Below are positions 1 to 64,000 of a DNA stretch of 64,000 nt, piece after piece (the stretch's first letter is position 1; each line of letters begins with the position of its first letter). A program made the translations under genes and the position numbers. The notes beneath the pieces are model-generated. The model was given only the letters and a program-made list of their open reading frames with translations, ran no database searches and had not been told where the DNA came from. This DNA comes from Bacteroidaceae bacterium. Lineage in GTDB: Bacteria; Bacteroidota; Bacteroidia; Bacteroidales; Bacteroidaceae. The stretch lies in assembly GCA_036655555.1 (NCBI GenBank), contig JAVVPX010000001.1, positions 2,513 through 66,512 of the forward strand. Reading direction: 5' to 3'.

Positions 1-1
1 A

Positions 2-145
2 GTAGATATGCAGACTGCAAAGAATGCCGGAGTAACAAGTATAGGCGTGACGTGGGGATTTCGTCCACGTACAGAGCTATTGGCATTTCATCCGGATTAT
101 ATAGTGGACACAACTGAAGAAATTGATGATATTAGGCGAAGATAA
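2..145 (+). CDS. HAD-family hydrolase (phosphoglycolate phosphatase-like), C-terminal fragment truncated by window edge
   Basis: Frame from nt 2 reads VDMQTAKNAGVTSIGVTWGFRPRTELLAFHPDYIVDTTEEI..., matching the HAD motif IV region (D..A.NAG...IGV.WG). Stop at 143-145. Confidence 0.85.
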   Translation, partial: VDMQTAKNAGVTSIGVTWGFRPRTELLAFHPDYIVDTTEEIDDIRRR

Positions 146-174
146 TCGCTGTTGTTTTGAAATAAATTAAAGCT

Positions 175-1443
175 ATGAAAAAGAATATTGGGTTACTAGC
201 TCTTATCATGATGTTTTGGTTCGTTATTTCGTTTATCACGAACATACTAGGTCCGCTCATTCCGGATATTATCAGGGGATTTAGTCTGAAAAATTTGGCA
301 ATGGCAGGTTTTATACCTACGTTCTTTTTTATTGCCTACGCCATCATGAGCATCCCGGCAGGGATATTGATAGACCGTTTTGGCGAACGTCCGGTATTGT
401 TTGGCGGTTTTTTGATGCCATTTATCGGGACGGTTTTGTTTGCCTGTTTCCCCACTTATCTCATGCTGTTGGCTTCGTGCTTCATCATTGGGATTGGCAT
501 GGCAATGTTGCAAACGGTGCTCAATCCACTTCAACGAGTTGCAGGAGGCGAAGAGAACTATGCTTTCGTTGCCGAATTAGCACAATTTATGTTTGGTATC
601 GCTTCCTTTATCAGTCCATTGGTTTACACTTATCTTATCCGTGAACTTAATCCGGCCACCTATCTACAAGGTCGCAATTTAATAATAGATGCTTTAGCCC
701 TCGTTACTCCCGACAATCTCCCTTGGGTATCGCTCTATTGGGTCTTTTCCGCTATTTTATTGTTGATGCTCGTAGCCGTATTATGTTCGCGCATTCCTAA
801 AATAGAACTTAAAGCAGACGAGCAAGCAGGAAGTAAATCGAGTTATAGAAAACTTTTTGGTCAGCCGATGGTTTGGTTGTTTTTCTTAGGTATCTTTTGT
901 TATGTGAGCACAGAGCAAGGTATAAGCATTTTTATGAGTACTTTTTTGGAACAATATCACGGAGTAGACCCACAAGTAAGCGGTGCGCAAACAGTAAGTT
1001 ACTTTTGGGGTTGCATGACGATGGGTTGCGTCGTGGGCATGATACTGCTTAAACTTGTTGACAGCAAAAAGATTCTTTTATGTGCCGGTATTCTAACGGC
1101 AACATTGCTCACTGTGTCGCTCTACTCACCCTTGGCAGTGGCAAAAATTTCTTTCCCGGCAATAGGATTCAGCATCTCAATGATGTTTTCCATTGTCTTT
1201 TCGTTAGCCTTAAACTCTGTTTCCGAACATCACGGTTCGTTTGCCGGTATTCTCTGTTCCGGTTTAGCAGGAGGCGCAGGCGGTCCGCTGATAGTAAGTG
1301 CTATTGCCGATGCCACCAATTTGCGTATCGGGATGTTGTTTATCCTTGTATTTGTGGTATATGTGACTGCTGTTGCATTATGGGCTCACCCACTTATCAA
1401 CAACAAAACGGTGCCATTGAATAAACTGTTTTCTAAGGAATAA
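175..1443 (+). CDS. MFS sugar transporter (FucP/glucose-galactose permease-like)
   Basis: 422 aa with ~12 hydrophobic segments, MFS motif A-like GILIDRFGER, and FucP-like NP..., F.YV..E motifs. Confidence 0.85.
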   Translation: MKKNIGLLALIMMFWFVISFITNILGPLIPDIIRGFSLKNLAMAGFIPTFFFIAYAIMSIPAGILIDRFGERPVLFGGFLMPFIGTVLFACFPTYLMLLASCFIIGIGMAMLQTVLNPLQRVAGGEENYAFVAELAQFMFGIASFISPLVYTYLIRELNPATYLQGRNLIIDALALVTPDNLPWVSLYWVFSAILLLMLVAVLCSRIPKIELKADEQAGSKSSYRKLFGQPMVWLFFLGIFCYVSTEQGISIFMSTFLEQYHGVDPQVSGAQTVSYFWGCMTMGCVVGMILLKLVDSKKILLCAGILTATLLTVSLYSPLAVAKISFPAIGFSISMMFSIVFSLALNSVSEHHGSFAGILCSGLAGGAGGPLIVSAIADATNLRIGMLFILVFVVYVTAVALWAHPLINNKTVPLNKLFSKE

Positions 1444-1463
1444 CGTAGAGAAAATCGAGGAGT

Positions 1464-4400
1464 CTACTTTGCCCCGATTAACTCTACCTCAAAACTTGCA
1501 GCATCTTGGCAAGCAAACTCCAATACAGTTGTTTTTTTATCAGAAGCAATAACCTTGCAAGAAGGGTTTTCGCTTACGTTCCATCGTCCGTTTAGCGTAA
1601 TGCGCACAGGGATAATTTGACTTGCATTGTCTATCCATGGACGAGAATAGATACTACGTTCCACCCGTTTACCATTCTCGTCAAACTTTTCGTCGGACGC
1701 TCCACGGTAAAGAGCTAAATCAGGATTCGCAACGGTCAGTACCGTTTTGTCTTTTCCCTCACGAAGCATGACTAAGCACGAAGTATCTACTCGCTGTATC
1801 AATCCTTTAGGTAAAAGAGCCTTAGGCGTTTCAAAAAGGACGTACGAAGTTTGATTATTGACCAAGTCCTTAACAATGTGTGCGTTGCTATTTTTACAAA
1901 GCACCTTATAAGTAGGTTTCTTAGCGAAACACTTCATCGCTTTACTGTCGGTTTGTGGAATAACAACATATTCGTATCCTTGCCCTTTGGGAGCTTTGCC
2001 ATGTTCCACCGTTAAAGAAACCCAATCGCCTTGCGACTCTTTTCCGGTATTTTGCTTGCGAGAATGTTGAGGATAGTTTTTCTCTAATTTCAAGTTGTTC
2101 TCTCCCTTTATCGAAGGAACATAATATCCTGTACCTACACAATCTATCCATGTCTTTTGCTGTTCCGAAACCTTGCTCCAATAATCACGTTCCAATTGAT
2201 TGGGCACTGCAAGTTGAAAGACAGTTGTTTCTGTTTCGTACTTATCGTTTGTATTCTCTATATCAGAGCCAAGACAGATGATTTTTCCATCAAAGAAATG
2301 GTAGGATTTACGAGCACGATGAGAACCATTGTATTTATCGTGTTCGTGCAATTTCATTCCAAACACCCCATTCTTGGATTCTTGAGCAAGTCCCCCCGAA
2401 AATGCTTCATCGGAATAAAGCATTTCTTCGGCTCCTGAGTAAACATCTACATTCAACACATTAGCTTTCAGCTGTTCTACAGGAAGATGTATAGCCGTTG
2501 TTCCCGGAATGCGTCCCCAATCAAATCCTTCTTCCTGCCATCTGCTTGTTGCCGGAGAAACGTCTTGTTTGGGAGCTGCCGTCATCATCATCAAACTACC
2601 GTGAGACAAGTAACGTCCATAAAGATTTGCTCCTATATAATGTTCTGCAGCCCATAAGTAACGAGAATGCCCTCTTGCCACAGCCGACCAATTGCCTCTT
2701 CGCTGAACTGAAATATTACCATAACCTAAAGCGATATTTCCCTGTGGGTCGGGTTCAGCTTTATATCCTTTCTGAATGAAAAGATGCTTCATCTCTTGTT
2801 CTTTCTTGTTAGAAACAGCCGGCATATATTCGGGATTATCCTTTGAAGAAGAACTTTCGGCCATCAAACGAAGATAAGCGGAAGCCATCTTTTCGTCTAT
2901 CTGGCTACTACCATCCGGCGAACCTGCAAGAGCCATCAAAGCAAATTGCATAGGCATTAATTTGCCTTTTCCATTGGGATGACGACCGGATATAGAAAGT
3001 GGAAAATAGAGCTTATTGCAATAGAAACGCATGGTAAGCAGTGCGTTTTTAACCGTTTCGTGCCCTAATTCAGAGACAGAGAATGCAGTATGATTGAGTA
3101 AATAAATCATGTTGCTTGCTCCTTCCAATCCACCCACTGCATAGGCAGGATAAAGATTGCGATGATGAAATGCACCACCATCCTTTTTAAATGCGCCTGC
3201 TAATCCGTTGGCAGGCAAACAACCGTTATTTATCCACCGTGAAAACGATTTTAAATATTGTACCTTTTCGGGAGTATCTTCCATCATCAAAATGCCGGCA
3301 ACACGTCCTATTGTTCCGGTATTGAATGTATCCATATCCATGCCATTCATTGTTGGTTTGAGATATACCTCGTTGACCATGGCATACCATCTCATCGATT
3401 GTTCTGCCTCATTCAATTTTCCGGCCTCTCTTAGCACATCTTTCATCAAGAAATAAGAAGTATAGAATCCTCTAAAGCTATAACCGTAGTGAGTGAAATT
3501 ACCCATACAGCTACCGTAAGCCACTCCTTGGTCAGTTACATGGTCGTACATCGACAAGAACATTGTTTTCAGCTCCTCACGGTCTTTAGCTTCCTTCGCA
3601 TTATTATAAGCAACAGCAACCTTGTTCATCAAGTCGAAATATTTTTTCAATCCCATTCCGCTATCGACTATTATTTCTTTTGTCCAACCGGAGATTAAAC
3701 GCTCATAGGCTTCGCGGGCATAAGTGTAGAAGAGAGGAAGACCGCTAACCTTGCCATCCTTATAAACAATTTCGTACTTTGCATACTCCTTACGGATATT
3801 ATCCATTGCTTTGTTGGTCAACTTTCCGGGAGTAAAAATTAAGGTACGAAAACGTTCCTCGATAGCTTTTATATCCTTTTGTTGTGTAGTAGAAACGTTA
3901 GCTTCGAGCGAGATGTCGGGCATTAACTTCGAACGGTTCAATATGACTAACCAATGACTTTGAGTTTTAGCATTTAGAAAAGGCATCTGTAAATCGGCAG
4001 TTTGATGACGTTGGTCTGTCTTTACACCGGTGATTAAGTGGTCGATAAACAATTTGCCTGCTTCGTTAGGAGCCACTATACGAAGTTCGTTCATCTTCTC
4101 TTCGGGAGTACCTTCCATATCGCGCTCGTAGCAAACCCAAGCCGCGCGCCAGCCTTTGAAATTAAGACCAAAAGGAAAAGAAGAGCACTTTTTGCCGTCT
4201 TTTAAGAACTCAAAACGAAGTTGCTTATCCATGGGCTTCTCGTTGTAAATCCAAACAATAAAAGAAGAAAGGTAGGTATCTTCGCCCGTAGGGTCTTTCT
4301 TTTCGAAATTCAAATCCTTCTTCACAAACAATTCTCCGCCGGGCTGAAACGTCCATGCCATAGAATTCTTTCCATCTTTATAGTGTTCCGGAGAAATAGA

Positions 4401-4553
4401 TAAACTAGATTGCTTGCTTGAAATAAATGTAGGGACAGCACTTTCTTCGAAAGAAACTAATCTTTCGTGCTTAACTAATTGTGCGGACAAACCGGAGGAT
4501 AAAAGAACGGCAACAAAAACAAATGCTCCCTTTCTTACAAGGCTTGATTTCAT
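1464..4553 (-). CDS. Chondroitin sulfate ABC lyase-like polysaccharide lyase (PL8), secreted
   Basis: 1029 aa with signal peptide. [10 protein letters not shown] and SGRHP match the chondroitinase ABC catalytic His/Tyr/Arg motifs. [16 protein letters not shown] and ANPDL are typical PL8 C-terminal motifs. Confidence 0.85.
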
Positions 4554-4662
4554 AATGTGTATTAAATTATAATTTGATACACAAAGAAAGCCTTTATAAG
4601 TGGAAGCATCAGAGAAAATAGTTCAGAAATAATCAAAAATTATATTAGAACTGCTTTCTTAT

Positions 4663-7053
4663 CTATTTATTTCTAGTTTTCTTGTTTGTTTTTTCGTCAT
4701 CATCTTCACCATAGCCGCTATAGCCACCGTAGTGTCCACCATAACCATAGCCATAACCATATCCGGATTTTTCCTTTTCTACTCCATTGAGCAAAATAGA
4801 AAGCGAAGGTAGTTTCTTTTCTCTTACTAGTTCATTAATCCACGAAATGGTCTTCTTGTAAGTGTAGTTTGCCCGCGACACATAAATAGTTGCGTCTGCT
4901 ACTCTACTTAAAATCAAAGAATCGGTGACTAAACTTACCGGCGCACAGTCTAATATGATATAATCAAATTGTTTTTTTAGTTGCTCTATCATACTATCTA
5001 AACGTTCGCTCATCAATAGTTCGGCAGGATTGGGAGGAATAATACCGGAAGTTACTATTTTAAAATTATCGTTGATTCCCGAAGGTTGAATAAGCGAATT
5101 TAAATCAGTCTCCATCCCTGATATATAATTTGTAGCTCCTTTTTTTCCATCAACAGCAAAATAATTAGCTAACATCGGCTTACGAACATCCATACCTACC
5201 AATGCCACTTTCTTGCCAACAAGCGAAATACTGATAGCTAAGTTCATGGATATAAAAGTCTTTCCTTCACCCGGGACAGAAGATGTGACCATTAATACTT
5301 TATGGCCTTCACTTCCTACTAAGAATTTAAGATTAGTACGTATGCCTCTGAATGCCTCCGTAGAATGATTGTTGTGATTCTCTTTTACAACAAGCGTTTC
5401 TCCCGTAGACGATTGATTTACCTCTCCTAGAATAGTTATATTGGTAAGTTTCTCCAGCTCAACCCTATTTTTTATTTTGAGACTAAAGTACTCGATTAGA
5501 TAAAGAGCAATTACCGGAATGGCACAACCAAGAAGCAATGCGATTAAATAAAATAAAGGTTTCTTGGGCGAAACAGGATTATCGGTCGCTAATGCTTCGT
5601 CAATAATCTTAGCACTATTAGCGGTAACCGCCAATGCTAAAGAGTTTTCTTCCCTCTTCTGCAACAACATCAAGAAAAGTTCTGCCTTAATTTGTTGTTG
5701 ACGAGCTCTTTCGGTATATTCTCGTTCTTGAGTTGGAACATTCTCTATTCGAGTATTATATAAATTTGCTTGATAGTCTAAGTCTTTCTTAGAAATATTC
5801 AAGCTTTGATATACTCCCGATAGAGAAGTTAATATATTGGCGTGTAGGGCTTTAATACTTGATGTAAGATTGATAATTACCGGATTCTCATCGGATGTGG
5901 TACGCAATATTCTGCCACGTTCCAAGATAAGTTCATTATACTTCTCCGACAATGTAAGTAAGGATTTATCTGCCAATCCAATATTAGCCGGTACTAATTT
6001 ATCTAGTCCATTGGCTTTGTTCAACATATACTCTTGCAAAGACTTTACTAAACGCAGTTGAGTTTCGACCTCTACCCTTTTCTTCTGATACTCGCTATTC
6101 TCTTGCATGAATATCTTCGCATCGGCAGTCAAGTTAGTTATACCTTCTTTCTTCTTATAAGATTCCAAGTCACGCTCGGTCATTCCTAACTCTATGTTTA
6201 TCTTCTCAAGACGTTCGTCAATGAATTTCGCGGTGTTTTTGGCAACTTTATTCTTGTCTTCGTTCGTGTCGAGATTGTACATCTCTATCAACTTATTCAA
6301 GAAATCCACTCCTCTATCAACGTTTGTTTCCGAAAGAAGTAGGTTGATGACGGAAGTAGTTTTGGAGGTTGGCTCCACATTCAATAAAGCAAGATATTTT
6401 TGTACAACGTTCATTGTACGATTGACCGTAATGATTATTTCCTTATCATACTCCGGTTTTACCAACGCATTTGCGCTCAACATAAATGTGCCTATTGGCG
6501 TATTAAGCATGCCGGGCAATTTAGCTATTGTTTCTTCAAACTTTCCTTTTCCGTACTTTCCCTCTATTTTTACTTGCCCATTATTCATCATCTGAGCCTT
6601 TATGGTAAGAGGATATTTGAGAGTATCGGCAATCTTTTCATCGACATCCAATGTAAGAGGTGTCTTTGTATAAAGTTCCTTATCTCTCATATACTCATCT
6701 TTGTTGTAAGAGACATACAGCTTTAAGTTTTTAACAACGGACTTGACGAGTGATTTCGATTTTAATACTTCTATTTCGTTATCTACATTGTTCTTACTAT
6801 TCATCAATCCGAGTCCCTCAAACATGGCTAACTCGTTAGAAGCACCTCCTTTATCGTCATCTTTAAGTATCACAGTCGAAGATACATTATATTCTTCCGG
6901 AGTGCAGCGCAGATACAATATAGATAAGGCAAAACATACTAAAATGGAAACGACAAACCATTTCCAATGAGAAAGATAATTAAGCATTAGTTCCCGAATA
7001 TCTACATGATCAGCTTCTTCTTCCTTATTGTAGTTGAATTGTTCTTCAGACAT
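4663..7053 (-). CDS. wzc: Polysaccharide co-polymerase / BY-kinase (Wzc)
   Basis: Two TM segments flank a periplasmic coiled-coil region. Walker A SSVPGEGKT, DVRKP, IILDCAP, and C-terminal Tyr cluster GYGYGYGYGGHYGGYSGYG. Confidence 0.92.
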   Translation of the reverse strand: MSEEQFNYNKEEEADHVDIRELMLNYLSHWKWFVVSILVCFALSILYLRCTPEEYNVSSTVILKDDDKGGASNELAMFEGLGLMNSKNNVDNEIEVLKSKSLVKSVVKNLKLYVSYNKDEYMRDKELYTKTPLTLDVDEKIADTLKYPLTIKAQMMNNGQVKIEGKYGKGKFEETIAKLPGMLNTPIGTFMLSANALVKPEYDKEIIITVNRTMNVVQKYLALLNVEPTSKTTSVINLLLSETNVDRGVDFLNKLIEMYNLDTNEDKNKVAKNTAKFIDERLEKINIELGMTERDLESYKKKEGITNLTADAKIFMQENSEYQKKRVEVETQLRLVKSLQEYMLNKANGLDKLVPANIGLADKSLLTLSEKYNELILERGRILRTTSDENPVIINLTSSIKALHANILTSLSGVYQSLNISKKDLDYQANLYNTRIENVPTQEREYTERARQQQIKAELFLMLLQKREENSLALAVTANSAKIIDEALATDNPVSPKKPLFYLIALLLGCAIPVIALYLIEYFSLKIKNRVELEKLTNITILGEVNQSSTGETLVVKENHNNHSTEAFRGIRTNLKFLVGSEGHKVLMVTSSVPGEGKTFISMNLAISISLVGKKVALVGMDVRKPMLANYFAVDGKKGATNYISGMETDLNSLIQPSGINDNFKIVTSGIIPPNPAELLMSERLDSMIEQLKKQFDYIILDCAPVSLVTDSLILSRVADATIYVSRANYTYKKTISWINELVREKKLPSLSILLNGVEKEKSGYGYGYGYGGHYGGYSGYGEDDDEKTNKKTRNK

Positions 7054-7092
7054 ATTTCGTATTTTATTATTGATTGATAAGTATACCGTTTA

Positions 7093-7893
7093 TTAGCGGA
7101 CTATATTCACTATTAAACTGGCAACAGAAATAAGTATAGATGTTCCGGAAAGCATCAACGAAGTAGCCTGACCAATATCGGCATTTCTTGCTTTAGCTTT
7201 ATTAGGTTCTACATAAACAACATCATTTTGCTGCAAATAAAAATAAGGAGAGTTTACAACATCACTTCTGTTCAAGTCTAATTCTACTATATTTTTTCTA
7301 CCTTCACTATCTTCTCTCAACAATTTCACTTTCTCTCTTTTTCCGTAAATAGTCATGTCACCGGCTAATGCCAAAGCTTCAAAAATATTTATTTTTTCGT
7401 TAGCTACTGTAAATGTATTTGGATTTTGAACTTCCCCCAATACGGATATTTTATAGTTTACAAGGCGTACATTAACAATCGGAGCTTCTTTAAACGAAGG
7501 TTTTAACCTGTTAATAATGTAAGCTTCCGCTTCCGATTTGGTTAATCCTCCCAAATGCAGTTCACCTAATATCGGGAACATTATATTCCCATTATTGTCT
7601 ACCAAATAAGTTTGCAATATCGGTTGAGTGGTAGTGTACTGAAGCACTTGGGGGGTTTGAATCGTTGGCACAGTAAGATTATAAGGTACCGAAGCTTCCG
7701 GATTTGAGGAGCTTACAGTAACGGATAATAAATCTTTAGGCATAATGCGAGCATCAAACAGAGGTTGCTTTATTTGCGATGTATCACCTGAAAATGCTTT
7801 GGAATCTTTTAAATAGGGAACTTGCTTATAAGAGCTACAACTTGCAAAAAAAAGTATAGCAAAAAGAGTGAATAACCTAATCGATAATTTCAT
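7093..7893 (-). CDS. wza: Polysaccharide export lipoprotein (Wza/Poly_export, SLBB)
   Basis: Start reassigned to ATG 7893 (MKLSIRL...FFASC lipobox), just downstream of a TACTTTTG -7 box. Motifs VDNNGNIMFPILG, VLGEV, EALALAGD, LQQNDVVYV. Confidence 0.88.
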   Translation of the reverse strand: MKLSIRLFTLFAILFFASCSSYKQVPYLKDSKAFSGDTSQIKQPLFDARIMPKDLLSVTVSSSNPEASVPYNLTVPTIQTPQVLQYTTTQPILQTYLVDNNGNIMFPILGELHLGGLTKSEAEAYIINRLKPSFKEAPIVNVRLVNYKISVLGEVQNPNTFTVANEKINIFEALALAGDMTIYGKREKVKLLREDSEGRKNIVELDLNRSDVVNSPYFYLQQNDVVYVEPNKAKARNADIGQATSLMLSGTSILISVASLIVNIVR

Positions 7894-7936
7894 AAGTACA
7901 AATTGATAACGTAAAATTCTCTTTAAATGTCGCCGA

Positions 7937-7944
7937 CAAAAGTA
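7937..7944 (-). promoter_or_regulatory. Bacteroidetes sigma-A -7 box (TACTTTTG) for wza-wzc
   Basis: Matches TAnnTTTG about 45 nt upstream of the reassigned wza start. Confidence 0.55.
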
Positions 7945-8111
7945 ATGCTTTATTATTTGATATAAAACTATTTGTTGATAATATAAAAGAAATTGAGCAA
8001 AAATGCGTCTTCTTTCTTTATTCAATATCAAATTACTCATGTACTTAAGTTAAACGAAGGACATTGGCAATTTAGTATATTTTGTCACTAAATTTATTCA
8101 AATTAGATTTC

Positions 8112-9104
8112 TTACATCCAATAATAAATGTAAGCAAGTGTGCTCAAGCTAATAATAATCCATAACAGAATACCTTGTAACAACGGCTTCACTCCTACTT
8201 GCTTCAATACATCCATAGAAAGCGATGCTCCAATGAAGAACAAAGTTATCGTTAATCCTTTGCGAGCTAAGTTTGAAAGTACATGACTAATAGGCTGATA
8301 ATCGGCAAGTAAATAAGTGTTTGCAATGATGGCCAACACAAAGAAAAGGATAAACCAAGGTATGGTAATCTTCTTTCCATCTCCTTTAAAGATAAAAGAG
8401 GTCACAATCGCCAAAGGTATAATCCAAAGCGCACGAGTAAGCTTGATGGTTGTCGCTATTTCTAAAGCTTCTTCACCGTAGGCGGCTCCTGCTCCCACTA
8501 CCGAACTAGTATCGTGAATGGCAATAGCTGCCCATGTACCAAATTCGTGTTGCGACATACCTAACCAATGGCCAATAACGGGGAAAATAAATAGAGCAAT
8601 CGCATTCAAAATAAAGATAGTACCCAACGCCACCGACATCTCACTATCTTTTGCTCTAATCACCGGTCCTACAGCCGCGATAGCACTACCACCACAAATG
8701 GCAGTACCCGAACTAATCAAATAAGAAGTGCTACGGTCTACTTTAAAACATTTTCGTCCGATAAACCAGCCAATTACCATGGTTCCAATTACCGAAAGGA
8801 TAGTAAATTCCATTCCTTCCTTGCCCGATGCCAAAGAAGCTTGAAGGTTCATACCAAAACCTAAACCTACAACAGAATATTGAAGTAAATACTTAGAGAC
8901 TTTCTTATTAAATTTAGGGAAAGCCTGTCCACAAGTCAAAGCATAAGCTAAGCCTATAAACAAAGCTACCGGAGGGGTAACCCAAGTTGAATAAACTGCT
9001 AAACAAGGAATATAATCCAATAATAGAAATACGACTAAAATGCCTAACAACACCATATAAATAGGTTTGTTGTTGGTCTTTAGCGTTGAGAACAATGAGC
9101 TCAT
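8112..9104 (-). CDS. YeiH/UPF0324 family membrane protein (putative sulfate exporter)
   Basis: GTAICGGSAIAAV, AIHDTSSVVGAG and TIKLTRALW motifs; highly hydrophobic. Confidence 0.88.
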   Translation of the reverse strand: MSSLFSTLKTNNKPIYMVLLGILVVFLLLDYIPCLAVYSTWVTPPVALFIGLAYALTCGQAFPKFNKKVSKYLLQYSVVGLGFGMNLQASLASGKEGMEFTILSVIGTMVIGWFIGRKCFKVDRSTSYLISSGTAICGGSAIAAVGPVIRAKDSEMSVALGTIFILNAIALFIFPVIGHWLGMSQHEFGTWAAIAIHDTSSVVGAGAAYGEEALEIATTIKLTRALWIIPLAIVTSFIFKGDGKKITIPWFILFFVLAIIANTYLLADYQPISHVLSNLARKGLTITLFFIGASLSMDVLKQVGVKPLLQGILLWIIISLSTLAYIYYWM

Positions 9105-9140
9105 GCTGTTTTTTTTATATAATTAATTCGAAATTGAATT

Positions 9141-9726
9141 TTAATCTAGTTCTTCTCCTTTAATACCCAAAGCGTGCATAAGAGGAAAGGCAAGTGACTT
9201 GCAACAATAAGGAAGCTTGGGTTCCTCTATTATATCCATCCGAAATTGAACAATGTTTTTTTCGTTCGTCTTCTTTAATATGTCTTCGACCTTATCGCCA
9301 TACATTTCGTTAAAGGAAATGACTACAAGATTCTTTACCTCTTTGGTGTCCGCTATTACCTTTAACGATTCAATATATAAATCTTCCAGAGTAGCCAAAC
9401 CTTCGGGCTGAAAACTATAAGCATCTACCTCACCCAATGGGGAAATGAAAGGTCAAATCACTCAAATCTTCCTTTAGATTATCGGGGAAACAGTGTCTTA
9501 GCTTTACAGATTCATCATCATAAATAAAGATTAATTGAATTTGATTGCCTTCTCTTTTAAGTCCTGCCTCCAAAGCAAGAAAACTGACCAAGCTGACTAA
9601 ATCTATCTTTTGAAGCGGTCGATTCAGCATCCATTCAAAATGTTTTTTTAAATCGTTCGACACAAAATCAAGAAATGCCGCATCTATCAGTATCACTGTC
9701 TCTGACATTTTTATTTCATTCTTCAT
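9141..9726 (-). pseudogene. Conserved Bacteroidales hypothetical protein (PIN/NYN-like N-terminus, DUF6621-like by recall) split by a 1-nt frameshift
   Basis: ORFs 9430..9753 and 9141..9437 join into ~194 aa (..LTFHSPLGEVDAY..) if one base is removed from the minus-strand TTTCCCC run (plus strand 9439-9445). N-terminal VILIDAAFL; C-terminal LGIKGEEL. Confidence 0.7.
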
Positions 9727-9756
9727 GCTTTTTTTATTATTGGTACTATACATAAC

Positions 9757-9806
9757 AAAAACAGAATAGAGAAATTTACTCTGATTGTAATTTTTCTATT
9801 CTGTTT
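9757..9806 (-). terminator. Probable intrinsic terminator after secA
   Basis: Inverted repeat AAACAGAATAGAGAAA...TTTTTCTATTCTGTTT 25 nt past the secA stop. Confidence 0.65.
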
Positions 9807-9830
9807 CTTTATAATTATATTACGAATGTT

Positions 9831-12800
9831 TTATGCCTCCCTGCCATGGCAATTTTTAAATTTCTTACCACTTCCACAAGGACAAGGGTCGTTACGTCCC
9901 ACCGTCTTTTCAGCTCTAATTGGTTCACGCTTAACTTCACGAGTATCTCGTTGAGCAGCTTCGTTCTGACGAGGGTCATTTAAATCTTGTTTTACTTCTT
10001 GATATTTGCTTCTATCTTCGTGAGTCTCGGGAACTGCTTGGCGCACTTGTTCCGGTTCTTGTACCGGAATTTGTCCACGCATTAAAACAGATGCCGTTTG
10101 GTTATTAATCTTGTTAACCATCACATCGAACAAGTTTACCGACTCTAATTTGTAAATCAACAAGGGGTCTTTTTGTTCGTAGCTGGCATTCTGTACCGAA
10201 TGTTTCAGTTCGTCCAATTCACGCAAGTTTTCTTTCCAAGCTTCATCAATCGTATGGAGAAGAATTGATTTCTCAAAAGATTTCACTATCTCTTTACTTT
10301 CACTTTCGTAAGCAGCTTTTAGATTGCACGATATATTGTACATCCGTTTTCCATCGGTGATAGGAATAAGAATGTTTTCGTACATATTTCCCTGCTTTTC
10401 ATAAACCTGCTTGATAACAGGATTTGCTACTTGAGCTAAGCGGTCTGTCTTACGTTTAAAGTTTGCCATAGCCACATCAAAAGTACGGTCAGCAAGTTTC
10501 TCTCGTTTCTCATTATGAAGCTCCTCTTCTGTAAACGGAACTTCCATCGCCAATGTATGTAACAAATCAATTTTTATTTCGTCATAATCATTACTTTCGA
10601 GAGCTGCGGCACATCTATCCCAAATTATATTCACGATATCCATACCGATACGCTCACCCATCAAAGCATGACGACGTTTGGTGTAAACAACCACACGCTG
10701 CTTATTCATCACATCATCGTATTCCAACAAACGTTTACGAATACCGAAGTTGTTCTCTTCTACCTTTTTCTGCGCACGCTCAATAGAGTTAGAAATCATC
10801 TTAGCTTCAATCATCTCTCCCTCTTTGAACCCTAATCTATCCATTACTCCGGCAATCTTGTCCGAAGCAAACAAACGCATTAAGTTATCTTCCAAAGAAA
10901 CAAAGAAAACAGAAGAACCCGGGTCTCCTTGACGACCTGCACGTCCACGTAACTGACGGTCTACACGACGAGATTCGTGACGTTCAGTTCCTATAATAGC
11001 TAAACCGCCCGCAGCTTTTACTTCTGGACTTAGTTTAATATCCGTACCACGACCTGCCATATTGGTAGCAATCGTAACAATACCTTTCATACCGGCTTTA
11101 GCTACAATATCTGCTTCTCGTTGATGTAATTTTGCATTCAATACATTGTGCTCAATCTTACGCATGGTAAGCATTTTGCTCAACATTTCGGAAATCTCCA
11201 CCGAAGTAGTACCCACTAACACCGGACGACCGGCGGTAACTAATGCTTCTATTTCCTCTATTACGGCTTTATACTTTTCCCTTTTAGTTTTGTAAACACG
11301 ATCGTTCATGTCTTTACGTGAAACAGGACGGTTGGTAGGAATAACCACCACATCCAATTTGTAAATATCCCAAAGTTCACCGGCTTCCGTTTCGGCAGTA
11401 CCTGTCATACCGGATAGTTTGTGATACATACGGAAATAGTTTTGAAGAGTGATAGTAGCAAAAGTCTGTGTGGCAGCTTCTACTTTTACATTTTCTTTTG
11501 CTTCGATAGCTTGATGCAAGCCATCGGAATATCGACGACCTTCCATAATACGTCCGGTCTGCTCATCTACAATCTTTACCTGCCCATCAATCACCACATA
11601 CTCATCGTCCTTTTCGAACATGGTATAAGCCTTCAACAACTGATTAATTGTGTGAACGCGTTCCGATTTGATAGCATAGTTTGTCATTATCTCATCTTTC
11701 TTTGCCAATATTTCTTCTTCGGAATATTGTCCGTTATCTAAAGCTGAGAGTTCGGAAGTAATATCAGGCAACACAAATAAGGTTGGGTCGGTAGAGTTTC
11801 CGGTAATTAAATCCACTCCCTTATCTGTGAGGTCTACACTATTCATTTTTTCATCAATAACAAAGTATAGAGGATCGGTAGCCTCGTGCATACGTTTGTT
11901 ATTCTGCTCCATATATATTTCTTCCGTGCGAAGCATATTTGCCTTAATGCCCTGTTCACTCAAATATTTAATAAGAGCTTTATTCTTTGGAAGTGCCTTA
12001 TGACTACGGAAGAGTGCAAGATAACCTTCTTCTTGCTCTTTTTTGTCGGCAGAAAGAATCATCCTTTTGGCATCTGCCAAATATTTTGTAGCTACTCCCT
12101 TTTGTACTTCTACTAATCTCTCCACCAAGGGACGAAGTTCTTCGAATAGTTGTTCTTCTCCCTTTGGTATCGGACCGGATATAATAAGCGGTGTACGAGC
12201 ATCATCAATCAATACAGAATCGACCTCATCCACAATCGCATAATTATGTTGACGCTGAACTAAGTCTTTGGGACTAGTAGCCATATTGTCGCGAAGATAA
12301 TCGAAGCCAAACTCATTGTTTGTTCCGAAAGTAATATCCGCTAAATAAGCTTGACGACGAGCGTCTGAATTTGGTTGATGCTTATCAATGCAATCTACGC
12401 TCAATCCATGGAACTGATAAAGCGGTCCCATCCATTCAGAGTCACGTTTCGACAAATAATCATTTACTGTTACCACGTGTACACCATTGCCGGTCAGTGC
12501 ATTTAAGAATACCGGAAGAGTAGCTACCAAAGTTTTACCTTCACCGGTTGCCATCTCCGAAATCTTTCCCTTATGAAGCACTACTCCACCAAAAAGCTGA
12601 ACATCGTAATGTACCATATTCCAAACGACCTCTGTTCCTCCGGCTATCCAATGGTTTTGATAAATAGCTTTATCGCCATCAATATGCACAAAATCTTTAG
12701 TGGTAGCAAGCAATCGGTCGAAGTCGGTGGCAGTAACTACTATTTTTTCATTCTCGCTAAAACGTTTAGCTGTTTCTTTCACGATAGAGAATGCCACAGG

Positions 12801-13121
12801 AAGAGAATCCTCCAAGGCTTTTTCGTATTTATCCAGCACTTCTTTGTCCAACTTGTCTATTTGGGCAAATAGTTCTTCCCTATCCTCTAATTCTGTAGTC
12901 TCTACACTATCTTTTAATTCCGCTATTTTTGCGCGTTCTTCCGCTGCCGAATCAAAGATGAACTTCTTTAGTTCTTCTGTTTTTCCGCGAAGTTCATCGT
13001 TACTTAATTTAGCAATATCAGGATAAGCGGCTTTAATCTTTTCTACCCACGGTTGAAATTCCTTCATGTCTCGAGTGGACTTGTTGCCGAATATCGAACT
13101 TAAAATCTCATTAAATCCCAT
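9831..13121 (-). CDS. secA: Preprotein translocase ATPase SecA
   Basis: [52 protein letters not shown]-terminal [23 protein letters not shown]. Confidence 0.98.
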
Positions 13122-13166
13122 TGTATATTTTCTTATTATTATTTCTAGATTCTTTTAAAAACGTTG

Positions 13167-13174
13167 CAAAGTTA
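13167..13174 (-). promoter_or_regulatory. -7 promoter box (TAACTTTG) for secA
   Basis: Exact TAnnTTTG followed by C, 46 nt upstream of the ATG. Confidence 0.65.
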
Positions 13175-13214
13175 CATTAAAATGCTGATTTATTTACCTT
13201 TCAGCCTCTATATT

Positions 13215-14795
13215 TCATTTGCGAATATCAGTTAAAGGCGCAACGGAGGAAGCATTGGGTGCCCTAATCCTCATAAAATGTGCTAAAGTAGGGGCGATAC
13301 AATCAATCGTAATCGGAGAATGAACAACTTCAGATAGAATGTTTGCACCTAAAAATATAAGAGGTGAAGATATGTGAGACTTTCTAACTAACGTATTATT
13401 TGCAATATTCTCCTCCATGATAGTCCATCCCGGCAACACATCTATTAATAAGTCACCCGAACGTTTGCGATTATAGCCATTACGTATTCGTTGAATATCA
13501 GGAGTCCATGCCCCTAATAACAATCTATAAGAAGTATAAACCTCATTGACACCACTAAACTGAATTAAGAAATCTGAAGCTTTGCTCAATACTTCCGGAA
13601 GACGGAGTTGTTTATTCTCTAGCAACTTATGATTTAGATATATTTGCAATCCATGATAAGCCTCTACATACTGTCCCTCACCATAAAGAGCCATTAAATA
13701 CATATTTAATAAGGCTGCACAGCGATTGATATGGAACTCTCCACCCGGAATACGATATTTGTTTAAATCAGGAGCTTCCGCATCCGTATATCCGGTAGAA
13801 GTTATAAAGAAAAGCGTATTCTGCAATCCTACTTTTTTGTCGACCAAATCTAATAAAGCCGCAATACTCTTATCTAATTTTACATAAGAATCTTGCATTT
13901 CCAACGCATTGTCTCTTATACTCTTATGATCATAATTACCGGCATAGTAAGTCAACGACAACATATCGGGAATATCATCTTTTCCCATCTGTGTGTTGTT
14001 AAGACATTCGGTAGCTAAACGATTAACTTCCTCATTAATAAATGGACTGCTTATTAGTTTGCGGTATTTATTCTTTTTTTGGTCATCGAAACGATATATA
14101 AAAGGTTCTTGTGCCCATTCTGAACCTAAGAACTTATAACTAGTAACCGGATGAGTTGGTGTCCACGTAATATTTTCAATTCTGAAATCCAATGCATTTT
14201 GCTCATTATACTTATTCATCCACCAAGGAAACTCAAGATAATAAGTAGTACTACACCATTTTCCCGTATTATCATTCAACCAAAAAGCTCCATTACCTGA
14301 ATGCCCTGCTGCCAAAATAGCTGCTTCACGATAAGGAGCAATAGCGTAAACCAATCCTTTACCTTGAGTAGCTATCTTTAGTTCATCCGAAATAGTAGAA
14401 ACCATTAATTTAGAAGCAGATGATGTTTCATCAGTATAGTTACCCATGAAATTTTTATCATCCACACAATTGACAACCCTTAAAGAAGTATTGTCTAACC
14501 AATTCTCACCAATGATACCATTTGTTCCGGAAGTAGTTCCTGTATAAATAGCAGCAATGGATGATGCTCTATCTACATTCGAAAAATTAAATTCAGCATT
14601 ACGATATACTCTCCCCTCTCTCCATAAACGTTTGAAACCTCCCTCTCCATATAAAGAGACAAAAGCTTCTATATAATCGGTTCGCAACTGATCGACAGTT
14701 AATCCGATAACTAATTTAGGAGTAGCAGGAAGCACTTGCGCCTGCAATCCGGTAAAGGTAAGTACGGTAATAAGGGATGTTAGTAATCCTTTCAC
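13215..14795 (-). CDS. Alkaline phosphatase/NPP superfamily (PafA-like) protein with degenerate active site
   Basis: PKLVIGLTVDQLR, GGFKRL and IYTGT motifs present; GTG start and signal peptide; canonical nucleophile and Zn-ligand motifs are altered. Confidence 0.8.
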   Translation of the reverse strand: MKGLLTSLITVLTFTGLQAQVLPATPKLVIGLTVDQLRTDYIEAFVSLYGEGGFKRLWREGRVYRNAEFNFSNVDRASSIAAIYTGTTSGTNGIIGENWLDNTSLRVVNCVDDKNFMGNYTDETSSASKLMVSTISDELKIATQGKGLVYAIAPYREAAILAAGHSGNGAFWLNDNTGKWCSTTYYLEFPWWMNKYNEQNALDFRIENITWTPTHPVTSYKFLGSEWAQEPFIYRFDDQKKNKYRKLISSPFINEEVNRLATECLNNTQMGKDDIPDMLSLTYYAGNYDHKSIRDNALEMQDSYVKLDKSIAALLDLVDKKVGLQNTLFFITSTGYTDAEAPDLNKYRIPGGEFHINRCAALLNMYLMALYGEGQYVEAYHGLQIYLNHKLLENKQLRLPEVLSKASDFLIQFSGVNEVYTSYRLLLGAWTPDIQRIRNGYNRKRSGDLLIDVLPGWTIMEENIANNTLVRKSHISSPLIFLGANILSEVVHSPITIDCIAPTLAHFMRIRAPNASSVAPLTDIRK

Positions 14796-14796
14796 T

Positions 14797-15996
14797 TTAT
14801 TTTCGTTTATAAGTCAATATAAGATTGCTCGCAGAGCGTAGCAACAAACAAAGCGTCAAAGGTAATATAGCTGAGCTAATTTCTTGCGGTATTATCCCCC
14901 AAAGCAATATAAAAAGTGTTAAAACGATAAAATTAATCAGGTGATAATAATCTTTTCTTCTCTTTATAGCCAAATAAGTCATAAAAGGCAAATAAATCAA
15001 AGGTATAGGATTCAGCAAAACAAGAAGATAATTAGGACTGACTGTTGGATGAACAGAGAAAAAGACTAGAAACGCAATTACGCACCCTGCTAATCCCACT
15101 ATTCCAAAAAGCAAAATATCCAGCCACCAAAAAGACATCCCTTTCCACACCCCTAAAACAGTGAACAAAAGAGTAAACAAGAGCAAAAGTCCCATTGCTA
15201 CCATTGGGGATATCGAAGAAAACAAGTTATCCTCTCCCTTTTCCTCAATTGAACGAGTTACTATTTCTTGCGTCTCTTTTATCATTACTCTATTCTTCCC
15301 GCTTAGTTCTTTTATCTTAGCGGAATCCATAGCGTGCAACAAATAAAATGGAGAAAACATCTTTTGACGAAATCCTATTGGTTTGTCAGCTTCACTGCCT
15401 AAACAAATATCTATGCCGAACTCCGACCACGGAAATCCCTTTGTGTATTCATGAATAATATCTCGAAAGGTTTTTTTTATGTTGTTTCCCTGATAATTAA
15501 CCGTACCATAAATACATTCTTCTATTTTATCTCTGGCACGAGTAGTGCAATTATCAAAAAAGAAATTATACCGATATACCCTATTCTCAGGCTGATAGTT
15601 TTCTGTAAGAATTTGCCAAAGCTTTTCTTTTTCCTCCGGTTGCAAATTCAACGTTTGTTGATAGACACTAGAATTACGCATTGCATATTCCCTTTCAAAA
15701 TACGAGAAATCCACCACTCCAAGCTCATAATCAGTCTCTCCTTTTACAAATCGGAAGATAAAGTTCGGAGAATTAAAACTAAACATACCATAATTAAATG
15801 CTACATCCACTCCCTTTTCCAAATTCTCATAACGAATAGCAGTATGTCCAAACAGTGAATAAATTTCTGTACCCGGAGAACAGGTTAACAAACTCACGCG
15901 CACAGAATCAACCGTATTTGCGTTTGCTTTAGTTGGCAAAAAGAGCAAAAGAAAAAATCCTATTATATATAAGGTGTATATAGTCCTTTTTAACAT
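14797..15996 (-). CDS. lnb: DUF4105 membrane protein, probable Bacteroides lipoprotein N-acyltransferase Lnb
   Basis: SLLTCSPG...FGHTAIR, FNYGMF, YRYNFFFDNCTTR (His/Cys pair) plus ~5 C-terminal TM helices. This matches the architecture reported for Lnb (recall). Confidence 0.7.
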   Translation of the reverse strand: MLKRTIYTLYIIGFFLLLFLPTKANANTVDSVRVSLLTCSPGTEIYSLFGHTAIRYENLEKGVDVAFNYGMFSFNSPNFIFRFVKGETDYELGVVDFSYFEREYAMRNSSVYQQTLNLQPEEKEKLWQILTENYQPENRVYRYNFFFDNCTTRARDKIEECIYGTVNYQGNNIKKTFRDIIHEYTKGFPWSEFGIDICLGSEADKPIGFRQKMFSPFYLLHAMDSAKIKELSGKNRVMIKETQEIVTRSIEEKGEDNLFSSISPMVAMGLLLLFTLLFTVLGVWKGMSFWWLDILLFGIVGLAGCVIAFLVFFSVHPTVSPNYLLVLLNPIPLIYLPFMTYLAIKRRKDYYHLINFIVLTLFILLWGIIPQEISSAILPLTLCLLLRSASNLILTYKRK

Positions 15997-16026
15997 ATCA
16001 ATAATGGTCTAATGGTTTATTATCTG

Positions 16027-16034
16027 CAAAAATA
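16027..16034 (-). promoter_or_regulatory. -7 promoter box (TATTTTTG) for lnb operon
   Basis: TAnnTTTG-C about 30 nt upstream of the start, in a divergent intergenic region. Confidence 0.5.
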
Positions 16035-16146
16035 GTTCTATTTTATTATTAAATCTGTTGAAAAAGAGTTTTTTTAACTATTTGATAAGCTATTCATACA
16101 CATGGTATCTTTTTTTTGACTTACTTTGCAGTCTTAAAAGAATAAA

Positions 16147-16875
16147 GTGAACTTAATAATAGATATCGGAAATACTTTAGCAAAGATTGCAGTTTTTGAT
16201 GGATACATTTTGAAAGAAGTGTTTTCTTCTACTAATCAATCTTTAGATGCTTTATCGGAAGTAAACGCTAAATATTCTTTGGAGAACGGCATTCTATCAT
16301 CTGTTGTTACATTAAGTGATAAGATAAAGCAACAATTGGAGCAACTTTCTTTTGAAATTATTTATTTAAATGAAAATACTCCTATTCCGATTAATAACTT
16401 ATATCAAACCCCTGAAAGTTTAGGGAACGATCGGTTGGCAGCGGTAATTGGAGCTAATGAAAGATTTCCGAATAAAGACATTTTAGTAATTGACGCAGGC
16501 ACGGCATTGACTTACGATTTTATTGATGCTAGAGGAAACTATCATGGAGGAAATATTGCGCCGGGAATGCAAATGCGCTTTAAGTCATTGAATATGTTTA
16601 CTAATAAATTACCTTTGGTTAAAAAAGAAGGCGTATTATTAGATATTGGTAAAAATACCGATACAGCAATTAGGGCTGGAGTAATTAAAGGCATTGAATT
16701 TGAAATAATAGGGTATATTTCTCTTCTTAAAAAGAATTATCCCGAACTTTTGGTTTTTTTAACGGGAGGAGATGAATTTTCTTTTGATACGAATTTAAAA
16801 AGTATCATCTTTGCAGAGAAATTTTTAGTGCTGAAAGGCTTAAACAGAATTTTGAATTATAATGGTAGGATATAA
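16147..16875 (+). CDS. coaX: Type III pantothenate kinase
   Basis: [35 protein letters not shown]. Confidence 0.95.
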
Positions 16876-18106
16876 ACAAGTGATTTGTGGGCTATTGCTC
16901 ACTACCTTTTCGGGACTTATAGAAGCTCAAAACAATACAAACTCTCCTTATACTCGTTATGGTTTTGGAGTGTTATCCGACCAATCTTTCGGCAACAGCA
17001 AAGGTATGGGAGGTGTTTCTTTGGGTCTAAGAGATGGTTCACAAATAAATGTATCTAATCCGGCTTCATATACCGCCATTGATTCTCTTACTTTTTTGTT
17101 TGAAGGTGGAATAACCTTGCAAAATACAAACTTTGGAGATGGGAATACAAAGATGAATGCCAAAAACTCTAGTTTTGATTATATTGCAATGCAATTTCGT
17201 TTAAACAAACATTTTGCAATGAGTGCAGGTTTTCTCCCTTTTTCCAATGTGGGATATAACTTTGGCGCATCGGAAACAAAAGCAGATTATACAGAATATA
17301 ATTCATTTACCGGAGAAGGAGGATTGAATCAGATTTTCGCCGGTGTGGGATATAAAATAGTTGAGAATTTTTCGATAGGTGCAAATGTTTCTTATTTGTT
17401 CGGAGACATCAAGCATCAATCTAAGACTAGCTTTAGTGATGGAACTACTAATTCCACTATTAATTCTACTACAAAAATAGAAGAAATGTCCGTGCATAAC
17501 TATAAGTTAGACTTCGGAGCACAGTATACTCAATACTTCAACGAAAAGCATTCCGCAACTTTAGGAGTTGTATATTCTCTCAAACATAGTTTAAATAGCG
17601 ATGCATACAAATATACCGGATCTACCGTAACTAGGATCGATACTATATCTAATGGTTTTGAGCTACCTCACTTATTTGGTATTGGTATCACTTATATGTA
17701 TGACAAACGATTAACAGTCGGTTTTGATTATTCTTTCCAGAAATGGAGTAAGGCTAGATTCTATGATACTTACAATAACTTATCAGATCGCTCAAAGTAT
17801 TCAATTGGAGCAGAGTACATCCCCAGCCTCACTAATCGCAACTACTTCAGTAGAGTAAAATATCGTGTAGGAGGTTATTATTCCGATACTTACGCCAAAA
17901 TTAATGGGCAAAATGCTGCTAGAGAATATGGTATTTCGTTTGGTTTTGGACTACCGGTATTTAGTAGTAAATCATTGCTTAGTATAACGGGACAATATGT
18001 TAAGATTACTCCAATAGCTAAAGGAATGTTAGATGAAAACTATCTAAAATTAAGTATAGGACTAACATTTAATGAACGTTGGTTTATGAAATGGAAAGTC
18101 GAATAA
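16862..18106 (+). CDS. FadL-like outer-membrane beta-barrel, candidate Bacteroidota BAM accessory barrel (BamG-like)
   Basis: Signal peptide, N-terminal [10 protein letters not shown]...GMGG..NPAS hatch-like motif, alternating aromatic beta-strands, C-terminal FNERWF. BAM link is from recalled synteny only. Confidence 0.65.
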
Positions 18107-18130
18107 TAAATATTATAACTAAAATTACAT

Positions 18131-19480
18131 ATGATGAAAATTAAAACGCTACTAATCGCTGCGTGCGCTCTTTCAATAGGAACGACAAGCGCCTTCGCCC
18201 AAAAGGGAGCAGAAGATGGGTCTAAGTACGGACATGGAACTGATAGTCTTAATTGTTTAAGAAATCTTAGTATGTACAGCGAAAATGTAAAAACAGAAAA
18301 TTTCAAAGATGCTTATCTTCCTTGGAAAGCTGCTTTTACAGAATGTCCTTCATCCATGTTAAGTCTTTATACCAATGGGGCTAAAATAATAAAGTGGTTC
18401 CTTGCTAACGAAAAAGATCCGGTAAAATACAATAAGTATTTTGACGAATTGATGAAAGTTTATGATCAACGCATCAAGTATTTCCCTAATTATAGAAATA
18501 CGCCGGCAGCTGCTGTATTAGGTATGAAAGCAATTGATTATCTTCAACTATCTAAAAAACCTAATTTAGACACCGCTTACCAATGGTTATCGGAATCAAT
18601 AGAAAAAATGCAAACAGAATCTGAACATTATGTGCTTCAGTATTTTATGGATATTTCTTCTCAGAAATTTAAAATAGATCCTAATCATAGAGAAAAGTTT
18701 ATCCAAGATTATCTTACAGCTGCTTCTTTAGCTGAAAAAGCATTAAGCACAGCAACTAAAGAAAAAGACAAGAAAAACTATAAATTGGTAAAAGATAATT
18801 TGGATGCCTATTTTATTAATAGCGGAGCTGCAGATTGCAAAATGTTACAATCTATCTATGGCGATAAAGTTGAAACAAATAAGACTAATTTAGAATATTT
18901 GAAGAATGTGATTTCTGTCATGAGAATGTTGAAATGTACAGATCAAGAAGCTTATTTTGCTGCTTCTTTGTATGCACACAAAATAGCCCCAACTTCGGAA
19001 ACCGCAGCCGGATGCGCTTATATGGCCTTGAAGAAGAAAGATACGGAAGAAGCTATCAAATTCTTTGACCAAGCTATTCAATTAGAACAAGAAAATATAA
19101 AGAAAGCCGAATTTGCTTATAATGCAGCAGCAATACTTGCTTCCGTCAAAAATCTATCGAGAGCTAGACAATATGCTCGTAGAGCGATTGAATTAAATGG
19201 CAATTACGGTGCTCCATATATTCTAATTGCTCAATTATATGCTACAAGTCCTAATTGGAGTGATGAATCAACTTTAAACAGATGTACTTATTTCCTTGTA
19301 ATAGACAAATTACAACGAGCAAAAAGTGTAGATCCTAGTGTAACTAGCGAAGCAAACAGATTAATTGGTTCTTATGCCGGTCATACTCCTAAAACAGAAG
19401 ATTTATTCTTCTTAAATATGAAGAAAGGCGATTCTGTTACTATCGGTGGATGGATTGGTGAAAGTACAGTGATTAGATAA
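18131..19480 (+). CDS. Periplasmic tetratricopeptide-repeat protein
   Basis: Signal peptide (AFA|Q) and helical TPR-like repeats (AIKFFDQAIQLE, ARQYARRAIELNGNYGAPY). Confidence 0.8.
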   Translation: MMKIKTLLIAACALSIGTTSAFAQKGAEDGSKYGHGTDSLNCLRNLSMYSENVKTENFKDAYLPWKAAFTECPSSMLSLYTNGAKIIKWFLANEKDPVKYNKYFDELMKVYDQRIKYFPNYRNTPAAAVLGMKAIDYLQLSKKPNLDTAYQWLSESIEKMQTESEHYVLQYFMDISSQKFKIDPNHREKFIQDYLTAASLAEKALSTATKEKDKKNYKLVKDNLDAYFINSGAADCKMLQSIYGDKVETNKTNLEYLKNVISVMRMLKCTDQEAYFAASLYAHKIAPTSETAAGCAYMALKKKDTEEAIKFFDQAIQLEQENIKKAEFAYNAAAILASVKNLSRARQYARRAIELNGNYGAPYILIAQLYATSPNWSDESTLNRCTYFLVIDKLQRAKSVDPSVTSEANRLIGSYAGHTPKTEDLFFLNMKKGDSVTIGGWIGESTVIR

Positions 19481-19481
19481 T

Positions 19482-20108
19482 ATGTCACTCAGACAAAGAA
19501 ATAAATTTTTATTTATCAATATAAGCATAACGGTTACCTGCTGGGCAATCGTTATGCTTCTTTTATTTCCGTCTTGCTCATCAAAAAAGGAGAAATTGGG
19601 AGAAGCTATATTAGAAAGAGACTCCTTACCGGGTATGAGAACTTTGGGAGTAAACACTTTAGTTTCGGACTCCGGCATTACTCGTTATCGTGTAAAAGCA
19701 GAAGAATGGCTTATCTTTGATAAAAAGAATCCTCCTTATTGGGCTTTTGAAAAAGGCATTTACTTAGAAAAATTTGATTCTCTCTATCGGGTAAGTGCTA
19801 ATATAAAAGCCGACACTGCTTATTATTATGAAAGAGAGAAACTATGGGAACTTAGGGGACACGTAAAAATACAAAATCTACAAGGAGATAAAATTACGAC
19901 TTCCTTATTCTTTTGGAATCAAAACACACAAAAGATTTATTCTAATAAACACACAGTCATAGAACAAATTGACAAGACACGTTTAGTGGGTCAAAATGGA
20001 TTTGAATCGAATCAAGAGATGACTCAATATACCATTTACGATAATGAAGGTATATTCTTCATTGACGATACACCGAATGATTCTATTAAATCCGACTCTA
20101 TAAAATAA
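19482..20108 (+). CDS. lptC: LPS export periplasmic protein LptC
   Basis: N-terminal membrane anchor/lipobox, then SDSG, FEKGIYLEKFD, IKADTAYY, LWELRGHV, LFFWNQ beta-jellyroll pattern. Confidence 0.82.
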   Translation: MSLRQRNKFLFINISITVTCWAIVMLLLFPSCSSKKEKLGEAILERDSLPGMRTLGVNTLVSDSGITRYRVKAEEWLIFDKKNPPYWAFEKGIYLEKFDSLYRVSANIKADTAYYYEREKLWELRGHVKIQNLQGDKITTSLFFWNQNTQKIYSNKHTVIEQIDKTRLVGQNGFESNQEMTQYTIYDNEGIFFIDDTPNDSIKSDSIK

Positions 20109-20110
20109 TC

Positions 20111-21370
20111 ATGAATATTATCTTTCAGATATTGATAACAATGACTTTCTCCGCATTCTTCTCAGGAATGGAGATTGCTTTTGTATCTTCCAGCAAACTA
20201 CGTTTTGAAATGGATAAAAGCGATAAGAGCATTACTTCACGCATCTTATCTATCTTTTTTAAAAGTCCCAACAATTTTATCTCTACCATGCTGGTTGGCA
20301 ATAATATAGCGTTGGTTATTTATGGTATATTGATGGCTCAATTAATTAGCAAGACTTTTTTAATTGGCATCATTGACAATGGATTTGTGATGGTACTCAC
20401 ACAAACGATTATTTCCACATTCATTATTTTAATTACCGGCGAATTTATCCCCAAGACTATCTTTAAAATAAATTCGAATCTCTCGCTTAGGATATTTGCC
20501 ATCCCCACCTTTATTTGCTACATAATCCTCTATCCCATCTCTAAATTTGCTTCCGGATTATCGAACTTAATTCTTCGCTTATTAGGGATAAAAGTAAATA
20601 AAGAAGTATCCGGAAAAGCTTTTAGCAAAATAGATTTAGACTATTTCATACAATCGAGCATCGACAATTTAGATAGCAAAGAAGAATTAGACGCAGAAGT
20701 AAAAATATTTAGAAACGCATTAGACTTTTCGAACGTAAAAATAAGGGATTGCATAGTACCTCGAACCGAGATAGAAGCAGTAGAAATAGGAACAAGTTTA
20801 GAAGACCTTAAATCCAAATTTATTGAATCGGGCATTTCAAAGATTATTGTTTACGAGGAAAATATAGACAATATTGTAGGTTATATCCATTCGTCCGAAA
20901 TGTTCAAGAATATAGATAAATGGAGCAATCAAATCCAGCAAATACCTATTGTCCCCGAAACGATGTCGGCTCATAAGCTTATGACCCTGTTTATGCAACA
21001 AAAGAAATCGCTCGCTGTGGTAGTTGATGAGTTTGGTGGAACTTCGGGTATTGTTTCACTCGAAGATTTAGTAGAAGAAATATTCGGAGATATAGAAGAT
21101 GAGCACGACATCTCCTCTTATATAGCAAAAGAAATAGAGCCAAATGAATATCTTCTTTCGGCTCGACTCGAAATAGAGAAAGTAAATGAATTGTTCAATC
21201 TTAATTTGCCGGATTCTGACGATTATCTGACGATAGGTGGATTGATACTTAACCAATATCAGAGCTTCCCCAAATTACACGAAATAGTAAAAATAGATAA
21301 GTATCAATTTAAAATAATCAAAGCTTCACCAACTAAAATAGAACTCGTTAGGATGAAAGTGATAGATTAA
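20111..21370 (+). CDS. HlyC/CorC (CNNM-CBS-CorC) family transporter
   Basis: FSAFFSGMEIAF, GEFIPK, VPRTEI, VVDEFGGTSGIVSLEDLVEEIFGDIEDE. Confidence 0.92.
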   Translation: MNIIFQILITMTFSAFFSGMEIAFVSSSKLRFEMDKSDKSITSRILSIFFKSPNNFISTMLVGNNIALVIYGILMAQLISKTFLIGIIDNGFVMVLTQTIISTFIILITGEFIPKTIFKINSNLSLRIFAIPTFICYIILYPISKFASGLSNLILRLLGIKVNKEVSGKAFSKIDLDYFIQSSIDNLDSKEELDAEVKIFRNALDFSNVKIRDCIVPRTEIEAVEIGTSLEDLKSKFIESGISKIIVYEENIDNIVGYIHSSEMFKNIDKWSNQIQQIPIVPETMSAHKLMTLFMQQKKSLAVVVDEFGGTSGIVSLEDLVEEIFGDIEDEHDISSYIAKEIEPNEYLLSARLEIEKVNELFNLNLPDSDDYLTIGGLILNQYQSFPKLHEIVKIDKYQFKIIKASPTKIELVRMKVID

Positions 21371-21477
21371 TGTATTTTTTTAGCTAATAAATAGATACAT
21401 ATTAGCAATTTTTGTATCTTCGTGCGCTTAAACATAATCACAGAAAGAAAATAAATAACTAAAAATAGTATAATTAA

Positions 21478-23655
21478 ATGGCAACGTTACAAAAAATTAG
21501 GACCCAAGGACCATTATTGGTCATTGTTATTGGTCTTGCTCTATTCGCTTTCATTGCAGGAGATGCTTGGAAAATCTTTCAACCACATCAAGGACAAAAT
21601 GATGTTGGAGAAATAAATGGCGAAACAATCTCCGCACAAGAATATCAAAAGATGGTAGATGAATATAGCGACATCATCAAATCTTCAAGGGGCGTTAGTT
21701 CTCTTAATGATGATGAGCTTACTAGCATCAAAGACGAAGTTTGGAAAACTTATGTATCAAATAAGCTGATTGAGGATGAAGCTGAAAAATTAGGATTAAC
21801 AGTTTCTAAAGCTGAGGTTCAATCAATCATCGAAGAAGGTACAAATCCTATGTTACAGAATACTCCTTTCAAAAATCCTCAAACAGGAGCTTTTGATAAA
21901 GACATGTTGAAGAAGTTTTTAGTGGATTACGCAAAGATGGATAAACAACAAACTCCTCCTCAATACTTAGAGTATTACGAAAAGATGAGTAACTTTTGGA
22001 ACTTTATTGAAAAAAGTTTGAAACAAAACCGTTTGATGGAGAAGTATCAAGCTCTATTAACTAAATCTTTAATCTCGAATCCTATCGAAGCAAAAGCTTC
22101 TTTTGAAGCACGCGTCAATCAATCAAATTTATTGCTTGCAGCAGTGCCTTATGCCTCAATTGTAGATTCTACAATCGCAGTTAGCGACGCAGAATTAAAA
22201 GAGTTGTATAACAAGAAAAAGGAACAGTTTAAACAATATGTAGAATCTCGCAACATCAAGTATATCGATGTGCAAGTGATACCTAGCAAAGAAGACAGAG
22301 CCGAAGTAGAAAAAGAAACAAAAGAATATACCGGACAGCTAACTAATACAACGACTGATTATGCGGCGTTCATCCGTTCTACCGGTTCAAGTTATCCTTT
22401 TGCCGATGTGTTCTATTCTAAAACAGCTTATCCCGCAGACATTGCATCGCACATGGATTCTACTGCAATGGGTATTGTTTATGGTCCTTATTACAACGCG
22501 TCCGACGATTCTTTTAATTCATTCAAGATATTAGCAACAGCCGCTACTCCTGATTCAATACAATATCGTCAGATACTTGTTGCTGCAGAAGACGAAGCCA
22601 AAACAAAAACATTGTCCGACAGTATTTATAATGCTATCAAAGGTGGCGCAGACTTTGCAGAGTTAGCTAAAAAATATTCACGCGACAATGCAGGAGGCGA
22701 ATCTAATTGGATGGTTGCTCAAAGTTACGAAAACGCTACTTTAGATGCAGACAACACCAAATATATTAATACTTTGAATGGCTTAGCTCTTAATGAACTT
22801 ACCAACATAAAGTTAGGTCAAGCAAATGCTATTTTACAGGTACTTGACAGAAAAGCTATTAAAGAGAAATATAAGGTAGCTGTTATCAAACGTCCGGTAA
22901 ACTTCAGCAAAGAAACTTACAACAAAACATATAACGACTTCAGCCAGTTCATCGCTACTAACGGTACGTTAGAGAAAATGACTTCTAATGCTGAAGAAGC
23001 AGGATATAAATTGTTAGAAAAGAATGATTTTTATAGTGCATCGCATACCGTTGGAGATATTAAAGGTACAAGAGAAGCTCTTAAGTGGGTATTTGAAGCT
23101 AAACCGGGAAGTATTTCTGAATTATATGAATGCGGAGAAAGCGACAGACTATTGGTTGTAGGTGTAGAAAGCGTTATCGAAGCAGGATACAGACCTTTGG
23201 AATTTGTAAAAGACCAATTAAAAGCAGAGATTATCAAAGACAAAAAAGCTGAAAAGATTATGGCAGACATCAAAGCTAAGAATATTTCTAACTTTGAGCA
23301 ATGTAAATCTATCACTAATGTAATAACTGATACAGTTAAATACGTAAACTTCGCCAGCCCTACATTTGTAAATGCACTACGTAGCAGTGAACCTCTTGTT
23401 GGTGCTTACGCATCTATCACAGACGTGAACAAGATGAGCGCACCTATCAAAGGCAATGCAGGTGTATTTGTGTTCCAAGTTTATAGCAAGGAAAAGCAAA
23501 ACGAAGTATTCAACGAAAAGACAGAAGAACAGACCATTGCAAATATGGCAGGCAACAGCATCAGACAATTCTTCTATTCACTTTATCAAATGCCTACCAC
23601 TAACCGTTTATACCAAAACGCTAAGGTAAAAGACACACGTTACTTGTTCTTCTAA
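21478..23655 (+). CDS. PpiD/SurA-N-domain peptidyl-prolyl isomerase chaperone
   Basis: N-terminal anchor MATLQKIR..LFAFI, VGEINGETIS, parvulin motif GADFAELAKKYSRD. Confidence 0.85.
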   Translation: MATLQKIRTQGPLLVIVIGLALFAFIAGDAWKIFQPHQGQNDVGEINGETISAQEYQKMVDEYSDIIKSSRGVSSLNDDELTSIKDEVWKTYVSNKLIEDEAEKLGLTVSKAEVQSIIEEGTNPMLQNTPFKNPQTGAFDKDMLKKFLVDYAKMDKQQTPPQYLEYYEKMSNFWNFIEKSLKQNRLMEKYQALLTKSLISNPIEAKASFEARVNQSNLLLAAVPYASIVDSTIAVSDAELKELYNKKKEQFKQYVESRNIKYIDVQVIPSKEDRAEVEKETKEYTGQLTNTTTDYAAFIRSTGSSYPFADVFYSKTAYPADIASHMDSTAMGIVYGPYYNASDDSFNSFKILATAATPDSIQYRQILVAAEDEAKTKTLSDSIYNAIKGGADFAELAKKYSRDNAGGESNWMVAQSYENATLDADNTKYINTLNGLALNELTNIKLGQANAILQVLDRKAIKEKYKVAVIKRPVNFSKETYNKTYNDFSQFIATNGTLEKMTSNAEEAGYKLLEKNDFYSASHTVGDIKGTREALKWVFEAKPGSISELYECGESDRLLVVGVESVIEAGYRPLEFVKDQLKAEIIKDKKAEKIMADIKAKNISNFEQCKSITNVITDTVKYVNFASPTFVNALRSSEPLVGAYASITDVNKMSAPIKGNAGVFVFQVYSKEKQNEVFNEKTEEQTIANMAGNSIRQFFYSLYQMPTTNRLYQNAKVKDTRYLFF

Positions 23656-23682
23656 AAAGAAGATTATAATACAGCACTCGAT

Positions 23683-23724
23683 AAATGAGCGAAGAACTAA
23701 TAATTCTTCGCTCATTTTCATTTT
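23683..23724 (+). terminator. Intrinsic terminator after ppiD-like gene
   Basis: Perfect 14-bp stem AAATGAGCGAAGAA / TTCTTCGCTCATTT followed by a T-rich tail. Confidence 0.85.
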
Positions 23725-23732
23725 AGGGAATA

Positions 23733-23754
23733 TTTTATGTTCAATAACATATTA
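23733..23754. promoter_or_regulatory. Candidate Crp-family (Cur/BT4338-type) operator upstream of pflB
   Basis: TTT-TATGTT-CAAT-AACATA-TTA: perfect TATGTT-N4-AACATA palindrome with A/T flanks, ~40 nt upstream of the -7 box. Confidence 0.65.
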
Positions 23755-23792
23755 TACGCATCCTATATACCTATAATATGAACTATTAGTCG

Positions 23793-23800
23793 TAACTTTG
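23793..23800 (+). promoter_or_regulatory. -7 promoter box (TAACTTTG) for pflB
   Basis: Exact TAnnTTTG-C about 30 nt upstream of the start. Confidence 0.65.
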
Positions 23801-23831
23801 CACACTCTAATTAGATATTAACCTAATATAA

Positions 23832-26069
23832 ATGCAATTTATGGAATTGAACAAAACCTTTAAAGATGGTTCTTGGAGTAAAGAAATCAATGTTACAGAC
23901 TTTGTAAAGACGAACATCACCCCCTACACCGGCGACGCATCTTTTCTTGTCGGTCCAACAGAGCGTACTAAACAGGTATGGTCTATTTGCCTTGATGCTA
24001 TTGAAGAAGAAAGAGCCAACAATGGTGTACGTTCAATAGACAACCATACGGTTTCTACCATTTCTTCACATCAAGCTGGATATATTGATAAGGAGAATGA
24101 GCTTATCGTAGGATTACAAACAGATGAATTGCTCAGACGAGCTATTAAACCTTTTGGTGGCATCAATGTAGTATCTAAAGCCTGCAAAGAAAACGGAATA
24201 GAAGTAGATGAGAAGGTGAAAGACATCTTCACGCATTATCGCAAAACTCACAATGATGGAGTTTTTGATATCTATACCGAAGAAATTCGTTCGTTCCGCT
24301 CATTAGGTTTCCTTACCGGATTGCCGGATAACTATGCTCGTGGACGTATTATCGGCGACTATCGTCGTATGGCTCTCTATGGCATCGACCGTTTAATAGA
24401 GGCTAAACAAGAAGACCTGCACAATCTTACCGGACCTATGGACGACGCACGTATTCGTCTTAGAGAAGAAGTAGCTGAACAGATTAAGGCATTGAAAGAA
24501 ATGAAAGTAATGGGAGATTATTACGGTCTCGATCTTTCCCGTCCCGCACACACAGCACAAGAAGCTGTGCAATGGGTATATATGGCTTATCTTGCTGCTG
24601 TAAAAGAGCAAGACGGCGCAGCTATGTCGCTTGGAAATGTATCTTCATTCCTCGACATTTATATCGATTATGAATTGTCACAAGGGATAATTGACGAAAT
24701 ATTTGCTCAAGAGCTTATCGACCAATTTGTTATTAAACTTCGTATGGTTCGTCACTTGCGTATGCAGTCGTATAACGACATTTTTGCAGGTGATCCTACT
24801 TGGGTAACAGAATCTCTTGGAGGAACGTTCAATGACGGACGTACTAAAGTAACAAAGACTTCGTTCCGTTTCCTACAAACATTATATAATTTAGGAGCTT
24901 CTCCGGAACCAAATTTAACTGTTCTTTGGAGCCCTGAATTGCCCGAAGGTTTCAAAGCTTTCTGCTCCAAGGTATCTATCGACACTTCGTCTATCCAATA
25001 CGAAAACGATACTTTAATGCGTGAAGTTCGTAACTCCGACGATTACGGTATTGCTTGCTGTGTATCTTATCAAGATATTGGTCGTCAAATTCAGTTCTTC
25101 GGAGCACGTTGTAACCTAGCTAAAGCCTTATTGTTGGCTATCAATGGCGGACGTTGCGAAAATACCGGAACGGTAATGGTTAAGGATATTCCTGTTTTGA
25201 CCGGAGATACCTTGAAGTTCGAAGAGGTAATGGCAAACTACAAAAAGGTATTGACGCAAATTGCACGCATTTACAACGAAGCAATGAACATCATCCACTA
25301 CACTCACGATAAGTATTATTACGAAAAGGCTCAGATGGCACTTATTGATACTAATCCGCGCATTAACTTAGCTTATGGAGCTGCTGGACTTTCTATCGCT
25401 ATCGATTCTCTTTCTGCTATCAAATACGGAAAAGTAAACACTCATCGTAACGAGATAGGTTTGACTGACCGATTCGATATCCAAGGAGAATTTCCTTGCT
25501 TTGGCAACGATGATGACCGAGTAGATCATCTTGGTGTGGATTTAGTTTATTTCTTCAGCGAAGAACTGAAAAAGTTACCGGTATATAAAAATGCACGCCC
25601 TACCCTTTCGTTGCTGACTATTACTTCTAACGTAATGTATGGTAAGAAGACAGGTGCTACTCCTGACGGACGTTTGAAAGGTGTACCTTTTGCTCCGGGA
25701 GCTAATCCTATGCATGGGCGAGACAAAAACGGTGCTATTGCATCGCTTAGTTCAGTGGCTAAATTGCGTTACCGTGATTCACAAGATGGTATTAGTAATA
25801 CTTTCTCTATCGTGCCTAAATCGTTGGGACCAACAGATGAAGACAAAATTGATAACTTAACGACCATGATTGACGGTTACTTCACCAAAGGAGCTCATCA
25901 CTTAAACGTGAACGTGCTTAACCGTGAGATGCTAAAAGATGCAATGGAACATCCCGAAAATTATCCTCAGCTAACTATTCGTGTATCCGGTTATGCCGTA
26001 AACTTTGTTAGTTTAAGTCGTGAACATCAATTAGAAGTTATATCAAGAAGCTTCCATGAAAGAATGTAA
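23832..26069 (+). CDS. pflB: Formate C-acetyltransferase (pyruvate formate-lyase)
   Basis: [27 protein letters not shown] (Cys-Cys pair), [13 protein letters not shown] glycyl-radical loop. Confidence 0.96.
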
Positions 26070-26799
26070 TTTAACTATAAATATTCACTCTTACGAAAGT
26101 ATGGGAACATTCGACGGGCCGGGTCTTCGGCTCGTCGTTTTCTTACAAGGATGCAACTTCCGATGTTTGTATTGCGCTAATCCCGATACAATCACTTTTA
26201 AAGGTGGAACGCCTACCGAACCGGAAAAAATTGTGCAGATGGCTTTTAGTCAAAAAGCTTTCTTTGGTAAGAAAGGCGGCATCACGTTTAGTGGAGGAGA
26301 ACCAACCGTACAGGCAGCAGCACTCATTCCGCTCTTTCAAGATTTAAAAGAGAAAGGAATACATATTTGTTTAGACACCAATGGAGGCGTATGGAATGCA
26401 GATGTAGAGAAACTCTTGGAATTGACAGACCTAGTTATGCTGGATGTAAAAGAGTTTGAGCCTACTCATCACCAAGAGTTAACAGGAAAGAGCAACGAAC
26501 AGACTTTAGCAACAGCAGCATGGCTCGAAGAAAAAGGTAAACCGATGTGGTTGAGATATGTGCTTGTACCGGGATATACCGATTCAGAGAGCGATATTGA
26601 AGCTTGGTGTAAGCATTTTACAGATTATAAAAATATTCAACGAATAGAGATACTCCCCTATCACCGTTTGGGAGCACACAAATACGAGGCATTGGGAAAA
26701 CCTTATTTATTGAAAGCAGTAAAAGAAAATACTCCCGAACAATTAGAATTGGCGCGCAAACATTTTGCTCGATATTTCCCGGTTGTATATGTAAACTAA
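26056..26799 (+). CDS. pflA: PFL-activating radical SAM enzyme
   Basis: [26 protein letters not shown] (CxxxCxxC), [13 protein letters not shown]. Confidence 0.95.
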
Positions 26800-26812
26800 A
26801 GCAGAAAGAATC

Positions 26813-27727
26813 ATGAAGAAAGGTCTTATGTATGCCATCTTGGCTTCAGTGTTATGGGCAATAGTAAATCCATTCATCAAGCAGGGATTAAGTTACGATT
26901 TTACTCCGATGAACTTTGCCGGAATACGCTTCACCACTGTGGGGATTATTCTTTTTGCCTATACTTGGCACAAAGGGATGTGGGCGGAAATTAAACAAAA
27001 CAGCAAGCTATTTATAAACCTCATCCTCATCAATATGCTGTTGGGATATTCTGCTTTCTACTTTGGAGTAGACTTTGTGAGCGGCGCAATATCTTCCATC
27101 ATTATGGGTATGACACCCCTTATCAATGTGTTGCTGGCTCACTTCTTGGCAAGCAACGACAAATTGAACGTATATAAAATAACCAGCATCGTCATTAGTC
27201 TTGCCGGACTATTGCTCATCGTTGGTATGGGTAGCAATGGCGCGCCTTTAGATTGGAAAAGTATTGTTGGCATCGGCTTGCTCCTACTAAGCATCATCTT
27301 TCAAGGCTACTCTGCCATCTCGGTTTCGGAAAACAAGAAAGGAGTAAATCCTATCTTCCTCAATGCCGTACAGATGTTTTTCGGCGGACTACTCATCTAT
27401 ATAGTTGGACTTTCAACCGAAGGTTATCATAGTTTTATCGGCAAGCCAATTGGTTTTTATATAAGCCTAGGCATCTTAATCTTTATCTCTGTATTTGCTT
27501 TTAGCTTTTGGTTTATAGCACTCCAAAGCAAAGGTTCCAAAGTGAGCGACATTAATATGTGTCGACTTATCAATCCGATACTCGGAGCAATACTAAGTTG
27601 GTTGATGCTTTCGGACGAATATCCAACATTCAGCACCGTAGCGGGAATGATTATCATTGTAAGCTCATTGATTGTATACTTCAAGGGCGAAGTCATCGTC
27701 GATAAATTCAGAAAAAAACTCCACTAA
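26813..27727 (+). CDS. DMT/EamA family transporter
   Basis: 304 aa, ~10 TM segments in two EamA repeats; 13 nt downstream of pflA. Confidence 0.88.
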   Translation: MKKGLMYAILASVLWAIVNPFIKQGLSYDFTPMNFAGIRFTTVGIILFAYTWHKGMWAEIKQNSKLFINLILINMLLGYSAFYFGVDFVSGAISSIIMGMTPLINVLLAHFLASNDKLNVYKITSIVISLAGLLLIVGMGSNGAPLDWKSIVGIGLLLLSIIFQGYSAISVSENKKGVNPIFLNAVQMFFGGLLIYIVGLSTEGYHSFIGKPIGFYISLGILIFISVFAFSFWFIALQSKGSKVSDINMCRLINPILGAILSWLMLSDEYPTFSTVAGMIIIVSSLIVYFKGEVIVDKFRKKLH

Positions 27728-27813
27728 TAAAAGAAATTGCCGCCTCAATTGTACCCATACTTTCCTCAAGTATGGAGGAGTGATTTATTAACTTTTTTGG
27801 GGTAATAATTGCT

Positions 27814-27890
27814 TTAAAAGTCTTCAGTATTATAAAAAAAACAAACAGTATTATTTTAAAAATCTTCTGTATTATTTTTTAAGCCTTCAA
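27814..27890. repeat. Intergenic 21-bp-period repeat, copy 1 (A-B-A'-degenerate)
   Basis: Core C at 27825, 27846, 27867 and 27888 (exact 21-nt spacing). Units TTAAAAGTCTTCAGTATTATA / AAAAAAACAAACAGTATTATT / TTAAAAATCTTCTGTATTATT. Confidence 0.85.
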
Positions 27891-27952
27891 GGAGATTTTT
27901 ATCAAACCTTTCTCTTTCTTGATTGTTGTACTACAAACGATATTAGAGCAAC

Positions 27953-29008
27953 ATGAAAGAAAGTCACCTATACTTCTTGGTCATTTATTGTGCACTGACA
28001 GCTTGCGGAAGCAACGAGCAAAAGTCTACACAAACGCTCCAACCTGTCAAAGTGGGAACAGTGGAGTCACGAACAGATATACGCAAAGATTTCTCGGGAA
28101 TAGTAGAAGCTGTGGACTTCGTGAAGTTAGCCTTCAGAGTGAGCGGACAAATTATAGAACTTCCCATTGTAGAAGGTCAGCGAGTAGAGAAAGGACAATT
28201 GATAGCAGCTATCGACACTCGCGATATTGCCTTGCAATACGCAGCAGATAAAGCATCGTACCTTACGGCTGCAGCACAAGTGGAACGTAACAAACGTTTG
28301 CTTTCGAAACAAGCCATTTCGGTACAAGAATTCGAGATAAGTGAAGCAAATTATCAAAGAAGTAAATCTGCTTACGAACTATCCGTTAATAATCTTCGTG
28401 ACGCACGATTAATTGCTCCTTTTGCCGGTTCTATCGAAAAAAAGCTAGCCGAAAACTATCAACGGGTATCTTCCGGCGTATCTATCGTACAATTAGTAGA
28501 TACAAAGAAACTACGGATAAAATTTACTATTCCGGACAATTATCTCTACCTCTTGCAAGCAAATAAGATGAGTTTCGGAGTAGAATTTGATACGTATAGA
28601 GGAAAGATTTTTAATGCTCGCCTAGAAGAATTCTTAGATATATCTACCGATGGCACAGGCATTCCGGTAACTTTACTCATCGACGACCCTAAGTTTAAGC
28701 AAGAGATTCCTGAAATAAAGCCGGGCTTCACGTGCAGCGTTCATTTAGAAGCAAATATAGGTAGTTTACTTACCGAAGGCATGACTATAATCCCACTTAG
28801 CGCACTCTTTCAATCTCCCGGCAATTCACAAACAAACGTATGGGTAGTAAGTAATAATAATAAGGTGAATCGCAGGGAAGTAACCGTATATTCTCCTACC
28901 GGCGACAGTCAAGTGTTTATTTCCAAAGGACTAAGTCCGGGTGAAAATATCATCGTCGCGGGTGTATATCAACTAACAGAGGGTGAACAGGTAAAAACCA
29001 TTAAATAA
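27953..29008 (+). CDS. RND efflux periplasmic adaptor (membrane fusion lipoprotein)
   Basis: Lipobox LTAC, LAFRVSGQI, EGQRVEKGQLIA, LIAPFAGSI, GLSPGENIIVAG. Confidence 0.93.
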   Translation: MKESHLYFLVIYCALTACGSNEQKSTQTLQPVKVGTVESRTDIRKDFSGIVEAVDFVKLAFRVSGQIIELPIVEGQRVEKGQLIAAIDTRDIALQYAADKASYLTAAAQVERNKRLLSKQAISVQEFEISEANYQRSKSAYELSVNNLRDARLIAPFAGSIEKKLAENYQRVSSGVSIVQLVDTKKLRIKFTIPDNYLYLLQANKMSFGVEFDTYRGKIFNARLEEFLDISTDGTGIPVTLLIDDPKFKQEIPEIKPGFTCSVHLEANIGSLLTEGMTIIPLSALFQSPGNSQTNVWVVSNNNKVNRREVTVYSPTGDSQVFISKGLSPGENIIVAGVYQLTEGEQVKTIK

Positions 29009-29023
29009 GAGGAGAACGCATCA

Positions 29024-32000
29024 ATGGTAAATATCGCCCAATACTCTTTAAGTCATACCAAAATCATTTACTTTTTCCTTGCCGTGCTGCTGGTGGGAGG
29101 ACTTTTCTCCTTCGGACAGTTGGGGAAGAAAGAAGACGCTCCCTTTGTTATCAAGTCGGCAGTTATCATGACACGCTATCCCGGAGCCTCCCCCGCCGAA
29201 GTAGAACAACTTATCACCGAACCTATTTCAAGAGAAATACAATCGATGAGCGGAGTACATAAAATAAAGTCCGAATCGATGTATGGCATCTCGAAAATAA
29301 CTTTTGAGTTACAACCTAGTCTATCAGCTTCGGACATTCCTCAAAAATGGGACGAGTTACGCCGCAAAGTTCTCAATATACAATCCTCTTTACCCCCCGG
29401 AGCTTCCATTCCTACCGTGTCTGATGATTACGGTGATGTATTTGGTATCTATTATGGATTGACTGCCGACGATGGCTTTAGTTATCAAGAAATGAGGGAT
29501 TGGGCAGAGCGCATTAAGACACAAGTAATTACTGCCGACGGAGTGATGAAAGTTGCTTTATTTGGAGTGCAAACCGAAGTGATAAACGTATTTATGTCTG
29601 TCAACAAACTAGCAAGTATAGGAATTGACCCCAAACAACTTTCAGGACTTATCCAATCACAAAATCAAATTATTAATGCAGGCGAAATTAATGCTAACCC
29701 CATGCAATTGCGTATTGTAGCAGATGGCACTTATTCCAATCTAAATGATATTCGTAACCAACTTATCACCACTTCATCGGGTAAACAAGTAAGATTAGGA
29801 GATATCGCCACCGTAGAGAAGGGCTATCTCAGCCCTCCCGCCACCATCATGCGAGTGAACGGTAAGCCTGCCATCGGAATAGGTATATCTACCGACCCCA
29901 ACAAAGACGTAGTAAAAACCGGAGAGTTGGTAAGTCTACGCTTAAAAGAATTGTTTCCACTCATCCCCCTTGGTATCAACTTAGTTTCTCTATACCCCGA
30001 AGACGTGATTGCTAAGGAAGCGAACAACGGATTTATCATTAACTTAATAGAGTCTATACTTATCGTGATTGTTATCATTATGATTGTAATGGGATTGCGT
30101 GCAGGTATGTTGATAGGTAGCTCTCTTGTTTTTTCTATTGGAGGCACATTGCTGATTATGTCACTCATTGGCGTGGGGCTAAACCGTACTTCACTTGCGG
30201 GATTCATCATCGCTATGGGAATGTTAGTAGACAATGCTATTGTAGTAACGGATAATGCGCAAATAGCTATAGCACGAGGTGTGTCTCGTAAGAAGGCGTT
30301 AATTGACGGAGCCTCTATTCCACAATGGGGATTGCTGGGAGCTACATTTATTGCTATTTGTTCTTTTCTTCCACTCTATTTAGCTCCTTCGGCAGTAGCC
30401 GAAATAGTGAAGCCTTTGTTTATTGTACTTGCTATCTCTCTTGGATTAAGTTGGGTGTTAGCACTTACACAAACCACTACTTTCGGAAACTTTATCTTGA
30501 AAGCAGGCACAGGAATAACAGGTAAAGACCCTTACGACAAGCCTTTTTATCATCGTTTTGCCCAATTATTGGCTTTCCTTATCCGACGTCGCTGGCAAAC
30601 ACTCACCGTTATTACCGGCTTGTTTATTCTCTCTCTAGTAGTGATGAGCGTGATGCCTCAGAACTTTTTCCCCAGCTTAGACAAACCCTACTTTCGTGCC
30701 GATTGCTTCTTCCCCGATGGGTATAGCATCCTCGAAGTACAACAAGAGATGAAAAAAGTAGAAGCCGATTTGCTTAAGCGTCCCGAAGTAAAGAATGTTT
30801 CCATTACAATGGGAAGTACTCCTCTACGCTATTATCTAGCGAGCACATCGGTAGGACCGAAACCAAACTTTGCCAATATATTGATAGAATTGCACAATAG
30901 TAAGCAAACCAAGCAAGCAGAAGCAGATTTCGATACTTACATGAAACGTAATTATCCAAATGCGCTTACCCGCACTAGCCTTTTTAAACTTTCGCCTGCG
31001 GTAGATGCTGCCATAGAAATAGGTTTTATCGGCAATAATACCGATACTTTAGTGATGCTTGCCAATCAAGCGATGAAAGTGATGCATCGCTATCCTAACT
31101 TAATCAATATCCGTAATAGTTGGGGAAACAAGATTCCTATTTGGCATCCTATATTTTCTCAAGAGCGAGCTTTAGAGTTGGGTATCTCTCGCCAATCAAT
31201 GGCACAATCTATCCAAATAGCCACCACCGGAATGACTTTAGGTGAATTTCGACAAGGGGACGTGTTGCTACCCATCCTATTAAAAGGAAATGCTATCGAT
31301 TCTTTCAAAATAAACAATATGCGCACCTTGCCGGTATTTGGTTCGCAAGAGATTACCACCACTTTAGAACAAGTGGTGAGTAACTTCGATTTTTCTTATC
31401 AATTTAGCAACGTGAAAGATTACAACCGTCAAAAAGTAATGATGGCGCAATGCGACCCCACTCGTGACCAAAATGCGATTGCGGCTTTCAACGAAGTATG
31501 GGCAGCAATACAGCAAGAAATTACCGTGCCCGAAGGTTATAGCATGAAGTTCTTCGGAGAACAAGAAAGTCAACAAGAATCTAACGAAGCCTTAGCCGCT
31601 AATATGCCCTTAACATTACTACTCATGTTTATTACCTTGCTTTTCTTATTTTCCAACTACAAGAAACCAATCGTTATCCTACTCATGATTCCACTCATCT
31701 TTATCGGTATTGTGTTAGGATTGATAGTAATGAACAAGTCTTTTGACTTTTTTGCCGTGCTGGGTATGTTAGGACTAATAGGAATGAACATAAAGAATGC
31801 TATCGTATTGATAGAACAAATTGACATAGAAATGAACAAAGGACTTGTTCCTCGCAATGCAGTAATAAATGCTACGGTAAGTCGTATTGTTCCGGTAGCA
31901 ATGGCTTCGGGAACTACCATTTTAGGAATGCTGCCCTTGGTATTTGATGCTATGTTTGGAAGCATGGCGGCTACTATTATGGGGGGACTTCTGGTGGCCT

Positions 32001-32059
32001 CTGCTCTTACTTTACTTATTCTTCCGGTAGCTTATTGTACTATTCTAAAGATTAAATAG
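29024..32059 (+). CDS. RND efflux permease (AcrB/AcrD/AcrF family)
   Basis: YPGASPAEVE, GMLVDNAIVV, KNAIVL, RIVPV, 12-TM pattern. Confidence 0.95.
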   Translation: MVNIAQYSLSHTKIIYFFLAVLLVGGLFSFGQLGKKEDAPFVIKSAVIMTRYPGASPAEVEQLITEPISREIQSMSGVHKIKSESMYGISKITFELQPSLSASDIPQKWDELRRKVLNIQSSLPPGASIPTVSDDYGDVFGIYYGLTADDGFSYQEMRDWAERIKTQVITADGVMKVALFGVQTEVINVFMSVNKLASIGIDPKQLSGLIQSQNQIINAGEINANPMQLRIVADGTYSNLNDIRNQLITTSSGKQVRLGDIATVEKGYLSPPATIMRVNGKPAIGIGISTDPNKDVVKTGELVSLRLKELFPLIPLGINLVSLYPEDVIAKEANNGFIINLIESILIVIVIIMIVMGLRAGMLIGSSLVFSIGGTLLIMSLIGVGLNRTSLAGFIIAMGMLVDNAIVVTDNAQIAIARGVSRKKALIDGASIPQWGLLGATFIAICSFLPLYLAPSAVAEIVKPLFIVLAISLGLSWVLALTQTTTFGNFILKAGTGITGKDPYDKPFYHRFAQLLAFLIRRRWQTLTVITGLFILSLVVMSVMPQNFFPSLDKPYFRADCFFPDGYSILEVQQEMKKVEADLLKRPEVKNVSITMGSTPLRYYLASTSVGPKPNFANILIELHNSKQTKQAEADFDTYMKRNYPNALTRTSLFKLSPAVDAAIEIGFIGNNTDTLVMLANQAMKVMHRYPNLINIRNSWGNKIPIWHPIFSQERALELGISRQSMAQSIQIATTGMTLGEFRQGDVLLPILLKGNAIDSFKINNMRTLPVFGSQEITTTLEQVVSNFDFSYQFSNVKDYNRQKVMMAQCDPTRDQNAIAAFNEVWAAIQQEITVPEGYSMKFFGEQESQQESNEALAANMPLTLLLMFITLLFLFSNYKKPIVILLMIPLIFIGIVLGLIVMNKSFDFFAVLGMLGLIGMNIKNAIVLIEQIDIEMNKGLVPRNAVINATVSRIVPVAMASGTTILGMLPLVFDAMFGSMAATIMGGLLVASALTLLILPVAYCTILKIK

Positions 32060-32070
32060 AAACTTAGCTC

Positions 32071-33339
32071 ATGAACAATCGATTTATAATAATAATCTTA
32101 CTTATCTGTAATAGCGCTAGTTATGCTCAACGCTTATCACTTGAAAACTATCGAGAACGAGTGTTGAATTATAGCTTAGTACTCAAGCAATCGAAAGAAG
32201 AAATCAGCGGAGCTATTGCCGGAAAAAAAATAGCATTCAAAGGATACCTGCCGTTTTTAGATGTCAACGCTAATGGTTCACTTGACTTGCGCGAAATAAA
32301 TACATGGACAGGTGAAGCGGGAGACTATCGCAATCATACTTATTCGGGAGAACTTGCTTTAGCACAACCACTCTACACAGGAGGTTTGCTCAAAGCTAAA
32401 AACAAGGTGGCTCAGAGCGACGTACAACTCAGCTATCTTAACCAAGAACTAACTCTCGACGAAATAAATTATCAGTCAGATGCCACTTATTGGAATGTTT
32501 CCGCTCGGCAAGCCCTTTATCATTCCGCACAAGAGTTTTATCAAATTATCAAAAAACAACATGACATTATTTCCGATCGCTTTACGGATGGAATGATTTC
32601 ACGTACTGATTTATTAATGATTTCCAACCGCCTCAAAGAAGCAGAGCTTCAGCAACTCATTGCTTTGAAAGATTATACGCTAGCTGCTCAAAGCATGAAT
32701 ATCTTAATGGGGTTATCGCCAAATGCTCCCATTGATTCGATTGCAAAGATTAGTATTTTTCAAGAACGCCCTGTGTTGTTGCCTTTAAGTGAAGTATTGT
32801 TGCGCCGTGCCGACTATCTGAATACAGAGATAAACATTACCCGACAAAAACAAATAAGTAAAATTGCAATAGCTAAATTTAATCCACAACTAAACTTTCA
32901 CGTCAACGGTGGTTGGGGAGATACTTCCCGTACCATCGGACGCAATCCGGTATTCTTTTCTATGGCAAACCTAAGCCTCAATATACCCATCCTTCGCTGG
33001 GGCGAAAGGAAGCAGACAAAAGCACAAGGTCAAGCCTTTTTAGTGATTAAAGAATTACAGCAGGACCTTATTGTTGACCGCATCAACGAACAACTCTGCG
33101 GAGCGAACACTAAAATAGCACAAAGTGAAAGTCAAGTAAAAATTGCTATCGAAAATACTAATTTAGCACAAGAAAACCTCGACATAGTAACGTTCTCTTA
33201 CAATGAAGGAAAAGCTTCTATGGTAGATGTACTAAGTGCTCAGCTATCGTGGGCACAAGCACAAAGCAATGTTATCAACGCTTATTTATCGCACAAAATG
33301 GCATTAACAGAATATAGGAAAGTTGTCTCGGAAGAATAA
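32071..33339 (+). CDS. TolC-family outer-membrane efflux protein
   Basis: QPLYTGG, FTDGMISRTDLL, YNEGKASMVDVLSAQ repeats; follows the RND genes. Confidence 0.92.
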   Translation: MNNRFIIIILLICNSASYAQRLSLENYRERVLNYSLVLKQSKEEISGAIAGKKIAFKGYLPFLDVNANGSLDLREINTWTGEAGDYRNHTYSGELALAQPLYTGGLLKAKNKVAQSDVQLSYLNQELTLDEINYQSDATYWNVSARQALYHSAQEFYQIIKKQHDIISDRFTDGMISRTDLLMISNRLKEAELQQLIALKDYTLAAQSMNILMGLSPNAPIDSIAKISIFQERPVLLPLSEVLLRRADYLNTEINITRQKQISKIAIAKFNPQLNFHVNGGWGDTSRTIGRNPVFFSMANLSLNIPILRWGERKQTKAQGQAFLVIKELQQDLIVDRINEQLCGANTKIAQSESQVKIAIENTNLAQENLDIVTFSYNEGKASMVDVLSAQLSWAQAQSNVINAYLSHKMALTEYRKVVSEE

Positions 33340-33446
33340 ATTATTCTAAAAGGAGAGTTCCATTTGTTTTTTTTGTACTTTTACCAAATGAAAGAGAAAG
33401 GGTCACTCCCTTTACAAGCGCGGAAAAAAGAAAAACAATATATAAA

Positions 33447-35174
33447 ATGAATCACAAATGGAATTATCAACTCCCTACACAAGAACAAATAGATGCAAGC
33501 CTAAACCTCTCTAAGGAAATAGGAATCAGTCCTATCCTTTGCAGGCTTTTATGCAAACGAGGAATAAATTCAGCCACAGAAGTGAGAAACTACTTCCGTC
33601 CACAACTCTCCGATTTACACGATCCCTTTTTAATGAAGGATATGGACAAGGCTGTTGAACGACTCAATCAAGCTTTAGGGAGGAAAGAACGTATTTTAGT
33701 TTATGGAGATTACGATGTAGACGGCACTACTGCCGTATCATTAGTTTATCGGTTCTTACAGCAATTTTATTCCGATATAGATTATTATATTCCCGACCGA
33801 TACGACGAAGGATATGGCATATCTATCAAAGGAATAGACTATGCCGTAGAATGTGGAGTCAAGTTGATTATCGTATTAGACTGCGGAATTAAAGCTGTCA
33901 ATGAGATTGCTTATGCCAAAGAAAAAGGTATCGATTTTATTATCTGCGATCATCATGTGCCGGATGAAATACTTCCGCCTGCCGTAGCTATTTTAAACGC
34001 AAAGCGCAAAGACGCTACTTATCCTTATAAGCATCTCTCAGGATGTGGAGTGGGATTTAAATTAATGCAAGGCTTTGCCATTAACAATGGCATTCCTTTT
34101 CGGGAACTTACTCCCCTACTCGATTTAGTAGCGGTAAGTATCGCTTCGGATATTGTTCCCATCATGGGCGAGAATCGTATCCTAACTTATCATGGACTAA
34201 AGCAACTCAATTCCAATCCAAGCGTAGGACTCAAAGCTATTATTGATATTTGTGGATTGAGTGAAAAGGAGATTACAGTAAGCGATATTGTATTTAAGAT
34301 AGGTCCTCGAATTAATGCTTCAGGGCGCATAGAGAATGGAAAAAAAGCGGTAGACTTACTCACAGAGAAAGACTTATCGGCTGCTTTAGAAAAAAGTAAT
34401 CAAATCAATCAATATAACGAGACTCGCAAAGACTTGGATAAGGCTATGACCGAAGAGGCGAATCATATTGTAGACTGTTTTGAGGATTTTAAAGATCAAC
34501 GTTCCATTGTTATCTATAATCCGGAGTGGCACAAAGGAGTTATTGGCATTGTAGCTTCCCGATTAACAGAAGTTTATTATCGTCCTGCCGTAGTACTTAC
34601 CCGTACTAATGATATGGCTACCGGTTCCGCTCGTTCGGTATCGGGGTTTGATGTATACAAAGCAATAGAGCATTGTCGAGATTTATTAGAAAACTTTGGT
34701 GGACACACCTATGCGGCAGGATTGTCGATGAAAATAGAGAATGTAGATTTGTTTACTAAACGATTCGAGGAATATGTATCACAACATATACTTCCCGAGC
34801 AAACAAACGCTACCGTAGATATTGATGCTGAAATAGATTTCAAAGATATTACTACAAAGTTCTACAACGACTTAAAAAAATTCAATCCCTTTGGACCTGA
34901 TAATCGCAAACCTGTTTTTTATACTCAGCACGTCTACGATTATGGTACAAGTAAAGTAGTGGGGCGAGAACAAGAACATATTAAATTGGAGCTAGTAGAC
35001 GATAAATCAAACAATGTAATGAACGGAATTGCTTTCGGGCAAAGTTCTCAAGCTCGATATATAAAGACAAAACGTTCCTTTGATATTTGCTATTCTATTG
35101 AGGAGAACACACATAAGCGTGGAGAAGTGCAGCTACAAATAGAAAGCATCAAGCCATCAAATAAAGATTTCTAG
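33447..35174 (+). CDS. recJ: Single-stranded-DNA exonuclease RecJ
   Basis: YGDYDVDG, LDCG, CDHH, PRINASGR, GSARS, FGGHTYAAG. Confidence 0.97.
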   Translation: MNHKWNYQLPTQEQIDASLNLSKEIGISPILCRLLCKRGINSATEVRNYFRPQLSDLHDPFLMKDMDKAVERLNQALGRKERILVYGDYDVDGTTAVSLVYRFLQQFYSDIDYYIPDRYDEGYGISIKGIDYAVECGVKLIIVLDCGIKAVNEIAYAKEKGIDFIICDHHVPDEILPPAVAILNAKRKDATYPYKHLSGCGVGFKLMQGFAINNGIPFRELTPLLDLVAVSIASDIVPIMGENRILTYHGLKQLNSNPSVGLKAIIDICGLSEKEITVSDIVFKIGPRINASGRIENGKKAVDLLTEKDLSAALEKSNQINQYNETRKDLDKAMTEEANHIVDCFEDFKDQRSIVIYNPEWHKGVIGIVASRLTEVYYRPAVVLTRTNDMATGSARSVSGFDVYKAIEHCRDLLENFGGHTYAAGLSMKIENVDLFTKRFEEYVSQHILPEQTNATVDIDAEIDFKDITTKFYNDLKKFNPFGPDNRKPVFYTQHVYDYGTSKVVGREQEHIKLELVDDKSNNVMNGIAFGQSSQARYIKTKRSFDICYSIEENTHKRGEVQLQIESIKPSNKDF

Positions 35175-35178
35175 TACG

Positions 35179-37113
35179 ATGACTTATCATCAGATACTGA
35201 AACAATATTGGGGATATGATGAATTCAGAGGCATACAAGAAGACATCATTCAAAGCATTAGTCAAGGGAAAGATACCCTTGGACTAATGCCTACGGGAGG
35301 TGGAAAATCTATTACCTTTCAAGTACCGGCGTTAGCACAAGAAGGTTTGTGCATTGTAGTTACCCCCCTTATCGCCTTGATGAAAGATCAAGTACAGAAT
35401 CTTCGCCAACGAGGCATCAAAGCTGTTGCTATCTATTCGGGGATGAGTAGACAAGAGATTATTATTGCTTTAGAGAACTGTATTTTTGGTGATTACAAGT
35501 TCTTATATGTTTCGCCCGAGCGATTAGATACAGACATATTCAAGGTCAAACTTCGGGCTATGAAAGTGAGTATGATTACTATCGACGAATCTCATTGTAT
35601 CTCTCAATGGGGTTATGATTTCCGACCATCATACTTAAAAATTGCTGATATTCGACAACTATTACCGAATGTTCCCGTATTAGCACTAACCGCCACTGCT
35701 ACTCCCGAAGTGGTGGAAGATATTCAAGAACGTTTGCTCTTTAGGAAGAAGAACGTGTTTAAGATGAGCTTTGAACGGAAAAATATCGCATATATCGTAC
35801 GTAAGGCAGATAAAAAAGAAGAGGAACTACTACACATACTTAATCGTATGTCGGGTAGCGCAATTGTATATGCACGCAGTAGGAAAGAGACAAAAGAACT
35901 TACCAAGTTGTTGCATCATAACAATATCACAGCCGAATATTATCATGCGGGATTATCGAATGAAGCAAAGGACGACCGACAAAAGAAGTGGCAGATGGGA
36001 GAAGCACGAGTAATGGTAGCTACCAATGCTTTTGGTATGGGAATAGATAAGGCGGATGTTAGATTAGTTATTCACATGGGAATGCCCGATTCGCCCGAAG
36101 CTTATTTTCAAGAAGCAGGAAGAGCAGGCAGAGATGGAGATAAAGCGTATGCCGTAATGCTCTATACAAACACCGATAAAAGTAACGTAAGCCGACGAAT
36201 AGCAAGTACTTTCCCGGAAAAAGAATATATTAAGGATGTATACGAACATCTAAATTATTACTACCAAATGGCGATGGGCGATGGACAAGGATGTACATTC
36301 GAATTTAATTTAGAAGAATTTTGTTATAAGTTTAAGTACTTTCCCGTGCCGGCAGACAGTGCGCTAAAAATACTTACTCAAGCGGGATATATTGAATATA
36401 CCGACGAACAAGATAATCCTTCGCGACTTATCTTTACTGTTCAGCGCGATGAACTTTATCGTGTTCGAGAACAAAACAAAGAGACCGAAGCTCTTCTTCT
36501 TGCCATACTTCGTAGTTACACCGGCGTATTCACTGATTATGTATATATCCGTGAAGATGCTTTAGCGCAGATGACAGGACTTACCCGCGAACAGATATAT
36601 GAGCTACTAATTTCATTGTCACATCGACATATTCTCGATTACATTCCTCGTAAGAAAACTCCATTCGTAGTCTATACTCGGGAACGAATAGATGTTGGTC
36701 ACCTCCATATTTCTAAAGCAGTTTATGAAGATCGCAAAGAGAAATATACAACCCGCATTCAAGCAATGCTTCAATATGTGAATGACAACACTGCTTGCCG
36801 AAGCAGATATTTGCTTCGCTATTTTGGAGAAAAGAATCTTCACAACTGTCAACAGTGCGATGTTTGTCTGTCGAAGCACTCTTCCAAACTAAAGACAGGA
36901 GAATTTAATAGTAAACAAGAGCTCATTTTGCAAGCCTTGAACAAGCAATCTTTCTCTATTCAAGACTTAATAGAACAACTTCACCCGAATACCGAAACCG
37001 AGAAAGAACATTTTTTGACGGTTCTCGAATATCTTATAGATGCTAAGGAGCTGATAATGGATAACGACAAAATAAAGATAAACGAACTACATTCCCAACG
37101 GGAACTTCAGTAG
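35179..37113 (+). CDS. recQ: RecQ-family ATP-dependent DNA helicase
   Basis: MPTGGGKS, DESHCISQWGYDFRP, ATNAFGMGIDK, QEAGRAGRDG, Zn-binding CR...CQQCDVC. Confidence 0.95.
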   Translation: MTYHQILKQYWGYDEFRGIQEDIIQSISQGKDTLGLMPTGGGKSITFQVPALAQEGLCIVVTPLIALMKDQVQNLRQRGIKAVAIYSGMSRQEIIIALENCIFGDYKFLYVSPERLDTDIFKVKLRAMKVSMITIDESHCISQWGYDFRPSYLKIADIRQLLPNVPVLALTATATPEVVEDIQERLLFRKKNVFKMSFERKNIAYIVRKADKKEEELLHILNRMSGSAIVYARSRKETKELTKLLHHNNITAEYYHAGLSNEAKDDRQKKWQMGEARVMVATNAFGMGIDKADVRLVIHMGMPDSPEAYFQEAGRAGRDGDKAYAVMLYTNTDKSNVSRRIASTFPEKEYIKDVYEHLNYYYQMAMGDGQGCTFEFNLEEFCYKFKYFPVPADSALKILTQAGYIEYTDEQDNPSRLIFTVQRDELYRVREQNKETEALLLAILRSYTGVFTDYVYIREDALAQMTGLTREQIYELLISLSHRHILDYIPRKKTPFVVYTRERIDVGHLHISKAVYEDRKEKYTTRIQAMLQYVNDNTACRSRYLLRYFGEKNLHNCQQCDVCLSKHSSKLKTGEFNSKQELILQALNKQSFSIQDLIEQLHPNTETEKEHFLTVLEYLIDAKELIMDNDKIKINELHSQRELQ

Positions 37114-38532
37114 ATACCAAACTACAAACAGTAGTATCCAAGCCAAAAAAATGCAAAAAGAATATCGCCAAGTATATTTCAGTAAAGAAACATACGAAGA
37201 TTGTTTGTCGTACTGCAACATATACGACAAGACCAAGGGCAGATAAAAAAGGAAAGGACTAATCGCATTCGTCGTACTATCTCCTATTCGATAAGCGCAT
37301 TGAGTCCATTCGGGAGTTATACCCATAGCAGCAAACATGGGTACAAATATAAAAGAGATAAGAACCCATTTAGAAGTAGAAGATGTTATAATAAGATTTA
37401 TTACAGCCGTGAAAAGGATGAAGAGCAACAATGCACTTAACCCCGTTACTCGAAGGGAAGAAAACAAATTAGCACTAAAGACAGCAAAGCATTTATCTAA
37501 ATGGGAATACTCTATGCAGGCAAACATTTGAGAAGCAAAGAAAATAATTACAAAATAAACAGAGAGTAAAGACATTGGTTGCGACAATCCTTTGATAACA
37601 TCTGAATCTGAGCGATAACGACCTGAAGCGAAACCGTAAACAAGCCCCATTAATCCGATACCAAAAGAGAGTAAGAATATTGTTCCGGCAATAAAAGGCG
37701 AACGAGTTATACCTCCGGTAATTCCTCTTAGAATGCCCCACGGTGATAAGGTGGCAAACGCAATAATAAGCACATAAAATCCGCCTACTAATAAAGATAA
37801 ATACAAAGCTCTCCGCTCTTTGCCGGATAATTGTTTGTATCCGTTAAAACTACTCTTCCCTTCGTACGCACCCAACAGCGGAGATAAATACTTCTTCGTT
37901 AGCCAATAAATAACTCCTCCAATAATAAAAGTAGAAATAGACATGAAATAATAATTAGAAAATGCGCCTACATTACTTTGATGCAACCCTGCGGCTTCTT
38001 GAGTGTAGCGAGCTAACAAAGGATCGAGAGTATTCAAAAATAAATTGGCACTAAAGCCGCACGACACGGAGACGTAGGCTGTTATAATGCCTGCGATTGG
38101 ATGCAAACCTACTGAATGAAACAAAATAGCGGCAATAGGGATTAAAATAATATATCCGGCATCGCCAATCACATTGGAGACTAGTCCTAAAAGAATCACC
38201 AATATCATAACAAAAGATTTGTTCATCCGATCTTTTAATCCTTGTCGAATGCACACGTTAATAAGTCCGGCGTGTTCTGCTACTCCAATGCCCAAAAGAG
38301 TAACCATCACCATTCCTAAAGGAGCAAAGTCGGTAAAATTACTAACTACGTGACGTAGCCACCAACGTATGCCTTCGGGACTAAGCAAACTTTGTACTTT
38401 GATAACTTCCCCTGTACCCGGATGCGTAACCTTCAGTTCGTAGACATCTAATATCCACGAAAGAAAAACAACCGTGAGCATAAGCAACAAAAACATCGTT
38501 GCCGGGTGAAGTATCTTAGTTTTATTCTTCAT
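37087..38532 (-). CDS. AbgT-family transporter (p-aminobenzoyl-glutamate / YdaH-MtrF-like)
   Basis: HPATMF, SLLSPEGIRW, NFTDFAPLG, HPIAG, AYRIGDSTTNAISP. Confidence 0.9.
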   Translation of the reverse strand: MKNKTKILHPATMFLLLMLTVVFLSWILDVYELKVTHPGTGEVIKVQSLLSPEGIRWWLRHVVSNFTDFAPLGMVMVTLLGIGVAEHAGLINVCIRQGLKDRMNKSFVMILVILLGLVSNVIGDAGYIILIPIAAILFHSVGLHPIAGIITAYVSVSCGFSANLFLNTLDPLLARYTQEAAGLHQSNVGAFSNYYFMSISTFIIGGVIYWLTKKYLSPLLGAYEGKSSFNGYKQLSGKERRALYLSLLVGGFYVLIIAFATLSPWGILRGITGGITRSPFIAGTIFLLSFGIGLMGLVYGFASGRYRSDSDVIKGLSQPMSLLSVYFVIIFFASQMFACIEYSHLDKCFAVFSANLFSSLRVTGLSALLLFILFTAVINLIITSSTSKWVLISFIFVPMFAAMGITPEWTQCAYRIGDSTTNAISPFLFYLPLVLSYMLQYDKQSSYVSLLKYTWRYSFCIFLAWILLFVVWYLLKFPLGM

Positions 38533-39253
38533 CAGGTTCTAAATTATCTATATCAAGAACACGCAATTGCAAAGCACGCACTACCAAACAAGTGGCATTT
38601 ACCCCTGCTCGCTCATCTCCCGCAAAGAAACGATTGATTAAGTCTACTTGACGTTTTTCTAAAGACTTCACGCCAAAAGGCATTCCTTTGAGATTGGCTA
38701 TCATTTCTTTGGTATAACCCAGTGCCAAATGACGAAGGAAACGTTCATCATATTCGTCTATATCGTAATTGATTACTGTTTCCTGACGTTTAATATCGTT
38801 AGCGAGAGAACGTTTGAAGCGTTCCACTATCTTTTCCAATATAGGATAATTAAAAACTAACTTTTTGCCATCCATCACTGCCTGTACATCTGTTTTGGTA
38901 AGCAGTTCTCCGGTCTTTAAGATAATGCCATCGGCTCCCGCATTAAGTACATCTACCCATAACTTCTCGTTTAGTACTTCGCCCGTAAAGATAAGTACTC
39001 TCACCTCTTTGTATTTGTCACGAATGTTTTTACAAATATCCACGCCTATAGTAGTGGAGCCTCCTAAACCTAAGTCGAGCAATACAAGATCCGGAACTTG
39101 TAACTCTATGAGCGACCAGAACTCTTTTTCTGTCATTGCCGTACCAATCACTTCGGCATTAGGTATCTCGTGACGAAATATTTCCTCCGTACCTTTTAGC
39201 TCTAGTTTTACGTCTTCTACAATGATTACTTTAAATTTAGTGTCTTCTATCAT
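38522..39253 (-). CDS. Response regulator (REC plus divergent LuxR/NarL-like HTH; DUF5932-like by recall)
   Basis: Start reassigned to ATG 39253 (MIEDTKF). Motifs IIVED, DLVLLDL (phospho-Asp), LIFTG, IILK, and C-terminal FLRHLALGYTKEMIA HTH. Confidence 0.85.
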   Translation of the reverse strand: MIEDTKFKVIIVEDVKLELKGTEEIFRHEIPNAEVIGTAMTEKEFWSLIELQVPDLVLLDLGLGGSTTIGVDICKNIRDKYKEVRVLIFTGEVLNEKLWVDVLNAGADGIILKTGELLTKTDVQAVMDGKKLVFNYPILEKIVERFKRSLANDIKRQETVINYDIDEYDERFLRHLALGYTKEMIANLKGMPFGVKSLEKRQVDLINRFFAGDERAGVNATCLVVRALQLRVLDIDNLEPDEE

Positions 39254-39267
39254 CTTTTTCTGTATTA

Positions 39268-42200
39268 TTATCTCTTTGGAATTGTGAAATACACTGTGAA
39301 CCCTCCTTGTGGGCAAGATTCCGCATTGATACGGCAACCTCTTCGTCCGGCAAACTCATCGTGTTCACGAACTATCTGTTTGCACAACAAATATTCCGTA
39401 CCTCTCAGTCGTCCTTCATCATCTGTTGTAAGGAGTGAAAGCGAAGGATAAAAGAGTAGGTTCAATTGCTCCGTAGAACGTTCCCTTCGGCTATCTGTAA
39501 AAAGGAAACGAACATACTCTCCATCGGTAATTGCCTCTAAATTAAGCCTGCCATCTTCGGCAAACGAAAGTGCTTCGTCGATTAAATTCTCTAACAAGTA
39601 TTTTAGCTGAACGTCATCTCCCGAAATCTTTAAGTTAGAAGGGCTTAGGCAAAGCTCTACATTGTTGGATATACGCTTAACCGCTTTCTTAAAATACTTA
39701 TGAGTAGCTGTAAAAAGCTCATCAACTTCAATTGTGCTTCGTCTAAAGGTGGCTGCTTCTAGTTGACGAGCAGCGCAAGAACTTAAGATTGTAAAAATGC
39801 TCTTGTAATAGTCTATCAATTCATTTATAGACTTTATGTTTTCTTTTTCTTCGTTCAAGGTAGCGAATGCTCCGCTATTGAGTTTGTCGATAATTTGCTT
39901 TATCTTATTAGGGTAATAGATAGTTTCGTGTTTAATGGTGGACAAACAATTATCTAATACCATATTTTGAATATGCAATAAGCCATCTTCCCATGAAGCA
40001 CGTCGTACCTCGTCTTGGGTAGATTCTATGTCCCGATAGCTATTTGCTAGTTTAACTACCGCGTTAAATACCACGATTCCTACGTATCTAGCTATCAATT
40101 CAAACAATAAACGATCGGCTTCCTCCCCTATTCCTTCTTCTTTTATCAATGTTAGTACTCCCACACAACGGGAAGTTTCTCCTACTTCTATCAACAAAGG
40201 CATTGCTCCAATATCGTTATGGGATAGAAAAGTCTGCTTCGCGAAACAGTTTTTCATCAACTCTTCTATTTTTTCCTTGTCTTCGGCAGGTAGTTCAGAC
40301 GAATGATTAAACACGCATTCTAATTTTTGTGTATCTTCGTTGAATACTGCAATTGCCATTTTATTGATAATCAACAATTCGTTAACGGCATCGAACACAT
40401 CATCTACTATTCGCTGAGGAATTTCGTTCAAACTTATTTCTTCTTCCTGCACATTTTCTTTCGAAATAGGGAGAGGTACTAAAGAAGCTGCGAATATTTG
40501 TCGATTAATCTCTAGTATTTGTTCCAAGTTACGACGATAAAGGAGTGGTTTACGCAGATAAATGAAATAATAACCTACTAGCAACACGAGCAAAAGTACA
40601 ATGCAAAGCAACATACCCACTTCTTTGTTGTTAGTAGAGTGCTCTAGGCTACGACAATATTCTGCTAAAGAAAAATCTTCGCCAAGTAATTTATATAAAG
40701 CACTATAAGCTGCATTATTGTATTTATAAGCTTCCCAATCCTTTATGCCAAGAAAAGCAACAGCCGCCTCATTTCGTATATCGAGAATAATATGAAAGTC
40801 GGTGTCGAACATTTTATTCCACCAATCTATCTCAGCAGGCGTACCTCTTCCCTTTAATTCCATTTTATTATTACTTCCGGAATAAAGCAAATAATGAGTA
40901 TTAAGTTTGCTCATTGCTGAATCTATATATTGCAAAGTCAATGGATAATTTCCTTCTACATTACTATAATAGGCAGAGTCGGCAAAAAGGGAGGCTTCAC
41001 TCAGTAATTGATCGTATTCCATATTGGAAGTACCGGCTAACGAATCGGTTTGTGACAAAAGTGATTGCGTTTGAGCGGAACGAGTGCAAGCAACAAACGA
41101 ATTTCCTAACGTGAACACACAAAGCCATAATAACAATGTTTTGCGTATGCCTATCGGTAAACGAAAAGAGAAGCGACTTCCTTTGCCTAATTCACTTTCG
41201 ACATTGAACCTGCATACATTAAATATTTCGTTCGTCTTACGATACTTTTCGATAATTCCTCTACAATTCATTAAACCAAAGCCGCTACCTTTATTCTTCT
41301 TTAGTTCTTCGGCATCTTCTCCCACCGACATTCCTATTTGTCCCGAATCATATACCTTTTCGCCAACAATGCGTGCAATATCTTCTTGAGACAATCCCAT
41401 ACCGGTATCTTCTATTGATATTTCCACATAATTATTTTCACCCTTAGCCTCTATTTTCACTATTCCGCCTTGTGGAGTATATTTACGGGCATTGTCCATT
41501 AAAGTATTTATCATGAACAGTGTCAACGCTCTATCGGCTTTCACAATTTCGTTCGTCTCTGCTATTTGTAGTGACTGTTGTTTCATTTCAAAAGTCTTGC
41601 GACCTTTAGCAACCACATCGAATAGCTCTGACAGGGGAAAGTTCTCTATATTTAAACTCAATGAACCTTGTTTTGTTTTTATCCAAAGAGCCAGAATGTC
41701 ATTGTACTCATTTATTTTTGTGATAAGCTCATCTATATAAGCATATTTGTCTTTCCGCATCGTTTCGTTGGAAAAAAACTTATCAGCCATAAGTTTGCTC
41801 ACTTCGTTAATCACTCTATCCATAAAAGGATTGATGCCATTGGCAATAGCCAAGCAGGCTTTCTTTACTAAGTTCTGTCGCTTGTTTTCACGAATGTGTT
41901 GTTCGTAAACGTAACGTTGTTTATCGAGGCGATGACGCTCATCGCTCAAAGAGATAAGCATTAATCCGTTGTTGAGCGTCCATGCAATGTAGGGAGTGAT
42001 GATGTTGGCTAATGCCTTTTCATCTTTCGATAGTTTATGTTGCGAATATAGTTCTAGCTGCCCAATAGGATTAGTTTTATCCGGAACAGTCAGATTAAAC
42101 ACGGATTTTATTCTTTTATCCGCGACATCCTGTTCTTCGTTCTCTTCCGAGCCTACCGTTTTAATGCGGAATGAAGAGATACCAAAAAGGAGTTGCATAT

Positions 42201-43734
42201 CTTCGAGATTAGCTAAAGAGATAGCACTTATAATATCCTCTTCGCTATTAGCATCCGACGGTATCGAAGCGGTAATCTTTTGACAAACATCGAGCGTCAA
42301 CCTCAATCTTTCGATATGCTTTCGGTTACGTTGCTTAGAACGTGAGTTAAAAATCCAGAAAAGGAATATCAATAAAATTAATCCGATAAAGAAAGAGAGC
42401 GACACCATATTGAGTTTTTTATCTTCTTTCTCCAAAGCTTGATAGCGGCTTTCCAATTCCTTGTCCTGACGAGTATTATTAAGTATATCGAGCAATACAT
42501 TGCGATTATAATCCGACCCGAGTTTCATACCCAAACCTGCGTACGATACGCTCAGTTGTTCCCTTATACGAGCTATCCATTCGGGAACAGTCTTCACTTC
42601 CTTGTGATTAATCCACGAAAGTTCTCGGCAAGCCGTGTTTTCTTGAGAATATAATTTCAACACATCTACACTATCATTTTCTCCGGTATAATAGCGTCGA
42701 TGATGATAGTTGACGCAAGCCAAAGCGTGCGAGAGAGAATCTAAAGCTTCGGCATATTGTCCATGCGTATTATAGTATTGTCCGATAGAAACATAAGTGC
42801 CCGCTATCTGATATACATCTTCGTATTTCTTGAACTTTATTAAGGCTAATTGCGCCAACCTCAATGGCAATAAATCGCTCGATAAACAATAAGAATCTTT
42901 CAATAAGCGAAGGGCGTGCGGACGTTTTTCTTCCACTAAATTCATTATTATTTCATCGTTAAGAAGGTTAGAAAGACCTTGCAAAGCGTTTGCCTCAAAA
43001 TAAATATAATCACTTCCCGAAGCTGTAAGCAGGGTAATTAATAATTCATCAAATTCTTTGAGCGATTGAGTTTCGTTAGAATTAGAACCTGTCAGCCCGG
43101 CAGAACCTTTGATATAGTGAGAATAAAGATATTGAGCGGTATCTGCCAAAAACGCTTCCGTTTCTTTAATCTCGTTTATAGAAGCAATCGCCTCGGGCTT
43201 CTGCTGCAAATAATAATAGTAGATTGCCGATACAATATTGAACTCCGACTTTGCGTAGTTGAGTCGCTTCGTTTCGTGAACATCTACAAAGAGTAAACTA
43301 TCTTCGTTGATGCGCTTCATCCTCCTAATAGCACTATTGCGACTATCATAGTACTCTTTGTTCATCGCCGTACGTTGATATACTTTCATCAATCCTATAT
43401 CCGCGATAAGTAATTCGAGTTCGTTGACCGTACAGTCATATACTTCGTGATATAATTTCACGGCCACTTCAAAATCCATCTGCATGAATCTACAAAAGCC
43501 TAAATTATTGCACGCTTCTGCCATTCCTTTGTCGTAATGGTTAGCCAATAAATAAGCATTTAGAGCTGTCTGATAAGAAGAATCTATATTTTTGTATCGA
43601 AGACTATACGCACGATTGTTGAGAGAGTCGAGCAAACGTACTTCGGTAGTTGGTGCCGTCTCACCACAAGAGAATGCTGTTGTAATGAACAATAGCAAGC
43701 ATAAAACAAACAAGACAGGACGGGTCTTTTTCAT
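39268..43734 (-). CDS. Giant tandem two-module sensor histidine kinase (DUF5112/DUF5113-type by recall)
   Basis: Two repeats of [periplasmic helical domain - TM - GAF-like - DHp - HATPase]. Module 1 has N/G1/G2 boxes; module 2 has the H-box KHET. Confidence 0.85.
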   Translation of the reverse strand: MKKTRPVLFVLCLLLFITTAFSCGETAPTTEVRLLDSLNNRAYSLRYKNIDSSYQTALNAYLLANHYDKGMAEACNNLGFCRFMQMDFEVAVKLYHEVYDCTVNELELLIADIGLMKVYQRTAMNKEYYDSRNSAIRRMKRINEDSLLFVDVHETKRLNYAKSEFNIVSAIYYYYLQQKPEAIASINEIKETEAFLADTAQYLYSHYIKGSAGLTGSNSNETQSLKEFDELLITLLTASGSDYIYFEANALQGLSNLLNDEIIMNLVEEKRPHALRLLKDSYCLSSDLLPLRLAQLALIKFKKYEDVYQIAGTYVSIGQYYNTHGQYAEALDSLSHALACVNYHHRRYYTGENDSVDVLKLYSQENTACRELSWINHKEVKTVPEWIARIREQLSVSYAGLGMKLGSDYNRNVLLDILNNTRQDKELESRYQALEKEDKKLNMVSLSFFIGLILLIFLFWIFNSRSKQRNRKHIERLRLTLDVCQKITASIPSDANSEEDIISAISLANLEDMQLLFGISSFRIKTVGSEENEEQDVADKRIKSVFNLTVPDKTNPIGQLELYSQHKLSKDEKALANIITPYIAWTLNNGLMLISLSDERHRLDKQRYVYEQHIRENKRQNLVKKACLAIANGINPFMDRVINEVSKLMADKFFSNETMRKDKYAYIDELITKINEYNDILALWIKTKQGSLSLNIENFPLSELFDVVAKGRKTFEMKQQSLQIAETNEIVKADRALTLFMINTLMDNARKYTPQGGIVKIEAKGENNYVEISIEDTGMGLSQEDIARIVGEKVYDSGQIGMSVGEDAEELKKNKGSGFGLMNCRGIIEKYRKTNEIFNVCRFNVESELGKGSRFSFRLPIGIRKTLLLWLCVFTLGNSFVACTRSAQTQSLLSQTDSLAGTSNMEYDQLLSEASLFADSAYYSNVEGNYPLTLQYIDSAMSKLNTHYLLYSGSNNKMELKGRGTPAEIDWWNKMFDTDFHIILDIRNEAAVAFLGIKDWEAYKYNNAAYSALYKLLGEDFSLAEYCRSLEHSTNNKEVGMLLCIVLLLVLLVGYYFIYLRKPLLYRRNLEQILEINRQIFAASLVPLPISKENVQEEEISLNEIPQRIVDDVFDAVNELLIINKMAIAVFNEDTQKLECVFNHSSELPAEDKEKIEELMKNCFAKQTFLSHNDIGAMPLLIEVGETSRCVGVLTLIKEEGIGEEADRLLFELIARYVGIVVFNAVVKLANSYRDIESTQDEVRRASWEDGLLHIQNMVLDNCLSTIKHETIYYPNKIKQIIDKLNSGAFATLNEEKENIKSINELIDYYKSIFTILSSCAARQLEAATFRRSTIEVDELFTATHKYFKKAVKRISNNVELCLSPSNLKISGDDVQLKYLLENLIDEALSFAEDGRLNLEAITDGEYVRFLFTDSRRERSTEQLNLLFYPSLSLLTTDDEGRLRGTEYLLCKQIVREHDEFAGRRGCRINAESCPQGGFTVYFTIPKR

Positions 43735-43751
43735 TGCTAGTTAATCATAAA

Positions 43752-43830
43752 AAACATACTGAAAACTTTTCAAATAATGCTGAAGACTTTTAAAACCAAC
43801 AGTATTATTTTAAAAGTCTTCAGTATTATT
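43752..43830. repeat. Intergenic 21-bp-period repeat, copy 2 (two units inverted against two units)
   Basis: AAACATACTGAAAACTTTTCA and AATAATGCTGAAGACTTTTAA, then on the opposite strand AATAATACTGTTGGTTTTAAA and AATAATACTGAAGACTTTTAA. Confidence 0.85.
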
Positions 43831-43843
43831 TAAAAGAACTAAT

Positions 43844-44323
<480 letters not shown>

Positions 44324-44333
44324 TTATTTGTTT

Positions 44334-46139
44334 TTAATTTTTAAACGGTTTGTATTCCTTTCCTCCTCCTTCGTAACCGGAATTCTTAAAGAACTCAACG
44401 AATGTCAGACGCATAGGATGTACCATAGCACCTAAAGCATTCATAAACATATTGATGGAATGGCCTATCAAAAAGATAAGTACCATCACTATCGGACCTG
44501 CTATTGCGTTGTCCGGACTCATTCCTACGGCTAATTCATTGAATACACTAGCCAAAATACCACCTGATAAACCTAGGGCAAACAGACGTACATAAGAAAG
44601 AATGTCACCCAACAGACCGGTAGCCATGTTGTAAGTATCCCAAAGTCCTAGTCCGATATTAAGAAATATATTCTTGCCCGGACTATTGAGCAGGTAAATC
44701 ATAAGAGCAGCTACTCCCAAGATGACAAGATGTACAGTCCCTCCCATTGCTAATACGGAAGGAAGAGCAAAAGCAAAAGCAGTGCTCAACAAAACAATAA
44801 TCCAACCGATAGTGGCTATTGCATACTTGAAACCAAATTGAATGGTTTGATTCACCGCCTTCAATGCCATACCAAAGATAATCTGAATAGCACCCAATAT
44901 CAACGAGAAATTAAACATCCATTGATTGTCTTGAAAAAATAACTCCCTCATCTTTTGAAAGAAAGGAATGTCCGTGCCATAGAGATTGAAGCCAAAGAAA
45001 GTACCGGTAAGCATTCCGCAAAAGAAAGTGGAAATGCCTAGAATTTGCACCAAAGTAAGTATTGGTTTCATTGAGACACTAATATTCTTTGCCAGCATCT
45101 TGTAAAGAGTAACTCCTATCAACATAAACAATCCGTAGCCCGAATCGCCCAAACAAAGCCCAAAAAAGAGCATAAAGAAAGGTGCGAAAAATGGAGTTAA
45201 GTCAAGTTCATTGTATTTCGGAAGCATATATAACTTACAGATAGGTTCAAACAGACGGAAGAAACCTTTATTGTTCAATTCAATTGGAACATTATCTTCC
45301 GGCGTTGGGTTAGAGACCTCAAAATAAATATGCTGCGTTTCCAAATAGTTTACTATCTCCGGCGTTTTAGCAGCAGGTGCCCATCCTTGCAATAGCATCA
45401 ATTTGTCTTCCACTGCCTTTTCTGTATTCAAGATTACCTTAGAAAACTCAATGTTTGAATGAGTATTTTTCAAAGCTTCTTCCAACGAAAGTAGATTTCC
45501 CTCTCCCAAATTCTGTAACTCCTTATCGGCTTCCTCAATCTTAGCACGAGTTTGCTCAACCAAGGCATTTACCTTACTCAACGAATAAGAAAAGGGCTTC
45601 ACCGACTCTAATTCCACTTCAGGAAGTTCATTAGATTTAGTTATAGTAACAAAATAAGTTTTAGAACCTATCTTATTAATTTCTACTGCATTATACTCTT
45701 TAAAAGAATCTAAATCAAAATCGCTACCGGAGCTTATATAAAAATTTATCCGATACCCTGCTTCTTGCAAACGTTTTAGATCCGAAGGTTCAAAGTCGCC
45801 CCAAACCTCCATAGTCGTCTGTTCTTTCAAATACAATTGCAGCTGCTGATTTAATTGCGTCTTCTCTGCCAACAACGCCTCTACTTTATCCAAAGTTTGA
45901 AGTCCGCGAGTAGCATCCGCACCTTCCTCTTTATCTGTCACCTTTAAGCTAGTTAGCAATTTATGAGTAGCACTAATGCGGGAAGAAAGCTTAATATTTT
46001 CTTGCAATTCAGCATTATCGGGTGTTCCTTGCATCTTTTCGGCAATATGAACCACTCCTAATTCCCGAATATTCAGCAGGAACTCCTCATAATCTTTGTA
46101 GAAAACAAGGAAAGTAAACTTTTTCATTTTGGTAATCAT
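44334..46139 (-). CDS. ntpI: V/A-type ATPase subunit I
   Basis: LPKYNELD, GDSGYG, GDILSYVRLFALGL, HPMRLTFVEFF. Confidence 0.95.
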   Translation of the reverse strand: MITKMKKFTFLVFYKDYEEFLLNIRELGVVHIAEKMQGTPDNAELQENIKLSSRISATHKLLTSLKVTDKEEGADATRGLQTLDKVEALLAEKTQLNQQLQLYLKEQTTMEVWGDFEPSDLKRLQEAGYRINFYISSGSDFDLDSFKEYNAVEINKIGSKTYFVTITKSNELPEVELESVKPFSYSLSKVNALVEQTRAKIEEADKELQNLGEGNLLSLEEALKNTHSNIEFSKVILNTEKAVEDKLMLLQGWAPAAKTPEIVNYLETQHIYFEVSNPTPEDNVPIELNNKGFFRLFEPICKLYMLPKYNELDLTPFFAPFFMLFFGLCLGDSGYGLFMLIGVTLYKMLAKNISVSMKPILTLVQILGISTFFCGMLTGTFFGFNLYGTDIPFFQKMRELFFQDNQWMFNFSLILGAIQIIFGMALKAVNQTIQFGFKYAIATIGWIIVLLSTAFAFALPSVLAMGGTVHLVILGVAALMIYLLNSPGKNIFLNIGLGLWDTYNMATGLLGDILSYVRLFALGLSGGILASVFNELAVGMSPDNAIAGPIVMVLIFLIGHSINMFMNALGAMVHPMRLTFVEFFKNSGYEGGGKEYKPFKN

Positions 46140-46741
46140 GCCTCTACCTCCTTTCTTTTCTCCTGAAGAGATTTCAATATCTTTTGCGAAGATTTAGAGA
46201 GGTTCTCTTCGTCTTCCATAAATCGTTTTATCTTACGCAAAGCGTCTTGATAACCCGGTATCTGTACCTTTTCAAAAAGATTAACTTTTTGAGTAGTTTT
46301 TTTGCGTGCATGTTCAAGTAAATTCAGCTTAGCTAAAATAAATTCTCGTTCAATAGCTGTTTGCGCTAATTTCTTAAGCAAATGTATTCCGTCAGGATAC
46401 CATTTAGGACTATTAAACAAACTAAAAGGACGAATCTCAAAGTCCACATTTTCTAACTGAGGAACTCTGACTCCGGCAATCTTCTTTATGCCAAGATGAA
46501 CGTTACTTACTTTGATTAATGAAGCATCAAATTCATTCCAAAGCGCAAACATGGCTTCATAAGCTTGAATTTGTTTTTCAAGCTTCTCTTCCAATTCCAC
46601 AGCTTCCTCTTTACATTTCTTAACGTCCATACGCAATGCGCTTTCCTTATTCTTAATGATAGGAAGCGTACGCACGCGAATTTTAAGTTGCTTTTCGAGT
46701 TGCTGAAGCGAAGTCTTATTATATTGAAATTTTATAGCCAT
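46136..46741 (-). CDS. ntpD: V/A-type ATPase subunit D
   Basis: LPIIKNKE, KTTQKVNLFEKVQIP; operon position. Confidence 0.93.
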   Translation of the reverse strand: MAIKFQYNKTSLQQLEKQLKIRVRTLPIIKNKESALRMDVKKCKEEAVELEEKLEKQIQAYEAMFALWNEFDASLIKVSNVHLGIKKIAGVRVPQLENVDFEIRPFSLFNSPKWYPDGIHLLKKLAQTAIEREFILAKLNLLEHARKKTTQKVNLFEKVQIPGYQDALRKIKRFMEDEENLSKSSQKILKSLQEKRKEVEA

Positions 46742-46753
46742 AGTTATTTGAAC

Positions 46754-48073
46754 TTACTTAGTCCAGTGTTCATCAATCAAATCTTTCTTTATATTCACTT
46801 CTTCGGGACGGAAATACTTTCCGAACAATCCCCACGTAACGTCTAACATTTCGGTAGTATCAAGATTAACATCGATAGCTAGCAGTTGAGTTGCGTAGTC
46901 TTTAGCAAAAGCCAAAGTACGCTCATCGTAATTGGTCAAATCGAAACCGTTCTCCATCTTTGTTTTTGCGTTTGCAGCATCAGCATATAGACGAACAGCG
47001 GCATTCATTACTTGTGGATGATCTTTACGAGTCTTCTTTCCGCTTACCAATTGCTTTAAGCGGGATAAAGAACGGAATGGATCTACAATAACTTTACCAA
47101 TATCGCTGTCTCTACGCAAGAACAATTGTCCTTCCGTGATATATCCTGTATTATCCGGTACTGCATGCGTAATATCTCCTCCCGATAGAGTGGTGACGGC
47201 AATAATAGTAATAGAGCCGCCTTCGGGGAATTGAACTGCTTTCTCGTATATCTTTGCTAAATCGGAATAGAGTGAGCCCGGCATAGAATCCTTAGAAGGA
47301 ATCTGATCCATACGATTAGATACAATAGCTAAAGCATCGGCATACGAAGTCATGTCGGTGAGTAATACAAGCACCTTCTCGTTATTTTTAACCGCAAAGT
47401 ATTCGGCGGCAGTCAATGCCATATCCGGAATAAGCAGACGCTCAACAGGAGGATTTTCTGTTGTATTCACAAAGCTAACAATTCTATCTAATGCTCCTGC
47501 GTTGGAGAACACATTCTTAAAATAAAGGTAATCGTCGTTCGTCATACCCATACCACCAAGAATAATCTTATCTGTTTCGGCACGTAAAGCTACGTTTGCC
47601 ATCACTTGATTAAACGGTTGGTCGGGGTCAGCGAAGAAAGGAATTTTTTGTCCCGATACCAGTGTATTATTTAAGTCGATGCCTGCAATACCGGTGGCGA
47701 TTAGTTCCGAAGGTTGTTTCCTTCGTACCGGATTTACCGATGGACCGCCAATTTCTACTTCTGTTCCTTCAATCTGTGGTCCGCCATCAATTGGGTCGCC
47801 GAAAGCATTAAAGAAACGTCCGGCAAGTTGTTCACTAACTTTCAGTGTAGGAGCTTTTCCTAAAAACACTACTTCTGCGTTAGTGGGAATGCCTTCCGTA
47901 CCTTCAAATACTTGCAAAGTAACTTCATCTCCCATAATCTTTACCACCTGAGCTAATTTACCGTTTACGGTCGCTAGTTCATCGTAGCCAATATCAGTAG
48001 CTTTCAGTGCGCAAGTAGCTTTGGTTATTTGATTTATCTTAGTATATATCTTTTGAAATACTTTTGTTGCCAT
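46754..48073 (-). CDS. ntpB: V/A-type ATPase subunit B
   Basis: QVFEGT, GQKIPFF, LTDMTSYADAL, PDNTGYITEGQ, SLSRL. Confidence 0.95.
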   Translation of the reverse strand: MATKVFQKIYTKINQITKATCALKATDIGYDELATVNGKLAQVVKIMGDEVTLQVFEGTEGIPTNAEVVFLGKAPTLKVSEQLAGRFFNAFGDPIDGGPQIEGTEVEIGGPSVNPVRRKQPSELIATGIAGIDLNNTLVSGQKIPFFADPDQPFNQVMANVALRAETDKIILGGMGMTNDDYLYFKNVFSNAGALDRIVSFVNTTENPPVERLLIPDMALTAAEYFAVKNNEKVLVLLTDMTSYADALAIVSNRMDQIPSKDSMPGSLYSDLAKIYEKAVQFPEGGSITIIAVTTLSGGDITHAVPDNTGYITEGQLFLRRDSDIGKVIVDPFRSLSRLKQLVSGKKTRKDHPQVMNAAVRLYADAANAKTKMENGFDLTNYDERTLAFAKDYATQLLAIDVNLDTTEMLDVTWGLFGKYFRPEEVNIKKDLIDEHWTK

Positions 48074-48086
48074 AATCTATCTTCCT

Positions 48087-49844
48087 TTATCCGATTTTCT
48101 TTTCGGCGATTAATGAATCCAATTCCCTCTTATACTCCTCATACTTATCAGACTTAAATTCCGAATAGTTCATTTGTTTGCAGATATTAATCATCTTTTT
48201 GAAGTAATCCATGACTTCATTAAAGTTGTCGAAACCAAAGTCGGTATGACAAATATCAATCACCATATTTAAGATAACTTCTTGACGCTCCATTGGGGTC
48301 ACTGCGTCTATATCATCGAACGCGTCTTGCTGCAAAATAACAAAGTCGATAAGTTCTGACTTCCAGAAAGTAACGTGATACTCTACCGGAACGCCATCAT
48401 CGCCAAGAATGTTGATTTGTTCGGCAATTTCTTTACCTCTAAGTAAGCGAGTTTTCACTTCGTTTACTTTATCTATCCATTCTCCATTGATATGTTTCTG
48501 TATATATTCCTCAAACTCAGGATACTCCAAATATTTAGAATATGAATCTATCGGATTCACGGCAGGATAACGTTTTCTGTCTGCTCGTTCTTGCTCTAAC
48601 GCATAAAAACAACGAGCAACTTTCTTTGTATTTTCCGTTACCGGTTCTTTTAAATTACCGCCTGCGGGAGAAACTGTTCCTATAAAGGTAATAGAACCTG
48701 TCTCACCATTATTTAAAGTAACATATCCGGCACGACCATAGAAGTTAGAGATGATAGAAGAAATATCCATTGGGAAAGCATCCGGTCCGGGCAATTCTTC
48801 CATACGATTAGACATTTCACGCAAAGCTTGCGCCCAACGAGAAGTAGAGTCCGCCATCAATAATACCCTCAACCCCATTGCACGATAAAACTCTGCCATT
48901 GTCATTGCGGTATAAACTGAAGCCTCACGAGCCGCAACCGGCATATTGGAAGTATTTGCCACAATAATGGTTCGTTCAATTAGATTGCGTCCCGTATGTG
49001 GGTCAATTAAGTGAGGAAACTCTGCGAAGATTTCAACAACTTCGTTCGCCCGTTCTCCGCAAGCTGCCATAATTACGATATCGGCTTCTGCTTGTTTAGA
49101 TATAGCGTGCTGAAGCACTGTTTTTCCTGTACCAAACGGACCGGGAATAAAACCGGTTCCACCTTCTACTATCGGGTTTAGCGTATCGATAACTCTTACT
49201 CCGGTCTCCAATAGTTTGAAAGGTCTTGGCTTTATCTTGTAATTCGTCATAGCCTTCTTCACCGGCCATTTCTGAATCATATTCACATTAATGTCATTAC
49301 CGTCTTTATCTGTCAGCACAGCTACCGTTTCTTCAATGGTATAATCGCCTTCCTTTGCCAACGACTTAACGGTATAAGTTCCCTGAAAAACGAAAGGGAC
49401 CATAATCTTCAATGGTTGAAAATTCTCGTCTACTTGTCCCAGCCATGCAGAAGCTTTCACTTGATCGCCAACTTTTGCCAAGGGAATAAAATGCCATTTT
49501 TTTTCTTTATCTAAAGGGAAGGTATATTCTCCTCGTTTAAGGAACACACCCTCCATCTTATCCAAATCATTTTGCAAGCCATCGTAATTACGTGAAAGCA
49601 TACCCGGACCTAAAGTTACTTCTAACATATGTCCCGTAAACTCTGCTTCTGCTCCGACTTTCAATCCGCGTGTACTTTCAAATACTTGCACGTACACATT
49701 AATCCCTACAACTTTAATCACCTCTGCCATTAATCTGTCGCCGCCGGTTGAAATATAACAAATTTCATTCTGCGAAACAGGTCCGTCAACAATGAGAGTG
49801 ACCATGTTGGCTATAACGCCATTAACAGTTCCTTTTGTTGCCAT
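48087..49844 (-). CDS. ntpA: V/A-type ATPase catalytic subunit A
   Basis: Walker A GPFGTGKT, ACGERANE, ANTSNMPVAAREAS, DSTSRWAQALRE. Confidence 0.97.
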   Translation of the reverse strand: MATKGTVNGVIANMVTLIVDGPVSQNEICYISTGGDRLMAEVIKVVGINVYVQVFESTRGLKVGAEAEFTGHMLEVTLGPGMLSRNYDGLQNDLDKMEGVFLKRGEYTFPLDKEKKWHFIPLAKVGDQVKASAWLGQVDENFQPLKIMVPFVFQGTYTVKSLAKEGDYTIEETVAVLTDKDGNDINVNMIQKWPVKKAMTNYKIKPRPFKLLETGVRVIDTLNPIVEGGTGFIPGPFGTGKTVLQHAISKQAEADIVIMAACGERANEVVEIFAEFPHLIDPHTGRNLIERTIIVANTSNMPVAAREASVYTAMTMAEFYRAMGLRVLLMADSTSRWAQALREMSNRMEELPGPDAFPMDISSIISNFYGRAGYVTLNNGETGSITFIGTVSPAGGNLKEPVTENTKKVARCFYALEQERADRKRYPAVNPIDSYSKYLEYPEFEEYIQKHINGEWIDKVNEVKTRLLRGKEIAEQINILGDDGVPVEYHVTFWKSELIDFVILQQDAFDDIDAVTPMERQEVILNMVIDICHTDFGFDNFNEVMDYFKKMINICKQMNYSEFKSDKYEEYKRELDSLIAEKKIG

Positions 49845-49859
49845 ATATATTTTTATTTA

Positions 49860-50702
49860 TTACTTAAATTCAGCAGGAATTTGCACATCGTTCTTCAAAG
49901 ACTCTATAATCTTGCGGAACAACTCTCTTCCTTTTTCCTTATCTAAAGATATCCAACGCTCAATCATTTCCAATCTCAACAGAAAAGCGAATAACTTCTC
50001 TACCGTGAAATAATCAAAGAAAGCGGCATCTTCTATCCAATTCCATTTGAGCATATCAATTTTCTTCTCTCTTTCCACCAATTCTACCGTCTCACTTATA
50101 CGGAGTAAAGGTTCAAAATAATCTATTACTCCTTGAAGTCCAAAGTCTCGAGCATTAGAAGTGCGTATAGCTTCGCAGACTTCTGTCTGTCCCACAATAT
50201 TGGGAGCTACTTCTACTTTGTATTTTCGAGCAGTATAAGCCGTCAATAAATTATTAATGTTTAAATTGAGTTCAAACCACGAAGAGACAAACTTATTCTT
50301 GCAATTCATAGCATAGTCATAATAGTAACTAGCCAAGCTGTTGGTTGGCATAAATGACTCGTCTGCGTTGGATTGGAAATAAACAGAAATAAAAGAAGAA
50401 AGGTACGAGGGAATATTCTTGCTGCCTGCGTCTCCCTCTTTTACCGAAGTAATAAGAGCATTCAACTCCTCCGCAGAATAATTTCCCCGTGAATCTATAT
50501 TCGCGTCTTTATTATTCAACAGTTTAAGAATGTTCGCATTATCGAACTTAAGATAAAACAAGTCTACCAACTTCTTGTCTTCATTCGAAAGGTCAGCATA
50601 CAATTCTGTTTTGAAGTTAGCAACCGAGTAAGTCAGCTTTCCATCTTCCAACGAAAGTTCCGGCAATCCGGCTACTAAACAATAGTATTTACTCATGACC
50701 AA
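49860..50702 (-). CDS. DUF2764-family protein, probable V-ATPase subunit C equivalent
   Basis: YYCLVAGLPEL N-terminus; lies between subunits E and A. Confidence 0.75.
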   Translation of the reverse strand: MVMSKYYCLVAGLPELSLEDGKLTYSVANFKTELYADLSNEDKKLVDLFYLKFDNANILKLLNNKDANIDSRGNYSAEELNALITSVKEGDAGSKNIPSYLSSFISVYFQSNADESFMPTNSLASYYYDYAMNCKNKFVSSWFELNLNINNLLTAYTARKYKVEVAPNIVGQTEVCEAIRTSNARDFGLQGVIDYFEPLLRISETVELVEREKKIDMLKWNWIEDAAFFDYFTVEKLFAFLLRLEMIERWISLDKEKGRELFRKIIESLKNDVQIPAEFK

Positions 50703-50705
50703 CGC

Positions 50706-51296
50706 TTAAAACAACATTTCAACTAGTTGCGGACGAAGGAAAGACTTGAAATAATTTTCAAACTCCTCTGTTCCGAAATTCACCTTATAAGAACCATCGG
50801 CGGGAGAAATAGAAAATAAAGTTTTCATTCCATTCACTTGCTCAATCTTGACTTCTTTATCTAATAAGTTCTTAGCTTTAGAAGCAAAATAGTTAGTTAA
50901 AGTTTTGGCATCGGGAGTAGAAATAACGATGGGTTCATTACTAGACCATTTAGAAGCAAGCGAAAGTATAAAGTTGTTTAGATAATCTTTGTCTTGAACG
51001 AAATCTTTCACAGACTGAGCTATAATTTTATCATTTAGCAGAGAAGCTATTTCTGATTTCAACGCATTTACCGACTGTCCGGCAAACATTTTTAGCTCTG
51101 ATTTCGTGTTCTCATTTAATTCATTAGCCGATTTATGAGCATCGGCAATAATTGAATTAGCTTCTTTTTTAGCTTCGTCAATTATTCGTTGTGCCTCATC
51201 TTGAGCGTTCTTAATAAGTTTTTGTGCTTCTTCGTTTCCTTTTTCCACACCTTCATGGTAAATCTTATCAGTAAGCTCTTGAATCTTATTTTCCAT
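50706..51296 (-). CDS. ntpE: V/A-type ATPase subunit E
   Basis: Start reassigned to ATG 51296 (MENKIQELTDKIYHEGVEKG); coiled-coil N-terminus; C-terminal FLRPQL. Confidence 0.88.
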   Translation of the reverse strand: MENKIQELTDKIYHEGVEKGNEEAQKLIKNAQDEAQRIIDEAKKEANSIIADAHKSANELNENTKSELKMFAGQSVNALKSEIASLLNDKIIAQSVKDFVQDKDYLNNFILSLASKWSSNEPIVISTPDAKTLTNYFASKAKNLLDKEVKIEQVNGMKTLFSISPADGSYKVNFGTEEFENYFKSFLRPQLVEMLF

Positions 51297-51353
51297 ATTC
51301 ACAGATATTTTAAGGGGTTTGTATTCTCTTATTCTCATTTCCGAGAATCTTGC

Positions 51354-51361
51354 CAAAGATA
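51354..51361 (-). promoter_or_regulatory. -7 promoter box (TATCTTTG) for the V-ATPase operon
   Basis: Exact TAnnTTTG about 58 nt upstream of the subunit E start. Confidence 0.65.
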
Positions 51362-51420
51362 CAAAACTCAATCAGAATAAAAGAATTTATAATAGAAAAA
51401 GTAAGGAATGGTATAGAATT

Positions 51421-51461
51421 AAAAACAGACTTACGAAAAGATTATCCGCAAGTCTGTTTTT
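51421..51461 (-). terminator. Intrinsic terminator after the carboxyltransferase gene
   Basis: AAAAACAGACTT...AAGTCTGTTTTT stem. The inner mismatches become G-U pairs on the minus-strand RNA. Confidence 0.82.
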
Positions 51462-51486
51462 AAAGAGTCTAATTTATTAAAAAAAA

Positions 51487-53262
51487 TTAAGCAAATACTT
51501 CGCTTCGCTCAATGTATGCAATAACATCTCCTTTTCTAACCGTTGAGCCTTGAGTAGCACAAACTTCCACTACTCTTCCGGTAAAGTTACTCATTACTTT
51601 CTCTTGCTCTCCCCATGGAGTAGCTATATAACAAAATGCTTCATCGTGCTGATACTTACGCCCAATAAACGGAGAAGTAGAGGGTCCTTCTATCGATACT
51701 TCCCATAATACTTGTCCGTTGTCCGGTGCAATGATTGGATCGGCTTTGATGCGTTTCAGTTTCTTTATATCTTCTTCCGAGAAACCATTCTTTGCCATTG
51801 AAGCATCTTTGGCTCGTAGCAAATCTTCTTCAAAACGTGTCTTAGCTACACCCGACTTTAAGTCTCTATATTGACGGTCGTGCATTGCCAATTCAAACAA
51901 TTCTTCATCGTCATGCCCGTAGTCCCAATGATTCTCGTCCATCTCTTTGCGATAAACATCCAACTCATCGGGATAATTCGATTGTGGGTCTTCGTTAGAG
52001 AACTCATATCCTTTAGAATGAGCAAGCTCTATTATTTCGGGAGCTAGTTCTCCGGGAAGTTTTCCACTCTTGCCTAAAATCATATCCCAAGTATGATTAT
52101 CTATCATTGTCCAACGTTCTTCCCCCTTTATCAGTTGCATGAGATTCATCAAAGCTACGTTTTTGACATATTGACTAAAAGGTGTCACTAAAGGAGGATA
52201 GCCTAATTTAGGCCATACGTATGCCACTTCATCGAAGAGCATTACTACCAAATCGTCTATCGCAAGTTCCGGTTTACCTTGTCCTTTTAAAATCATATTA
52301 ATGCCCGAATGGACTCCTTTCAAGTCCGACATCATAGAACCCATCATGCCTCCCGGAAGTCCACAACCTAACAAAAGAGAAGAAGTATGTTTATTGCTGG
52401 CGTCCATGAAGTAACCTAGGAAGTCATCAATAAACTCTTGAGTCATGCTTCGAGCTTTCATATAAGCCTTCATGTTGATTTCAGGAACTTGGAATCCTGC
52501 GTCTTTTAGCATTGCTTGTACAGAAATAACATCGGGATGAATCTTTCCCCACGATATAGGTTCCATTGCCACATCTATAATATCCGCTCCATTTTCACAC
52601 ACTTCCAACATAGAAGCCATTGATAAGCCCGGACCTGAATGCCCATGATATTGAATAATTATCTCTGGATGCGCATCTTTAATTGCCTTCACTAATTTGC
52701 CCAACATTACCGGCCGACCTATGCCTGCCATATCTTTTAGACAAATCTCTGTTGCGCCTGCCGCAATCAATTTGTTTGCTATATTAGTATAGTATTCCAC
52801 CGTGTGCACAGGCGAGAAAGTTATACAAAGCGTAGCTTGCGGAATCATCCCTGCTTCCAACGCATATTTAATAGAGGGAATAATATTCCTAACATCATTG
52901 AGTCCACAAAAGATGCGGGTAATATCCACTCCTTGAGCTTTCTTTACCTTATACATTAACTTTCGTACATCAGAGGGAACCGGATACATTCGCAAGCCAT
53001 TAAGACCTCTATCAAGCATGTGAGTTTGTATGCCCGCATCGTTAAAAGGCTTAGTAAACGTGCGAACTGCCTTATTAGGATCTTCGCCACAAAGTAAGTT
53101 TACTTGTTCAAATGCTCCTCCGTTAGTTTCTACCCTAGCAAAACAACCCATTTCTATGATTAGAGGCGCAATCTTTGCCAATTGGTCTGCACGCGGTTGA
53201 TATTTGCCCGAAGATTGCCACATATCTCGATAGACGAGACTGAATTTAATTTCTTTTTTCAT
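51487..53262 (-). CDS. Pyruvate carboxyltransferase / oxaloacetate decarboxylase alpha-like protein with atypical biotin-carrier-like domain
   Basis: RDMWQS, GGAFE, CLKDMAG, HGH, LPGGM, GYPPLVTPFSQ; the C-terminal biotinyl-fold pattern lacks MKM. Confidence 0.85.
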   Translation of the reverse strand: MKKEIKFSLVYRDMWQSSGKYQPRADQLAKIAPLIIEMGCFARVETNGGAFEQVNLLCGEDPNKAVRTFTKPFNDAGIQTHMLDRGLNGLRMYPVPSDVRKLMYKVKKAQGVDITRIFCGLNDVRNIIPSIKYALEAGMIPQATLCITFSPVHTVEYYTNIANKLIAAGATEICLKDMAGIGRPVMLGKLVKAIKDAHPEIIIQYHGHSGPGLSMASMLEVCENGADIIDVAMEPISWGKIHPDVISVQAMLKDAGFQVPEINMKAYMKARSMTQEFIDDFLGYFMDASNKHTSSLLLGCGLPGGMMGSMMSDLKGVHSGINMILKGQGKPELAIDDLVVMLFDEVAYVWPKLGYPPLVTPFSQYVKNVALMNLMQLIKGEERWTMIDNHTWDMILGKSGKLPGELAPEIIELAHSKGYEFSNEDPQSNYPDELDVYRKEMDENHWDYGHDDEELFELAMHDRQYRDLKSGVAKTRFEEDLLRAKDASMAKNGFSEEDIKKLKRIKADPIIAPDNGQVLWEVSIEGPSTSPFIGRKYQHDEAFCYIATPWGEQEKVMSNFTGRVVEVCATQGSTVRKGDVIAYIERSEVFA

Positions 53263-53301
53263 GATTATTTAAAGATATTATTAAGGTCTACATTCTTCGT
53301 A

Positions 53302-53309
53302 CAAATATA
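53302..53309 (-). promoter_or_regulatory. -7 promoter box (TATATTTG) for the carboxyltransferase gene
   Basis: Exact TAnnTTTG 40 nt upstream of the ATG. Confidence 0.6.
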
Positions 53310-53359
53310 ACGAATAAGCATTAATTACCTAACCATATTACCTTTATTTTATAATACAA

Positions 53360-53381
53360 ATATATGTTATATACCATATTA
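53360..53381. promoter_or_regulatory. Candidate Crp-family (Cur/BT4338-type) operator upstream of the carboxyltransferase gene
   Basis: ATA-TATGTT-ATAT-ACCATA-TTA, one mismatch from TATGTT-N4-AACATA; 15/18 identical to the pflB site. Confidence 0.55.
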
Positions 53382-53433
53382 ACACAAAAAAAGAGTTTTT
53401 CAATACTCAAGAGCTTACTAAATGATATTTCCT

Positions 53434-54519
53434 TTATTCGTTCAACAATGTCTGCACAATTCTTTCTGCTGCTCTTCCATCCCATCTTTCGGGCAAACTG
53501 CTTTCCTTCCATTCTCCACGCATTAGTTTCTTCAAAGCATTACTTAAAGCTTCAGCATTTTCTCCTACTAGTTCGTTTGTTCCTATGCTACAAGTTTCGG
53601 GATGTTCGGCATAGTTACTTAATGTTATGCAAGGTGTGCCCAAGAATGTAGCTTCTTCGGCTATATTTCCGGAATCGGTTACAATCGCTTTTGCTTTACT
53701 CATTAAATATCCAAATGTAAGGTAGCTTTGCGATGGCAATAGATGTAAATTAGGAGCTTCAATACCTAAATCTTTTATCTTATTACGTACATAAACATGT
53801 AGAGGAGCTACAATAGGAATTCCTTGTGATTGAGTAATCAAAGTATTCATTAATTGCTTAAACGATTCTTCGTCGTTAAGCAAAGAGTGCTTGTTGAGCG
53901 TTAGTAATATATAGCCTTGATTCTTCAACCCAAGTATATCGAAACTAATTGGTTTTACCAATCGATTGCGATTGTATCTAAGCGTATCCATTAATATGTT
54001 TCCTACAAAATAAACGTGTTCACTACCTGCCCCACTCTGATTGAGATTGCGATTAGCTATCATGCCCGCGGTAAATAAATAGTCGGATAAGCCATCGGTT
54101 ATCATTCGATTAATTTCTTTAGGCATATCCATATCAAAAGAACGAGTACCGGCAACTAAGTGAGCTACTTTCACGTTTTTCTTTTTTGCTACGATAGCGC
54201 AAGCCATAGTGGAAGTTAAATCGTCGACAACTAATACTATATTTACCGGATTCTCTTCTAATTCCTTTTCAAAAGCAAACATTATTCCTCCGGCACGTTC
54301 CGATAGATTATCGTGACCAACGCCTAGATAAACGTCCGGCTCTTTCATTCCTAAATCGGAATACAAAGAAGGTTCTAAACTTATATCCTCTTTAAGTCCT
54401 GTGTATATCAGTCTATATGATATGCTTTTACCTTCTTCTTTTGCCTTGTTTATAGCTCTGACGATAGGTGCTATCTTCATAAAATTAGGACGTGCGCCCG
54501 CAATAATACTTATTTTCAT
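53434..54519 (-). CDS. UDP-N-acetylglucosamine 2-epimerase (WecB)-like protein, divergent
   Basis: Start reassigned to 54519 (MKISIIAGARPNFMKIAP). AGTRSFD..MP.EINR, VGN...D, VTDSG...EE, WDGRAAERI. Confidence 0.82.
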   Translation of the reverse strand: MKISIIAGARPNFMKIAPIVRAINKAKEEGKSISYRLIYTGLKEDISLEPSLYSDLGMKEPDVYLGVGHDNLSERAGGIMFAFEKELEENPVNIVLVVDDLTSTMACAIVAKKKNVKVAHLVAGTRSFDMDMPKEINRMITDGLSDYLFTAGMIANRNLNQSGAGSEHVYFVGNILMDTLRYNRNRLVKPISFDILGLKNQGYILLTLNKHSLLNDEESFKQLMNTLITQSQGIPIVAPLHVYVRNKIKDLGIEAPNLHLLPSQSYLTFGYLMSKAKAIVTDSGNIAEEATFLGTPCITLSNYAEHPETCSIGTNELVGENAEALSNALKKLMRGEWKESSLPERWDGRAAERIVQTLLNE

Positions 54520-54598
54520 GTCTGTTGATAGATATTTCTTCAACAAAAATACTATTTCTTTTAGTTATTTCGTTACTTTGCAGACAAAAATTAAAGAT

Positions 54599-55216
54599 AT
54601 GCCCACTTTTGTTCAGATACTAGAGTTCATAGGAACATTTGCATTCGCTATTAGCGGCATTCGCTTGGCTTCCGCTAAACGATTCGATTGGTTTGGAGCT
54701 TACGTAGTAGGTTTAGTCACGGCAATAGGTGGAGGTACTATCCGTGACTTATTATTAGATATTACTCCTTTTTGGATGACTAACCCTATTTATTTAATTT
54801 GTTCGGCATTAGCTTTATTTTTTGTCATTCTCTTCGGCAAGAATTTGATTCATCTTCACAATACTTTTTTCGTGTTCGATACCATTGGTTTGGCTCTATT
54901 TACGGTTGTCGGTGTAGAAAAGACACTTGCGCTGGACTATCCTCTTTGGGTTGCTATCGTTATGGGAAGTATTACGGGAGCAGCGGGAGGCGTTATACGC
55001 GACATCTTTATTAACGAAATTCCGCTAATATTCCGCAAAGAGATATACGCCATGGCCTGTGTGATAGGCGGAATAGTCTACGGCATCTGCCATTGGTTTA
55101 GTTTAGACATCGTATTTACTCAATGCATGAGTGGTTGTAGTGTATTTGTTGTAAGAATGCTTGCCGTGAAATATAATATCTGCCTACCTATATTAAAAGG
55201 TGGGGATAAAGAGTAA
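54599..55216 (+). CDS. TRIC / UPF0126 (YadS-like) membrane protein
   Basis: Start reassigned to ATG 54599 (MPTFVQ). GTFAFAISG, AIGGGTIRD, DTIGLALF, GGVIRD repeats. Confidence 0.9.
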   Translation: MPTFVQILEFIGTFAFAISGIRLASAKRFDWFGAYVVGLVTAIGGGTIRDLLLDITPFWMTNPIYLICSALALFFVILFGKNLIHLHNTFFVFDTIGLALFTVVGVEKTLALDYPLWVAIVMGSITGAAGGVIRDIFINEIPLIFRKEIYAMACVIGGIVYGICHWFSLDIVFTQCMSGCSVFVVRMLAVKYNICLPILKGGDKE

Positions 55217-55235
55217 ATCTACAGAAAATAAATCT

Positions 55236-56198
55236 TTAGAACTGTTCTAGCACTTTAATACGCTTTTCAATGGGTGGATGTGTAGAGAACAAGCCACTTA
55301 GACCGCTAAGCGCGCTCTTTGCTTGCTTACCCGGATTCTGAATAAACAGTTGCGCAATATCTTCTCGCTTCACGGCTTCAATATCGGGATCGACAGATAT
55401 TTTTCTTAACGCATTAGCTAGAGCAAGAGGATTCTTTGTCATCTCTGCTGAACCTGCATCTGCTAGATATTCTCTTTTACGGGATATAGCAAAACGCATA
55501 AGAGTAGCAAAGAAATAACCTATCGCGGCTACTATCATCGCCAAAATCATGATAATCATTCCGCTATTGTTTTTATCGTCTCTGCTTCGAGTGAACGACG
55601 AATAGTAAGCGGAGCGCAATGCCATCTCGGCAATCATGGAAAAGATTCCGACGAAGACGATAGATACAATAAGTAATCTTACGTCACGATTACGGATATG
55701 CGATAATTCATGAGCTATCACCGCTTCGAGTTCCGCATCATCGAGCTTATCTATAATACCTTTAGAAAGGGTTACCGTATAAGTGCTGTTATTTATTCCG
55801 CTGGCATAAGCATTTAAAGAGTCATCGTAGATAATGTTTACTTTAGGCATTTTCATACCTTGGCTCATACAAAGGTTTTCTACTAAGTTGTACACTCGTT
55901 TATTCTCTTTTCGTTCTAAAGGTTGCGCTCCCGTAGCCGAATTGATGATACTCGTGTTGGCAAAATAGGCAATGAGGAACCATACCAACACGCCACCTAT
56001 TACATAAGGTATAATTTGGATAAAGAGGCTTATCACTAGTTCTTGGGTATCTCCATACTCACTTTCGACCGAGAAAGCAGTCAGTAGATAACAAAACAAA
56101 TAGACTAAGCCCACTACTAAGCAAGGAAAAAGCAGCAGTAAGAGCAGCGAACGAAAGTTGTTTCTGCTCTTCTGCGTTTGTATGCCAACGTATTGCAT
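55236..56198 (-). CDS. htpX: HtpX-like M48 zinc metalloprotease
   Basis: NAYASG, HELSH (HExxH), SRKREYLAD, LFSTHPP. Confidence 0.92.
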   Translation of the reverse strand: MQYVGIQTQKSRNNFRSLLLLLLFPCLVVGLVYLFCYLLTAFSVESEYGDTQELVISLFIQIIPYVIGGVLVWFLIAYFANTSIINSATGAQPLERKENKRVYNLVENLCMSQGMKMPKVNIIYDDSLNAYASGINNSTYTVTLSKGIIDKLDDAELEAVIAHELSHIRNRDVRLLIVSIVFVGIFSMIAEMALRSAYYSSFTRSRDDKNNSGMIIMILAMIVAAIGYFFATLMRFAISRKREYLADAGSAEMTKNPLALANALRKISVDPDIEAVKREDIAQLFIQNPGKQAKSALSGLSGLFSTHPPIEKRIKVLEQF

Positions 56199-56216
56199 TT
56201 GTATGATTGAATCTTA

Positions 56217-56780
56217 TTAGAATTTGATGTTGGGTGCTTGATCTAAGCTGGCTCTTTGGTCTACGCCTAAGTCGAACATCATTTCCTTATGGAAACCAAA
56301 CATTCCGGCAAGCAGATTAGACGGAAAAGATTGTACAGCATTGTTTAATTCTTTAGTAGCAGAATTGAAGTAACGGCGCACGGAAGAAAGTTTGTTTTCG
56401 ATGTCCGACACTTCTTCTTGAAGTTGCAAAAAGTTCTGATTAGCTTTCAAGTCAGGATATGCTTCAAGAGTTATCTTAAAACCTGACAAAGCAGAACTTA
56501 ATGTATTTTCTGCTACTATCTTTTCGTCTATTGTCTTTGCGTTAATAGCACCGTTGCGTGCATTTATCACTCTTTCAAAAGTTTCCTTTTCGTGTCCTGC
56601 ATATCCTTTTACTGTTTCTACCAATTGAGGCACTAAATCGTGTCGTTGCTTTAGTTGAACATCTATATCCGCAAAAGCATTTTCTCTATTGTTACGTAGT
56701 CTCACAAGGGAGTTGTACATCGAAGCTATCATAATAGCTAATACCACTACAATACCTAAAATAATCAATGAAGTTACCAT
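56217..56780 (-). CDS. lemA: LemA family protein
   Basis: YNSLV, IDVQLKQRHDLVPQLV, EAYPDLKANQNF, FPSNL. Confidence 0.95.
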   Translation of the reverse strand: MVTSLIILGIVVVLAIMIASMYNSLVRLRNNRENAFADIDVQLKQRHDLVPQLVETVKGYAGHEKETFERVINARNGAINAKTIDEKIVAENTLSSALSGFKITLEAYPDLKANQNFLQLQEEVSDIENKLSSVRRYFNSATKELNNAVQSFPSNLLAGMFGFHKEMMFDLGVDQRASLDQAPNIKF

Positions 56781-56811
56781 CCTTTTTAATTTTTAATTAT
56801 TGAATTCGCCT

Positions 56812-56819
56812 CAAAGATA
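56812..56819 (-). promoter_or_regulatory. -7 promoter box (TATCTTTG) for lemA-htpX
   Basis: Exact TAnnTTTG 32 nt upstream of the ATG. Confidence 0.6.
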
Positions 56820-57005
56820 ATACTATATTAAATAAAATGGTTCTCATAGGCTCTAAAAAACATTAACAAGCTGTGAAAGTTTCAGTTTGACAGTTTGCCC
56901 CCTATCTATTGCTAATTTGTCCCCCTTTTCCTTGAATAACTCTTCGTAACATTGCATTATACAAAACGAATAAAAGAGTCGTTAATCAACTAAAAATGTG
57001 TATGT

Positions 57006-57509
57006 ATGAAAAGTGTAAGTTTTAAAAAAGATTTATTGGGAGTACAAGAAGAGTTACTCCGATTTGCTTACAAACTAACTGCTGATAGAGAAGAAGCAAA
57101 TGATTTATTGCAAGAAACGTCCCTAAAGGCACTGGATAATGAAGAGAAGTATATACCTGACACTAACTTTAAAGGATGGATGTATACAATTATGCGAAAT
57201 ATATTTATCAATAATTACCGTAAAATAATACGTGACCAAACGTTCGTAGACAAAACGGATAATCTTTATCATTTGAGTTTACCACAAAATTCCGGCTTCG
57301 ACAGTTCCGAAGGAGCTTACGACATAAAAGAGATTCATCGTATCATGAATATGCTTCCTAAAGAATATAAAATTCCATTTGCTATGCACGTGTCCGGATT
57401 CAAATACAGAGAAATTGCCGATAAGCTAGACTTGCCGTTAGGTACGGTAAAAAGTAGAATATTCTTTACGAGACAGAGATTGCAAAATCAATTAAGAGAT
57501 TTTGTTTAA
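57006..57509 (+). CDS. ECF-type RNA polymerase sigma factor
   Basis: Region 2 ANDLLQET..KA..FKGWMYTIMRN and region 4 GFKYREIADKLDLPLGTVKSRIF. Confidence 0.93.
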   Translation: MKSVSFKKDLLGVQEELLRFAYKLTADREEANDLLQETSLKALDNEEKYIPDTNFKGWMYTIMRNIFINNYRKIIRDQTFVDKTDNLYHLSLPQNSGFDSSEGAYDIKEIHRIMNMLPKEYKIPFAMHVSGFKYREIADKLDLPLGTVKSRIFFTRQRLQNQLRDFV

Positions 57510-57545
57510 TCAAATCAGTTTAACTAAAATGAATATGATTCTGTA

Positions 57546-57638
57546 GATATTGTTTGCTTTAAAAATATTACTGAAGACTTTTGAAATAATACTGTTCATT
57601 TTTAAAATAATACTGAAGACTTTTTTAAGTCTTCAGTA
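57546..57638. repeat. Intergenic 21-bp-period repeat, copy 3 (B'-A-B-A plus inverted half), ending in a 12-bp hairpin
   Basis: CTG cores at 57571, 57592 and 57613 (degenerate unit at 57550). TACTGAAGACTT-TTTT-AAGTCTTCAGTA perfect stem at 57611-57638, between convergent genes. Confidence 0.85.
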
Positions 57639-57684
57639 AATTATAGACGGGGAATGCTTCGCCTAAAATTAATTCAATCTATAT

Positions 57685-58317
57685 TTATGAAGAAACAACA
57701 TAAGTCATCACAAAATCGGAATACACTTGATAGTGTACAATATGTTGTTTGGCTCTTGTTTTTTGGGTAGATTTAGCGATAAAGCTTCCCTCCTTTTCGG
57801 GAACAAATGCTTCGATATGAATATCTCTTAGCAACTCCACTTCCTCGTTGCCTAATAGTTTGTAGATAGTCTCCTTGGCAGACCAATGCAACAATAAATG
57901 GCATATTTCGTTTGCCTTCACAAGCTGATTTTCTTCGCTTGGCTGCATAAACTTACTACGCACTTTGCCAACCCTATTGCTATGTTGCTCTATATCAATA
58001 CCTACTTCTTCTGTGGGATGCAGAATAACAGCCACATAACCACGTGTATGCGAAATACTTATATGATAAGAATCATCTACAAGATAAGGTTTTCCGTTGG
58101 GTAGATAAGTTATTTCTTTTTCTTCTCCGCACAAAACAGAGAGCAATATCCTCACCGAAAGCCATTCTTGCCGACGCTTATCTGACGAAAAAGCAGCCAA
58201 ACTTGCACGATAAAGTTCCGGCTTTGAGCACAGACTAAGTAATTCGTCTACACTTTCCTCTATTCTCCAAATTCCACGGTGTAAGTTGCCCTCCTTATAT
58301 TGTTGATAAATAGCCAT
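57685..58317 (-). CDS. 4'-phosphopantetheinyl transferase (Sfp/EntD-like)
   Basis: GKPYL, ISISHT, VGIDIE, WSAKETIYK. Confidence 0.93.
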   Translation of the reverse strand: MAIYQQYKEGNLHRGIWRIEESVDELLSLCSKPELYRASLAAFSSDKRRQEWLSVRILLSVLCGEEKEITYLPNGKPYLVDDSYHISISHTRGYVAVILHPTEEVGIDIEQHSNRVGKVRSKFMQPSEENQLVKANEICHLLLHWSAKETIYKLLGNEEVELLRDIHIEAFVPEKEGSFIAKSTQKTRAKQHIVHYQVYSDFVMTYVVSS

Positions 58318-58904
58318 TACCTGCTCCTATAAGTTTCCATCAGCCTAACTACATCCTTTCGTATGTATTCCAAGACAGGTGCTATAGAATCTGCATTGGG
58401 AACTGAGTTGAAATAAAGCGAAGCATTAAAGAAATAAGAGTTACTATCGGTTAATGCTAATTGCAACGGAGTAGCCACATTGCCTTGTATATCGTAGAGA
58501 ATGCCATAAACTCTCGAAGAATCATTTGCATAAAGGTGTTCCTTAATAGCAGTAGCCATTTCGGTATGCTGATAAACTAGTCGATGACTCTCTTCCGCTA
58601 CAATGGAAAAATCAATCGGTTCTATCCGATGCCAAGTGCAATACAATTGAGCATTCAATGCAGGGTAAGTTATATTACAAAAGTATTCGTTCTTTTTTGT
58701 TTGCTGAGAGGAGAATTTTGCTTGATTCGATACATCAAAACGAAAAGGAACAGTATCTGTCGAAAGCGTATAAACCGGTGTGGGCAGTGTTTCCGTAGAA
58801 GTTTTGGTAGTTGTTTGAGTTCCATTGCACGCAACAACGAATAAAACAAACAGCAATAAGGTGTAGCCCGCCATAAATAGGCTATGCTTCTTTTTTGTCT
58901 TCAT
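58317..58904 (-). CDS. gldD: GldD-like lipoprotein
   Basis: Lipobox VVAC; YGILYDIQGNVATPLQ..LTDS...F..SLYF...PNADSIAPV..YIRKD; adjacent to gldE. Confidence 0.8.
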   Translation of the reverse strand: MKTKKKHSLFMAGYTLLLFVLFVVACNGTQTTTKTSTETLPTPVYTLSTDTVPFRFDVSNQAKFSSQQTKKNEYFCNITYPALNAQLYCTWHRIEPIDFSIVAEESHRLVYQHTEMATAIKEHLYANDSSRVYGILYDIQGNVATPLQLALTDSNSYFFNASLYFNSVPNADSIAPVLEYIRKDVVRLMETYRSR

Positions 58905-60222
58905 TGATTGTCAATTTTACTTTTAAGATACGGCGGTCGTCCATTTCGAGTACTTCAAACAAACATCTTCCATACGTTAGTTTCTCGTGTAGAGCCGGGA
59001 ACTCTCCCTTTATTTCCAATAATAGCCCGGCAAGCGTATCAGCCTCTTCGGCTATAGGTTCCAACTCTTCGGCACTCAATTTGGTTATTTTATAGAAATC
59101 GGCAAGTTGAGTCTTAGCTTCAAACACATAAGTTGTGTTATTTAATTTAGAGTACGTACGTTCTTCCGTATCGTATTCGTCACGAATTTCACCCAATATC
59201 TCTTCTATAATATCTTCCATCGTAATAATTCCCGATGTTCCGCCAAATTCGTCCACCACAATAGCAATGTGCGTCTTCATTGTTTGGAAGTCTCGAAGCA
59301 AATCATCAATCATTTTTGTTTCGGGAACAAAGTAAGCCGGACGAATCAATGATTGCCAACGAAAGTTATCCCCCTTGTTGAGGTGTGGCAACAAATCTTT
59401 GATATACAACATACCTTTTATGTTGTCGTGCGAACCGGAATAGATAGGAATGCGAGAATAAGCATTATCTATAATACACTTCAATACTTCTTTAAAAGTT
59501 GATTTTATATCTAAATCGACCACGTCGAGACGAGAAGTCATAATCTCTTTTGCCGTCTCCGCTCCAAAACGAATAATACCTTCAAGGATATTATTTTCTT
59601 CGGATATCTCACTTTTGTCTGTCAACTCCAATGCTTGAGACAAGTCGTTAACCGAGATATTATAGTTCTTCTTGGCGATACACTTATTCACTAAAAAGGT
59701 AGAATGCACTAACAAAGAGGATATTGGCTTAAATATTGTTCTAAGCACATAAATAACAGGAGCTGCTATTCTGCTAAACTTTAAAGTGTGCTGGGCTGAA
59801 TATATTTTAGGCATAATCTCCCCAAAGAGCAAAAGCAAGAAAGTTAATATCACTGTGACAATCAAGAATTCTAATATTTCCGAATTACCAAAGTCGACCA
59901 CGCTTGCAAAGAAATAATTACAAAGCATAATGATAGTGACATTCACGAAGTTATTAGATATGAGAATGGTTGCCAACAATCGTTCCGAGTCAGCTAATAA
60001 AGATTCTATCTTTGTATCAGCAACGTCATTGTGTTGCTCTATATCGAGCAAATCGGAAGGAGAAAGAGAAAAGAAAGCAATCTCTGAAGCAGAGACGAAA
60101 CCCGAGGCAAATAACAGCAACACAGCTAATAATAAAGCTATAATTGCGCCAAAAGAAGGGGAAGTAACGGTTATACCGTCGAATAAAGATGCCAATTGGT
60201 ACAGATACGAGTCAGGGTCCAA
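58882..60222 (-). CDS. gldE: GldE-like HlyC/CorC family protein
   Basis: TTG start. SGFVSASEIAFFSL, FGEIMPK, YSRIP, VVDEFGGTSGIITMEDIIEEI; ssb-gldE-gldD order. Confidence 0.85.
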   Translation of the reverse strand: MDPDSYLYQLASLFDGITVTSPSFGAIIALLLAVLLLFASGFVSASEIAFFSLSPSDLLDIEQHNDVADTKIESLLADSERLLATILISNNFVNVTIIMLCNYFFASVVDFGNSEILEFLIVTVILTFLLLLFGEIMPKIYSAQHTLKFSRIAAPVIYVLRTIFKPISSLLVHSTFLVNKCIAKKNYNISVNDLSQALELTDKSEISEENNILEGIIRFGAETAKEIMTSRLDVVDLDIKSTFKEVLKCIIDNAYSRIPIYSGSHDNIKGMLYIKDLLPHLNKGDNFRWQSLIRPAYFVPETKMIDDLLRDFQTMKTHIAIVVDEFGGTSGIITMEDIIEEILGEIRDEYDTEERTYSKLNNTTYVFEAKTQLADFYKITKLSAEELEPIAEEADTLAGLLLEIKGEFPALHEKLTYGRCLFEVLEMDDRRILKVKLTINEDKKEA

Positions 60223-60252
60223 GGAATTGGGTTTTAGTTAAACAATCGTTTT

Positions 60253-60286
60253 AAGAAAGGGTAAACATTTTATTTACCCCTTTCTT
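60253..60286 (-). terminator. Probable terminator/hairpin after ssb
   Basis: AAGAAAGGGTAAA...TTTACCCCTTTCTT stem with a 1-nt bulge. Confidence 0.6.
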
Positions 60287-60294
60287 TATATTCA

Positions 60295-60726
60295 TTAAAA
60301 TGGTAAATCGTCAGCAGGATTACTTTGTGGAGCAACTGAAGCTGCGGGAGCAGAAGCCTGTTGAGGAGCATAAGTACCCGATTGTCCGTTAGACTTGGCA
60401 CTTAACATTTCCATATTATCAGCAAAAATCTCTGTCACATAACGTTTCACTCCATTAGGGTCATCGTAAGAACGAGTTCTTATCTTGCCTTCAATATATA
60501 GTTTATCTCCTTTATGAACATACTTTTCAGCTACTTCTGCCAAACCACGCCATAACACTATATTATGCCATTCTGTTCTTTCAGGAACTTGCGTACCATT
60601 CGCCAAAGTATAAGCTCTATCGGAAGTTGCTAACGTTAGATTAGCTACAGCCACGCCACTATCAAGGTATCTTACTTCAGGGTCTTTCCCTACATTTCCT
60701 ATTAATATTACTTTATTGACAGACAT
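60295..60726 (-). CDS. ssb: Single-stranded DNA-binding protein
   Basis: SVNKVILIGNVGKDPE, TEWH, C-terminal DDLPF. Confidence 0.97.
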   Translation of the reverse strand: MSVNKVILIGNVGKDPEVRYLDSGVAVANLTLATSDRAYTLANGTQVPERTEWHNIVLWRGLAEVAEKYVHKGDKLYIEGKIRTRSYDDPNGVKRYVTEIFADNMEMLSAKSNGQSGTYAPQQASAPAASVAPQSNPADDLPF

Positions 60727-60755
60727 CTTTTTTTATTAAATTGATTTACAACCGG

Positions 60756-60763
60756 CAAAAATA
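60756..60763 (-). promoter_or_regulatory. -7 promoter box (TATTTTTG) for ssb
   Basis: TAnnTTTG-C 30 nt upstream of the ATG. Confidence 0.5.
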
Positions 60764-60790
60764 AGTAGAATTCAATTAGTAAGCAAGTGT

Positions 60791-61840
60791 TTAGAGATAA
60801 TATTTTTCAAAGAAATTATGAACAAGCTTAGATACCGCATAATCTTCCATTTCTTCTTTCTTTATTTTAAGGTAAGAAGAAAAAGAATGGGAATTTTCGG
60901 GCAATATCACCTCATAGAAGTTAGCATAGATAATTCGATGAGATAACACGTGCTTCACATTGCGACTTACACAATGTATTTCGAAACTTTCGCCTTCCAT
61001 AAACATATTTTTCAAAGCCGGATTGGAATACAATTCTTCATCGCTTATCGCTATTTTTGTTTCTATTAAAGGCAATTCAAAAAGGTTCTTCCAAATATCA
61101 TTCTCCGTCCTTCTGTTTAAAAAGGTATATGCGCCCATGCGTACATATATATAGTAAAAATATCTATTAGTAACTTTCACGCTATGCCCCTTTACCGGAT
61201 ATAAATTGACAGCTCCTTTTTGTAAAGCAACGCAACTATCAGATAAAGGACAAGAAAGGCAATTCGGCGAAGCAGGCGTACATTGCAAAGCTCCAAAATC
61301 CATAATTGCTTGATTATAGATTGCAGGACGTTTTTCATCCAATAGCTCGGTTGCTAAAGCAGCGAAAAGTTTCTTTCCCTCCGACGAATCTATTGGCGTA
61401 TCTATACCCATCCAACGCGACAATACTCTATACACATTACCATCAACTACCGCATAAGGAAGATTGTAAGCAAACGAACAAATAGCCGCAGCCGTATATT
61501 CACCCACTCCTTTTAAAGAAAGAACTTCGGCATACGTTTTAGGAAATTCAGCCATCATGCTTATGCTCTTTGCCGCAGCATGAAGATTACGCGCACGTGA
61601 ATAATAACCCAAACCCTGCCAATATTTCAGCACTTCATCTTCCGTTGCTCTCGATAATGTTTCCACATTAGGGAAACGAGTAACAAAGCGTACAAAATAA
61701 TCATATCCTTGAGCAACTCGTGTTTGTTGTAATATTATTTCCGAAATCCATATTATATAAGGATCAGAAGATTCTCTCCATGGAAGCTCACGCTTATTCT
61801 CTTTGTACCAATTAATTAATACCTGTTTTAAATCATTCAA
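60791..61840 (-). CDS. mutY: A/G-specific adenine glycosylase
   Basis: TTG start. WISEIILQQT, WQGLGYYSRARNL, HhH LKGVGEYTA, VDGNV, 4Fe-4S C..C..C..C. Confidence 0.96.
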   Translation of the reverse strand: MNDLKQVLINWYKENKRELPWRESSDPYIIWISEIILQQTRVAQGYDYFVRFVTRFPNVETLSRATEDEVLKYWQGLGYYSRARNLHAAAKSISMMAEFPKTYAEVLSLKGVGEYTAAAICSFAYNLPYAVVDGNVYRVLSRWMGIDTPIDSSEGKKLFAALATELLDEKRPAIYNQAIMDFGALQCTPASPNCLSCPLSDSCVALQKGAVNLYPVKGHSVKVTNRYFYYIYVRMGAYTFLNRRTENDIWKNLFELPLIETKIAISDEELYSNPALKNMFMEGESFEIHCVSRNVKHVLSHRIIYANFYEVILPENSHSFSSYLKIKKEEMEDYAVSKLVHNFFEKYYL

Positions 61841-61968
61841 TGCTTACCATATTAAAAGTTCGGCTACAAAAATACGCTATTTATACAAAAGAAAGGCTAT
61901 AAAGGGGAGTCTACTTACTTTTTTATAAAAATGTTTAGGATATATTTTTTTGAGAACTGAAAAAGCTA

Positions 61969-61976
61969 TATATTTG
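61969..61976 (+). promoter_or_regulatory. -7 promoter box (TATATTTG) for the HU gene
   Basis: TAnnTTTG-C with an upstream TTTG at 61949-61952. A divergent box TATTTTTG for mutY lies at 61867-61874 (minus strand). Confidence 0.6.
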
Positions 61977-62023
61977 CATTCCAAAAAATTAAGAACAAAG
62001 TATAATTATTATTTTAAGCAAAA

Positions 62024-62299
62024 ATGACAAAAGCTGATATTGTAAACGAAATTGCAAAGAAAACTGGAGCAGAAAAGCTTGAGGTGCTTAAGACCGTTGA
62101 AGCATGCATGGAGGTTATTAAAGAATCTCTTTCAAAAGAAGAAAATGTATATCTCCGTGGATTCGGCAGTTTCGTAGTTAAGAAAAGAGCTCAAAAGACT
62201 GCTCGTAACATCTCAAAGAACACGACTATCATTATCCCTGAGCACAACATCCCTGCATTTAAACCTGCAAAAACATTCACTATTGCTGTGAAGAAATAG
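62024..62299 (+). CDS. HU/IHF family DNA-binding protein
   Basis: MTKADIV, VYLRGFGSF, ARNI, PAFKP. Confidence 0.95.
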   Translation: MTKADIVNEIAKKTGAEKLEVLKTVEACMEVIKESLSKEENVYLRGFGSFVVKKRAQKTARNISKNTTIIIPEHNIPAFKPAKTFTIAVKK

Positions 62300-62344
62300 T
62301 AAACGATAAAAAACAAGAGTATTAATCCATAAAATTTTGAAGCT

Positions 62345-62437
62345 ATGCCAAGCGGAAAGAAGAAAAAAGGACACAAGATGTCCACACATAAGCGTAAAAA
62401 AAGACTTAGAAAAAACAGACATAAGAGTAAAAAATAA
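62345..62437 (+). CDS. 30-aa basic protein, AURKAIP1/COX24 family, probable ribosomal protein bS22
   Basis: ATG..TAA reading MPSGKKKKGHKMSTHKRKKRLRKNRHKSKK; below the ORF-track cutoff; followed by a terminator. Confidence 0.85.
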   Translation: MPSGKKKKGHKMSTHKRKKRLRKNRHKSKK

Positions 62438-62459
62438 ATTTTAGTCTGAATGACAAAAT

Positions 62460-62507
62460 AAAGAACAAACTTGTGAAGCTATTGTCTTTCGAGTTTGTTC
62501 TTTGTTT
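62460..62507 (+). terminator. Intrinsic terminator after HU and the bS22-like ORF
   Basis: AAAGAACAAACT...AGTTTGTTCTTT stem plus T tail. Confidence 0.75.
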
Positions 62508-62580
62508 AATTGGGAATCCGATAAACAATAGACCTCGTTCTATGTTCATCTTTTAGTTAAATAAAAAAAAAGGAAATACC

Positions 62581-64000
62581 GTGACAAGCGAACTAGTAGT
62601 AGACGTACAGCCCAAAGAAATATCCATTGCGCTTCTTGAAGACAAGAACTTGGTGGAGCTTCAAAAAGAAGGAAGAAATATTTCTTTCTCCGTGGGCAAT
62701 ATGTATTTAGGCCGCGTTAAGAAATTAATGCCCGGACTAAATGCTTGCTTCGTGGATGTTGGTTACGAAAAAGATGCTTTCCTTCATTACTTAGACTTAG
62801 GACCTCAATTTAACTCTCTTGAAAAGTATCTCAAACAAACTTTAAGCGATAGAAAAAAACTAAATCCTATCTCAAAAGCAACACTACTACCCGATATAGA
62901 AAAAGACGGAACTGTCTCTAGTACATTAAAAGTCGGTCAAGAAGTTGTTGTACAAGTCGTAAAGGAACCAATTTCTACAAAGGGACCAAGATTAACGTGC
63001 GAATTATCTTTCGCAGGAAGATATTTGGTATTAATCCCTTTCAATGATAAGGTTTCTGTTTCGCAAAAAATAAAATCAAGCGAAGAACGTGCCCGATTAA
63101 AACAGTTACTACAAAGCATCAAGCCAAAGAATTTTGGTGTAATCGTGCGTACTGTTGCCGAAGGAAAACGTGTAGCAGAACTTGATTCTGAACTTAAAGT
63201 ATTGTTAAGACATTGGGAAGAAAGCATTACTAAAGTACAAAAGGCAACTAAATTCCCCACCATGGTATATGAGGAAACTTGCCGTACAGTAGCCCTGCTT
63301 CGAGACCTCTTCAATCCTTCGTTTGAAAATATCTATATCAACAACGAAGTTGTTTTTGAAGAAATTAAAGATTACGTCACTTTGATAGCACCTGAGCGTG
63401 CAGATATCGTAAAACTTTATAAGGGCGAACTTCCCATTTACGACAATTTTGGTATCACCAAGCAAATCAAATCATCCTTTGGGAAAACTATTTCCTATAA
63501 GAGTGGAGCTTACTTAATTATTGAGCACACCGAGGCACTTCACGTAGTAGACGTGAACAGCGGAAACCGTGCAAAAGGAGCTAATGGGCAAGAAGGAAAT
63601 GCGTTAGACGTAAACTTAGGCGCAGCAGATGAGTTGGCGCGCCAACTACGTTTAAGAGATATGGGCGGTATCATTGTTGTTGATTTTATAGATTTGAACG
63701 AAGCTGAGAATAGACAAAAACTATACGAACGTATGTGCTCTAATATGCAATTAGACAGAGCAAAGCACAATATTCTACCACTCAGTAAATTTGGTTTAAT
63801 GCAAATAACGCGACAAAGAGTACGTCCGGCTATGGACGTTACCACTAGCGAAAATTGCCCTACCTGCTTCGGCAAAGGAATTATCAAACCATCCATTCTA
63901 TTCACAGATACTTTAGAGAGCAAAATTGATTATCTAGTTAATAAGTTGAAGATTAAGAAATTCTCGCTACACATCCACCCATATATCGCAGCCTTCGTTA
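62581..64000 (+). CDS. Rne/Rng family ribonuclease (RNase E/G), runs off the window end
   Basis: GTG start (VTSELVVDV). GNMYLGRVKKLMPGLNACFVDVG, KEPISTKGPRL, VVDVNSG, LRDMGGIIVVDFID, SKFGLMQITRQR, CPTCFG. Absent from the ORF track because there is no stop in the window. Confidence 0.95.
   Translation, partial: MTSELVVDVQPKEISIALLEDKNLVELQKEGRNISFSVGNMYLGRVKKLMPGLNACFVDVGYEKDAFLHYLDLGPQFNSLEKYLKQTLSDRKKLNPISKATLLPDIEKDGTVSSTLKVGQEVVVQVVKEPISTKGPRLTCELSFAGRYLVLIPFNDKVSVSQKIKSSEERARLKQLLQSIKPKNFGVIVRTVAEGKRVAELDSELKVLLRHWEESITKVQKATKFPTMVYEETCRTVALLRDLFNPSFENIYINNEVVFEEIKDYVTLIAPERADIVKLYKGELPIYDNFGITKQIKSSFGKTISYKSGAYLIIEHTEALHVVDVNSGNRAKGANGQEGNALDVNLGAADELARQLRLRDMGGIIVVDFIDLNEAENRQKLYERMCSNMQLDRAKHNILPLSKFGLMQITRQRVRPAMDVTTSENCPTCFGKGIIKPSILFTDTLESKIDYLVNKLKIKKFSLHIHPYIAAFV

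Follow-up and report, generated by a model that had tools for sequence, protein, structure and literature searches.

A 1488-aa sensor kinase encoded in the 64,000-nucleotide stretch of Bacteroidaceae DNA analysed here (hereafter, the window) arose by tandem duplication of a kinase with the layout TPR-sensor/TM/GAF/DHp/CA. Its two copies within one gene have lost opposite halves of the chemistry and probably pair into one asymmetric kinase. The ATP-binding domain of the first module (CA1) is predicted to phosphorylate His1269 of the second, from which the phosphate would go to Asp60 of the adjoining response regulator. Based on sequence conservation, coevolution and modelling, we assign this asymmetric kinase, formed by two paired half-kinase copies, a probability of about 0.78. 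The features of the locus are listed in the order of transcription.

39268..43734 (-), tandem sensor kinase gene, 1488 aa, with DUF5112, two DUF5113 and two HATPase_c
43666..43734 (-), N-terminal lipoprotein-type signal peptide with Cys23 (sequence, hydropathy)
42409..43647 (-), periplasmic sensor 1 (residues 30-442), a TPR superhelix of DUF5112 and the first DUF5113
42349..42405 (-), TM1 (residues 444-462; hydropathy)
42025..42267 (-), GAF-like domain 1 (about residues 490-570), an alpha/beta domain in the model
41650..41943 (-), DHp1 (residues 598-695), without His
41149..41649 (-), CA1 (residues 696-862), ATP site intact
41502-41476 (-), N-box LMDNARKYT (residues 745-753); also in module 1, G1 EDTGMG (775-780), G2 KGSGFGL (815-821) and ESELGKGSRF (846-855)
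41086..41154 (-), internal signal-peptide-like segment (residues 861-883) directly after CA1, with a lipobox-like Cys883 as its last residue
40552..41016 (-), periplasmic sensor 2, a short TPR given by the second DUF5113, and TM3 (1042-1060)
40120..40467 (-), GAF-like domain 2 (about residues 1090-1205) from the model, with a weak GAF_3 match (E 0.11)
39742..40029 (-), DHp2 (residues 1236-1331), K-H1269-E-T-x-Y-Y-P
39930-39928 (-), codon of His1269 in DHp2
39271..39741 (-), CA2 (residues 1332-1488), which keeps the fold and a conserved docking helix but has lost its ATP boxes; it contains ENLIDEAL (1382-1389), FTDSRR (1412-1417) and RGTEYLLC (1444-1451)
38522..39253 (-), cognate response regulator, 243 aa, receiver and DUF5932, NarL-like, downstream of the kinase
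37087..38532 (-), AbgT-family membrane protein, overlapping the stop of the regulator

The internal duplication claimed in the original prediction was borne out by a BLASTP alignment of the halves (E 5e-11, 18% over 606 columns), by a profile-profile comparison in which the kinase cores matched each other with a probability of 99.2 (E 2e-19) and by two matches each for Pfam DUF5113 and HATPase_c. All motifs that it quoted were found in the 1488-aa open reading frame where it had placed them. The N-terminal lipobox was detected in 173 of the 211 homolog N-termini examined, and GAF-like domain 1 is shortened or deleted in many lineages (linker of 14-147 aa in 60 diverse homologs). Pfam side matches below the cut-off were Cpf1_PI-like, YbaJ and Sublancin.

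Residue conservation was profiled in 599 homologs obtained by merging identical cores (from 759), with identities reaching down to 28%; the identity survey left out 16 of 409 rows as fragments. The ATP boxes of module 1 are intact as proposed, each key residue being kept in 595-599 of the 599 homologs (N748 in 599, D776 and G778 in 597, G780, G820 and G852 in 596, G818 in 595), and CA1 matched HK853 with a Z of 20.4 and an rmsd of 1.9 over 154 residues. The proposed absence of His from the H-box region of module 1 also holds for the 1488-aa protein, which has none between residues 614 and 946; the His-equivalent in DHp1 is Asn632 +/-1 (codon 41841-41839), according to WalK alignment and HK853 structural ranges. 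Among the homologs this absence is incomplete: His occurs at 632 in 22/599, scattered and with an acidic follower in two, and the rest lack it, while 89/599 have His at 635. His632 was rejected as an ancestral active site because in a tree of 201 it is scattered over derived clades and alternates with Tyr/Asn. Pfam profiles recovered HATPase_c twice and HisKA for neither DHp among the matches listed; the H-box was assigned by alignment and fold.

Module 2 does contain the H-box His ascribed to it, with His1269 and Glu1270, as well as P1275, each invariant (599/599). Another residue, His1254, was present in 120/120 close relatives but in only 522/599 homologs overall, which ruled it out as the phosphate acceptor. 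The complementary losses are conserved family-wide, as none of the homologs (0/599) has intact G boxes in module 2, that is, DxGxG at G1 or GxG[LIM] at G2. The fold of CA2 superposes on that of the ThkA CA with an rmsd of 2.0 across 140 residues (Z 18.5), and its residues D1373, F1428, Q1453 and R1456 are conserved at 89-99%. Although CA2 shows decay (105-164 aa in 60 diverse homologs), it was detected in 598/599 homologs, suggesting that it is not simply dispensable; computation points to a non-catalytic brace. Canonical class I features are split in this family, with His and the acidic H+1 in module 2 only and the N/G1/G2/G3 boxes in module 1 only, and no single DHp-CA unit has both the His and the ATP site.

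Pairing of the modules was analyzed by mean-field DCA of the 599 sequences (effective number 251). The two strongest couplings in the DHp set were cross-module (V645-I1307 and I614-A1246). Antiparallel cross-module pairs in the hairpin register of a four-helix bundle made up 26 of the top 40 (9.4 expected), and parallel ones 19/40 (9.2 expected). Of the top 20 cross-module pairs, 13 were in register versus 0-9 in 12 re-paired controls, and a scan of all register centres gave one peak, at 1947-1949, the register window (1947 +/-6) having been set after the first DCA run. DCA split by clade (268 vs 14 sequences) gave no signal in the 14. The His-face residues K1268, I1272 and N1276 couple to helix 2 of module 1 (L681, A682, N675), whereas the far-face residues T1271, C1263, L1260 and Q1256 couple to module 2's own helix 2. 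The top CA1-to-DHp2 coupling joins I1272 to a G2-box residue, S817 (z 5.8), and the top CA2-to-helix couplings are with helix 1 of module 1 (L622-E1457, z 6.4; R619-E1382, z 5.6). In favour of pairing, too, the two modules vary together in the length of their cytoplasmic linkers (rho 0.82 in 265 proteins, among which kin are not independent).

A complex model of residues 596-864 and 1232-1488 scored 0.86 (best of three controls, 0.00), passing a mark reached by 116/157 solved complexes and 2/215 mismatched pairs; at least 89% of contacts agreed between runs, partner pLDDT was at least 85, and CA1 residues 819-830 were in the interface. Coevolution and the complex model agree with the original prediction of one four-helix bundle of DHp1 and DHp2 with CA1 on the His1269 helix, and support a trans geometry that would place CA1 beside His1269 and dock each CA on helix 1 of the other module. 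The pass may stem from resemblance to solved homodimeric kinases, and the two approaches are not independent because their sequences overlap. The single-chain model, at a pTM of 0.58, also counts against the reading. The ancestor may have been a trans-phosphorylating homodimer, in which duplication and fusion would have let one of the two active sites decay.

Module 2, with its His-bearing DHp and degenerate CA fold, shares the anatomy of ChpT/Spo0B, and the couplings within each module, which likewise fall in register (13 and 10 of the top 20), could include homodimer contacts. The protein could on these grounds be a conventional whole-chain homodimer in which DHp1:DHp1 and DHp2:DHp2 form a bundle each, module 1 acting as an ATPase/kinase and module 2 as a phosphotransferase. 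We consider this very improbable, given that the strongest couplings are cross-module and vanish on re-pairing, that CA2 couples to helix 1 of module 1, and that module 1 has no conserved His for starting a relay. Unlike the stand-alone soluble ChpT/Spo0B homodimers, module 2 is fused, membrane-anchored and coupled to DHp1.

The residue required for autophosphorylation, Glu at H+1, is invariant in module 2, and H+4 is Tyr rather than the phosphatase-linked Thr/Asn. Together with the coupling of the G2 box to I1272, this leaves little likelihood for a signal-controlled phosphatase or pseudokinase, in which ATP at CA1 would be allosteric and His1269 would be fed by another kinase or act in dephosphorylation only, a reading to which the lack of a Pfam HisKA score for either DHp, DivL among the nearest structures and the five other HATPase-type loci in this genome lend some weight.

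On the input side of the asymmetric kinase, the AlphaFold2 model of sensor 1 is all helical (pLDDT 93.9, pTM 0.92), and its best Foldseek rows were LGN and Rap, TPR proteins that bind peptides (E 3e-6 to 5e-4, TM 0.37-0.53). Sensor 2, with an invariant Asn/Arg/Glu/Tyr, retrieved only TPR clusters in the atlas search, all below 0.9. Couplings between the sensors were in register (R411-N1007, G402-K998 and L427-L1023, offset 596). The two extracytoplasmic sensors of the original prediction are thus both periplasmic but not clearly "different", as these are DUF5113 TPR copies coupling in register, and of the two inputs it offered, a composite TPR site fits the couplings better than an AND gate. 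We infer a single composite site built from both DUF5113 parts, whose ligand is probably a peptide or protein. An AND gate, with two different periplasmic sensors that each bind their own ligand and are both required, is unlikely: beyond the shared origin and in-register couplings of the two copies, sensor 2 has only ~130 residues, and DUF5112 is partly missing in some lineages (L119, L125), although the long TPR array of sensor 1 is absent from sensor 2 and each DUF5113 copy has a separate set of invariant polar residues. The AND gate would have the same kinase core as the preferred explanation and differ in the input only.

The hydrophobic core of the segment joining the two modules is short (median 10 aa vs 19 in TM1 and 15 in TM3). 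Among 245 joint linkers (37 of 282 were dropped, their anchor motif being unmatched), 63 contained a lipobox (21 +/- 5 in shuffles), 119 an AxA-like site (92 +/- 6 in shuffles) and 78 neither. These signal-peptide features call into question the single chain of the original prediction, because the mature kinase may be cut into two chains. The joint could be the old signal peptide of a second gene, exporting sensor 2, and a signal peptidase cut there, for which we see even odds, would give two chains in a fixed 1:1 ratio. In 186/245 linkers the next hydrophobic segment begins only ~5 residues after CA1, leaving a tether that demands cleavage, bending or partner swapping; a straight uncut receptor could not make room for CA1.

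The same chemistry in an uncut chain is possible at somewhat under even odds, if two chains swap DHp partners or the receptor bends with CA1 at the membrane, either of which could meet the tether. Coevolution and the two-chain model fit within-chain and between-chain pairing alike, and both cores lie in one open reading frame in 217/220 genome loci (the remaining three have a contig end, a frameshift and an in-frame stop, respectively). The signal-peptide traits of the joint (short core, sites above shuffles) argue against an uncut chain, and swapping alone would still hold CA1 at the membrane. Candidate natural two-gene forms were rejected: small indels break L093, L173, L184 and L201 near the joint, and two of these carry additional frameshifts elsewhere; a single in-frame stop interrupts L097, and none of the five has its own signal peptide for module 2. 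They probably reflect errors in the sequence or pseudogenes.

The regulator follows the kinase gene in 76/77 and 57/59 loci with room downstream, is >60% identical across genera, and has an intact phospho-Asp site, with Asp60, Thr90 and Lys113 (numbered from the Met at 39253) in 134/134 homologs. The kinase-regulator-AbgT gene order is conserved, with the AbgT-family protein half-size in most non-Bacteroides loci. Promoter and terminator scans were at chance level (26 vs 21 +/- 4, and 5 vs 5, respectively), and no RNA holder was among the matches listed. As a tentative extension of the asymmetric kinase, this core gene of a dominant gut family may encode a proreceptor, with both subunits of an obligate asymmetric kinase released as 1:1 chains by a signal-peptidase cut at the internal signal peptide, a single trans site, a composite TPR pocket that takes a peptide or protein, and an AbgT-derived co-sensor rather than a transporter. 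If the precursor is cleaved, the kinase would mature much as a proreceptor does, a step of which we know of no example from two-component systems.

The tandem kinase is single-copy and near-core in Bacteroidaceae (119/150 genomes), occurs in 111/111 genomes of one Prevotella-type genus, and is common to most Bacteroides and Prevotella relatives. The family was not found outside Bacteroidaceae among the genomes searched: DUF5113 had no match in 298 Bacteroidales genomes of other families, a module 2 query at E 1e-11 had none in 396 genomes outside the family, and a phylum sample (300 genomes) gave ordinary kinases only, at E 1e-9 or weaker. This conserved signalling system of major gut bacteria has only DUF names and is missed by HisKA models.

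Homodimeric kinases act asymmetrically, one site at a time, and their symmetry hampers dissection. If our reading is true, the tandem kinase is a natural, permanently asymmetric kinase whose kinase face and silent face are separately mutable, and a natural counterpart of the His-minus and ATP-minus complementation test. Mammalian membrane adenylyl cyclases keep one active site, and Rv0600c/Rv0601c have split chemistry.

Complementary split chemistry has already been described for the two-gene FasB/FasC system of group A Streptococcus (PMC12675982). Its authors, on genetics and two-hybrid data, modelled a DHp heterodimer acting on FasA, in which FasB gives the kinase domain and FasC His246, and our coevolution and complex model suggest a similar DHp1:DHp2 heterodimerisation. 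Both systems have one unit with the CA, another with the His, and one downstream regulator; FasB/FasC differs in having two genes, 6-TM sensors, a ComE-like regulator and a FasB that keeps His residues, as opposed to one gene, TPR sensors, GAF domains and a signal-peptide-like joint. The FasC CA is deletable (PMC12675982), whereas the dead CA is retained here.

CheA3/CheA4 of Rhodobacter sphaeroides also place the ATP domain and phospho-His on separate units, neither of which works alone, but are class II, transiently associated soluble proteins with an HPt-type P1 and no shared DHp bundle (PMC3591291). The tandem kinase had no Pfam match to HPt (P1) or CheW-like P5, and its His sits in a DHp helix. 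RetS-GacS of Pseudomonas aeruginosa is a heterodimeric DHp bundle of two kinases with trans phosphorylation, but is inhibitory and its partners also homodimerise, whereas here the heterodimer would be the sole active form; His-minus and ATP-minus GacS complement each other in the laboratory (PMC8498467). HK853, WalK and SrrB share the DHp, Bergerat-fold CA, acidic H+1 of the H-box and N/G1/G2 boxes, but are homodimers with two equivalent sites, while here each function occurs once. In class I kinases, cis or trans phosphorylation is set by bundle handedness (PMC6798134). By analogy only, as fold and chemistry are unrelated, mammalian membrane adenylyl cyclases turned a homodimeric enzyme into a single-gene pseudo-heterodimer (PMC9433096). 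Rv0600c/Rv0601c have been called two sensor kinases (PMC3544749).

No single-gene tandem kinase with complementary losses was found in the literature full text, which covers subscription papers and supplements thinly, and no DUF5113 paper was found there; Tn-seq, proteomic or regulon tables naming the B. thetaiotaomicron gene by locus tag could bear on its function and cleavage. In one preprint, DUF5112 is the name of a domain in a cyanobacterial STAND protein.

The kinase gene heads a conserved unit, with the following features.

39268-43734, minus strand: tandem kinase, one ORF of 1488 aa
38522-39253, minus strand: regulator (receiver and DUF5932), beginning 14 bases downstream of the kinase
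37087-38532: AbgT-like gene, third in the unit, full-size here and in Bacteroides

Pfam recognised DUF5112, two copies of DUF5113 and two HATPase_c domains in the kinase, and no match to HisKA anywhere in its 1488 aa. Every motif quoted in the original prediction was found at its given position, and the internal duplication it described was confirmed by BLASTP of one half against the other (E = 5e-11) and by profile-profile comparison of the two kinase cores (probability 99.2, E = 2e-19). An AlphaFold2 model of residues 300-1488 (70 sequences; pLDDT 84.8, pTM 0.58) presented the same order twice, i.e., TPR helices, a long membrane-crossing helix, an alpha/beta domain resembling GAF, and a DHp hairpin followed by a CA domain, with the folds of both CA1 (Z of 20.4 to HK853) and CA2 (18.5 to ThkA) intact. 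The linkers from membrane to DHp had a wide spread of lengths, yet covaried between modules (rho 0.82, n = 265; both short in 107, both long in 132, one short in 26). GAF-like domains have been lost repeatedly, mostly from both modules or first from module 1 (L113, L119, L120, L121 and the homolog tree), and GAF-less versions had linkers as short as 14-20 aa and totals of 990-1200 aa.

The complementary losses proposed from the single sequence proved to be conserved. Among 599 distinct homologs (759 before identical cores were merged; lowest identities 28%, from an earlier set of 393), the H-box His1269 of module 2, Glu1270, Pro1275 and the CA1 N-box Asn748 were each present in all 599, and the CA1 G boxes were kept in 595-597. 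In CA2, neither DxGxG at G1 nor GxG[LIM] at G2 was found in any of the 599, and the N-box Asn position held Glu, Ala, Gln or other residues. The module-1 counterpart of His1269 is Asn632 (+/-1). The loss of the His from module 1 was not absolute across homologs: a His at 632 in 22/599 homologs and at 635 in 89/599 counts against a clean picture, although only two had an acidic follower and the His-bearing homologs were dispersed over the tree. Given the trans geometry described below, a module-1 His would be set opposite CA2, whose ATP site is dead.

Mean-field coevolution across DHp1 and DHp2 (251 effective sequences) put cross-module pairs at the head of the ranking (V645-I1307, I614-A1246, A682-I1272, C627-C1320, I671-I1278). 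Among the 40 best antiparallel cross-module pairs, 26 were in hairpin register (expected 9.4), and among the 40 best parallel ones 19 were in register (expected 9.2); true pairing gave 13/20 in register versus 0-9/20 in 12 re-paired controls. The register p-values are generous because the window was chosen in the light of an initial run with 394 sequences. A scan of all register centres gave a single peak; a split by clade had too few sequences. His-face residues coupled to module-1 helix 2 and far-face residues to module 2's own helix 2. Bundle handedness decides whether the His adjoins the CA of the same or the sister unit (excerpt of PMC6798134), and this rule together with the coupling split argues for a trans arrangement, the sole one in which the complementary losses leave a working site. 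Couplings also linked the CA1 G2 box with I1272, and module-1 helix 1 with CA2.

A complex model of the two cores scored 0.86 (best control 0.00), at a mark reached by 116/157 solved complexes and 2/215 mismatched pairs, although likeness to solved homodimers may explain the pass. The runs shared at least 89% of contacts with partner pLDDT of at least 85, and the interface included CA1 residues 819-830 and CA2 residues 1449-1457. The predicted joint bundle of DHp1 and DHp2, with CA1 at the interface, is favoured by the register and the model, which draw on common data. When solved structures were aligned to the single-chain model, some chains ran from module-1 helix 1 to the CA2 end (4u7n_B, range 328-1189, 146 residues, rmsd 2.5); these alignments, known by their range ends only, are an indirect hint of intrachain pairing.

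We favour an asymmetric kinase, with a probability of roughly 0.78 for the core mechanism, in which we infer all catalytic steps. Ligand at the paired TPR domains would shift TM1, TM3 and the coiled coil, and CA1 would depart from a parked position on module-2 helix 1, on which N1257, D1261, N1262, S1265 and K1268 are invariant. CA1 would then phosphorylate His1269, from which phosphate would pass to Asp60 of the regulator, with CA2 as a putative brace on the opposite face via a conserved docking helix. A separate phosphatase face is possible but has weak support: module 1 retains Thr/Asn-Pro at 635-636 in 267/599 homologs, under half.

Such chemistry is akin to that of the group A Streptococcus pair FasB/FasC, for which a heterodimer has been proposed in which FasC His246 is phosphorylated by the kinase domain of FasB (excerpt of PMC12675982), and akin in spirit to CheA3/CheA4 (PMC3591291, in part); RetS-GacS forms a heterodimeric DHp bundle (PMC8498467, in part). 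The tandem kinase belongs with none of these: it is encoded by a single gene, senses through TPR domains, keeps its dead CA and has a predicted internal signal peptide.

This last feature lies in the joint directly after CA1 (residues 861-883), which has basic residues and signal-peptide-like traits rather than those of a plain TM helix. Its median hydrophobic core is 10 aa, compared with 19 for TM1, 15 for TM3 and 14 for the N-terminal signal. Lipoboxes occurred in 63/245 homologs, against 21 +/- 5 after shuffling, and AxA-like sites in 119/245 (92 +/- 6); 78/245 joints had neither. Only about 5 residues separate CA1 from the joint, and the modelled CA docking site would lie some 50 helical residues past the GAF domains, an estimated 75 A away, so a straight uncut receptor could not meet both constraints. 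Bending of the receptor would be one way out, cleavage at the joint with release of the stub the other. Signal-peptidase cleavage has about even odds, the alternative being that the joint motifs are relics. The original 'single chain' therefore stands for the gene, with one ORF holding both cores in 217/220 genome loci, and is in doubt for the protein. Broken copies at L093, L173, L184 and L201 (indels near the joint) and L097 (in-frame stop) probably reflect errors in the sequence or pseudogenes.

Sensor 1 was modelled as a TPR superhelix (pLDDT 93.9), and its best Foldseek matches were LGN and Rap, two TPR proteins that bind peptides; the likeness is that of a widespread fold, and a peptide ligand is a lead, no more. 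The two periplasmic regions are duplicates of a single domain and couple in register (R411-N1007, G402-K998, L427-L1023), more weakly than the DHp regions and without overall sensor-sensor enrichment in the top 60. One composite site fits this better than the two different sensors and AND gate first envisaged. In sensor 2 (40552-41016), Asn925, Asn945, Asn988, Asn1006 and Asn1007 are near-invariant (95-100%), resembling the Asn ladders with which TPR receptors bind peptide backbones.

DUF5113 was found in 119/150 genomes of the window's family (22/27 genera), nearly always twice, and DUF5112 in 111/111 genomes of one genus whose proteins bear Prevotella names; the named homolog loci are from Bacteroides and kin, which points to Bacteroidaceae as the family. 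The tandem kinase was not found in 298 genomes from other families of the order, and the main texts of the papers searched included none that dealt with this family or with any tandem kinase in which one gene encodes both complementary halves. We conclude that the family is real, conserved and uncharacterised.

The regulator was present in 76/77 and 57/59 loci with room downstream, and its Asp, Thr and Lys were kept in 134/134 homologs at identities of at least 60%, a level it maintains across genera while its kinase drops to ~30%. The AbgT-like gene came next in 76/80 Bacteroides loci and 54/60 diverse loci (L111-L170), and in 46 of those 54 its product was only 195-252 aa, retaining the N-terminus and one internal segment. 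Maintenance of half a transporter beside the kinase suggests a possible accessory or co-sensor derived from it. A V/A-type ATPase operon (43844-51371, same strand; named by sequence reading) lies 109 bases upstream of the kinase; most homolog loci have other genes at this place, so the link is probably not conserved. RecJ-like and RecQ-like genes (33447-37113, likewise named) converge on the kinase operon, the RecQ-like ORF overlapping the AbgT-like stop by 27 bases.
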